A stretch of 34,835 nucleotides of DNA. Source: Bacteriovoracaceae bacterium (GTDB taxonomy: Bacteria; Bdellovibrionota; Bacteriovoracia; Bacteriovoracales; Bacteriovoracaceae). Within the stretch, counting starts at the first letter, position 1; each line of letters opens with the position of its first letter. Under the pieces are notes generated by a model. That model was not told the DNA's origin and did not search any database. It saw nothing but the letters and a program-made list of their open reading frames with translations. The position numbers and the translations under genes are program-made. Positions 1 through 34,835 of this stretch are shown one piece after another. The stretch lies in NCBI GenBank assembly GCA_018649885.1, contig JABIHA010000090.1:1-34835 (forward strand). The letters run 5' to 3'.

Positions 1-1
1 T

Positions 2-220
2 TAACTTCATCGCAGTGACCCGGTAATAGGCCTCTCCACGAGTGTAACCCAGCTCTTTTACACAGTACTCATTAAGTGTTCTGCAGTTGTACTCAGTAAA
101 CAATCTTTTTCTATAAATTTCTTTCAAATGGAGAAGTACAATATGGAGCTGATCCTTTTCTTTTTTAACTTCAAGTAGAACACTTTTTAATAATTTATCA
201 TCACTCATTTTCTCAATCAT
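2..220 (-). CDS. Partial CDS (N-terminus; runs off left edge): putative HNH endonuclease/DUF222-like family protein
   Basis: Manual translation gives MIEKMSDDKLLKSVLLEVKKEKDQLHIVLLHLKEIYRKRLFTEYNCRTLNEYCVKELGYTRGEAYYRVTAMKL with no stop. GGAGG RBS at 230-234 (minus). It resembles the 'L.HL.EI..R.L......SL..YC..ELGYS...A..RI.A.RL' N-terminus of multicopy HNH proteins of Bdellovibrionota/Myxococcota. The HNH domain itself lies outside the window. Confidence 0.65.
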   Translation of the reverse strand, partial: MIEKMSDDKLLKSVLLEVKKEKDQLHIVLLHLKEIYRKRLFTEYNCRTLNEYCVKELGYTRGEAYYRVTAMKL

Positions 221-702
221 CACTTCTAACCTCCAAGCGCTCCAGCAGCTTACCACGCTTTTACTGCCCAAATACTGCTCCCATAAAGCACTACTAGAAC
301 CACTGTACTTTAAATTTAATTAGGGACCCTGAATAATTTTAGTGAAGTACCACCAAGACCATTCTAAGGAGTAAAGCACCCCTTAAAAAAGAATCCCATT
401 TTCATCCCCCCCCCTCTGAAGATAGAACGAAAAATCATCTCCCAAGCACTTTTTTCAATTAAAACCTATCACCAAAGTCAGCATTTCCAGAATTGAAATT
501 TCTCCCCCAACCCTTCCCATAAAAGCAATCCACAAAACCATATACCAACTACAAAATACCCACATCACAAAACTCATCAAAACAACTCTAAACTATACTG
601 TGATAAAAGGGCCGCCACCCAACTAAACCTGAAACTCAACCTTCCCACGGCCCGTGAACAATTAATTCTTTTTCATTGAAGGTAAAATCGCACTGTTTAG
701 AT

Positions 703-1007
703 TTAGTGCTTTTAATGCATTTAGTCCCAAAGGTGTGGACCTGGTAGGTTGAATTCAGTGACGTACCAAATTTCTTGACTTGGCCTTTTTCGATGATAGC
801 GCTATTCAGCGAATAATAAAGGTTATGGGCAGAAGAATATCAGAAAAAATGCGCTGAATTGAATCGAGTTTTTTAGATTTAAATATACTTCTGATCAAAC
901 TCCCCTTTACTTGGTTTGGAGAGTGTCGTTCACGGCCTGATTGTTCAAACCAATGGGACTTAGTGCGTTCATTGCATTTAGTCCCATGAGTGTGGACGTA
1001 CCAAATT
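703..1007. repeat. Pair of imperfect direct repeats with internal palindrome (REP-like)
   Basis: 703-740 ttagtgcttttaatgcatttagtcccaaaggtgtggac plus 760-772 gacgtaccaaatt, versus 960-1007 ttagtgcgttcattgcatttagtcccatgagtgtggacgtaccaaatt. The second copy overlaps the hairpin tgggacttagtgc...gcatttagtccca (954-986). Confidence 0.6.
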
Positions 1008-1073
1008 ATAAAAGTGTCAACGAACCAAATTATACTTAATAGTAAAAAAGAAAATTTCGACATTTTGAATCTC

Positions 1074-1086
1074 CAAGTATTTGATT
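1074..1086. promoter_or_regulatory. IHF-consensus-like site
   Basis: CAAGTATTTGATT matches YAANNNNTTGATW. A second match is TAAGTCTTTGATA at 2035-2047. The motif is short and AT-rich, so chance matches are possible. Confidence 0.3.
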
Positions 1087-1112
1087 AATAAAAGGTGCGA
1101 TAAATGTATTTA

Positions 1113-1478
1113 TCAGTTTGATAATTCTTCAACTAATTCTCGCATCTCTTGTTCTGAATAGTTCTCTTCAATTGCATTTCGTAAAACAGGTATCGTGGCT
1201 TCATCAAGGTTGTTTGTATTTATTTTTCTTACACCATCCTCATCAAGAACTAAAAGAGTTATCCTGGCATCACTATTATAGAAAGCACGACTTATCGTAA
1301 GCAGTCCAAGTCCTGGGACTACAATTAATCCCCCTACCATTAGTGCGGTGAGGTCTCCACTTGCTGCCAAACCAGAAACAGCTACTGTTGCTCCTGATGC
1401 CATCAAAACAATTCCGGCGTTAGCAGTACCTGAAAAAAGTGAAAGACAAAGTGAAAGAGTAATTAAAAATTTCTTCAT
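1113..1478 (-). CDS. Small secreted hydrophobic protein, tandem paralog B
   Basis: Signal peptide MKKFLITLSLCLSLFSGTANA, Gly/Ala-rich hydrophobic core, and C-terminal VLDEDG...NLDEA...AIE.NYS..E...LVEELSN shared with 1523-1897. Confidence 0.85.
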   Translation of the reverse strand: MKKFLITLSLCLSLFSGTANAGIVLMASGATVAVSGLAASGDLTALMVGGLIVVPGLGLLTISRAFYNSDARITLLVLDEDGVRKINTNNLDEATIPVLRNAIEENYSEQEMRELVEELSN

Positions 1479-1522
1479 TAATAAATCCTGGTTATAGAGT
1501 TAGCAAAACTTTTTTAAAAGTT

Positions 1523-1897
1523 TCAGTTTGATAATTCTTCAACTAGAGCTAGTACTTCTTTATCAGAATAGTTCTGCTCAATTGCCTCTTGGATAACAGA
1601 TATTGCTGCTTCATCAAGATTTTCTAGACTATGTCTTTTTACTCCACCATCCTCATCAAGAACTATAAGAACTTTGCCTGCAGTTGAGGGCAAACCCATC
1701 ACTCCAAATGGTATTACTAGCGCTCCTGCTATCATAGTTGGTATGGCAATAAAACCGGCTACACTGACTCCACCCCAGTTATATATAGCATCCGCTGTTA
1801 GAGTTGCAGTTCCGCCAGCAAACAATATAATTCCCGCGTTAGCAGTGCCTGCAAAAAGTGAAAGACAAAGTGAAAGAGTAACTAGAAATTTCTTCAT
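1523..1897 (-). CDS. Small secreted hydrophobic protein, tandem paralog A
   Basis: Signal peptide MKKFLVTLSLCLSLFAGTANA. Paralog of 1113-1478, with the upstream RBS region also duplicated. Confidence 0.85.
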   Translation of the reverse strand: MKKFLVTLSLCLSLFAGTANAGIILFAGGTATLTADAIYNWGGVSVAGFIAIPTMIAGALVIPFGVMGLPSTAGKVLIVLDEDGGVKRHSLENLDEAAISVIQEAIEQNYSDKEVLALVEELSN

Positions 1898-1946
1898 AAA
1901 TAAATCCTTGTTTTAGAGTTAGCAAAACTTCTTTTGTAGTTTGATT

Positions 1947-2020
1947 CTGACCATCCTTCAGTGCGTTGCGTTGTGTTTTGCGATAATTCTCTCCAAAGCT
2001 GGTGCATCCTGTACGCACCA
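1947..2020 (-). promoter_or_regulatory. Two CsrA/RsmA-type GGA-loop hairpins in the 5' leader of the tandem paralogs
   Basis: Minus strand reads TGGTGC-GTACAGGAT-GCACCA (2020-2000) and CTGA-AGGATGG-TCAG (1961-1947). The RBS CAAGGAT provides a third GGA. Confidence 0.5.
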
Positions 2021-2231
2021 CCTCATTTTCTGCCTAAGTCTTTGATATTTAGAGGTCATTTGCTGAAAGTAGCAAGAAAGTCAATATTTGTGACTTCCAA
2101 TACTTTATCTATGGAGTAGTAGTATTGACGCTAATAAGGGGCCTTGTAGGTAGCACTATTTGGTAGAAGATTAGGGTATCCAAAGGGTTTTGTGTTGAGG
2201 GGGAATTCTAGAATAAATAGAAAGAAAAAAA

Positions 2232-2726
2232 TTAAGGACGATAAATTGGTGCAGAACCAGAGATCAACTCAGCAGACTTTGCGTGGCCTATTTCTCGAGG
2301 TGTATCAGAAATTTGTTGTGAATTCATTGCTCGAGTTAGAGATTCTGCAACTGGCCTTGGTTGACTATTTGACCCAGCAAATACTCTAATTTTAACACCG
2401 TCTCCAGCATCTAGCTCCGTTACAGGAATTTCAGATGAATCTGCAGTAGGAGTCGATTGTTCAATATCATAGTGGGACTGGCTTAGCTCTCCACTTTCAG
2501 TGGGATCTTTTTCTCGAAAATCTAAGTCAGAATAACCTCGCTGAGATAGATGAAGGTCTATATCTTCAATCCCATCTAGCATTTTGCTATCCTTTAATTC
2601 TTCAAAGAGTGAATCTTCTTCTACCTTTTCGAAGTCAGAAAGAATATTAATATTAGCAGAAGAGCCAAGTGCGAGCGTTGGCAAAAGAGCAAAAATTGTG
2701 AATAGAGCGGACGTTGTTGTTTTCAT
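2232..2726 (-). CDS. Hypothetical secreted acidic protein
   Basis: 164-aa ORF with signal peptide MKTTTSALFTIFALLPTLALG. No family recognised. Confidence 0.75.
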   Translation of the reverse strand: MKTTTSALFTIFALLPTLALGSSANINILSDFEKVEEDSLFEELKDSKMLDGIEDIDLHLSQRGYSDLDFREKDPTESGELSQSHYDIEQSTPTADSSEIPVTELDAGDGVKIRVFAGSNSQPRPVAESLTRAMNSQQISDTPREIGHAKSAELISGSAPIYRP

Positions 2727-2836
2727 ATAGGTGTTATTTTAGCAGTAGTGTAGATAAAATTAAGGCCTTATTGAAAAGATGATAGAGCTGTCAAAAGATT
2801 AAACCATGCTGCTCTACCTTGCTGAAAATAAACGGT

Positions 2837-3850
2837 TTATGCACTCTTTTTGGTGATGAGTTGCTCTAAAATTTCGAGGGCCTTGCCATTAAAGCCGGCT
2901 CCAATACCGGGATCATTCCCCGATTTGATTTTGGCAAACGCCGACTTAGCATTTTGGGTTTTATCAATTTTACCCATTGTGACATCAATGAAAGTTGAGC
3001 TTAAGCTGAGGATTTGTGAACCTAGTGTGAGCTCCCTTTCAACAAGTTCATCAGGGTAGCCACTTCCATCTACTCTTTCATGGTGGCCCTCGATTGTTCT
3101 GATTTGATCTTTTGTCAGGGACAACCCAATTTTTTTTGCCACATAAGATGACTGCTTTGGATGTTTTTCAAATTCTTTTAACTCAACACTTGTTAGCTCA
3201 TGGTATGGTTTTAAGAGAAGATCTCGGCTAATTTGTGATAATCCAATGTGGTGAAGGTAGGCGCAGGTAAAGAGCTCACAGGTGGCCTGAGCACTTACAA
3301 TGCCTTGTAGTTTGGCAATCACGAAAGTTGTGACAATGCTGCGATTAAGGTAATTATCTATAAAGTTAAATTGGTCGGCGAGAGAGATAGCTAGTGAGAT
3401 TTGCTCGCTTTCACCTTTCGGAAAACCTTGAATCTCTGAAATCATGATATTGTATACACTATTATAAGCACCGCTTGTAATGGCAGTTTCGAAATCTTCA
3501 ATTAACTTTTGATCGTTTTCCTCGATTTGCTGACTTTCCTCTACACCAGACGAGCTATCCACAACTCTTGTTTTGGCACTTAAGGAGGGGATATCTGTAT
3601 CTTTTTGATTGGTATTGGTCAGAAAAGATTTTTTTTGATTTCTAGAAATATATAGTCTTGCTCCTTTTTCAAGGTATCCATCGAGAGTGTGTTGTTTTTC
3701 ACCATCAAGTACTGAGTTAGCATATAGGAAAACACTTACTTTGGAGTTTTGGGGGTTGTAGAGGTAGAGGTGTGCAGAAAAAATATTCTCTATTCCAAGA
3801 TTCGATTTGTCGATCTGAAAGTAAAATTTTATATTTTGTTCTACACTCAT
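2837..3850 (-). CDS. HD-GYP domain protein, degenerate (c-di-GMP phosphodiesterase-like)
   Basis: Has HHERVDGSGYPDEL, FEKHP and SQIL motifs. The HD motif reads LHHIG instead of LHDIG, and the D.FDA.T..RPY motif is not conserved. Confidence 0.85.
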   Translation of the reverse strand: MSVEQNIKFYFQIDKSNLGIENIFSAHLYLYNPQNSKVSVFLYANSVLDGEKQHTLDGYLEKGARLYISRNQKKSFLTNTNQKDTDIPSLSAKTRVVDSSSGVEESQQIEENDQKLIEDFETAITSGAYNSVYNIMISEIQGFPKGESEQISLAISLADQFNFIDNYLNRSIVTTFVIAKLQGIVSAQATCELFTCAYLHHIGLSQISRDLLLKPYHELTSVELKEFEKHPKQSSYVAKKIGLSLTKDQIRTIEGHHERVDGSGYPDELVERELTLGSQILSLSSTFIDVTMGKIDKTQNAKSAFAKIKSGNDPGIGAGFNGKALEILEQLITKKSA

Positions 3851-6607
3851 CTAACTTGCCTTTTTTGATCCAAATAAGTTTTTCCAAATAGATTTCTTAC
3901 CACCAGTTTTTTGATCTGATTTACTCCCACTATATTCTCCACTGACCCCTGAGTCTTTCATACTTTCGAGGTAGAGAGAACTTAGAGCAAATAGAATATT
4001 TTCTATGATTTTTGAATTCTCCTCACTTATTCCATTTTCAAAGTAACATACGGCCATTCCCATTTTTAGATTGCCTTCAAAATAGGGGAATACCAGCCTT
4101 GTTTTAATTTTTGAGTCGCCTTCAGTGTTTTCTTCCCATTGGGGAAGCTCTGTACTGTCCAGTGCAGAAATTGCCTCTGCATTTTCTTCGAAATAGGCAG
4201 CGCCGGGAGCAAATGAGTTTTCCTCTTGGATATAGGGGATAAGTGCCGTTTGGTTTTCAAGGTTTGATTTGACAAAGAATTTGGAGAACCCTGAATACTT
4301 GTTAAATATGATGCTCTTTGTATATTCGATAATACCATCTTTGGATAATTGTGGATCGATGAGAAGAGAAGTGATTTCAAAAATAGTTTCAATACCATAA
4401 GTCTGCATTTTAATATGGGGATTTTCTATAACTTCTTCTTCTCTTAGATTTTCTAAATCGTCTTCAATTTGTAATTCATCAACTTTTTTTTTCGTCTGTT
4501 CAATGCTTGCAAGCTCTATCGCCTTTTTTGGAGAAAGGATATGTGAGTGGCCCTGGTTAGTATTCTTTACAAAGCGAGTAAAGCTAATGGGGGCGACTTC
4601 AAGTGACTCCTTGTCTAAATTTAATACATTCTCGTCCAGAGACTGAAGGGGAGAGGTCTGCTTCTTTACTTCAAGGTAGCGATTTTGTTTTTCCTTTTCT
4701 TCTAGCTCTATCTTTTCAGTTTTTTGTTCTTTTTTTGTTCTTCTTTCAAGAGGGTGATCTTCAATGTCCTTTTTCTCTACGCTGGATTCAGCCTCTTGAA
4801 GTTTTGTGCCCTTTTTCATACTCATGTCGATTTCAATTTCATCGTATTGTTTTTTCTTTTTTTCGCTATCGTCTTCAAGTTCAATCTCTAATCTCTTTTT
4901 CTTTGACTCTACCTCTTCAGGATCAGTAGCTTCTTCAAACTCACTTTCCTCATGTACTTCTTCAAGCTGGAGGGCCTTTTTCTTTTCATTCTCTGCAAGT
5001 TGATCATTTTCCAATTCGAGGGACTTTTTCACACCTTCTTCATCTTCAAGAATTAGTGCTTTCTTTTTCCTCTCTTGCTCCGCTTCTTCAGTTTGAATAT
5101 TTTCTTTTTCCCTCTTTTTCTCTTCAGCTTCTAGTAAGAGTTGTTTTTTTTCTTTCTGGGCCTGTTCAACTTCTTCAAGCTGAAGTTCTTTGTTTTTTTT
5201 GTCTAATTTAATTTCTTCTTCTTGAGGTTGTTTTTCTTTCTTATCTTGGTTTTGATCTGCTTCTAGCTGAAGTTCTGAGAGCTTCTTGGATTTCTCTTCG
5301 CCTTTTTGGGACTCCTCACTTTCTTGTTCCTCTTGAATTTCAGGAACTTCTTCTAAGTTTAATTCTTTTTTTATCTTTGCATGACTGGCGATATCTTCAG
5401 GTACAGGCCAGTCATTTTTCTTCGAATCATCTCCACTATCTTTAAGTTCTAGTTTTCCTACTTGTTTCTTTTTTGTCTCAGCTGCATCACCTTTTTCAGT
5501 TTCAAGGAATGGATCTTTATTGCCTTCTTCATCAAAGTTTAGTTTGTGGTCTTTTCCCTCCGCTCTTTGGGTTTCCGTTTCTGGATTTGTTTCTTTTTTC
5601 GATCTAGAGCTAGCTTTGTCATCTTTTTCCAAAATTAGATTTTGATTTTTCTTTTTCTTATGACTATCTTGTTCTTCTGATTCCCCTTTTTCTTGGGCTC
5701 CAGTCTGATTTGCTTCTATATTATCGAACTTAAGAGAGGAGTTTGATTTTTTTGACTCATTAGTGGGCCAATCCTCTTCTTTCGCTGTTTGCTTGTCTTT
5801 ACTTGTGTCATCATCTTCTAATATCAAGGAGTCTGTTTTCTTTGATTTCTTTGATTTCTTTGGCCATTGCTCTTTTTCTTTATCACGCTTTTCCTTCCCG
5901 GGCCCTTTTTCATCTTGATCTTCAAAGTTCAATCCATTTTTGCTCTTACTTTTAATATCCAGGCTTAATTCAGTTTCACTGCCAATTTTTTCTTTCTGGG
6001 CAGATTCCTCACTATTATCTTCTGCCTCAAACTTTAATCTTCTATCTTTATGACTCACATTTACTGTTTCAGGTTCTGATTCAAATTTATTTTTTTCTGA
6101 AGTAGTAATTTTTTCTGGATCTTCATCAAATTTCAGCATGGACTTTACGTTTTGAACGTTTTGAACGTTTTCGCCTTCATCTTCATCTTCATCTTTTTCT
6201 TCTTCAAATAGATTGGAGTCACTAGAGTCCTTTGCAGGTAGTAACTTTAGAATTTTATCTAACTTGTACTGCAAAGCCGTAGCAGCTATAGGCTCGTGAA
6301 CATTATCTGTAAGACCTAATTGTTCAAATTTTGATTTGACTCGAAAATTTAAACTCTTTGATGTGATGAGAACAGATAGGGAATTTGAATTTTTATAATC
6401 TTTTTTTGCCTTGGCAAGAACATAGATAAGTTTCTTTGGATCACTACTAATAATGACTGCCGGCCTTGAGGTTAAAAAAATCTGAATGGCTTCATCTACA
6501 TTATCAACTTCGAAGATTTCATTTGCTTGATCCTCTTCATAAACCTTTTTGACCTCAGCGACTGGAGCTGAAATAGGATAGATGTAAATGATGGTCCGTA
6601 ATTCCAT
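3851..6607 (-). CDS. Large protein: N-terminal pseudo-receiver (REC-like) domain, long E/K-rich disordered region, C-terminal folded (possibly GAF-like) domain
   Basis: The N-terminus has a REC-like pattern (IIYIY...VDNVDEAIQ...RPAVIISSD...SVLITSK...GLTDNVHEPI) without the phospho-Asp or KP motif. The centre is low-complexity and charged. The stop codon directly abuts the HD-GYP start codon. Confidence 0.8.
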   Translation of the reverse strand: MELRTIIYIYPISAPVAEVKKVYEEDQANEIFEVDNVDEAIQIFLTSRPAVIISSDPKKLIYVLAKAKKDYKNSNSLSVLITSKSLNFRVKSKFEQLGLTDNVHEPIAATALQYKLDKILKLLPAKDSSDSNLFEEEKDEDEDEGENVQNVQNVKSMLKFDEDPEKITTSEKNKFESEPETVNVSHKDRRLKFEAEDNSEESAQKEKIGSETELSLDIKSKSKNGLNFEDQDEKGPGKEKRDKEKEQWPKKSKKSKKTDSLILEDDDTSKDKQTAKEEDWPTNESKKSNSSLKFDNIEANQTGAQEKGESEEQDSHKKKKNQNLILEKDDKASSRSKKETNPETETQRAEGKDHKLNFDEEGNKDPFLETEKGDAAETKKKQVGKLELKDSGDDSKKNDWPVPEDIASHAKIKKELNLEEVPEIQEEQESEESQKGEEKSKKLSELQLEADQNQDKKEKQPQEEEIKLDKKNKELQLEEVEQAQKEKKQLLLEAEEKKREKENIQTEEAEQERKKKALILEDEEGVKKSLELENDQLAENEKKKALQLEEVHEESEFEEATDPEEVESKKKRLEIELEDDSEKKKKQYDEIEIDMSMKKGTKLQEAESSVEKKDIEDHPLERRTKKEQKTEKIELEEKEKQNRYLEVKKQTSPLQSLDENVLNLDKESLEVAPISFTRFVKNTNQGHSHILSPKKAIELASIEQTKKKVDELQIEDDLENLREEEVIENPHIKMQTYGIETIFEITSLLIDPQLSKDGIIEYTKSIIFNKYSGFSKFFVKSNLENQTALIPYIQEENSFAPGAAYFEENAEAISALDSTELPQWEENTEGDSKIKTRLVFPYFEGNLKMGMAVCYFENGISEENSKIIENILFALSSLYLESMKDSGVSGEYSGSKSDQKTGGKKSIWKNLFGSKKAS

Positions 6608-6613
6608 AACTTC

Positions 6614-6640
6614 TTTTCGGCTTTTTTTAACCTTCTTTTC
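6614..6640 (-). promoter_or_regulatory. Possible sigma-28 (FliA) promoter, likely leaderless transcript
   Basis: Minus strand GAAA-N15-GCCGAAAA ends 6 nt before the ATG at 6607, with no SD sequence. The -35 match is weak. Confidence 0.35.
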
Positions 6641-6774
6641 AGAGGTTAAAGAAAAAAATGGGGATTATTTAAACTGACTATAAGTTTACAAATCTCTGAC
6701 AAATGCAGTCCCTATATGCGTTATATTTATTTCACATAAAGGGGATGATCTCTTTTATTCCAAGGAGTTACTAA

Positions 6775-6996
6775 ATGAGGAAAATGATTTATGTAATGGG
6801 ACCTGTAAAAGTGGCAGTACCGACTGTAAATGATGACAGTTTAGACTACATAGACTTTATGGAGCATTTAGAGCGCCTTGAGAAAATATTTGACCGATCT
6901 ACTCCAGATGGGAATTACGACAATGTGCTGGAGATGCCAGATGATGATTACGACAATGTGATAGAAATTTCAGACCCTTTCAACAAAGGAGCATAA
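6775..6996 (+). CDS. Small hypothetical protein with an 11-aa tandem repeat
   Basis: AAGGAG RBS upstream. Repeat PDGNYDNVLEM/PDDDYDNVIEI has a 33-bp period at about 6904-6969. Confidence 0.7.
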   Translation: MRKMIYVMGPVKVAVPTVNDDSLDYIDFMEHLERLEKIFDRSTPDGNYDNVLEMPDDDYDNVIEISDPFNKGA

Positions 6997-7025
6997 ACAA
7001 AAGCGAATCAAGGGTTTTAACCATA

Positions 7026-7093
7026 GCTCTCCCGAGGAAAACGCGAGAGTTTCAACTTACGCTGGAAGTATCATGGAGATAGTTACTTCCAGC
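7026..7093 (+). other. Two stem-loops with GGA-containing loops (terminator or CsrA-binding element)
   Basis: GCTCTC-CCGAGGAAAACGC-GAGAGT (7026-7050) and GCTGGAAGTA-TCATGGAGATAGT-TACTTCCAGC (7061-7093, 10-bp perfect stem). Confidence 0.45.
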
Positions 7094-7185
7094 ATATTCT
7101 TGCTAAGTACTTAAAATTAAAGAGATCTTGTTCGTGTGTTACTTGCCGGCTAGATATTTGCCCAATTCCCTTGCATCCTATTTAT

Positions 7186-7656
7186 ATGCGATCTTTACTA
7201 CTACCTCTGTTTTTTCTTCTCTACTCTTCCTCCGTTTTTTCTGGAATGAGTCTTGAGCAGTGTAAGGTAGTTCCTGCAAAGGATGGTTCTTATTATTTTT
7301 TAGAAACATCACAGGGTCGAACAGTTTCAAGTCATTTCTATTGGAAGAGGGCCCCTATTTTCATTCAGGCGATAAGAGATATTTTTAGATATGGTACATG
7401 TAAGCCATGGTACACAGACTGCGTTGATGAGACTTGTAAGAATGTGGAAGAGTGTACAATGGAGGAAGCTGAAGGAGACGTAGAGGGCGTTTTTCTAAAA
7501 AGAGGAGAGGTGAAATTTACACCCATAATCTCTGAAGAAGAGGGAGGCGCAAAAGTTTTGGCCGAACTTTTAGAGGTGCTTAATAAAGGCCATATATGCT
7601 ATGGAAAAATTGAAGTTGAAGAAGAAGACGAAGAGGAAGAAGATGACGATGAATGA
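7186..7656 (+). CDS. Hypothetical secreted Cys-containing protein with acidic tail
   Basis: Likely ATG start at 7186 (MRSLLLPLFFLLYSSSVFS signal peptide), 6 Cys, and C-terminal EEEDEEEEDDDE. Confidence 0.75.
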   Translation: MRSLLLPLFFLLYSSSVFSGMSLEQCKVVPAKDGSYYFLETSQGRTVSSHFYWKRAPIFIQAIRDIFRYGTCKPWYTDCVDETCKNVEECTMEEAEGDVEGVFLKRGEVKFTPIISEEEGGAKVLAELLEVLNKGHICYGKIEVEEEDEEEEDDDE

Positions 7657-7767
7657 GCTAATAAATCCTTAATATTTCAAACACTTAATATTAATTGTAG
7701 ATTTTTTATGCCACTTGCCTAGGTGCATCTAAGACTATATGGTTTTTTGGCATCATAGGGGTAATAT

Positions 7768-10700
7768 TTGAAAAAAGTTGTTGAATTTTTTGCTGAACGT
7801 ACATTCCTAGTAAATCTAATCTGTGCATTCATTTTTATTATTGGCGGCGTTTCTCTTTTTAATATGAAAAGAGCACTGATTCCAGAATTTGAATGGGGCA
7901 GTATTACAATTTCTGCTCGCCTTCCCAATGCTTCGGCCTTTCAAGTTGAAAAATTTGTCACGTACCCAATTGAGGAAAATTTACAAGGCTTAGGCGGAGT
8001 TGATCGCATCACATCTAATACAAGTGCTTCAAGAGTCAGTATCACTATTGAGGTTCAAGATGGTTTTAAAAAAATTGATGATCTTCTTGAAAAGGTAAAA
8101 GACAGGGTTGAGGCAGTTAAGTCAGACCTTCCATCTGAAGTGGAAAATATAAATGTAGAAAAATTTGCTAGAACTTCTGAATGGCTGGCCTCAATAATAT
8201 TAACTCATTTTGATGAAAAAAATGTTGAGCACCAAAAGTTTTACCAAAAAATGAAACGCTCATTTACAAAAATACCTCACGTGATAAAATTTGATACCAA
8301 TATTCGCACCCCTAGATTTTATATCGAATTTTTTCCAAAGAAATTATCCCGCTATCAAATAGGTCTTGAAGAAATTTACAATACCATTGATAAAGAGGCA
8401 GGGCTTGTTTCCATTGGAACCTATAAAAATGGAGATGAAAGGATTTCCCTCGAAATTGAAAATTCTCTTAGCTCAAAGGCTGATCTGGAGCAGATTGTTT
8501 TAAAATCCAACACCAGTGGTGAGAAAATAAGACTTCGTGACCTAGCACTTATTGAATATAGATTGCCTGAACGTTCTCGTATTGGGTTGTTTGGAAAAGA
8601 TGAATCCAATGGGATTTGGCTTTTTAAAGATCTTGAAAGTGATACGATTACTCTCAAAGATGAGCTTATCCTAAAAATTGATGAGTTAAAAAAGCTTGCC
8701 CCTGAGGGAATTGGCATGAATATGCCGGCAAATGGCGCTGAATATATTGAAAGGCAACTGAGTACACTTAAAAATAATGGATCAACTGGGCTTGTTATTG
8801 TTTTGGTGTGCCTTTTTATCTTTTTAGGATTTAAGGCCTCGGTTTTAACATCTTTTAGTTTACCACTCGCATACCTAGGGACCTTTGCTGTTCTTGGGGC
8901 TTTGGGGATGAAAATAGATCTCATTTCTGTCGTTGGGATGATTTTGATCTTGGGAATTTTAGTTGATGACGCAATTATTGTTTCTGAGCAATACATCCAA
9001 CATCTTGAAGAGGGGTTAGCTCCCAAAGATGCTGCAGTTAAGGCCGTGATGAGAACCATTATTCCTGTCACCGGTACTATTATAACAACAGTGGTGGCCT
9101 TCCTCCCTATTTTGTTATCTACAAGTGGTCTATCAAATATCTTGCTGGCCATCCCGATTGTTGTTATATCTGCATTGGCCATTAGCTGGTTTGAATCATT
9201 TTTTATACTGCCAAATCATTTGCAACACTATGTTAAAAAAGATGATCTAAAAAAAGAAACAAAGTATTTTGACAAGGCCAAAGCGGCTTATAAAAAAATA
9301 TTAATGACCTCTTTGAAATTTCGTTATGTACTTTTTCCACTGCTTCTCTTGTTTATGGGCGGAAGTCTATACTTTGCCTATAAAAAAGTTCCCATGAAAT
9401 ATAATCTTAGAATAGGTAGTGAAAAAATCCGAGTGAGCGTGGCCTTAAAAGAGACAAAAGGTCTTGAAGATACGCTTGCTAGTGTGAAGCCACTTCTCTC
9501 TTGGTTAGAGAAGATGGACAAGACAAAATACAGCTACCTCTCTACTAAAATCGGCAATACTTGGATTGGTGGCAAAAGACAGGATGGACATCGTTTTGCG
9601 GACTTGGTAGTGCGATTTTCTCAAACCCATAAAAATCTTAAAGAGGGAAAAGAGTATGTAGAGAAGTATATCGAAGAAGGTCTTAAAAATTTTAAGACTG
9701 ATCGGTTCGAAACTCTCACCATGGCCAAAAGTATAGAAGGCAAAGAAGATGCTAAAGACAATCTTATTGATATTTCCTTTGAAGGGAGAACCAAGAAAAG
9801 CTTCGATGAATTTGTTACTGAATTAAAGTCAACGCTAGCACCGATAGAAGGCCTTAAAGAAGTGATCATTGACCCAGATATTCAAAAAGAGTATTGGAAA
9901 TTTATTCCCAACCGGGAAGCTCTATCTAGGTTTAATCTCTCTCTTCGAAATCTTTCTTCTCAGCTGGCATCAGTGCTTTCTGAGCAAAAAGTATTAGAGA
10001 TTAGAACAAATAACGAAAGCGTAAATGTTATTGGAAAAATTTATCAAGATGAGTTGTCTAAAAATAGAGGAAAGGAAGAGGAATTTAAAAATCTAGGACA
10101 CGTCCCCATTCGCGTAGGTAATGGTCAGACTACTGCTCTCAAAAACTTAGGCTACTGGGTTTCCTATACAGGGTTAAAATCCATTAAACACAAGAACCTT
10201 GAAAACTCATATTCACTTTCAGCTTCCTTTGATAGCGAAAAAATAAAAAAAGAAGCCTTTATTGAAAAACTAAAAGCTGCAGTTGTACCGCTTGGATTAA
10301 ATTATCCTAGGGGAAGCTTTTCAGTTGAAGATGCTGATGAGGAGTCAAAGAAAAATAAAAAAGCGATGGATAAGATGCTTCTTATTTGTTTGGTACTCAT
10401 TTTATTTGTCCTTGCTCTGGTTCTAGGTTCATTAATTCAACCTCTATTAATAGGTATGGCCATACCCTTTGGCGTGATTGGGGTTATATGGGCCTTTTAT
10501 TTTCACGGTCAAACAATAGATGTCATGGCCTTAGTTGGAATTATTGCCATGGCGGGAGTTGTGGTCAATGACTCTTTAATTATGGTTGATCTTGTCAATC
10601 ATCTCAAAAAAGAAAGGCCTAATTTTGGTCGTAGCGATATTGTAGAGGGAGCTTCCAAGCGGCTTCGTGCAATTTTATTAACCTCTATTACAACTCTCGG

Positions 10701-10929
10701 TGGGGTTTTTCCCATGGCCTATGGTATTGGAGGGGATTCTGGTTTTACTAAACCACTGGCCCTCTCAATGGGTTGGGGATTATTATTTGCCACAGTTCTA
10801 ACGCTGTTTATGATTCCATGTCTGCTAGAGATCCAAATGGATCTGCACACCTTTTTAAAGTTCTTAATGAGGTCCGCCAGAAAGCTGCTGGGAAAATTAA
10901 AGCGCCCTAAAAACGTCGCCGCCAACTAA
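7768..10929 (+). CDS. RND family efflux transporter permease (AcrB/AcrD/AcrF family)
   Basis: 1053 aa with PNASAFQVEKFVTYPIEE, GILVDDAIIVSE (TM4), GVVVNDSLIMV and RLRAILLTSITTLGGVFPMA motifs, and two large periplasmic loops. Confidence 0.95.
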   Translation: MKKVVEFFAERTFLVNLICAFIFIIGGVSLFNMKRALIPEFEWGSITISARLPNASAFQVEKFVTYPIEENLQGLGGVDRITSNTSASRVSITIEVQDGFKKIDDLLEKVKDRVEAVKSDLPSEVENINVEKFARTSEWLASIILTHFDEKNVEHQKFYQKMKRSFTKIPHVIKFDTNIRTPRFYIEFFPKKLSRYQIGLEEIYNTIDKEAGLVSIGTYKNGDERISLEIENSLSSKADLEQIVLKSNTSGEKIRLRDLALIEYRLPERSRIGLFGKDESNGIWLFKDLESDTITLKDELILKIDELKKLAPEGIGMNMPANGAEYIERQLSTLKNNGSTGLVIVLVCLFIFLGFKASVLTSFSLPLAYLGTFAVLGALGMKIDLISVVGMILILGILVDDAIIVSEQYIQHLEEGLAPKDAAVKAVMRTIIPVTGTIITTVVAFLPILLSTSGLSNILLAIPIVVISALAISWFESFFILPNHLQHYVKKDDLKKETKYFDKAKAAYKKILMTSLKFRYVLFPLLLLFMGGSLYFAYKKVPMKYNLRIGSEKIRVSVALKETKGLEDTLASVKPLLSWLEKMDKTKYSYLSTKIGNTWIGGKRQDGHRFADLVVRFSQTHKNLKEGKEYVEKYIEEGLKNFKTDRFETLTMAKSIEGKEDAKDNLIDISFEGRTKKSFDEFVTELKSTLAPIEGLKEVIIDPDIQKEYWKFIPNREALSRFNLSLRNLSSQLASVLSEQKVLEIRTNNESVNVIGKIYQDELSKNRGKEEEFKNLGHVPIRVGNGQTTALKNLGYWVSYTGLKSIKHKNLENSYSLSASFDSEKIKKEAFIEKLKAAVVPLGLNYPRGSFSVEDADEESKKNKKAMDKMLLICLVLILFVLALVLGSLIQPLLIGMAIPFGVIGVIWAFYFHGQTIDVMALVGIIAMAGVVVNDSLIMVDLVNHLKKERPNFGRSDIVEGASKRLRAILLTSITTLGGVFPMAYGIGGDSGFTKPLALSMGWGLLFATVLTLFMIPCLLEIQMDLHTFLKFLMRSARKLLGKLKRPKNVAAN

Positions 10930-10995
10930 GGGCCTGTTGCCGTTTCAGATTCCGGCTGCAAAATCCAATATTTCATAAATAAAAAGCATTGTATC

Positions 10996-11023
10996 TCAAG
11001 ATAATGCTTGATCGTTCCGATAG
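10996..11023 (+). promoter_or_regulatory. Putative sigma-28 (FliA) promoter
   Basis: TCAAG-N15-TCCGATAG upstream of the bL12-repeat gene. Confidence 0.4.
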
Positions 11024-11212
11024 ACTACCTAGAGAGATACCATGGGAATGATGAAATATTTTTTACTAACTCTAGTATTCCCTTTGATGTGATGGAAACA
11101 AAAATTGATCAGCATCTGATAAATTCTGGCCTTGCCCTCGAAGAAGAAGTTCAAGGGGAAGACACTAGTGGTGGAAACTCAAAAGACTGAGAATAATAAA
11201 ATGGAGAAGATT

Positions 11213-12022
11213 ATGAAAATGGTTCTAAGTGCTTTAATTGTTTTGCTTGTGAGTTCTCAGGTCATGGCCACATGTGATGACAACGATGTTCTTCTTACAA
11301 GCTATGGTTCTAGTAAACTGAATGTGGTTAAAGCTGTAAAGAGTATTACTTCACTGGGACTAAAAGAAGCTAAAGAGCTTGTGGATACAATTCCTTCAAC
11401 TATTTTAGGTAGTGTTTCTGAAGCAGAGGCAGAGGCAACAGTAGTCTCACTAGAAGCTGCTGGGGGGGAAGCCGAGGTGGTTTCAAATTGCGAGGAAGAA
11501 AGTGAAGGAGAAGAAGAAAGCTCAGAGTCTTCAAGCTTTTCTTGCTCAACATATGCAGTTGTGGTGAATGCAACTTATTCAGACAAGAGTGCTTTGGCGA
11601 CAAGTTTAACAGCACTGCTGGGAGAGTCTGAGAGCAACATTAGTACAATGCTCGACTCCATTCCTGTAGCGGTCAAGTCAGACCTAGATCTTGAGACGGC
11701 AAAAGCTCTTGAGATAAGTTTAGAGTCCTATAGTTTAACTGCTTCACTTGTGGCCCAATGCCAAGATAGCTCAGATGATGATAGTGAAGTGTCGAGCTGT
11801 GAGTTTTATGATGTAAATCTTGATAGCGTTGGTACTAGCAAGTTAAACGTGGTTAAGGCGATCAAGTCTCTTACAGGTCTTGGACTTCGAGAGGCAAAAG
11901 ATATTGCCGATGCTGCTCCATCAGTTGTAGAAGAAGACCTAAGCTACGAAGAGGCGCAGAGTTGGGAATCTGATCTAGAAGATGCTGGAGGCGAAGCCTC
12001 TATCTCAGAGAGTTGTGATTAG
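11213..12022 (+). CDS. Secreted protein with three tandem ribosomal bL12 (L7/L12) C-terminal-like domains
   Basis: GGAG RBS at 11203-11206 and ATG at 11213. Signal peptide MKMVLSALIVLLVSSQVMA. Domains 1 and 3 have DV.L...G.SKLNVVKA(V/I)KS(I/L)T.LGL(K/R)EAK...P.......S..EA......LE.AGGEA. Domain 2 is degenerate. No L12 N-terminal dimerisation domain. Confidence 0.9.
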   Translation: MKMVLSALIVLLVSSQVMATCDDNDVLLTSYGSSKLNVVKAVKSITSLGLKEAKELVDTIPSTILGSVSEAEAEATVVSLEAAGGEAEVVSNCEEESEGEEESSESSSFSCSTYAVVVNATYSDKSALATSLTALLGESESNISTMLDSIPVAVKSDLDLETAKALEISLESYSLTASLVAQCQDSSDDDSEVSSCEFYDVNLDSVGTSKLNVVKAIKSLTGLGLREAKDIADAAPSVVEEDLSYEEAQSWESDLEDAGGEASISESCD

Positions 12023-13191
12023 GGTTTTTTGGTATAATCACCGTATTTGGAGCCAATACTTTTTATTAGCTTGAGGACTGCTTTGTGGATATCTCTTTTA
12101 CGAGTTTTCACTTTGGGGTTCTCAAGGTTATCTATTAAAGATTGAAATTCACTGGCTTCTTTATCAGTGATAAAGTTTTCTTTTTTGAAGGCGATGTATT
12201 TTTTCAATATTCCAGCAAAATTTAATCCATCACGATCAATTTCAATTTTTTGATTTTTATTAAAAGAAAAGTCAGCGCCTCCTCTTTCAGAAATCTGGTA
12301 AGTGTCCACAAGGGAGTAGAGCCTGTTCACAACATTTGCCAGAAATGGGAAGTTAATTTTATCAATGGTGTCATGAGTGGTGTGATAATACCAAGGGGTT
12401 CCCGATGTATAAAATATAAAGGGGATTCCTTTTGCCCTAAAGGAGGAGTAATCTGATCGTGGTATAGTTTTTCCCAGAGGTTCTATTGGGTAAACAGCAT
12501 TACTGATAATTTGAATCCCACTCTTATCAGCAGTTTTTATAAGCTCAGAAAAATCTTCACTCACTCCGCCCGTTAATTCAAGTATGTGGTTTTCGAATCC
12601 TTTAAAAAATTTCCCACCCACAAGATCTAGATTGACATTAAAAAGTATCTTGGGACATCTCTTTAGAAGATGTTTTACTAACTTTGGACTGCCAGCAATA
12701 TAGTTTTCCTCTTGATCTGGAAAAGTTAAATAAATATCTGCAGATAGGGCAGGAGCATTTTTAACTAGAAGCCTTGCTAGCTCGAGAAGGGCCACAACAC
12801 CTGAGCCGTTATCACCCGCACCGGGCTTGAAATTCTTCTTTTTTCTATCTCCATGGTCGTAATGGGCAGAGTACACGATACAAGACTTATGGTCGCCAAC
12901 GCCTTCATACTTTGCCACAATATTGTACACATCTGGCCAATTTCTACCTCTTCCTGGGATATACAGCCGTGGTCTGTCCTGGTTGATATGAATATCACTC
13001 ATGCCAATGGTTTTTAGTTGTGTGGTAATATAATCGCGTGCCAGCTTGTGTCCCGGTGTTCCAGGTGTACGGCCGAAAAGACTCCTCGATGTTAAGTAAG
13101 TCAGATGGTTTTTAAGTTGATCTACGCTGGCCTTTTCAGCAAGGCCCGTAAGAGCATAAAATATTGAGAAGATGATGATGAGTGATTTCAT
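12019..13191 (-). CDS. M28 family (aminopeptidase-like) zinc metallopeptidase, secreted
   Basis: Signal peptide plus SAHYDH, GAGDNGSGVVALLELA, DQEE, NLDLVG, RSDYSSF and YHTTHDT motifs. Confidence 0.9.
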   Translation of the reverse strand: MKSLIIIFSIFYALTGLAEKASVDQLKNHLTYLTSRSLFGRTPGTPGHKLARDYITTQLKTIGMSDIHINQDRPRLYIPGRGRNWPDVYNIVAKYEGVGDHKSCIVYSAHYDHGDRKKKNFKPGAGDNGSGVVALLELARLLVKNAPALSADIYLTFPDQEENYIAGSPKLVKHLLKRCPKILFNVNLDLVGGKFFKGFENHILELTGGVSEDFSELIKTADKSGIQIISNAVYPIEPLGKTIPRSDYSSFRAKGIPFIFYTSGTPWYYHTTHDTIDKINFPFLANVVNRLYSLVDTYQISERGGADFSFNKNQKIEIDRDGLNFAGILKKYIAFKKENFITDKEASEFQSLIDNLENPKVKTRKRDIHKAVLKLIKSIGSKYGDYTKKP

Positions 13192-13192
13192 A

Positions 13193-14065
13193 TTATTTCC
13201 TAGATTTTATTTTTTGAAGTGTAATGATGATAAATGGCATTGCGAGAAGGCCGAGTAGTAGAGAAAACAATGCCGAAATGGTTTCATTTTTTTCCATTTC
13301 TTTTGTGACTCTCAAGTGTGAGGGAGAAATGACAGCTTCTCCTGTGATTTCTGGATCTCTTTCAGCAAAACCGCTGGGCGCGCATCCAATCAGTCCAAAG
13401 AGCTTATCTCTTTTGGGGTATAGATAGGTTGTTCCCTCTATATCATCCCAGCCCAGAGATTCTCTTTTAGTTACCGTTGAATAATACATTAAGTTTTCTT
13501 TTTCGGGACTGTGGCCCAAGCCTATGGCGTGACCAATTTCATGAGCAATAACAGAAATGAAAGCACCATCATCAAGGCTTGCTAGCTGTGAGCCTGTTCT
13601 GTCATTTAAAAGAATAAGAGCTCCTTTGATAGCAGTACCCTCAATATTATTTGTGAGTGTGGCCGCTGCAATTGAAGTGCTTGCAAAATTTACGATATTG
13701 TCATTACAAGCAATAAATATCCCATCACTTACAGTTAAGCCCCCGTTGGGAGTACAAGGGGAATTGATACCACCTTGGCAAAGAGGATCGCTTTCAAAGT
13801 CAGATCCTTTTGAAACCAGTGTTCCTTTTTTGAGCCTAAGGTTGCTGGTGGGGACAGTATTCCAGAACTCGTCAATGGCCTTTTCAAGATAGCCTAGTAT
13901 CTGACTTGTAGATTTACCTGTATTTATACAAGTGGAAGAGGAGGAGAGGTTTATGGAAACTTCTTCAGAATCAAAAGCTGCATCCACATTATTATTTAGT
14001 GTGAAGCTCCACAAATTGAAGCTGACTGTCACAGTCAGGACCAACACGGTCCATGAATAATTCAT
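13193..14065 (-). CDS. Matrixin-family (M10/metzincin) metalloprotease with C-terminal membrane anchor
   Basis: HEIGHAIGLGHS zinc motif, Met-turn NLMY, and a C-terminal hydrophobic helix followed by KIKSRK. Confidence 0.9.
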   Translation of the reverse strand: MNYSWTVLVLTVTVSFNLWSFTLNNNVDAAFDSEEVSINLSSSSTCINTGKSTSQILGYLEKAIDEFWNTVPTSNLRLKKGTLVSKGSDFESDPLCQGGINSPCTPNGGLTVSDGIFIACNDNIVNFASTSIAAATLTNNIEGTAIKGALILLNDRTGSQLASLDDGAFISVIAHEIGHAIGLGHSPEKENLMYYSTVTKRESLGWDDIEGTTYLYPKRDKLFGLIGCAPSGFAERDPEITGEAVISPSHLRVTKEMEKNETISALFSLLLGLLAMPFIIITLQKIKSRK

Positions 14066-14068
14066 GCG

Positions 14069-14833
14069 CTACCTCCACATTTTGCTTGGATCTACATAAT
14101 GCCAATTAAGAGTTAGTGTTAAAGAATATCGAAGGTTGTCTGGTTCAAGGTAATTGAAAAAATCAAGAGTTGATTTAAAAGACCAATTTTGAAAAGGGTA
14201 CCACTGGCTACCTATTCCTGTTGAAAAATTATAGGCAGTAGAGGATTCCTTTGGAAGATAGAATGACTCTGTTGCATTTCCATTTTTTAAAGTGGTTTCT
14301 CCGCCATCTCCAGAGATTCTTGTGAGGTACAGACCTGGAGAGAAGAGGAAATGGAAGGGGCCAATTCCGGTGGTCAGGATTAATGAGAGATCGGCCTTGA
14401 AGTTAAATTCTTTCTTCTTGGTTAAATCCACTGCATTATTTCGCGAGTAGATATAGCTGACGGATGGAGTGAAGGCAAAGTGCTCAGATAAATGAAACAT
14501 ACTTGAAAGAGTAAAGGCGGGATTTAATTCAAGTCCGTTTTGTGTGCCTGAATCATCCACCTGGACCCTTCCCAAAAAGGGGGAGTGGGTGCCAATACCG
14601 AGCCCGATATTGTGCATATAGGGGACAAATTCTTTTTCATATGTGCTTTTGTGTTTTTGATCGAGATCATTGTCTCTTTCTTCCGCTTCGCCACTATGCT
14701 CATCATATGCCCAAGTCTTTTTTGTTTTTGATTGACCATCAGTCACAAGAACCATTAAAAATAGGACACAAAGAGATTTGAGAAAAAAAGTAATGGGCAC
14801 ACTAAATCCTTGTAATTCTTTCAGCATCTTCAC
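14069..14833 (-). CDS. Putative outer-membrane beta-barrel protein
   Basis: N-terminal hydrophobic segment and alternating aromatic/hydrophobic beta-strand pattern (YNFSTGIGSQWYP, YSLTLTLNWHY). First gene of a 3-gene run with 3-bp and 1-bp gaps. The start codon is uncertain. Confidence 0.65.
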   Translation of the reverse strand: MKMLKELQGFSVPITFFLKSLCVLFLMVLVTDGQSKTKKTWAYDEHSGEAEERDNDLDQKHKSTYEKEFVPYMHNIGLGIGTHSPFLGRVQVDDSGTQNGLELNPAFTLSSMFHLSEHFAFTPSVSYIYSRNNAVDLTKKKEFNFKADLSLILTTGIGPFHFLFSPGLYLTRISGDGGETTLKNGNATESFYLPKESSTAYNFSTGIGSQWYPFQNWSFKSTLDFFNYLEPDNLRYSLTLTLNWHYVDPSKMWR

Positions 14834-14959
14834 AAGTGCTGAAACACAAAAATTACTCTAAACCTTTTGTCCGAAGCAATGTCCTATTATAGAATGATGA
14901 TCTCAATTGACCAATAAAAAGAGACAACTTAAATATCTGTTTACATCAAGGGGCCGAAA

Positions 14960-16078
14960 ATGTTTGAAGATTTCACAGTTAAAGACCAACTTATACCAAC
15001 TGACCCACGTTTTGCTTGTGGTCCTTCGAAGGTACCAGTGGAATATCTCGAGCGTTTGGCCGCAACGGGTAAATATTTAATGGGCACTTCACATAGAAAA
15101 AGTGCAGTTAAAAATTTAGTAAAAGAAGTCCAAGAAGGCCTGCTAGAATATTTCGGTGTGGGGGGCACTCACAAAGTTGTTCTGGGTAACGGCGGTGCTA
15201 CGCTACTATTTGATATGATTGGTCTGGGTGTCGTACAAAAAAAATCGATTCACTATACTTGTGGTGAGTTTTCTAGCAAGTGGTTCAAAAGCATTGATTC
15301 CATCCCTTGGCTTGAAGCAGAAAATAGATCCGCCGGGTATGGACAAGGAAATCAGTTCGGCGATAATTCTGGTGCTGATACTGTATGTGTGACTCTGAAT
15401 GAAACATCTACGGGTGTTCAGATGAGCGAGTTGCCCAAAGTAGAAGAAGGTGCACTTCTATGTATGGATGCCACCTCAGGTGCTGGTCAGTGCCCTTGTG
15501 ATGTCTCTAAGGTCGATGTTTTCTTCTTCTCACCTCAAAAGGTTTTTGCTTCTGATGGAGGCCTTTGGGTGGCGATTATGAGTGACAAAGCAATTGAAAG
15601 GGCCCTTAGCATAGCAGGGGACAAGAGTCGCTACGTACCAGGCATTATGGACTGGAATGCGGCCATAACCAATGGAGAAAAAAACCAAACTTATAATACT
15701 CCCGCCATAGCCACATTATTTTTTATGAACGAGCAAATTAAAGAAATGAATAAGCTCGGTTATTCTGAAGTGCAAAAACTTGCTGAAGAAAAAGCGAATT
15801 TTCTCTACAGCTGGGCAAGTGAAAAAGAATATCTCAGTTGTTATGTTGAGAAAGATTCGGTTCGATCCCGCGCCGTGGCTTGTATCGACGTTGATGAAAA
15901 AATTCCCATTTCAGATCTTATTAATGTGCTTCGAAAGAAAAAAATTCTGCAAGGAATTGATGCTTATAGGAAGCTAGGACGCAATCAAATGCGTATTGCC
16001 CTCTTTCACAACGTGACTTTTGAAGACTTAAAAAAACTTACAACTATTGTCTCCTTGGCCATTGAAAGCGAACTGTAA
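14960..16078 (+). CDS. serC: Phosphoserine aminotransferase (actinobacterial/Mycobacterium-type)
   Basis: PTDPRFACGPSKV, GTSHRK, LGNGGAT, NETSTGV, DATSGAG, FSPQK (PLP lysine), NQTYNTPA and YRKLGRNQMRI motifs. Confidence 0.9.
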   Translation: MFEDFTVKDQLIPTDPRFACGPSKVPVEYLERLAATGKYLMGTSHRKSAVKNLVKEVQEGLLEYFGVGGTHKVVLGNGGATLLFDMIGLGVVQKKSIHYTCGEFSSKWFKSIDSIPWLEAENRSAGYGQGNQFGDNSGADTVCVTLNETSTGVQMSELPKVEEGALLCMDATSGAGQCPCDVSKVDVFFFSPQKVFASDGGLWVAIMSDKAIERALSIAGDKSRYVPGIMDWNAAITNGEKNQTYNTPAIATLFFMNEQIKEMNKLGYSEVQKLAEEKANFLYSWASEKEYLSCYVEKDSVRSRAVACIDVDEKIPISDLINVLRKKKILQGIDAYRKLGRNQMRIALFHNVTFEDLKKLTTIVSLAIESEL

Positions 16079-16234
16079 AAATATTTATCCACATTGTCCC
16101 TTTTGATAGCGCCCAAATTGTGAACAGTACGCTCCAGAGCTGAACACAATTATTAAATGACAGACTATTTTAGATAGACAATAAATTCTCAGCCGACATA
16201 GAATGATTCGAATTAATCAACTCAAGGAGGGATT

Positions 16235-16426
16235 ATGGCCAAGGTAATTATGGGCCTCTGTCTTACATTTTGTAGCGCACTCGCGTTTTCAAATGTTATC
16301 ACAGACCACGATCTAAATGCTTTCGACGAATCACAGTCGGTTCAAGAATCACTAGTACAGTACAACAGCGAAATTGAAGATTTACCCGATATCTTAGATA
16401 TCGACGATTCTGAAGATTCATTTTAA
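16235..16426 (+). CDS. Small secreted acidic peptide, first gene of the AAA+ operon
   Basis: AAGGAGG RBS and signal peptide MAKVIMGLCLTFCSALAFS. The mature part is Asp/Glu-rich with no Lys or Arg. Confidence 0.7.
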   Translation: MAKVIMGLCLTFCSALAFSNVITDHDLNAFDESQSVQESLVQYNSEIEDLPDILDIDDSEDSF

Positions 16427-16466
16427 CCAAATTTATTTTTGTGAATAAATATTCTGGGGAGAATAC

Positions 16467-19190
16467 ATGAAACCAGTGCATTTAATTTTATTAGGCAGTT
16501 TACTTGCAAGCTTAGGTGCTTTTGCAGGCGAGCTGAAACTTAGATCCGATTACCTTATTATGTATAAGGAAGCCGCGGCTCATTTCAAAACCATAGGTAT
16601 TGATGTGAAGCCTGGTATTTACTTACACAACAGAAGCCAAACTATTGGAAGAGAAGATCTTAAAGATATTTCTTCTGGTGGTAGCTGGAAAGTTCCTCTC
16701 ATTGGAAAGGAAATCTATTTGGGCTACGCTTCTGGTCAAGTTCCCAAAACTCGTAATGAAGTTTGGGCCATCTTTGATGGGAAATTCTTTTTGGTTAAAG
16801 ACCAAAAGGGAGCTACTCAACAAATTAACAATGGGGTTCCATTAGAGATTGTTCCAGCCAGAGAGGGAATGTATCTGGTAACCGCTTCTAAAAAGGTTAT
16901 TTTTAGATATCATGAAGCGGATAGAAACAAGACTCTTAAAAGTCAAAATCCCTACAACTTGTACTCACTTCATCCACACTCATATCAACTGAGTAGGGAC
17001 GGGCACAATATGTTGTTTTTAACTGAAGATTTAAAACTTGTAAGACACGGCAATGATGGAAAAAACCAAGTCATCGTTCCAAGCTTTGAGGAACATCCAA
17101 AGCTGGGGCCAAAGATGAGTTTTACAGGAGACGGGATCTTCCTTCCAACGGCAACAGGTATTGAATTTCTTAAATTAGACGGTACAGGAAAGGTTGAGAG
17201 CAAATCTCAAATCCTTACTCTTCGTTCTGATGAAAGAGTTGTTTTTTACGAAAATATTCCAATTCTTATTCAAAACCTAGCAGTAGGCGGAAAAAGAAAG
17301 TACATCCTCGGTGATGATGGCTCACTTCTTCCACTAGATGCTGGTAAGAACCTATACGGAACAAAGCTTAAGTCACTAGAGATTAATCTTCTTATGAGTT
17401 ATGCAGAAGATTGGGGCTCAAGAGCTAGACTTGGTCACTTCGATAGTATCTTTATTAGAGATGCTTATATTGAAAGAGCACTATCTTTATTAAAAGGTCA
17501 GACCATGACTTGGGTGAATATGTCAGGGCCTTACGGCGTTGGTAAATCATCACTACTTAAGTCAGTGACAAAGTATATTGTTAGACAACAAGAGAAAGGC
17601 TCTGTTGAGTGGGAAGAATTTGAAATCTTTCATTTTCCGCTATCTAGTGTGATCGCTGCTAAAACAGCTTCTGATCAGATTTGTCCTAAAGGTGTATGTA
17701 AAAATGGTGGAACTCCTCCATGGATTAAAGTTCAAAATGCACTTTTTGGTAGAAAAGTACTTATTTTGATGGATGACTTTTTAGATGATCCAGGTCTAGG
17801 GCCAACCAATATTAATAAGGCGATGGATGCATTTTTAGGATTTTTCCGTAAAGAGATTAAAGACGGAAAACTTAGAATTATCACTACTGCAGATGACATT
17901 CTCTGGAGAGATATAAACGTTGCTAACCCACAAGTTAAGAATATGGGTTATAACGTTACTGTTACATCTCCTCCACCAGAAGAGTTGGACGCGATGCTTT
18001 CAGCGGCCATGAGAAGTCTTGAAGGAAAATTCAAGGTTAGTTTTGGCGAAGGTGTTAAGGGTATTATCCTTGACTCTGCAAGAGAGCTTTTTCCAATAGA
18101 TGTTGAACCAAATAGATCAATTAGATCAGCAGAAATTTTGGCGAGAACTCACGGGAGTATCAATAGCAAGGGAATCACACAGATTGGGGTTCTTGAAGTT
18201 AGAAAGCACTTTCTATCTTACGTATTTGATGCCACTAAACTTGAAGAAATGGATACTGTTGCTCTTAGAGCGATGCTAGATCGTGAAGTTGTAGGTCATG
18301 AAGAAGTTAAAGATGAAATTGTTAATAAGTTCATCTCTTTAAAGCTTGGTATCATCTCTATGGATGAGCCCATCGCAAAATTTCTTTTCACAGGACCTAC
18401 TGGAGTTGGGAAAACCTATACAGCTGAGCTACTTGCTAAGCAAATAGGTGTACCAATGATCAAGATTGACATGAGTTATTTCACTGGATTTGATCCAGAT
18501 TCAATGATCACTCAAATGGTAAAAAATCAAAAGGGTAAGCCTTATGTATTACTACTTGATGATGTTGATAAGTCAGCTGTCAAACTTGCAGAACTAAGAG
18601 GCCTTATAGAAAGAGGGATCTACGCTGAAGGAACAGACAATGAGCTAAGCTTTAGAAATGCCATCATTATTATGACTGGTAACTATGGCGCCAAGCTTAT
18701 TTCAGAAGCCTCAAGCCTTAGCATTAAAGAAATTCTTCCACTTCTAAGAGAATATGTTCTCAGTGGTGAGACTCCTGCTAATGAAAAAATTCCACTTCAC
18801 GTATGGGCAAGACTTCAAGAATCAACTTTGATTTTTAAAGCTCTTACAGAAGATCAACTAACACTAGTTTCTAAGAAATTTGTAAAAGAATTAAGTAGAG
18901 ACTTTATGCTCAGAGAAAATATCAAGATTATGGTTGGTGACAATTACCTTGAGTATGTTGTTTCAACTAGCCTTGATAGCTCCCTTGGTGCTTCTCCAAT
19001 TCGTGAGAAAATCGTGGGCGATCTCAAGAGAAAAATTGCAGAACATCTATTTGCCATTAAAGAAGCTGATAAGACTAAGGCCATTATGCTCAAGATTTTT
19101 CCAAGAGTCAGAAAGGTTTACATCGATCAAGCTCCATCTGGCAGATTAGTGATTGTAAATAATACGCAAGCAGGATTTCCTGTTAAATAG
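16467..19190 (+). CDS. Signal-peptide-bearing Clp/Hsp100-like double AAA+ protein, catalytically degenerate
   Basis: Signal peptide MKPVHLILLGSLLASLGAFA. Walker A motifs GPYGVGKS (17526-17549) and GPTGVGKT (18393-18416). Walker B reads ILMDD and LLLDDVDK. Also VVGHEEVK, IDMS and IIIMTGN; sensor-2 reads GASP. Confidence 0.85.
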   Translation: MKPVHLILLGSLLASLGAFAGELKLRSDYLIMYKEAAAHFKTIGIDVKPGIYLHNRSQTIGREDLKDISSGGSWKVPLIGKEIYLGYASGQVPKTRNEVWAIFDGKFFLVKDQKGATQQINNGVPLEIVPAREGMYLVTASKKVIFRYHEADRNKTLKSQNPYNLYSLHPHSYQLSRDGHNMLFLTEDLKLVRHGNDGKNQVIVPSFEEHPKLGPKMSFTGDGIFLPTATGIEFLKLDGTGKVESKSQILTLRSDERVVFYENIPILIQNLAVGGKRKYILGDDGSLLPLDAGKNLYGTKLKSLEINLLMSYAEDWGSRARLGHFDSIFIRDAYIERALSLLKGQTMTWVNMSGPYGVGKSSLLKSVTKYIVRQQEKGSVEWEEFEIFHFPLSSVIAAKTASDQICPKGVCKNGGTPPWIKVQNALFGRKVLILMDDFLDDPGLGPTNINKAMDAFLGFFRKEIKDGKLRIITTADDILWRDINVANPQVKNMGYNVTVTSPPPEELDAMLSAAMRSLEGKFKVSFGEGVKGIILDSARELFPIDVEPNRSIRSAEILARTHGSINSKGITQIGVLEVRKHFLSYVFDATKLEEMDTVALRAMLDREVVGHEEVKDEIVNKFISLKLGIISMDEPIAKFLFTGPTGVGKTYTAELLAKQIGVPMIKIDMSYFTGFDPDSMITQMVKNQKGKPYVLLLDDVDKSAVKLAELRGLIERGIYAEGTDNELSFRNAIIIMTGNYGAKLISEASSLSIKEILPLLREYVLSGETPANEKIPLHVWARLQESTLIFKALTEDQLTLVSKKFVKELSRDFMLRENIKIMVGDNYLEYVVSTSLDSSLGASPIREKIVGDLKRKIAEHLFAIKEADKTKAIMLKIFPRVRKVYIDQAPSGRLVIVNNTQAGFPVK

Positions 19191-19216
19191 GACTTAGAAC
19201 ATAAAGGAGTATGTTT

Positions 19217-20026
19217 ATGAAATTCATGATGATTGGGGTTCTTACCTTAGCTTTTGGGATGAATGCCTTCGCAGAGGAAGACGATTTCTTTCGCAAGAAA
19301 AATGCTATTCTCTTTGTTCTCGATATCTCTGGCTCTATGATGGGAGCGCCTTTGACGAAAGTTAAGGGAGTGATTGCAAGGACTATTCCGAAGGTTAATA
19401 AGAAAGATTACGTTGGGCTTATTTCATTTTCAGGATGTGGCCATAACTATGTAAAGACTCAGGTACCTCTAACAGTCGGTGCTCATACAAAGGTTGTGGC
19501 ACGCGCAGCTGGACTTAGAGCAGGAGGAGCAACTGATTTATCACTCGCTCTAACTTACGCCGAAAACGAAGTAGCTAGGCTTGATCATGGTACATGTGCC
19601 AGTGTGATTGTTCTAACAGACGGAGCAGATTCGTGTGGGAACAAAAATGCTAAAGATCGTGCAGAAGACATCTCTACTAAATACGGAAACTGTAAGTCAG
19701 TAGACGTTATTAGTATTGGTATGGGCGATTGGGAAGGCGACATCCTAGATGATATTGCTAAAAATGGTAAAGGCGATCACAGAAGAGTTGAAGAGCCTGA
19801 TGACATTGAAGAGCAAATCAAAGATATCCTTAAAAAACGTCAACGAGACAGCAAAGGTAAAGGTGGCTGGGAAGGCGACTATAAGGATAAAAAAGACAAG
19901 AAGAAAGGTGACGACAAAAAAGGTGACGACCCTGAAGAGAAGAAAAGATCTGATGAAAGGGAACGTGAACGTCAAAGACAAAAACAAAAAGAAGGTAAAG
20001 GTAAAGGTAAGGGTGGCAAGAAGTAG
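19217..20026 (+). CDS. Secreted von Willebrand factor A (vWA) domain protein with highly charged C-terminal tail
   Basis: AAGGAG RBS (19204-19209) favours ATG 19217; 19211 is the alternative. Signal peptide ends AFA. MIDAS is intact (DISGS, GATD, LTDG). 4 Cys and a K/D/E/R-rich tail. Confidence 0.9.
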   Translation: MKFMMIGVLTLAFGMNAFAEEDDFFRKKNAILFVLDISGSMMGAPLTKVKGVIARTIPKVNKKDYVGLISFSGCGHNYVKTQVPLTVGAHTKVVARAAGLRAGGATDLSLALTYAENEVARLDHGTCASVIVLTDGADSCGNKNAKDRAEDISTKYGNCKSVDVISIGMGDWEGDILDDIAKNGKGDHRRVEEPDDIEEQIKDILKKRQRDSKGKGGWEGDYKDKKDKKKGDDKKGDDPEEKKRSDERERERQRQKQKEGKGKGKGGKK

Positions 20027-20076
20027 CCACCGCTTTCTTAACCTATGCTTATTCTCATCCAATTTGGGAGGATCAT

Positions 20077-22455
20077 ATGCGGTTTAAAAAGTTTTGGAGT
20101 ACAGTTCTACTTATGTGTGCGGGGACGTCCTTGTATGCAGCAGACTGTAGCAAATTTCCTAGTGAAAATTTTGACTGGGTTAAGAAAACTCCATCAGGGC
20201 ATTGCCTTGGTCTTAGGGTTGCTGGCAATCAAAAAGCGAGTAATATTTTAGAAGGTGATATGGTATGGATCGAAGGAAACAAGCCATATCGTATTGGTGC
20301 AGAGCCTGGAACTTTCGTTTTTACTAAAAGTGGCGTCATGGGCGTTTACTTTCAAGGTCGAAATGCTGAAATTCGTTCATGGACCTCTCTTGATAAATCA
20401 ATAAAGCCAAAGATTTGTCGTAAGAATATTTCCATTAAAGATTTAAGAAGTGGAAAAATTAGAATTACGCCAATTAGAGGCAAAGGGTATGCAGTACAAG
20501 AGAAAGTTGTTTCTCAGTCATATTTCGAAGGTTGTGAAAAATCTGGAAAAGGTAAAATCTTCGCTGATCTTACTGAATCTGATCGAATCTCGCTTCAGAA
20601 GTACTCACCTTTTTCTCACTTGTCAAATGATCTAACAGATCCTGAAACCAATGCAACACTTCCTGAAATTTTGGGAAGAGATGAGTTGGTTGATAAGCTG
20701 ATTGCAAGATTTAGAAATGATTCCAAAAGATCAACTATGCTTTGGGGTCCAGCTGGTGTTGGTAAAACAGCTCTTGCTTACAGACTTGCCACAAGAATTG
20801 TTAGAGGTGAAGTTCCCGATTGGTTGAAAGACTGGTCAGTTCATATCATCGATCTTGGTGCTGTAAACGGTGAAGGTTTTTCAGGTTTAGCTGAAAAGAA
20901 AATGACTGAAATCGTAAAAGCTGCCTCTGGGAAAAAGACAATCCTCCTAATGGATGAAATCCATCAATTAGTGGGAATGGGAACAGGGGAAAATGATAGC
21001 TCTGACGTGACTGAGGTTATGAAGACTAACCTTGCGAACGGACAATTAGCTGTTATTGGAACTCTTACAGATGCTCCCGGTGAAATGTCTTTAGTAAGAC
21101 AAAAAGAAGCTTTCTTTTCTAGATTCACTAGAATCCATGTTTCTGATCCAAACGATGATGTTTTGATGATGATCTACAAGTACAAGGCCAAAAAAGCTAG
21201 AAGACGTACTAATGTGATCATTAATGACAAGTTGTTAAAGCACCTTGTTAGACTCACAAGACAGTATATTCCTGATGAGCATCACCCAAGAGTTGGGATC
21301 ACATTCATTGAACTCATGGAAAATCAGCTGGCTCCAGCAGATGACTCTAAAACATATACAGCAACTAAGACTGATCTTGAAGCTCTTGTTGGTGAATATG
21401 CAAACGTCATTGTTCTCAAAAGAGGCAAGGACAAGAGAAGCTTTCTCGAAAGAGTTGTTGATTTCCAAAAAGACGTAAGAAAGAAATACGTAGGACAAGG
21501 AAAAGCTGTTGACGCTATTGAAGCTGAACTTCTAAACCTTGCGGCTAACAATAAAAAAGATGAAAGACCTGCAGGGATCTTTTTATTCCTAGGGCCATCT
21601 GGTGTTGGTAAATCTTATCTTGCAAAGACTACTGGTAAAATGTTTGAGATGACTCCTAAGCTTTTTCCAATGTCTCAGTACACAAGTGACGCTGATGTGA
21701 ACACTCTTTTTGGTGCTCCTGAAGGCTATGTGGGTTACAACCCAGCTGGTGGACTACTTGTAAGATGGGTTAAAAACAATCCTACTTCTACACTAATCTT
21801 TGATGAAATTGACAAGGCCCACGCTAAGATTTTTGATTCTCTTTTAAGTCTTCTTGAAGACGGTGAAGTAGCTTCAAAAGGCGGCGGTGTAACAGCTAAA
21901 TTTTCTAACGGTTTTATCTTTTTTACCTCAAACTTTGGAATGGATATGATTGATGCATATGACGTCAACGTTCTTAAAATTCCAGAGCCATCAGGTCACT
22001 TTGGTAAGAAATACAAAGAAGAAGAAATACCCAAAACTGAAAATGGTCTGAAGCAGAGAATTCTTAATGATCTGATTAAAGACCAGAAGTTTGGTTCTTA
22101 CTTTGCGGGTCGTATCAGCATTGACAATATTGTTGTCTTTCACCACTTAAATCCTGAAGAGGGACGTAAGATTGCAGTTCTTGAAACAGCAAACGTGAAG
22201 AGAATGTTTGTAGATGCTAATAAAGTAGTTCTAGATCCAAAGGTTGTTACTTACATTGCTGATCAAGGTGTTGACTTTAGATTTGGTGCCAGATCTCTTA
22301 GATACGTAGCTCACAGGGTAATTAAAAATCCAGTAAACAGAGCAATCGTTGAACTTAAGAAGAAAGACATCCTACCTGAAAAGTATGACATCGGTATCAC
22401 ACTTAAAGACGCAAAAACCGGTGAAGTTGATGTCACAATAACTGAGGCCATATAA
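20077..22455 (+). CDS. Signal-peptide-bearing ClpA/ClpB-like double AAA+ ATPase with canonical motifs
   Basis: Signal peptide MRFKKFWSTVLLMCAGTSLYA. D1: ILGRD, GPAGVGKT, LLMDEIHQLVG, AFFSRF. D2: VGQGKAV, RPAGIFLFLGPSGVGKS, LFGAPEGYVGY, LIFDEIDKAH, FTSNFG, FGARSLR. No Clp N-domain or M-domain. Confidence 0.9.
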   Translation: MRFKKFWSTVLLMCAGTSLYAADCSKFPSENFDWVKKTPSGHCLGLRVAGNQKASNILEGDMVWIEGNKPYRIGAEPGTFVFTKSGVMGVYFQGRNAEIRSWTSLDKSIKPKICRKNISIKDLRSGKIRITPIRGKGYAVQEKVVSQSYFEGCEKSGKGKIFADLTESDRISLQKYSPFSHLSNDLTDPETNATLPEILGRDELVDKLIARFRNDSKRSTMLWGPAGVGKTALAYRLATRIVRGEVPDWLKDWSVHIIDLGAVNGEGFSGLAEKKMTEIVKAASGKKTILLMDEIHQLVGMGTGENDSSDVTEVMKTNLANGQLAVIGTLTDAPGEMSLVRQKEAFFSRFTRIHVSDPNDDVLMMIYKYKAKKARRRTNVIINDKLLKHLVRLTRQYIPDEHHPRVGITFIELMENQLAPADDSKTYTATKTDLEALVGEYANVIVLKRGKDKRSFLERVVDFQKDVRKKYVGQGKAVDAIEAELLNLAANNKKDERPAGIFLFLGPSGVGKSYLAKTTGKMFEMTPKLFPMSQYTSDADVNTLFGAPEGYVGYNPAGGLLVRWVKNNPTSTLIFDEIDKAHAKIFDSLLSLLEDGEVASKGGGVTAKFSNGFIFFTSNFGMDMIDAYDVNVLKIPEPSGHFGKKYKEEEIPKTENGLKQRILNDLIKDQKFGSYFAGRISIDNIVVFHHLNPEEGRKIAVLETANVKRMFVDANKVVLDPKVVTYIADQGVDFRFGARSLRYVAHRVIKNPVNRAIVELKKKDILPEKYDIGITLKDAKTGEVDVTITEAI

Positions 22456-22456
22456 A

Positions 22457-23221
22457 ATGAAAAAAGTATTTGGTTTAACATTGGTAATTCTTGCTAATCT
22501 TGCCTGGGGTATCCCCAGGGAAGTTAGGCTGGGTATGGAAGGTTTAGGCTATCTTAATATTGGAGGAGCATCATTTTGTAATGCTGTGATGATCTCTCCA
22601 AGTTACGCCTTAACTAATAACCACTGCGTTTCTACACAAGAAGCCTGCGATGAAACTTTCATGGTTTTCACAAGAGACGGTGAAGAGAGAATCGGAAGCT
22701 ATCAGTGTAGAAGAGTTCTAGCTACAGGAGATAAAGGAGAAGCTGGTCTTGACTACACACTCCTTGAGTTCGAAGACTATCCAGGCTTTTGGCATGGAAG
22801 TGTTCCTCTTGCAGATATGAGCGACAGTGTAAAATATCCTAAAGAAGGATTTGAGATCTGGAGATTAAAAGTTGATCCTCCAGGATTTATTAAAAGAAGA
22901 TCACTTCCAAGTTACGCTCTTTGTTTTGGTAAGTTGGCAACTGACACTACTGAGTACATGTCAGTTGACCCAGATTATCTGGACCGACCTTGTCACACAC
23001 AACAAGGTAACTCGGGTGGAGCATTTTTAGATGGTGATGGTAAACTTCTGGGTCTAACGGCTCAAGGTGAACTGGATGAGAAAGAATCTCACCCAGAGAT
23101 CAACGACATTGTATTAAAAGAGCTTAAAGGCCCTACAATTCGTACTATCTTACTTAAAATTCCTCATCTTAAGGATTTGATCAAAAAAGACGTCCCCATG
23201 GGAGATTTCTTTAACCTCTAA
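22457..23221 (+). CDS. Secreted trypsin-like (S1) serine protease
   Basis: Signal peptide, catalytic triad motifs TNNHC, DYTL and GNSGG, and 6 Cys. Confidence 0.9.
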   Translation: MKKVFGLTLVILANLAWGIPREVRLGMEGLGYLNIGGASFCNAVMISPSYALTNNHCVSTQEACDETFMVFTRDGEERIGSYQCRRVLATGDKGEAGLDYTLLEFEDYPGFWHGSVPLADMSDSVKYPKEGFEIWRLKVDPPGFIKRRSLPSYALCFGKLATDTTEYMSVDPDYLDRPCHTQQGNSGGAFLDGDGKLLGLTAQGELDEKESHPEINDIVLKELKGPTIRTILLKIPHLKDLIKKDVPMGDFFNL

Positions 23222-23232
23222 AGGAGGGCGTT

Positions 23233-23874
23233 TTGCAGGAGGCCATTCGGTCAGGTAAAAAACTTTGGGCCATTCTTATTACAGGATGGATCATGGGACA
23301 AGGCCAGATGGTTGCAGGCTCTCTTTCAAGATGGTCACATCATTTTATTGCAAATAAGGGCAGCATCGCTGCCCTTACTATTGTCAACACCGCTATCACA
23401 ACTACTATGGAGTTTGCTGGAAGATCACTGCAAATGCCCTTCAAAAAGAAAATGAAGGATCAGTACTTTTTTGTAACTAGTAAAAGTGGTGGAAAGACAA
23501 TAAATCGTCAAAGTATGATCAATATAATAATGGCGATAGTGGGAACTCTTATTGGAGGACCTGTATTCTTTTTTATGAAACGATCACATCGATTCTTGTT
23601 CTTTATTACATTCGGAATATTTAACTCCTGTCTCGGGCAGGGCATGGCCGGAGTGATGTTAGATGGGGCCTTTACTCTAGAAAAATCTAGATTAGTTTTC
23701 GATTTCTTTTACAGTGGCACCTGGAAGTTTCTAGTTTTTGAATTTGTCAGAACTCCTATCGTTAGGGCCGGACAAAATATAGTCAAACTTGGACTTATCA
23801 GAAGTAATCAAAAGTTTTTTAGCACATTTGTAAAAATTCAAATTATAGATTTAATTGGACTTGGCGGACGTTGA
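23233..23874 (+). CDS. Hypothetical basic membrane protein
   Basis: AAGGAGG RBS with TTG start, several hydrophobic segments, and tight operon spacing. Confidence 0.7.
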   Translation: MQEAIRSGKKLWAILITGWIMGQGQMVAGSLSRWSHHFIANKGSIAALTIVNTAITTTMEFAGRSLQMPFKKKMKDQYFFVTSKSGGKTINRQSMINIIMAIVGTLIGGPVFFFMKRSHRFLFFITFGIFNSCLGQGMAGVMLDGAFTLEKSRLVFDFFYSGTWKFLVFEFVRTPIVRAGQNIVKLGLIRSNQKFFSTFVKIQIIDLIGLGGR

Positions 23875-23875
23875 G

Positions 23876-25291
23876 ATGAACAAATTACTACTCATTATAG
23901 GTATTTTTGTTTTTTGGGTATCACCTGACTCAAACGCTTTGTCTTTAAAAGATATATCAGTGGGAGGACAGCTCAGCTGCTACCACATTGATGATGAAAG
24001 TAGTGGTGAGCTTGAGCTTAGATGCACGGGCAATACCAAGTTCGGAGGAGATAAAATTCCGGTGGAGTTGATTTCTCCCAAATTGGTTTCCATTGGTAAA
24101 AGGCATATTTGCGCGGCCACGGCTGAAAGAGTGATTTGCTGGGGAGATAATCGTAAGGGCCAGTCGACGCCCCCGAAAAATCTTAAAGATGTGGAGCATC
24201 TTGCAAGCGGAAGCCTTTTTAGCTGTGCTATCGACAAATTTGGAAAGCTAGACTGTTGGGGAGATGATCATGCGATGCCACTGAGTCCCTACTTTGGCTC
24301 AGTGACTAAAATGAGCGCAGGGGACTCTCATATGTGTATCTTGCAAGATACTGGTAATGTGGGAAAGGTGAGATGCTTTGGTGATAATCGCCACTCACAA
24401 ATCGATGTTCCTCTTAGTCTAAAAAATCCTGTGTCCTTATCAAGTGGTGCCAATCACAACTGTGTCATTGATGAACTTGAAAAAGATCTTAAATATGTGG
24501 CAATTTGTTGGGGAGATAAAACTTACGGTCAAATTTATACTCCAGCGGGTCTTGAAATTGTAGTGGATATTTCCACCGGCAGAAATCATACCTGTGCAGT
24601 GGACTTATACCAGGGAGTGAATTGCTGGGGAGATAATTCCATGGGGCAGATTAATACTCCACCTCTTCCTAGCGGTAAAAAATTTCAAGGAATAATTAGC
24701 GGAGATTACCATAGCTGTGCTTGGGGTGCTGATGATCTCGTTTGTTGGGGAAACTCCTACTTTAAATTGGACACAATTCCCGAAGATATTAAGACCCTCA
24801 AAAATAATATGGGAGATAAAAAGCTACCCGTCACCTATCGGCTGGCCGAAATGGGGTTTGCTAAAGAGATGAGCTACAAAAGTTATCACAGTAGTGGCTA
24901 TCTTAGGGGCTTTAGATATGTTCTTGATCACAAGTCACTGCTTTCAAAAATAGGCTATATAGCTAAAAGTAGCGCTAGGAATATCAGGCTTGCTATTTAT
25001 AGTGATTACCTAGGACAGCCCCATAAACTTGTGGCCCAGACATCACTAAAAAAGCTACTCAGTGGAAGGCATGAGCAAGATATTGTTGGCGGTGAAATAT
25101 TTTTAGGGCCTGAGGCCTACTGGCTGATGGCACAAGTTGATACAAACTCAGTAATTGGAGAGGGCTATCCCGGACCCAGTGATTTAAATTGTTATAGATA
25201 TTTGAGCGATATAAATTCACCTCTTCCTAGTGTTTTTGGCAAGGCCACTTGCAATACCACTAATAAGAGATGGAACTACTACACAAAATAA
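23876..25291 (+). CDS. Secreted RCC1/BLIP-II repeat beta-propeller protein with C-terminal domain
   Basis: Likely ATG at 23876 (MNKLLLIIGIFVFWVSPDSNA). Repeated (S/A)G..H.C.......V.CWG.N..GQ...P units. Confidence 0.9.
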   Translation: MNKLLLIIGIFVFWVSPDSNALSLKDISVGGQLSCYHIDDESSGELELRCTGNTKFGGDKIPVELISPKLVSIGKRHICAATAERVICWGDNRKGQSTPPKNLKDVEHLASGSLFSCAIDKFGKLDCWGDDHAMPLSPYFGSVTKMSAGDSHMCILQDTGNVGKVRCFGDNRHSQIDVPLSLKNPVSLSSGANHNCVIDELEKDLKYVAICWGDKTYGQIYTPAGLEIVVDISTGRNHTCAVDLYQGVNCWGDNSMGQINTPPLPSGKKFQGIISGDYHSCAWGADDLVCWGNSYFKLDTIPEDIKTLKNNMGDKKLPVTYRLAEMGFAKEMSYKSYHSSGYLRGFRYVLDHKSLLSKIGYIAKSSARNIRLAIYSDYLGQPHKLVAQTSLKKLLSGRHEQDIVGGEIFLGPEAYWLMAQVDTNSVIGEGYPGPSDLNCYRYLSDINSPLPSVFGKATCNTTNKRWNYYTK

Positions 25292-25310
25292 TTTGCTTAA
25301 GGGGGCAAAG

Positions 25311-26663
25311 ATGAGGTTTTTTAGAAACTTTTTTAACTTGAAAAAAGAGGAACTGATGCCAGTTTCTTTTATGTCGATTTACTTTCTTTTGGTGATAACG
25401 ACTTTTTGGATTATGAAGCCATTAAAAAAGACGCTTTTCATCAGTCACTACGATGAGATGAACTTTCAGTTTTTTAATTGGTCTTTTAATGCGGCCCAAA
25501 CAGAACTTCTGGCAAAATGCCTGAATATGTTTGTGGCATTCCTGGCCTTTTGGGTCTTTTCAAAAATGGCAAAACGATTTCAGAAAGAAAAGCTGACCCA
25601 TCTCTTTGGTGGATTCTTCATGGTCTTTTTTATTTACTGGGCCGTTAGAATTAACACACCTTCTGTTGTGGATATTTGGGGCTTCTACATTTTTGGAGAT
25701 CTCTTTGTCACTCTAATGTGTGCATGTTTTTTCTCATTCCTAAACGACAGTGTGACACCTGATATGTCAAAACGACTTTATAGTTTTGTGATCCTAGGTG
25801 GTGTTGTGGGAGGGGTCATAGGAACTTCTCTTGTTAGAGTATGGCTAAAGCTTCTTTCATTAAGTGAATGGATGAGTGTATGTGTCCTTCTGATTGTGGC
25901 CACCATCTTTTGTGGATACCAGGCTGCTAAGGCATTTGAAAGACTTGGTACTGCCCAATTTGTTGGTGATACTGAAGCCGAGACAGATGAAAAACTAGAA
26001 GATTCGGCAATAGAGATTATGAGAAAAGTCTTTAGCAAGAAATATCTGCTTGGGATTATCTCTTTAGTTGTTATGTATGAAATGGTCTCCACACTTTTTG
26101 ATTTTCAATTTACAAGTGCCGTTTCTCACTTTTTAAGTGGGAAGGAAATTGGGGCCCAGTTTGCTAATGTTTATTTGGCCGTAAATATTGTCTCTTTACT
26201 GGTCCAACTCTTTTTAACAAGCTTTGTTCTCAACCAGCTTGGAGTTTCAAAGGGTATTATGGTCATGCCAGTGCTAGCTGCTGTTGGGGCCTTAATGTTT
26301 TTCGTATCACCTATCCTTTTAACAGGTAGTCTTCTTTGTGTGATTGATAACTCTTTTAATTACTCAATCAATCAAACTTCCAGAGAGGCCCTTTACGTGC
26401 CTCTAGGTAAGGGAGATAAGTATCAGGCCAAGGCCTTTATTGATATCTTTGGTGTGCGTTCGGCAAAGGTTCTGGGAATTGGAGCTTCACTTCTTGTGAC
26501 CACATTCTTTACTGAGTACTCCTCCCTAAGATGGGTTTCTTTCATCGCTCTTGGCATCACCGTGTGCTGGATTTTGGTAGCTACCTGGCTAGGAAGAGAA
26601 TACAAAATAAGAAGTCGTGCAGTTGAAGAGTTTGAAGCAACTGGAAAAAAAGTTACAGCGTAA
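25311..26663 (+). CDS. TLC/Npt-family (ATP:ADP antiporter family) nucleotide transporter homolog
   Basis: Likely ATG at 25311 after GGGGG. About 12 hydrophobic segments. Family-like motifs MKPLKKTLF, SKRLYSFVILGG and YSINQTSREALYVPL...KYQAKAFIDIFGVRSAK. The substrate cannot be determined from sequence. Confidence 0.8.
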   Translation: MRFFRNFFNLKKEELMPVSFMSIYFLLVITTFWIMKPLKKTLFISHYDEMNFQFFNWSFNAAQTELLAKCLNMFVAFLAFWVFSKMAKRFQKEKLTHLFGGFFMVFFIYWAVRINTPSVVDIWGFYIFGDLFVTLMCACFFSFLNDSVTPDMSKRLYSFVILGGVVGGVIGTSLVRVWLKLLSLSEWMSVCVLLIVATIFCGYQAAKAFERLGTAQFVGDTEAETDEKLEDSAIEIMRKVFSKKYLLGIISLVVMYEMVSTLFDFQFTSAVSHFLSGKEIGAQFANVYLAVNIVSLLVQLFLTSFVLNQLGVSKGIMVMPVLAAVGALMFFVSPILLTGSLLCVIDNSFNYSINQTSREALYVPLGKGDKYQAKAFIDIFGVRSAKVLGIGASLLVTTFFTEYSSLRWVSFIALGITVCWILVATWLGREYKIRSRAVEEFEATGKKVTA

Positions 26664-26669
26664 ATATAT

Positions 26670-26692
26670 AGGGGGTCTTTCTTGGGCCCCCT
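26670..26692 (+). terminator. Intrinsic terminator ending the AAA+ operon
   Basis: AGGGGGTCT-TTCTT-GGGCCCCCT hairpin 6 nt after the stop codon, followed by a T-rich run. Confidence 0.7.
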
Positions 26693-26923
26693 TCTCATTT
26701 TTATCAACTCATTTTCATCATCGTTGCACCAATCATGACCAGACTTAGGTTATGATTTTGTCAGGATCCAGTTCCGTTAGTCTAACTATTTGAAATTAAA
26801 GGACTTTCTTTTGCAGGAAATGGTGAAATTAATTCACAGGAGTTGCGCGGTGCGCAATCCATTGCTAGTTTCACTCCGTACTCAAAAACAACAAAATACA
26901 TACGACCCTATAAGGAGGAATCC

Positions 26924-28084
26924 ATGAATGCAGCTAAGACCCTAGCACTATGTGCTCTAATGACAACTTTTTCAACTACAGCTTTTTCAGCTGAAGGTGA
27001 TGAAAAGTACCTAGAGCTAGATTGTAACGGAAAAACTGGAACAAGAATTGAAATTAGAGAAGACAAAGACGATAGAGGTCGCGTGGCTCTTCATATTGCT
27101 TGTGGTGCCACTTTTTATTACGGTGGTGGAAGTGTTGCGATTAAAACCCAAACTGGTACAGGTGGAGCTTTTAATGGTGGATACTTTACGGTCATTGAAG
27201 GGGCCGAAGGCGAGGATGGTACATACCAAATTAATCCTGCCGAAGGCGCAACTGATAGCATCCCTTTTTCAATGAGATACCTATACGGTGAAACGAGGAA
27301 TGATCTTCCTGGTATTAATAGCTCTATTACAGGTCAATTTGGTTTTATGCCAGTCACAAAAGGCCTTGCCAAAATTACCGCTAAAGATGGTATGGGCTGG
27401 GTTGACGGTGCAAGAGTTATTTTCGAGCACAATAAATATGGTCAAATTGAATTAGCTGTTGGTGCCATTGCTGGCGTTGAAGGTATCACTGAAAGTGACG
27501 CTGTTAGTATCTTTAGTAGGTCTAAGCAGTACCAAGATAGCTTTGTAAATTTTATTGAAGTAAGAGCTACTCCAGCAGTCATTGCTGATATTGTAGCAAC
27601 TGAATTTGGCTACGAATATCTTGGTGGTGACGTTGATCTTTCTCATAACTTTTCAGCAGCAGCTACTGCTGATTTTAAAGTCGTTAAACTACTTGCAGAA
27701 GGTCTTGTCAGTACCAATTGGGAATCTGTGGCCGTTACAGCTGCAGGTGGTGCCAAGGTTGATCTACTTGAAATTTTATCAAATAATAAAAAATCAGGTG
27801 TAACCTTAGGTCTTTATTATCAATACAATGAAGGATCAATGAGAAGTAATCTCTCTTCAGGTTTTTACAATATTGACGGTCACTCACTACAACCAGAACT
27901 TGGTGTTAAACTTGGTGACTCTGGTATGACTTTAAAAGTTAAAGGCTCTATTGGGCTTGCAGGTCTTGCTGGAGCACCTGCTGCACCTTCAACATTAAGA
28001 GTTGAAATCTCTGGAAAACTTCCTGAATCAAAAAGAATTCGACTCGCAAGAAAAGCAAGAGAAGCTGCTGAAGCGAAGGAATAA
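26924..28084 (+). CDS. Secreted, probably outer-membrane porin-like beta-barrel protein
   Basis: AAGGAGGA RBS and ATG 26924. Signal peptide MNAAKTLALCALMTTFSTTAFS. Gly-rich amphipathic beta-strand pattern with a basic helical C-tail. The porin call is tentative. Confidence 0.6.
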   Translation: MNAAKTLALCALMTTFSTTAFSAEGDEKYLELDCNGKTGTRIEIREDKDDRGRVALHIACGATFYYGGGSVAIKTQTGTGGAFNGGYFTVIEGAEGEDGTYQINPAEGATDSIPFSMRYLYGETRNDLPGINSSITGQFGFMPVTKGLAKITAKDGMGWVDGARVIFEHNKYGQIELAVGAIAGVEGITESDAVSIFSRSKQYQDSFVNFIEVRATPAVIADIVATEFGYEYLGGDVDLSHNFSAAATADFKVVKLLAEGLVSTNWESVAVTAAGGAKVDLLEILSNNKKSGVTLGLYYQYNEGSMRSNLSSGFYNIDGHSLQPELGVKLGDSGMTLKVKGSIGLAGLAGAPAAPSTLRVEISGKLPESKRIRLARKAREAAEAKE

Positions 28085-28113
28085 GAATCCGATAAAATTA
28101 AACAATAATAATT

Positions 28114-28139
28114 GGGGTGAGCATTTTGTTCACCCTTTT
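28114..28139 (+). terminator. Intrinsic terminator
   Basis: GGGTGAGCA-TTT-TGTTCACCC followed by TTTT. Confidence 0.75.
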
Positions 28140-28266
28140 AGTTTTTATTGCTTTCTGTACTTTCCATCCCTTTTTATGTCTGATGGAAAATTAAAAATCT
28201 ATGTGAATTTTGTGGAATGGTTTGTGTTGGTGTCTAGCATTCGCTGGGTCTAATAACCGTGGTGGT

Positions 28267-29587
<1,321 letters not shown>

Positions 29588-29643
29588 TCATTATTTCTCG
29601 CATTAAAATAGTATTTTTTTCACTACAATTTCACATATCGCTT

Positions 29644-30180
29644 TTGTTTTTAGCTGTAGCTATTCCCGTAAGAGGTATTGTGCGATGCGCATACCCCCTA
29701 AGGACCCTCGATGGCGATAGCTTTAAAGTAAGGGATTGTGTCAGTGGGTTAATCAGAACAATAGATCTTGCCTACATTGATGCCCCGGAGCTTTTCCAGG
29801 TAAGTGAGGACCATATTCCCATTGGAGCTAATTCTAAAGACTCCCTTTCTGCTAGGTTAAAGACACAAGAGAACTTAAAGCTCCACATTGTTAGCGCAAG
29901 AGGGAGGAGGTTCCGCGCACTGGTTTATACGAGTCAAATGGTAAATACGATTCAAGTGAGAGCAGGACACGCTTTGGCACGGCCTAGCGGTTATTTGGAT
30001 ATCCATTTTGCCAGGAAATTGAAAAATGCCATGTCTATGGCGAGATCCCAGCGCCTAGGGATGTGGTCAACTACAAGCTTTTTGTCTCCCAGGGCCTTTC
30101 GAAAACTGGAGAAAAAGCAAAGGTTAATGGAAATATATCCCCCGTATTATTGCGTTCCACCAGTTGATAAGCTTAAGTAA
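29644..30180 (+). CDS. Thermonuclease (SNase-like) family protein
   Basis: DGDS, IDAPE, VN..QVRAGHA, AR..RLGMW and P..FRK motifs. The start is uncertain because the frame is open back to 29581. Confidence 0.75.
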   Translation: MFLAVAIPVRGIVRCAYPLRTLDGDSFKVRDCVSGLIRTIDLAYIDAPELFQVSEDHIPIGANSKDSLSARLKTQENLKLHIVSARGRRFRALVYTSQMVNTIQVRAGHALARPSGYLDIHFARKLKNAMSMARSQRLGMWSTTSFLSPRAFRKLEKKQRLMEIYPPYYCVPPVDKLK

Positions 30181-30216
30181 TTAATAACTTATAAAGTTTA
30201 TCAAGGTGAGTTGACC

Positions 30217-31350
30217 ATGGAATTAAAGCGAAGTCTATTAACGATTATTTTTTTACTGCAGGTGGTATTTGTTTCACAGATCCAGAATGCTCACTCCATT
30301 GCTGTAAGAAATGAGGCAGAAGCTTTTCGGCTTGCTTACGATAAAATTAAAAATGATGAGCTCTATAGAAAGTTTGAACACGACTGGATCATCGATATAG
30401 CAGTGACAGGTTCAAACGATATTAAAGACCTGATTGATGATGGAGAAGATGCCGCCAATGCAACAGGAACAGATGCTCAAAAGCTTGAAAAGATTACGAC
30501 ATTTTTAAATAAATATAAAAATGATCAATATGTGGCCAATGCAAGATTGGCCATTGGCATTCCACTTCCAAGTTTTGAATTTGATGGCTGGCGTTTGACT
30601 CCAGATGCTAGAGGGAGTTTTGAAGTTGGGGCGAGTTTATCTATCACTGAATCGACGGGTACTATCACCATTCCTGGGCTGAATTTTACAGTCACAGGTT
30701 CCGATCCAGTTATTCAGCTCTACGCTAAAGAAGATATTAGATATGGTCTCGATTGGCTCTGGGAGTTTGGTGAGAATTGGTGGATGGATACAGATTTTTA
30801 TGTCAAGCAAAGATGGGATATGCACGAAGCTCACTCAGCTAGCTCTATCCAAACCAACAGTCAGTCTTTTGATGTGCTCAAAAAATCAAAAAATATTACC
30901 TCTACAATTGATGGTGACTTTAGAGTTGGTTATGACCAAGAAGATGGTTTTTCTTTTTGGGCCGGCTTTGACGAAATTAAGTTATTAAAGCTTTCTGATA
31001 GAAGAGGAACTGTAGGTCCACTGAAATGGGGAGATCGTCCAGGCATGAGGGCTCATGTGGATTATCTCTTTGATCTAAGTGTGGTTACACTGACTCCTTT
31101 TGCAGGAGTTCACCAAAGATCCAGCTATGATTTTGATGATGGTCTCTACGCTGGGATGGTTTTCGAAGAAGATCTTCTAGGGGTTCTATCAGTAGTGGCA
31201 ACGGCAGATAATCAGTATATTACTCTGCACCCACGATTTAGATTTTGGATTTTCCAACTAGAGTATGCTCTTAAAACTCCTTCAACTAGTAACATTGATG
31301 GCTACAAGCTTCATACTCAACACATGGCCAATTTTAGACTGGCCTTCTAG
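30217..31350 (+). CDS. Putative outer-membrane beta-barrel protein
   Basis: Signal peptide ending NAHS, aromatic-rich beta-strands and a terminal Phe (NFRLAF) typical of BAM substrates. ATG 30217 is preferred over TTG 30211. Confidence 0.7.
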   Translation: MELKRSLLTIIFLLQVVFVSQIQNAHSIAVRNEAEAFRLAYDKIKNDELYRKFEHDWIIDIAVTGSNDIKDLIDDGEDAANATGTDAQKLEKITTFLNKYKNDQYVANARLAIGIPLPSFEFDGWRLTPDARGSFEVGASLSITESTGTITIPGLNFTVTGSDPVIQLYAKEDIRYGLDWLWEFGENWWMDTDFYVKQRWDMHEAHSASSIQTNSQSFDVLKKSKNITSTIDGDFRVGYDQEDGFSFWAGFDEIKLLKLSDRRGTVGPLKWGDRPGMRAHVDYLFDLSVVTLTPFAGVHQRSSYDFDDGLYAGMVFEEDLLGVLSVVATADNQYITLHPRFRFWIFQLEYALKTPSTSNIDGYKLHTQHMANFRLAF

Positions 31351-31373
31351 CAGCGGAAAACTTTTTGGAACTT

Positions 31374-31769
31374 ATGAAGTTATTACTTCCATTAATCCTT
31401 CTTCTAAGCTCTTGTAGTGGTGAAGACAAATATGGTCGTAAAGAGGCCTTTGATATGATCAAGGCCTCTGATCCCAATATTGAGTTTATTATTCCATCTG
31501 ATCTTTCAAAAGGCATTCAATGCAGTGACTATGGCCCAGGTTGTATTGGGGGGATTACTGTTAGGATTAAGTTCCTTGAAGTCATTATTGTTGAATTTCA
31601 AAATAGTGACCAAGCTCGCGCTGAGGCGATGAGAATTGGTCAGTGGTATTCTAAGAACTTTGTCTTTGATGATGTGATGGGAGAGCCTATGATGGAAGAT
31701 TATTTTAAACAGCTCTTTAGTGCTAAGCCCGGAATTATTTATGAGGCAAAACCGGCAGACTCAAAGTAG
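31374..31769 (+). CDS. Lipoprotein of unknown function
   Basis: MKLLLPLILLLSSC with lipobox LSSC. Confidence 0.8.
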   Translation: MKLLLPLILLLSSCSGEDKYGRKEAFDMIKASDPNIEFIIPSDLSKGIQCSDYGPGCIGGITVRIKFLEVIIVEFQNSDQARAEAMRIGQWYSKNFVFDDVMGEPMMEDYFKQLFSAKPGIIYEAKPADSK

Positions 31770-31771
31770 TT

Positions 31772-33127
31772 CTACCTTGTTTCTCTTTCTTCTATTTGTT
31801 CCTCTTCAAAGGCCAGTTGTCTTAAATCGTAGAAGCGTCCAAGTCTCTGAGGATTGTCTTGTGGTGGTATTATAAGTGGAGAGGGGCTTGGGGCTGAGCT
31901 TTGTAGCCACTCTCTATAACCTGCTAGGAAGAGTTTTATAGGCTCTCCCATTTCTTCTTCTTTAATATATTCAACTTTTTGCTGATCAAATGAGACAATC
32001 TCTTTCATCCATCTTCTTGCAAAATTGTATTCATCAGGGAAGACTATAGACTCTGGTTTTTCTTCGTCGTCAAATAGTGAGAAAAACCAATTTGTAGGTT
32101 TTACCGACTGAGGAGTTGATTTCTTAAAACGCTCCACCAGTGGAGGAGAGCGGTAGATGGAAAAATATCTAAACTCTTTTTGCGCTTTTAATGAATTCAA
32201 ATTCTTCTTTAGTTCTAGAAAACTTCCATAAATCTTAGAGTTAGGTGGGATATTATGAATATTAAAAATCATAGTATGCAATTGTTTTGGTTTACTCGGC
32301 GGCAAAAGTTTTGATTGATCAATTCGGATTTTAACCTTTTCGAGTATCTCATTCATTGCTTGAAAGTGATTGTACTTTCCGTGCCCAACTTCAATAGGAT
32401 CAAGCGCGATGTCATCAATATCAAGAAATTTGGTTAAATCCCAATCTAGAACTGCTTTTTTATAACCTTTTGAATGATATAGATATAGTGAAATACATTG
32501 ATTGAGATAGGGGGCGCGACTTTTTAATATCTCTTGCATCAGGACTGAAATATTATTGGTAACCGCATCTTTTGAACGCTGACCATCCTTTGTCTTGGTC
32601 ATATCCCACAGCACATAATTAAAAGTGGTGGTCGCCTCTTGTCCCAATAGTTTTGCAATACTTTGTTGTCTATAAAATAAGTAGTTTTTACAAATATGTG
32701 CAGGAGACTTAATGCATTTTTTTTCAAAATTATCTTTTTCAATAACTGCTAGGTAGTTGGCATTGGGGTAGTCTTCAAAAGTCTTGGACAAGTCTAGCAT
32801 AAAGTACTTGTTTTTTTGCTGTGTATTTATACATTGTACTTTTCCTACTATTTGAATTTTTTCATTACATGGACTCAAATAGGTGGGAACAAAACAGAAA
32901 TTTCTCTTTTTCTTTTTTGGTGACTTTAAAACGATTGCTAGCTTTTCTAGGCTTTTACTGGAGCGACACATTTCAATTTTTCCAAGTCGTTCTAGATCCC
33001 GCAGGTGAATATTTTCTTTTTGGACACAGTGTGAAAACTCAGAAGATAATTCCTCGGCATATAAACTGCTGCAAACGAGTTGCATCAGTAGTAACAATCC
33101 CAAGATATAAAATCGCTTAATTATCAA
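31772..33127 (-). CDS. Hypothetical secreted protein
   Basis: 451-aa ORF with signal peptide ending SLYA and a Cys-rich N-terminal half. Preceded by a sigma-28-type promoter. Confidence 0.75.
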   Translation of the reverse strand: MIIKRFYILGLLLLMQLVCSSLYAEELSSEFSHCVQKENIHLRDLERLGKIEMCRSSKSLEKLAIVLKSPKKKKRNFCFVPTYLSPCNEKIQIVGKVQCINTQQKNKYFMLDLSKTFEDYPNANYLAVIEKDNFEKKCIKSPAHICKNYLFYRQQSIAKLLGQEATTTFNYVLWDMTKTKDGQRSKDAVTNNISVLMQEILKSRAPYLNQCISLYLYHSKGYKKAVLDWDLTKFLDIDDIALDPIEVGHGKYNHFQAMNEILEKVKIRIDQSKLLPPSKPKQLHTMIFNIHNIPPNSKIYGSFLELKKNLNSLKAQKEFRYFSIYRSPPLVERFKKSTPQSVKPTNWFFSLFDDEEKPESIVFPDEYNFARRWMKEIVSFDQQKVEYIKEEEMGEPIKLFLAGYREWLQSSAPSPSPLIIPPQDNPQRLGRFYDLRQLAFEEEQIEERETR

Positions 33128-33196
33128 TTCTTCGCCCCAACTATTTAGGTTTTGTATTCGCTATGAGCTGGATCTTCCGTGCAACCGCCTACTATC

Positions 33197-33223
33197 TTAT
33201 CGGCAAATCTTGCCAATACTTGA
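33197..33223 (-). promoter_or_regulatory. Sigma-28 (FliA) promoter
   Basis: Minus strand TCAA-GTATTGGCAAGATTT(15)-GCCGATAA: perfect -10 box, canonical spacing and near-consensus -35. Confidence 0.75.
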
Positions 33224-33264
33224 GCAATTGTGTCCGTGAATGGTTTTAGTGGAAACAATAAAAT

Positions 33265-33792
33265 TTATTTAATATTTGCTGAGATATACTCGAGTAGTGA
33301 GGTGAATTGTCTGGAGTGCTTGTTAAACATATAAGTAAATTTTATGGGAAAATTTTGAATTTCATTTTTTAGCACTCTAGCTTGAGGGCCGAGGTACTCT
33401 ATTGTTCTAAGTGACCATTCAACGACTTCAGCTCTTGGATCACTTAATTTTTCTTTTAAGGCCTGGGTAAAAATTGAGGGAATAGGAATCCCTTTTAGAA
33501 AATGAGCATCTATCACCTGAGTGTGTGAGACTCCAAGGGCACAAACAATGATATTTGTTTCAAGACTGGACAGAATTATTTGTGAAAAAATACTAGATAA
33601 GTCTATGCCAGGTTTTCCAGCATGCTCCAGGATACAAAGAATTTTGTGTATATCATCACTAGAATTTGAGTCTAAGGCTTCTCCCAGAAGGAGCTCTAGC
33701 TGAGAAAATTCTTCTTTAGTGCGGGCCCTAAAAGGTCTCTTTCCCTGTTTTAGTTGCTCGATGAGCTCAAGGTACTGCGTTGTAAAATCCAT
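33265..33792 (-). CDS. Hypothetical alpha-helical (HEAT-repeat-like) protein
   Basis: 175-aa ORF. LKEKLSDPRAEVVEWSLRTIEYLG resembles a HEAT repeat. Confidence 0.65.
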   Translation of the reverse strand: MDFTTQYLELIEQLKQGKRPFRARTKEEFSQLELLLGEALDSNSSDDIHKILCILEHAGKPGIDLSSIFSQIILSSLETNIIVCALGVSHTQVIDAHFLKGIPIPSIFTQALKEKLSDPRAEVVEWSLRTIEYLGPQARVLKNEIQNFPIKFTYMFNKHSRQFTSLLEYISANIK

Positions 33793-33880
33793 ATATTAGC
33801 TAACCACTTGTTTCTTTTACCGGCGACGCTACCACGATGCTTGCCTGATGACTAAAACTTATGATACGTGTTGCACAATT

Positions 33881-34594
33881 ATGGATAAACTGCTGATCAA
33901 TTCAATTTACATGGCCTGTGAGGGTGAGGGCGTTTTCATTGGAAGCTCCCAGATTTTCATTCGCTTTCAAGGCTGCAGTATTGGTTGCGCCAATTGTGAT
34001 TCCATGGACACATGGGAGTTTGATAGTAAGTACGGCATCGAATTTTCAGAAGTACTTTCAAGGGTAGAAAAAATTCACAATGAATTTCCTGTCAAAAGAA
34101 TTTCTATTACTGGTGGAGATCCACTACATCCGGCCCATTTACCAGGTGTTTTAAAGATTGTTTCTCATTATAAGAAGAAAGGTTTTTTTGTAAATATTGA
34201 GGCGTCTGGAATGAGAGTTGTTCCGGAGCTTTTTGATGCTGTCGATTTTGTTAGTTTTGATTACAAAACTCCCTCAACAAAAGTCCGTGGAAAAAAAGAG
34301 TTAGTGGCCCAAATGGCCGTTAAATATCCTGGAAGATTTCAAGTGAAATCGGTAGTCGCTGACGTTGCTGACTTTATGGATGTTAACGAAGCCTTCGAAT
34401 ACTGCCGTGATCAACTGAAAGTATCAAGGTTGCCCTTCGATTGGTGTATCACTCCATGCTATTGTCCTGGAGAGGAATTTAGCCCCGCAAGAACTGAGAG
34501 AATCATCAGCTTAAACGATGCTTGTGGTGGCCCATTTCGTATCATTGGACAGCAACATAAATACCTATATGGACCCGACCGAAGAAATATTTAG
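33881..34594 (+). CDS. queE: 7-carboxy-7-deazaguanine synthase (radical SAM)
   Basis: EGEG..IG...IFIRFQGCSIGCANCDS (CX3CX2C), ITGGDP, SFDYKTPS, QVKSVV and QQHK. The start is 33881 or 33848. Confidence 0.85.
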   Translation: MDKLLINSIYMACEGEGVFIGSSQIFIRFQGCSIGCANCDSMDTWEFDSKYGIEFSEVLSRVEKIHNEFPVKRISITGGDPLHPAHLPGVLKIVSHYKKKGFFVNIEASGMRVVPELFDAVDFVSFDYKTPSTKVRGKKELVAQMAVKYPGRFQVKSVVADVADFMDVNEAFEYCRDQLKVSRLPFDWCITPCYCPGEEFSPARTERIISLNDACGGPFRIIGQQHKYLYGPDRRNI

Positions 34595-34683
34595 TCCCTA
34601 GAAATTAGATCCGGCCTGACAGTTATTTCAACCTAGCTCCGAATTGCCCTTATATGGGGCCCTTATACGTTGACTTGCCCGAT

Positions 34684-34835
34684 TGTCACTTGCCCTTGCC
34701 CGAAAAAAGGTACAAGGTCCATTCTCGACACATACTTTACATTTTATTCTCGATACATGGTTTACACTTTTTAAGGTACTGCAAACAAAGGGGGTTGCAT
34801 GCCTTGGAAGGAATCTTCGGTTATGAATGAAAGAA
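34684..34835 (+). mobile_element. Left end of an IS481-family insertion sequence (partial)
   Basis: Candidate terminal TGTCA at 34684. 21-bp subterminal direct repeats at 34721-34741 and 34746-34766 (18/21 identical). Transposase start follows. Confidence 0.6.
34799..34834 (+). CDS. Partial IS481-family transposase N-terminus
   Basis: AAGGGGG RBS, then ATG 34799 giving MPWKESSVMNER, the MPW(K/Q)E...M.ER start typical of an IS481 subgroup. Only 12 codons are visible. Confidence 0.65.
   Translation, partial: MPWKESSVMNER

Follow-up and report, generated by a model that had tools for sequence, protein, structure and literature searches.

Positions 16235-26663 of the window, by which we mean the whole 34,835-nucleotide stretch of DNA that was analysed, form a single operon-like block of eight co-oriented genes on the + strand (Table 1), with coordinates taken from the ORF calls after start-codon refinement. 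The genes are spaced, from 5' to 3', by 40, 20, 50, 1, 11, 1 and 19 nt. A terminator-like hairpin starts seven bases 3' of the final operon stop codon; its stem-loop (26670-26692) has a 9-bp stem with six GC pairs and a 5-nt loop, followed by TCTCATTTTT. The ORF calls and the hairpin thus bore out the layout proposed by the sequence-only reading, namely eight genes in one orientation, spaced 1-50 nt apart and ending at one terminator. The promoter candidate is a consensus match only, and the region contained 17 such sites vs 26.9 expected from shuffled sequences. Near-identical copies of the operon DNA were present in marine metagenome runs from several studies, and 16 contigs at least 99% identical to it occurred in one metatranscriptome library, which is no proof of transcription.

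Table 1. Genes and DNA signals of the operon-like block (window coordinates)
Feature	Position	Strand	Description
Sigma-70-like promoter candidate	16175..16204	+	TAGACA-18-TAGAAT, 10/12 matches, upstream of g1
g1	16235..16426	+	63-aa acidic protein, signal-peptide-like N-terminus, AAGGAGG upstream
ATPase-1	16467..19190	+	Predicted signal peptide, N-domain of ~300 aa (beta-rich), degenerate D1, AAA+ module D2, D2-small
vWA protein	19211..20026	+	Predicted signal peptide, full MIDAS site, 4 invariant Cys, K/E/D-rich disordered C-terminal tail
ATPase-2	20077..22455	+	Predicted signal peptide, N-domain of ~170 aa (beta-rich, 4 Cys conserved), intact D1 and D2
S1 (trypsin-fold) serine protease	22457..23221	+	Predicted signal peptide, 6 invariant Cys, PF13365 and PF00089
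g6	23233..23874	+	213-aa hydrophobic membrane-type orphan, AAAGGAGGG upstream
RCC1-repeat propeller protein	23876..25291	+	Predicted signal peptide, PF13540 90.2 bits with 4 stretches, C-terminal part unassigned
TLC/NTT-like multi-pass membrane carrier	25311..26663	+	PF03219 58.1 bits, cut-off 21
Intrinsic-terminator-like hairpin and T-run	26670..26702	+	Closes operon, 3' of TLC-like carrier

The order ATPase-1, vWA protein, ATPase-2 and S1 protease was conserved in all five loci found, which lie in four Bdellovibrionota genomes and share 28-50% protein identity. This core is followed by exported proteins that are unassigned and differ between loci, of 503, 488 and 925 aa at the loci L008 and L091 and of 354 and 324 aa at L092. 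On the comparison of the five loci, the RCC1 protein, g1 and g6 are specific to the window and outside the conserved system; the RCC1 propeller, which had been counted as a part of it, was present in one of the five only, that of the window, and shows no relationship to the accessory protein that occupies the corresponding place in L008. No counterpart of g1 exists at the other four core loci, and neither g1 nor g6 had a match in Pfam, NCBIfam or PADLOC. The g6 protein, with one strong transmembrane segment (96-114) plus a hydrophobic N-terminus, also drew no relative from the protein atlas that could be used. Each of the two ATPase families is very rare, comprising about 10 clusters among billions of proteins. 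For ATPase-2, nine close relatives were found among 5.8 billion clusters before the score fell from 664 to 254 bits, and members of its family turned up in 3 of the 401 genomes sampled from the phylum and in none of the 100 from the window's own family. A search of 1.84 billion representatives found the ATPase-1 N-domain in nine proteins at E<=1e-30, always fused to the ATPase body. In the literature, we found no published description of such an exported AAA+ system.

ATPase-2 is a double-ring protein of ClpA length, in which Pfam, run alongside NCBIfam, recognized two AAA+ modules and a ClpB_D2-small domain; its beta-rich N-domain was modelled with AlphaFold2. A profile from the alignment of ten family members (A1) matched the solved structures of ClpB, ClpC, ClpA and HSP101, the HSP101 structures 6e10 and 6e11 scoring about 289 bits. 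Throughout A1, Walker A and Walker B of both rings, the sensor-1 TSN, the Arg finger GR, the sensor-2 GARxxR and the GYVGY pore loop are invariant or kept, and the GYVG pore loop of D2 is intact in the window; the pore-loop Tyr of D1 is missing from most members. By these motifs, ATPase-2 is probably the motor of the set, which would drive unfolding and might select substrates through its unique beta-rich N-domain.

ATPase-1 is the partly degenerate paralogue. Pfam assigned AAA, AAA_2 and ClpB_D2-small to residues 635-863, and only a weak AAA_16 match to residues 329-394 in the D1 region. Its decay was read from the orthologue alignment (A2) together with an alignment with ClpA and ClpB of the same genome. 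In D1, the Walker A Lys is gone in four of the family sequences seen and the catalytic Glu of Walker B is absent from nearly all members; in D2, Walker B reads DD in about half of the members, a deletion has removed the canonical pore loop and no sensor-2 Arg remains. Judged by these motifs, ATPase-1 is partly a pseudo-ATPase. The D1 module without its catalytic Glu and the loss of the D2 pore loop and sensor-2 Arg led us to propose a scaffold or regulator role rather than that of a threader. The description of both ATPases as double-ring Clp proteins stood for ATPase-2, with both rings intact, and is qualified for ATPase-1, whose first ring is degenerate.

The two remaining core proteins are invariant at their key positions in all five orthologues. 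The vWA domain (PF00092, 54.7 bits) retains D38, S40, S42, T108 and D137 as well as C76, C129, C142 and C161, and its charged tail was likewise found in each; the protein could act as an adaptor via the MIDAS site and perhaps also via the long charged tail. The S1 protease, whose gene starts 1 nt past the ATPase-2 stop, keeps the H56, D99 and S186 triad and six Cys, including the pair at the His loop that is characteristic of S1 proteases that are secreted. It would cleave substrates unfolded by the motor. The operon lacks a ClpP-type caged protease, the protease here being a monomeric S1 enzyme, and we know of no precedent for the coupling of such an enzyme to an unfoldase.

Six products, g1 (score 4.79), ATPase-1, the vWA protein, ATPase-2, the S1 protease and the RCC1 protein (5.13), satisfied a signal-peptide rule combining n-region charge, h-region and -3/-1 site, in agreement with the Sec-type N-termini claimed for six products including both ATPases, while the other two, g6 and the carrier, have the hydrophobic character of membrane proteins. 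The rule is crude and permissive, being also satisfied by 838 of the 2203 ORFs (38%) of at least 300 aa in this genome, so six of eight operon products would be unremarkable alone. The notable point is the predicted export signal on Clp-like ATPases: the rule applied to 9/10 ATPase-2 and 7/11 ATPase-1 family members, the other 4/11 falling below the threshold, whereas only 1/110 generic Clp proteins and 0/120 Tgt orthologues passed it. ClpA and ClpB of the same genome, unlike ATPase-1 and ATPase-2, have no signal-peptide N-terminus. Moreover, all ten ATPase-2 and all eleven ATPase-1 members begin with a hydrophobic N-terminus, with an h-region of 10-22 residues, followed by an AxA-type small-residue site. 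Signal-bearing Clp homologues with conserved synteny, for which the sequence-only reading had proposed a search, do occur, and the relatives found did not turn out to lack both the signals and the gene neighbourhood, the outcome that it had named as a refutation. The charge of the N-flank equals or exceeds that of the C-flank in 10/10 ATPase-2 and 10/11 ATPase-1 members (the exception is P0127), and nearly every member pairs a positive N-flank with a C-flank that is neutral or acidic, suggesting a topology with the body outside.

The cysteines point in the same direction. The even counts reported earlier were reproduced (four in ATPase-2, four in the vWA protein, six in the protease and one C-x4-C pair in ATPase-1). 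All four Cys of mature ATPase-2 lie within the N-domain; two of them, C114 and C153, do not vary across the family, and 9/10 members also have C24 and C43. The AAA+ body is Cys-free in 8/10 ATPase-2 members vs 11/110 generic Clp proteins (median 2 Cys). Cys that are conserved in pairs, together with an AAA+ body almost devoid of Cys, would fit an oxidising compartment. Against this, an odd number was seen in the ATPase-2 of L093 (five mature Cys), and only one mature Cys is present in each of two ATPase-1 relatives. The mature RCC1 protein has 16 Cys.

The carrier only distantly resembles proven ATP/ADP exchangers by its scores: it reached 52.7 bits against TIGR00769, far under the cut-off of 387, and among solved structures it came closest to 9j3j, the ADP,ATP carrier of chloroplasts (E=4.4e-7, 33 bits). 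Nine hydrophobic segments were detected at a strict threshold. The claim that the system has its own nucleotide carrier was only partly upheld. A TLC-like gene is indeed part of the operon and lies directly downstream of the core in 3/5 loci, as two tandem copies in L008, but it is absent in 2/5, and the family is common, being present in 111/401 sampled genomes of the phylum and in 73/100 of the window's own family, usually with no AAA+ gene linked; of 20 other carrier loci, none had a Clp-like gene in the surrounding 10 kb or so. In the carrier tree, the closest relative of the window copy was the cluster copy of L008, with which it grouped (support 100/99); the copy that is usual in the window's own family is located elsewhere in the genome and fell outside this group, suggesting that the window carrier travelled together with the cluster. 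The cluster-linked carriers fail to form one clade.

We give about an even chance to the reading that the core is a Sec-exported, disulfide-stabilised, extracytoplasmic ATP-driven AAA+ unfoldase/protease machine. It would work in the periplasm of a Halobacteriovorax-like predator or in the space that the predator occupies inside its prey, and ATP could come from the TLC/NTT-like carrier, swapping cytoplasmic ATP for periplasmic ADP, or from leakage from prey. Gene order, domain content, the conservation of motifs and Cys, and the signal-peptide-like N-termini of both ATPase families are observed, whereas export, cleavage, assembly, extracellular ATP use and the roles in proteolysis, as well as the substrate and transport direction of the carrier, are inferred. 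The periplasm is regarded as ATP-free. If true, this reading would mean that proteins are unfolded with ATP power beyond the cytoplasm, in a place generally considered to lack ATP in bacteria. The extracytoplasmic ATP-driven complex put forward by the sequence-only reading thus retained the signals, the synteny and the Cys pattern, and lost ATPase-1 as a fully intact ATPase and the membership of RCC1, g1 and g6.

Other readings share parts of this evidence. A secreted prey-digesting kit, in which the ATPases, vWA protein and protease are released and use prey-derived ATP only, would reduce operon sharing with the carrier to co-expression, the carrier importing prey nucleotides. We consider it unlikely, although the two carrier-free clusters and the abundance of the carrier family away from Clp-like genes speak for it, as does the position of the carrier's nearest relative: the nearest non-cluster relative of the window carrier lies directly 3' of a DNA polymerase I-like ORF (called by eye). 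Characterised NTTs import host nucleotides, most family members being uncharacterised (PMC5381601). Against it stand the carrier built into the operon in three loci, with an 11-nt gap in L008, and the grouping of the window and L008 copies. Alternatively, ATPase-2 could be the motor of a translocon, with ATPase-1 and the vWA protein as accessories and no protease feeding, by which predator proteins would be unfolded and pushed across a prey membrane, out of the compartment that the predator occupies, as by HSP101 at the Plasmodium vacuole membrane. The relatives named for the organism, Halobacteriovorax and Bacteriovorax, are periplasmic predators, and the exported proteins that vary after the core, RCC1 in the window, could be cargo or pore parts. 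HSP101 of PTEX, reported to be an exported ClpB-type AAA+ motor (PMC6550532, PMC8693896), is matched by A1 and is a nearer precedent for the preferred machine, too, than the torsins cited previously. Yet HSP101 scored no better than ordinary ClpB or ClpC, the core contains no conserved pore-forming candidate, the proteins would need a way across the predator's outer membrane, and the S1 protease, kept in every locus, argues for proteolysis; we regard the translocon as quite unlikely.

It is very unlikely, in our view, that the N-termini are uncleaved anchors or start-codon artefacts and that the ATPase bodies are cytoplasmic, in a membrane-tethered AAA+/vWA/protease set such as an NTPase-based conflict or defence system. 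The permissive rule leaves room for this, the AAA+ and vWA pairs of MoxR-vWA systems and chelatases act in the cytoplasm, and PADLOC matched AAA+ sequence weakly to DolB and to PDC-M37B. However, these matches are limited to the generic AAA+ core, other operon genes having none, and the called starts are preceded by Shine-Dalgarno motifs; the flank charges, the h-regions with their AxA-type sites, the invariant Cys of the vWA protein (4) and of the protease (6, His-loop pair included) and the Cys depletion of the AAA+ body all favour export. Exported Clp-like proteins might, finally, serve as nucleotide-free scaffolds or holdases outside the cell, as the decay of ATPase-1 and the textbook view of the periplasm would allow. 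We hold this to be highly improbable, since the conservation of motifs in ATPase-2, where D2 keeps all its catalytic and pore-loop residues and D1 its Walker A and B across 40-50% divergence, would be unexpected without nucleotide turnover. Furthermore, the L092 paralogue has gained a third intact AAA+ module.

The operon lies in a genome of 5.45 Mb (151 contigs, 92% complete), of which the window is contig C140. Proteins named Halobacteriovorax, Bacteriovorax and Halobacteriovoraceae share 77-80% identity with the Tgt protein of this genome, and we therefore regard the organism as a marine member of the Bdellovibrio-like group. Its cultured relatives are periplasmic predators. The sequence-only reading had described eight co-oriented genes with gaps of 1-50 bp ending at one terminator, and the open reading frames, the intergenic gaps (40, 20, 50, 1, 11, 1 and 19 nt) and the hairpin downstream of the last gene all agree with this description. 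A Shine-Dalgarno motif precedes most of the gene starts. The GC content is even across the window, and the genes around the operon (AcrB, M28 and M10 peptidases, serC and tgt) are of the usual chromosomal kind. For the operon, PADLOC returned only generic AAA+ core matches. A small GC-rich hairpin (20012-20031; 6 pairs, 5 of them GC) without a clear T-run covers the stop codon of vWA before ATPase-2, and might affect read-through from the first half of the operon into the second.

Features of the operon and its flanks, with Pfam/NCBIfam matches
Feature	Position	Strand	Remarks
serC-like gene	14960-16078		flanks operon on one side
promoter-like site	16175-16204		10/12 consensus matches
g1	16235-16426	+	ORF; no Pfam/NCBIfam match
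ATPase-1	16467-19190	+	D2 AAA module and D2-small; weak AAA_16 match for D1
vWA	19211-20026	+	VWA
ATPase-2	20077-22455	+	AAA, AAA_2, ClpB_D2-small
S1 protease	22457-23221	+	Trypsin
g6	23233-23874	+	ORF; no Pfam/NCBIfam match
RCC1	23876-25291	+	RCC1_2; read from internal ATG
TLC-like carrier	25311-26663	+	TLC, 58.1 bits; read from internal ATG
hairpin	26670-26692		strong; with T-run
gene	26843-28084		flanks operon on other side

Searching 5.8 billion clusters with ATPase-2 yielded nine close relatives (42-50% identity at 93-99% coverage, 664-846 bits), and the next match after this family, at 254 bits, was an ordinary ClpB. In 185,579 species genomes, the sole further true relative was found at locus L008, the other 79 kept loci being ordinary Clp genes. 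The family occurs in 3 of the 401 sampled genomes of the phylum, the window's own genome counted in, and in none of the 100 genomes from the window's own bacterial family. A profile of the ATPase-1 N-domain matched 15 proteins at E<=0.001 and nine at E<=1e-30 among 1.84 billion representatives, and the domain was fused to the ATPase body in every match. A word-based search for ATPase-1 produced one true relative only, and a metagenome scan gave no new locus, one match being the window's own sequence and one the L091 contig.

Five loci were available for the comparison of gene order: the window, L008 of an uncultured Bdellovibrionales MAG, L091 and L092 as two copies in one genome (G283), and L093 from a high-GC Bacteriovoracia MAG (G165). 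The order ATPase-1, vWA, ATPase-2, S1 protease is kept in all five with small gaps or overlaps, so that the synteny of signal-bearing Clp-like genes with vWA and S1 protease genes, proposed as a check by the sequence-only reading, was indeed observed. Counterparts of g1, g6 and RCC1 were absent from the other four loci, and the RCC1 propeller can thus no longer be counted as part of the conserved system. Downstream of the core, the other loci encode differing proteins with predicted export signals. We considered a 503-aa protein at L008 as a relative of the window's RCC1 protein and rejected it because the two are unrelated; for g6, the protein atlas held no usable relative.

ATPase-2 shares with the class I Clp/Hsp100 proteins the two AAA+ modules followed by ClpB_D2-small (PF00004 in two stretches, PF07724 at 106.6 bits, PF10431 at 31.1 bits against a cut-off of 21.9), as well as the Walker, sensor and arginine-finger motifs and the GYVG pore loop of the second ring (D2). 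Walker A and B of both rings, sensor-1 TSN, the arginine finger GR, sensor-2 GARxxR and the D2 pore loop GYVGY are all retained, and GPAGVGKT with DEIH and GPSGVGK[ST] with FDEIDK are invariant in the ten-member alignment A1. The best solved relatives are ClpB, ClpC and ClpA. The best families were ClpA and ClpB, with scores far below the equivalog cut-offs: 271.6 bits against 993 for ClpA (TIGR02639), 271.4 against 1232 for ClpB (TIGR03346) and 239.4 against 885 for ClpV/TssH (TIGR03345). No T6SS family was found among the other ORFs of the window.

ATPase-2 deviates from class I Clp proteins in several respects. Clp_N (PF02861) is not among its best 25 of 28 families and is missing from its relatives P0002-P0010, whereas most of the generic Clp matches listed carry it; its place is taken by a beta-rich, Cys-paired N-domain. 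The ClpP-docking IGL/IGF loop is absent, since I-G-L of the ClpA from the same genome aligns with V-L-K-I-P inside a longer insert, and the operon contains no clpP gene. The M-domain is also absent, leaving a gap over about 120 residues in the alignment with the genome's own ClpB, and the tyrosine of the ClpB D1 pore loop is replaced. Instead of ClpP or DnaK, the encoded partners are vWA and S1 protease, and ATPase-2 carries a predicted signal peptide, unlike class I Clp/Hsp100. The second ATPase-2 copy of G283 (L092 8086-11553, - strand, contig C30) has three AAA+ modules after the signal peptide and N-domain, with Walker A at ORF residues 279, 570 and 927 and Walker B at 344, 636 and 993; the protein truly begins at Met 58 of the ORF, and it would be a three-tier Clp-like protein.

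ATPase-1 does not have two catalytically competent rings with pore loops. In the first ring (D1), the Walker A lysine is replaced by Q, Q and A in three of the five loci and is lost also in the family protein P0126, and Walker B reads DD or EN, with the glutamate missing in nearly all members. Of the D2 motifs, Walker A is invariant and Walker B reads DD in about half of the members; the pore-loop segment is deleted in comparison with ATPase-2, ClpA and ClpB, and the sensor-2 motif GAR has become GAS or GAV by replacement of the arginine. The assignment of both proteins as double-ring Clp-type AAA+ ATPases consequently holds for ATPase-2, whose rings are intact, but has to be modified for ATPase-1 with its degenerate D1 and a D2 without pore loop. 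Because ATPase-2 keeps the motifs that ATPase-1 loses, ATPase-2 would be the motor and ATPase-1 a scaffold or regulator.

The N-domains of the two ATPases gave AlphaFold2 models with mean pLDDT of 70 and 67, that of ATPase-2 (70) being all-beta and weakly propeller-blade-like. Fold searches with the two models returned only middling propeller-blade matches, the best being 3s25_A (Z 7.9, rmsd 3.9, 114 aligned) and 5t88_A (Z 6.3, rmsd 5.3, 135 aligned), and neither led to a fold assignment. No relation between the two N-domains was detected (hhalign probability 0.2%). Co-folding of the N-domains with the globular part of vWA scored 0.00 and 0.00, a 'no answer' that speaks neither for nor against binding. 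Two ATPase-1 relatives, P0122 (the L093 protein; L093 5421-9047, + strand) and P0128, bear an extra stretch of about 290 residues N-terminal of the shared N-domain; that of P0122 matches FGE-sulfatase.

The other two core proteins retain their functional residues. The MIDAS of vWA (DxSxS, T, D) is complete, with D38, S40, S42, T108 and D137 invariant in all five loci (PF00092, 54.7 bits), and each of the five vWA proteins ends in a charged tail of 60-80 residues. Weak matches to chelatase D and BatA/BatB models were also found. An active AAA+ protein, a degenerate AAA+ protein and a MIDAS vWA with a charged linker or tail likewise make up the Mg-/Co-chelatase I and D subunits, RavA-ViaA and BatA/BatB. 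However, these chelatase/MoxR-vWA systems are cytoplasmic with single-ring MoxR- or BchI-type ATPases, whereas the window ATPases are Clp-type double rings with predicted signal peptides, and a protease is always encoded with them. The MoxR-type AAA_3 (PF07726) was not listed for either window ATPase (for ATPase-2, among the best 25 of 28 families), and the set is not a MoxR-vWA pair, the window ATPases being Clp-type. In the S1 protease, the triad H56 (TNNHC), D99 and S186 (GNSGG) is invariant in five of five loci, and PF00089 and PF13365 score above their cut-offs. It shares the trypsin fold with DegP/HtrA, serine proteases that deal with unfolded periplasmic proteins. DegP works without ATP and contains PDZ domains, whereas the S1 protease lacks PDZ and is always encoded directly after the Clp-like ATPase.

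We assessed export with a rule-based signal-peptide test (positive n-region, h-region of 7-15 residues, small residues at -3 and -1). All six soluble products g1, ATPase-1, vWA, ATPase-2, S1 protease and RCC1 are predicted to bear such a signal, in accordance with the six Sec-type signal peptides noted earlier, both AAA+ proteins included, under a rule that is permissive and passes 838 of 2203 long ORFs of this genome. The rule was positive for nine of ten ATPase-2 family members, the tenth falling short by 0.02, and for seven of eleven ATPase-1 members, compared with 1/110 ordinary Clp homologues and 0/120 Tgt orthologues. Two of the four ATPase-1 misses have no basic n-region, and in the other two the hydrophobic stretch begins after residue 20. 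All ten ATPase-2 and all eleven ATPase-1 relatives start with a short, mostly basic stretch, 10-22 uncharged hydrophobic residues and a small-residue site, which in ATPase-2 relatives is usually followed by Cys one or two residues further on. ClpA and ClpB of the same genome have ordinary N-termini. In every ATPase-2 member and in 10 of the 11 ATPase-1 members, the charge before the hydrophobic stretch equals or exceeds the charge behind it, a pattern predicted to place the ATPase body outside the membrane. We have high confidence in the predicted export of these proteins.

The cysteines are consistent with an oxidising compartment in most, although not all, members. In ATPase-2, C114 and C153 are invariant and C24 and C43 are present in nine of ten members, all four in the N-domain, and the AAA+ body of about 600 residues is free of Cys in eight of ten members, the remaining two having a CxxC pair and a single Cys. 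Only 11 of 110 ordinary Clp bodies are Cys-free (median 2 Cys). vWA has four and the S1 protease six invariant Cys, and ATPase-1 relatives are Cys-free or have Cys in pairs, with two exceptions holding one mature Cys. The even numbers reported from the window (four in the ATPase-2 N-domain, four in vWA, six in the protease) were reproduced, but ATPase-2 of L093 has five mature Cys, an odd number. The L092 paralogue has eight, counted from the sequence with the corrected start.

The carrier passes Pfam PF03219 (cut-off 21) and is the only gene of this genome detected by the Pfam TLC model. It is, like the TLC/NTT transporters of Rickettsia and Chlamydia and plastid NTT1, a multi-pass membrane protein of similar size, but the relation is distant: the nearest solved chains, the ADP,ATP carriers 9j3j and 9j3n, score 33 bits, and TIGR00769 gives 52.7 bits against a cut-off of 387.2. 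Known TLC/NTT members import host ATP, whereas the proposed role would require ATP to be exported. In PMC5381601, the NTT relatives of free-living bacteria are described as uncharacterised. The carrier gene follows the core directly in three of five loci, namely the window (past g6 and RCC1), L008 (two tandem copies) and L091 (one copy). With a profile built from the four cluster-linked carriers, we found the wider family in 111 of 401 phylum genomes and in 73 of 100 from the window's own bacterial family, and at 20 other carrier loci, covered with up to 10 kb on either side, there was no Clp-like gene. The notion that the system has its own nucleotide carrier is thus upheld by linkage at three loci and weakened by a family that is common and unlinked at the 20 others.

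The closest companions of the window carrier in a tree of 25 carrier sequences are one of the L008 cluster copies and a single unlinked gene (support 100/99), and it therefore seems to have moved together with the cluster. The other cluster-linked carriers form a separate pair, and the second, family-typical carrier copy of the genome (C1:21838-23139) falls into a different major clade. Cluster-linked carriers are not one clade, and the carrier-core link is not universal. The closest non-cluster relative of the carrier (L191 1610-5725, - strand, genome G119, contig C80) lies directly downstream of a 933-aa ORF whose N-terminus, judged by eye, resembles the 5'-3' exonuclease part of DNA polymerase I; this neighbour may hint at a nucleotide-related role of this carrier clade.

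The operon is not the only place where the genome encodes AAA+ proteins with export signals. Two more Clp-D2-like AAA+ genes with a signal-peptide-like or lipobox-like N-terminus (C1:35337-37535 and C17:11173-13506) belong to a family found in 4 of 101 genomes of the bacterial family, which suggests that several exported AAA+ families exist in this lineage. The operon set is distinct from these and has the richest conserved partner set. The C1 carrier copy lies about 12 kb from the C1 AAA+ gene; a general link was rejected and the pairing dropped as evidence, because in the three relatives with that AAA+ family the TLC-like gene is on another contig. A literature search covering open-licence PMC papers and bioRxiv turned up no account of an exported Clp or AAA+ machine in bacteria, and passages of PMC9565160 place YjoB in the cytoplasm.

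The simplest account of the conserved features taken together is a machine built to work, and to burn ATP, outside the cytoplasm. ATPase-2 would act as the unfoldase, assisted by ATPase-1 and vWA, and the S1 protease would degrade what ATPase-2 unfolds, with ATP supplied either by the linked carrier run as an exchanger or by prey. These specific roles, like the ATP source, are proposed with moderate to low confidence. A tentative and, in our judgement, rather improbable extension is that the bacterium would feed its own periplasm with ATP, an NTT-type carrier releasing ATP and taking up ADP so as to power an unfoldase of the Clp type, Sec-exported and braced by disulfides, that is coupled to a serine protease. 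The same genes could alternatively, though less probably, encode a secreted prey-digestion kit next to an unrelated importer, a reading that fits the import direction of known TLC/NTT proteins and the many unlinked carriers, and fits less well the grouping of the window carrier with an L008 cluster copy. An ATP-independent scaffold would suit the eroded motifs of ATPase-1, whereas ATPase-2 retains the catalytic motifs of both rings. That the core proteins are not exported at all would agree with the permissiveness of the signal-peptide rule, set against its near silence on ordinary Clp and Tgt proteins.

A motor of a translocon resembling PTEX is a further alternative to the unfoldase-protease machine. 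HSP101 of Plasmodium PTEX is, according to PMC6550532 and PMC8693896, a Clp/Hsp100 double-ring motor with a signal peptide that works outside the cytoplasm in a compartment bordering another cell. Its resemblance to ATPase-2 is functional only, the A1 profile scoring about 289 bits against the HSP101 structures 6e10 and 6e11, an affinity no higher than to other Clp proteins. HSP101 contains Clp_N and middle domains. It is eukaryotic and ClpB-type, and its partners are EXP2 and PTEX150 rather than vWA and a protease. Torsins, the precedent named by the sequence-only reading, are Clp-clade AAA+ proteins in an oxidising secretory compartment, the ER lumen, behind a signal sequence, and require activator partners for hydrolysis; they have a single AAA+ module as opposed to two in ATPase-2. 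The Torsin model PF06309 was listed for the L093 orthologue only and there stayed under its cut-off (24.2 bits, cut-off 27), the list for the window protein covering the best 25 of 28 families.

The absence of ATP outside the inner membrane is a premise of models for periplasmic quality control and envelope transport, including those for DegP, SurA, the Lpt and Lol bridges and TonB. With a Clp-type motor that is conserved, maintained by selection and accompanied by an export signal, exported partners and often a carrier-like gene, this premise becomes directly testable in a defined gene set. Confirmation would mean either that bacteria are able to power periplasmic processes with ATP or that secreted unfoldases let predators draw on the ATP of their prey, and Plasmodium PTEX and ER-lumenal AAA+ proteins would gain a bacterial counterpart. 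An ATP-fed periplasm, if real, would make this the first ATP-dependent machine for protein unfolding and degradation in the periplasm of a bacterium, and would overturn the rule that this compartment is ATP-free. Should the proteins turn out to be cytoplasmic, the finding would shrink to a rare Clp-like/vWA/protease system.

Near-identical operon DNA is present in marine metagenome runs from several studies, at least half of the sampled operon words being found in eight runs, one of which may be the source. One marine metatranscriptome library, a type of library in which DNA may be present, contained 16 contigs with at least 99% identity on the operon, some crossing the g1/ATPase-1, ATPase-2/S1 and S1/g6 junctions. 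In the RNA library X12, parts of the operon and both flanks were uncovered, which is no evidence of absence, and DNA carry-over is possible. The metatranscriptome contigs are a hint of operon expression only. Elsewhere in the window, a 918-aa ORF without Pfam match (3851-6607, - strand) lies where the AT skew is very strong (-0.52 at 5001-6000). A 296-aa ORF (11132-12022, + strand), more than twice the usual L7/L12 length, has two matches to the C-terminal domain of ribosomal L7/L12.

Follow-up and report, generated by a model that had tools for sequence, protein, structure and literature searches.

Can two Clp-type ATPases encoded in one gene cluster, one with complete catalytic sites and one with impaired ones, work as a single machine, and on which side of the inner membrane would they do so? 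The question is raised by a window of 34,835 nucleotides (contig JABIHA010000090.1, from a Bacteriovoracaceae bacterium) which encodes the two proteins, named here ATPase-1 (A1) and ATPase-2 (A2). An earlier sequence-only reading of this DNA had proposed that A1 binds but poorly hydrolyses ATP and serves A2 as a structural or activating partner in a hetero-hexamer, as in Pex1/Pex6 or torsin/LAP1. The signal-peptide-like leaders, the vWA gene, the protease and the translocase had gone unremarked.

The gene cluster and the Clp family

The features of the cluster are given in Table 1. Its promoter-like and terminator-like matches come from scans that were at chance level overall (23 promoter sites against 29 in shuffles, 7 terminators against 8.7). 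The GC content of the five cluster genes checked (38-42%) is near that of the window genome (38%) and thus does not point to a recent transfer. Pieces of the A1, A2 and protease genes were matched at 99% at least in one seawater RNA run (17 of 18 contigs), a weak indication; DNA carry-over in the library is possible. No cover fell on the vWA and RCC1 genes or on most of the translocase gene, and such gaps prove nothing.

Table 1. Position of genes, motifs and signals of the cluster in the window.
Feature	Position	Strand	Remarks
Sigma-70-like promoter match	16175..16204	+	10/12 positions; upstream of cluster; weak
63-aa ORF	16235..16426	+	signal-peptide-like start, acidic tail; first gene of likely operon
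ATPase-1 (A1), 907 aa	16467..19190	+	leader, all-beta N-domain (21-314), degenerate D1, nucleotide-binding D2
A1 predicted Sec signal peptide	16467..16526	+	cleavage after AFA; GGGGAG (ribosome-binding-site-like) just upstream
A1 D1 Walker A, GPYGVGKS, Lys360	17526..17549	+	Lys kept in 7/32 relatives
A1 D1 Walker B, DD	17772..17777	+	Glu in 1/32, that sequence without Walker A Lys
A1 D2 Walker A, GPTGVGKT, Lys649	18393..18416	+	Lys in 32/32
A1 D2 Walker B, DD	18558..18563	+	Asp 25/32, Glu 7/32
A1 D2 arginine finger, Arg782	18810..18812	+	in VWARL (from 18801); kept in 24/32
A1 sensor-2, GAS	18987..18995	+	Arg in 0/10 closest, 16/32 overall
vWA protein, 271 aa	19211..20026	+	predicted signal peptide, intact MIDAS, four cysteines, charged low-complexity tail
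vWA MIDAS, DISGS	19322..19336	+	plus Thr and Asp
ATPase-2 (A2), 792 aa	20077..22455	+	leader, complete D1 and D2 sites, ClpA-like spacing
A2 predicted Sec signal peptide	20077..20139	+	GGAGG just upstream
A2 Walker B motifs, DE	20953..20958 and 21802..21807	+	from translation
A2 D2 pore loop, GYVG	21724..21735	+	aromatic residue in 19/19
A2 sensor-2, GAR	22285..22293	+	kept in 17/19
Trypsin-like serine protease, 254 aa	22457..23221	+	predicted signal peptide, His and GNSGG motifs, six cysteines
Hydrophobic protein, 213 aa	23233..23874	+	no Pfam match; absent from other module loci
RCC1-repeat protein	23855..25291	+	hydrophobic leader; large family in window genome; absent from other module loci
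TLC/NTT ATP/ADP-translocase-like membrane protein	25311..26663	+	PF03219; ORF opens at 25230
Terminator-like hairpin and T-run	26670..26702	+	directly after translocase gene

The core of the cluster recurs as a module with a patchy distribution within Bdellovibrionota. The order A1, vWA, A2 was found in all 11 loci that show both ATPases, from nine genomes of four classes. Genes of the module are also fused: the vWA domain stands at the N-terminus of A2 in one locus (L169), and a trypsin domain stands at the N-terminus of A1 in another (L108) and, by similarity, in two more (L143 and L144). The vWA MIDAS keeps DxSxS and Thr in 12/12 sequences and the last Asp in all 10 complete ones. A metagenome scan with the A2 alignment gave 80 loci, all of them weak matches at the level of a generic Clp (24-37% identity). 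A cluster look-up of 10 relatives returned singletons.

Both ATPases carry tandem Clp-type AAA+ modules: class I Clp models matched along D1-D2, and the fold matches agree. Against the ClpA equivalog model TIGR02639, A2 (272 bits) and A1 (109 bits) stay far below the cut-off of 993. Neither falls in the MoxR/chelatase clade: Clp proteins gave the best family and fold matches, well ahead of CbbQ/NorQ (fold Z-scores of 22.7-27.8 versus 11.6-13.9). A1 and A2 are like ClpA, ClpB and ClpC in D1-D2 architecture and fold, and A2 also shares the D2 pore loop, all D2 catalytic residues and the ClpA-like D1-D2 spacing. They differ from these proteins by their leader, by a beta-rich N-domain in place of Clp-N, by a D1 pore aromatic that is not conserved, by occurring as two paralogues with vWA and trypsin genes, and by lacking the coiled-coil middle domain, that of ClpB being absent from A1 (D1-D2 lysine spacing 273-304, versus 399 in ClpB and 337 in ClpC). 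At the position of the ClpP-docking IGF/IGL, A2 has a long insert with VLKI/VLGI-like words and no invariant glycine, and A1 has no insert. No clpP was found among the module neighbour genes; the window genome has its own ClpA, ClpB-like, ClpX and ClpP genes at other places. In a quick D2 tree with midpoint root, from which P0253 and two controls, missed by the cut pattern, were left out, A1 and A2 do not come out as sisters and the order of events is not fixed.

The helical Clp-N domain (PF02861) was not among the matches listed for A1 and A2, whose N-domains were modelled nearly all beta, that of A2 being small with four cysteines. The sequence-only reading had seen a faint similarity between these two domains. 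A faint relation did emerge from hhalign (probability 72, E 3.4e-5; 0.2 for the reversed control and just 0.9 with close sequences alone), but it pairs A1 186-313 with A2 57-177, a register that rules out the motif pairs first put forward. Whole-protein fold searches were dominated by the AAA+ modules and say nothing on the N-domains. In the ESM Atlas, the A1 N-domain had no usable match and that of A2 only sub-threshold beta-propeller look-alikes (TM 0.37-0.52); the A1 N-domain had no match among plasmids.

Catalytic sites of the two ATPases

We counted motifs in 32 A1 and 19 A2 sequences, which are kin, so that the counts are not independent. Translation placed every motif of the window's A1 and A2 where the sequence-only reading had put it, including both A1 Walker A lysines and the arginine at the D2 finger position. 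When A1 was aligned to ClpA, ClpB and ClpC references, its D1 arginine-finger position was found to be Asn, and the GYVG loop was deleted in D2 of the window A1, as in 32/32 A1 sequences; an F-x-G motif persists at the shortened loop in 17/32. The CPKGVC insert is present in the window A1 at 17682, but was ruled out as a family feature, a two-cysteine insert at this position occurring in 2/32 sequences only, the window A1 being one of them. Similarly, the DD and GAS motifs exist here, while their literal spelling varies among the relatives, with a D2 glutamate in 7/32 and a sensor-2 arginine in 16/32; what the relatives share is the lack of one or the other. The impairment itself is conserved in orthologs: no A1 has a complete D1 site and only one (P0248) has a complete canonical D2 site. 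The D1 arginine finger is missing in 24/32 and present in 8. Kept are the D2 Walker A Lys (32/32), the first Walker B Asp (31/32) and the D2 arginine finger (24/32); among the eight sequences without the latter are those of L106 and L143, where the partner A2 is intact.

A2 presents the opposite pattern. Its D2 has the Lys, the Glu, the aromatic loop and the arginine finger in 19/19 sequences and the sensor-2 Arg in 17/19. The residue set of an active Clp D2 motor is complete in A2, as it is in D2 of 17/19 relatives, versus 0/32 for D1 and 1/32 for D2 of A1. In 12/19 A2 sequences D1 is complete too and has an arginine finger of its own; the other seven have a dead D1 and form a far clade in which the A1 D1 is dead too. 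The asymmetry is above chance, since class I Clp models match along D1-D2 and the same pattern is seen again in relatives that are 17-41% identical.

The A1 proteins are full-length and fold confidently in models (pLDDT 87 for the window A1, 89 for A2). They form one clade (SH-aLRT 94, quick tree) with the same losses over about 80% divergence, and strain-specific decay is ruled out by this conservation. For the same reason it is very improbable that A1 is a normal, active ATPase whose motifs merely vary, or a duplicate in decay, even if Asp for Glu is a conservative change, seven of 32 keep the D2 Glu and the D2 of P0248 is complete. We note that the Glu-to-Asp change may leave A1 some real activity, which counts against our best reading. 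Sequence comparison supports A1 as a conserved, catalytically impaired partner of A2, and A1 is predicted, with high confidence, to be hydrolysis-poor.

Ring architecture and known ATPase pairs

A1 and A2 probably belong to one complex. A tentative placement would put A1 in the ring of A2, where an A2 neighbour would receive the D2 arginine finger of A1 while A2-A2 contacts remain. Such contacts are indicated by the complete D1 with finger in 12/19 A2 sequences, against a D1 finger in 8/32 and a complete D1 in 0/32 A1 sequences. A complex prediction with the N+D1 parts of A1 (570 aa) and A2 (425 aa) scored 0.01 for a mark of 0.32 and counts neither way.

The same residues also speak against a mixed ring, in that A2 may work as a homo-hexamer. 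It would then be a self-sufficient exported motor, and A1 would make its own ATP-stabilised ring or scaffold, stacked or separate, to hold the protease or to offer substrate, much as the chelatase I and D subunits would in their two-ring view. We regard this as rather unlikely, although all cis and trans residues are found in both A2 rings in 12/19 sequences, 24/32 A1 proteins have no D1 finger, the fusions link the protease with A1 and the vWA with A2, and L149 encodes an A1-like protein without D2 and with neither vWA nor A2 adjoining. What argues against it is that A1 keeps the D2 finger in 24/32 despite its own site being impaired in 31/32. This evidence is soft, since arginine fingers can be structural, as stated in the available part of PMC4490564.

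The sequence-only reading is borne out where it sees an impaired partner in A1, and this trait is conserved; the evidence speaks against its strict form, a Pex1/Pex6-type alternation. An alternating 3:3 hetero-hexamer in which A1 would activate A2 in the way LAP1 does torsin looks decidedly unlikely: the A2 D1 site, complete and conserved, would face a fingerless A1, both here and in 7/10 of the closest A1 proteins. The pairing of A1 and A2 is invariant (11/11) and their divergence is matched (Spearman 0.74 over 55 non-independent pairs), but co-divergence is expected of any operon. The far clade with both D1 dead (7/19 A2) would fit alternation, though it is compatible with any stoichiometry. 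Alternating rings do work in ClpA, which still translocates with three alternating active D2 modules (PMC7568338, in part).

Pex1/Pex6 resemble A1/A2 in being a pair of AAA+ paralogues, each with two rings, in which one D2 is the main motor and the Walker B Glu of the partner is dispensable, Pex1 requiring the Walker B Asp and not the Glu (accessible parts of PMC4740771 and PMC4490564). They differ by their classical (Cdc48-like) clade, their cytosolic location and their two dead D1, the A2 D1 being complete in 12/19. Moreover, both keep essential D2 aromatic loops (PMC4490564, same part), whereas the A1 loop is deleted throughout. Mg chelatase ChlI/ChlD and cobalt chelatase CobS/CobT likewise combine an active AAA+, a nucleotide-binding non-hydrolysing AAA+ and a MIDAS vWA. 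ChlD needs its Walker A Lys far more than its Walker B Glu, which is the pattern of A1 (PMC3789969, in part). In contrast to the module, chelatases are single-ring, MoxR-related and cytoplasmic with the vWA on the inactive subunit, and no chelatase H/N subunit was found among the shared neighbours of the module loci. The MoxR-vWA ternary conflict systems (VMAP, iSTAND, FtsH, beta-propeller) also join AAA+, vWA and peptidases, the iSTAND ones with an inactive AAA+, but are built on MoxR and not on Clp; in the available part of PMC7159879, 'secreted' and 'Bdellovibrio' have no occurrence. In a search beyond whose reach most subscription journals lay, we found no published description of this putatively exported Clp/vWA/protease system.

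Predicted export, ATP source and significance

Leaders were called with a heuristic of our own and a control set of 225 ordinary Clps, not with SignalP. They were detected in 31/37 A1, 17/19 A2, 9/12 vWA and 10/12 protease sequences, versus 3/225 ordinary Clps. Their make-up, a basic n-region, a short hydrophobic core and a small-residue cleavage site, is found in four unrelated families. The four window proteins have no second hydrophobic segment, and their mature parts have even cysteine numbers (2, 4, 4 and 6). It is thus highly likely that A1, A2, the vWA protein and the protease are exported through Sec. Alternatively, the leaders could be uncleaved anchors or unused, leaving the ATPases facing the cytoplasm like FtsH/Msp1 in an unusual AAA+/vWA/peptidase module. 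ATP is plentiful only in the cytoplasm, and a translocase-like gene was not found in six module-bearing genomes (G104, G046, G187, G199, G062 and G147; 90-97% complete). Tripartite signal peptides in four unrelated families at once and paired cysteines in the mature proteins nevertheless make this improbable.

Export raises the matter of an ATP source, since bacteria are not known to have ATP outside the cytoplasm. The translocase-like protein of the window matched PF03219 (E 9e-16, 58 bits for a cut-off of 21) and the solved plastid and parasite carriers (E 4.5e-7 and 1.1e-6). Its lysine aligned to the GKSGG lysine is invariant in 5/5; it may correspond to AtNTT1 K527 (PMC2606016) if an assumed numbering offset holds. 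A translocase-like gene adjoins the module in 3/11 loci (L001, L002 and the window). The copy in the window clusters with the module-adjacent one of L001 (SH-aLRT 99), apart from the resident copy of the window genome. Such genes occur in 66/251 genomes of the phylum, mostly without the module, and a sister of the window translocase lies in a genome without an A2 ortholog (G119). Nine other NTT-like loci, for which ORF starts alone were read, showed no evident neighbour coding for an exported ATPase. It is conceivable, though doubtful, that an NTT-like exchanger supplies the exported module with ATP in the window lineage; lineages without it might draw ATP from another exporter or from prey contents.

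Some AAA+ proteins related to Clp are known to act on the far side of a Sec-type membrane: torsin with LAP1/LULL1 and Plasmodium HSP101. The structures 5j1s and 6e10, among the fold matches listed for A1 and A2, are presumably tied to this torsin/LAP1 and HSP101 group. These proteins are eukaryotic. Torsin has one AAA+ module and a pseudo-ATPase activator that is not known to bind nucleotide, unlike A1, which keeps its D2 Walker A.

The conserved motif asymmetry, together with the gene order, the fusions and the leaders, inclines us, with some reserve, to read the cluster as an exported Clp-type motor, A2, with an ATP-binding, hydrolysis-poor A1, the two likely forming a mixed ring beyond the cytoplasm. 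There, the two class I Clp-fold ATPases, the vWA protein and the serine protease would assemble. Target capture would fall to the vWA MIDAS, as it does in AAA+/vWA couples; the D2 aromatic loop of A2, the motor, would grip the substrate, and A1 would bind ATP and barely hydrolyse it. The protease, which the fusions attach to the N-terminal face of A1, would cut the unfolded or remodelled target. The most complete version is unlikely to hold in every part: an ATP-fuelled extracytoplasmic unfoldase-protease in some Bdellovibrionota, made of a mixed active/pseudo Clp ring, a vWA adaptor and a trypsin protease, with an NTT-type exchanger that exports ATP through the inner membrane. In bacteria, it would be the parallel to torsin/LAP1 of the ER lumen.

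The individual parts are known folds, and the novelty lies in their combination and predicted location. If export fails, the finding shrinks to a variant of Clp/vWA systems. Chaperones and proteases of the Gram-negative envelope are generally taken to do without ATP. If true, an exported Clp motor that is conserved and has its catalytic residues intact would contradict this rule, and the source of ATP beyond the cytoplasm would become open to test, the same operon holding a candidate exporter. Members of the Hsp100 class are known as homo-hexamers; the module would bring a natural active/pseudo pair to this class, and with it a natural test of the minimum number of active sites and pore loops per ring.

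Paired ATPases and their catalytic residues

A1 and A2 share 23% identity across an alignment of 454 residues and match the ClpA and ClpB models with scores far under the equivalog cut-offs. Their confidently predicted structures (pLDDT 87 and 89, respectively) have Clp proteins as top fold matches; separate ClpA, ClpB-like, ClpX and ClpP proteins are encoded elsewhere in the same genome, whose phylum is also that of a genome labelled Bdellovibrionota. All seven motif coordinates of the sequence-only reading, which had paired an active ATPase with a degenerate one, translate exactly, and both Walker A lysines, CPKGVC and VWARL were found in translated A1, so that the motif observation is confirmed.

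Protein searches gave four full-length relatives of A1 and eight of A2, and an A1 N-domain and D1 profile gave about 25 further A1-like proteins. By genome searches, the module was present in 1/238 genomes from the class to which the window belongs and in 2/390, 1/127 and 9/38 genomes of three other classes. We hand-picked 37 A1-type and 19 A2-type sequences by profile score, excluding fragments and duplicates. For A1 residue counts, five A1-like proteins without the D2 P-loop were removed, leaving 32 with window A1 included; as all these relatives are kin, counts over them are non-independent.

The D1 lysine and glutamate of A1 never occur together (0/32) and the full D2 set is seen only in P0248, an A1 relative (1/32). 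This conserved impairment supports A1 as a pseudo-ATPase, although the exact letters, DD and GAS in window A1, vary: the ten closest A1 proteins have lost sensor-2 and half of them retain DE, and most of a distant clade retains GAR with DD present. Within D2, the lysine is kept in 32/32, the first aspartate in 31/32, the glutamate in 7/32 and the sensor-2 arginine in 16/32. Arginine fingers are found in D2 of 24/32 and D1 of 8/32; window A1 has none in D1, as first read, and the GYVG loop is missing from all 32. The shortened loop of 17/32 retains an F-x-G motif, which could still point into the pore. In A2, the D2 lysine, glutamate, aromatic loop and finger are each present in 19/19 and sensor-2 in 17/19, with D1 complete in 12 and dead in 7. 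By these counts A2 D2 is the sole site competent throughout, and A1 D2 looks to be under selection for nucleotide binding. By analogy with AAA+ biochemistry (PMC3789969, in part), Asp-for-Glu or sensor-2 loss would cripple A1 hydrolysis.

The two N-domains are modelled as successive beta strands, a partial beta-propeller being a lead only. A profile comparison linked A1 186-313 to A2 57-177 (probability 72; 0.2 for the reversed control and 0.9 with close sequences only), which fits a faint mutual similarity, but in a register that differs from the motif pairs first put forward.

Gene order, predicted export and neighbouring genes

The A1-vWA-A2 order was found in all 11 loci showing both ATPases, and in 11/11 a trypsin-like gene lies after A2 or is joined to the front of A1, an assignment that is weak for several distant copies in which clear catalytic motifs are absent. 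The vWA is fused to A2 in L169, three additional loci run into a contig edge, and the A1-like protein of L149 lacks D2 and has neither vWA nor A2 alongside. The MIDAS of the vWA protein is intact.

All four window proteins (A1, A2, vWA and protease) start with a basic-hydrophobic-small-residue leader, unnoticed in the sequence-only reading of the gene pair, and no hydrophobic segments besides the leaders were found in them. With our own heuristic, leaders were detected in 31/37 A1, 17/19 A2, 9/12 vWA and 10/12 protease sequences, compared with 3/225 for the ordinary Clps that these searches also returned; by eye, most misses lack the basic residue or have a mis-called start. The mature part of each of the four proteins has an even number of cysteines, and the four in the A2 N-domain are shared by 11-12 of the 19 A2 sequences. 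One seawater RNA run of one study contained fragments of the A1, A2 and protease genes, the upstream 1.5 kb being uncovered, a weak hint of expression.

Features of the window and of the compared loci
Feature	Location	Strand	Description
A1	window 16467-19190	+	ATPase-1
vWA	window 19211-20026	+	
A2	window 20077-22455	+	ATPase-2
Protease	window 22457-23221		trypsin-like
Translocase	window 25311-26663	+	NTT/TLC ATP/ADP-translocase-like
Small proteins	window 1113-1478, 1523-1897	-	tandem, similar; signal-peptide-like starts, hydrophobic glycine-rich middles
HD-GYP-like gene	window 2837-3850		by eye
918-aa protein	window 3851-6607	-	long Glu/Lys-rich middle; adjoins HD-GYP-like gene
L7/L12-domain gene	window 11132-12022	+	signal-peptide-like start; two ribosomal L7/L12 C-terminal domains (PF00542, E 5e-43)
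RCC1-repeat protein	window 23855-25291	+	one of at least 15 in genome, most with leader-like starts
P0002, P0005	L003:9098-12724		A1 relatives; PF03781-annotated (FGE-sulfatase type) N-terminal domain before beta domain
A1-like protein	L149:6251-8659		N-domain and dead D1 retained, D2 P-loop absent; likewise P0265, P0266, P0282, P0286
A2 relative	L106:8086-11724	-	tandem second D2 (D1-D2-D2'); genome has two system copies
Shared proteins	L001:19332-22658, L002:18062-22280		two leader-bearing proteins (~500, ~920 aa) after translocase genes
Clp-like protein	G000:C1:35337-37535 (L109/L110)		leader-like or lipoprotein-like start
Clp-like protein	G000:C17:11173-13506 (L111)		leader-like or lipoprotein-like start

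The PF03781 domain occupies the position taken by trypsin in L108, L143 and L144. Two recurrent leader-bearing families, F2 and F5, lie downstream of the distant-clade module (L107, L143, L145, L147, L148 and L149); a Pfam scan of a single F2 member gave no match. The L7/L12-domain gene, 4.4 kb upstream of the Clp pair, is absent from other loci; the L7/L12 C-terminal fold is akin to that of the Clp adaptor ClpS, both being named as a single domain family in PMC7159879. The two additional Clp-like proteins lack the D1 P-loop, retain D2 Walker A, arginine finger and GAR, and form their own clade; next to each is a subtilase (PF00082) that also starts with a leader-like segment, and the pairs may represent another exported module of ATPase and protease.

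The translocase-like gene is the last of the likely operon and adjoins the module in 3 of 11 loci (the window, L001 with two copies, and L002). In a tree, the window copy clusters with an L001 copy and a gene of genome G119, apart from the genome's resident copy. A general role is counted against because no such gene was found in six module-bearing genomes and 66 of 251 phylum genomes carry one. Free-living bacteria commonly carry NTT genes whose function is unknown (PMC5381601, in excerpt), and the carrier lysine reference was taken from the accessible text of PMC2606016. The leader-bearing proteins shared by L001 and L002 gave a Pfam match in 0 of 3 scanned.

Possible ring composition and proposed mechanism

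The likeness of the system to torsin/LAP1 is one of predicted location. It would work most like a Clp unfoldase, in an arrangement resembling ChlI/ChlD; on the tested features it falls outside ClpA, ClpB/C, the MoxR-vWA systems, the chelatases and Pex1/6. Our literature search found no published description of the A1/vWA/A2/protease system, and PMC7159879, in the portion available, covers MoxR-based systems only.

That A1 and A2 share a ring of some kind is slightly favoured: their pairing is invariant, A1 keeps its D2 finger despite its own impaired site, ClpA still works with three alternating active D2 modules (PMC7568338, in part), and the same dependence on binding without hydrolysis is described for Pex1 and ChlD (parts of PMC4740771 and PMC3789969). 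Such a ring may tentatively have ratios other than 3:3, and separate or stacked rings seem unlikely; finger arguments are not decisive either way, because arginine fingers can be structural. Strict 3:3 alternation is improbable, since 12 A2 relatives have a complete D1 site and their own D1 finger, window A1 and 7 of its 10 closest relatives have neither a D1 finger to give nor a complete D1 site to receive one, the A1 D2 finger is absent beside an intact A2 in L106 and L143, and the aromatic loop, present in both Pex subunits (PMC4490564, in part), is missing from A1.

In the proposed mechanism, Sec export would be followed by disulfide formation in the exported proteins; A2 would form the threading motor, joined by A1 as an ATP-bound spacer or activator, with the protease carried at the N-terminal face of A1. 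The vWA protein would capture the target via its MIDAS, its charged tail perhaps lying inside the pore, for which the CobT, CbbO and NorD fingers offer a precedent (10.64898/2026.10.09.757910, in part). The predicted export of A1, A2, vWA and protease is a bigger surprise than the pseudo-ATPase pair, and the system may serve envelope protein remodelling or prey-protein digestion.
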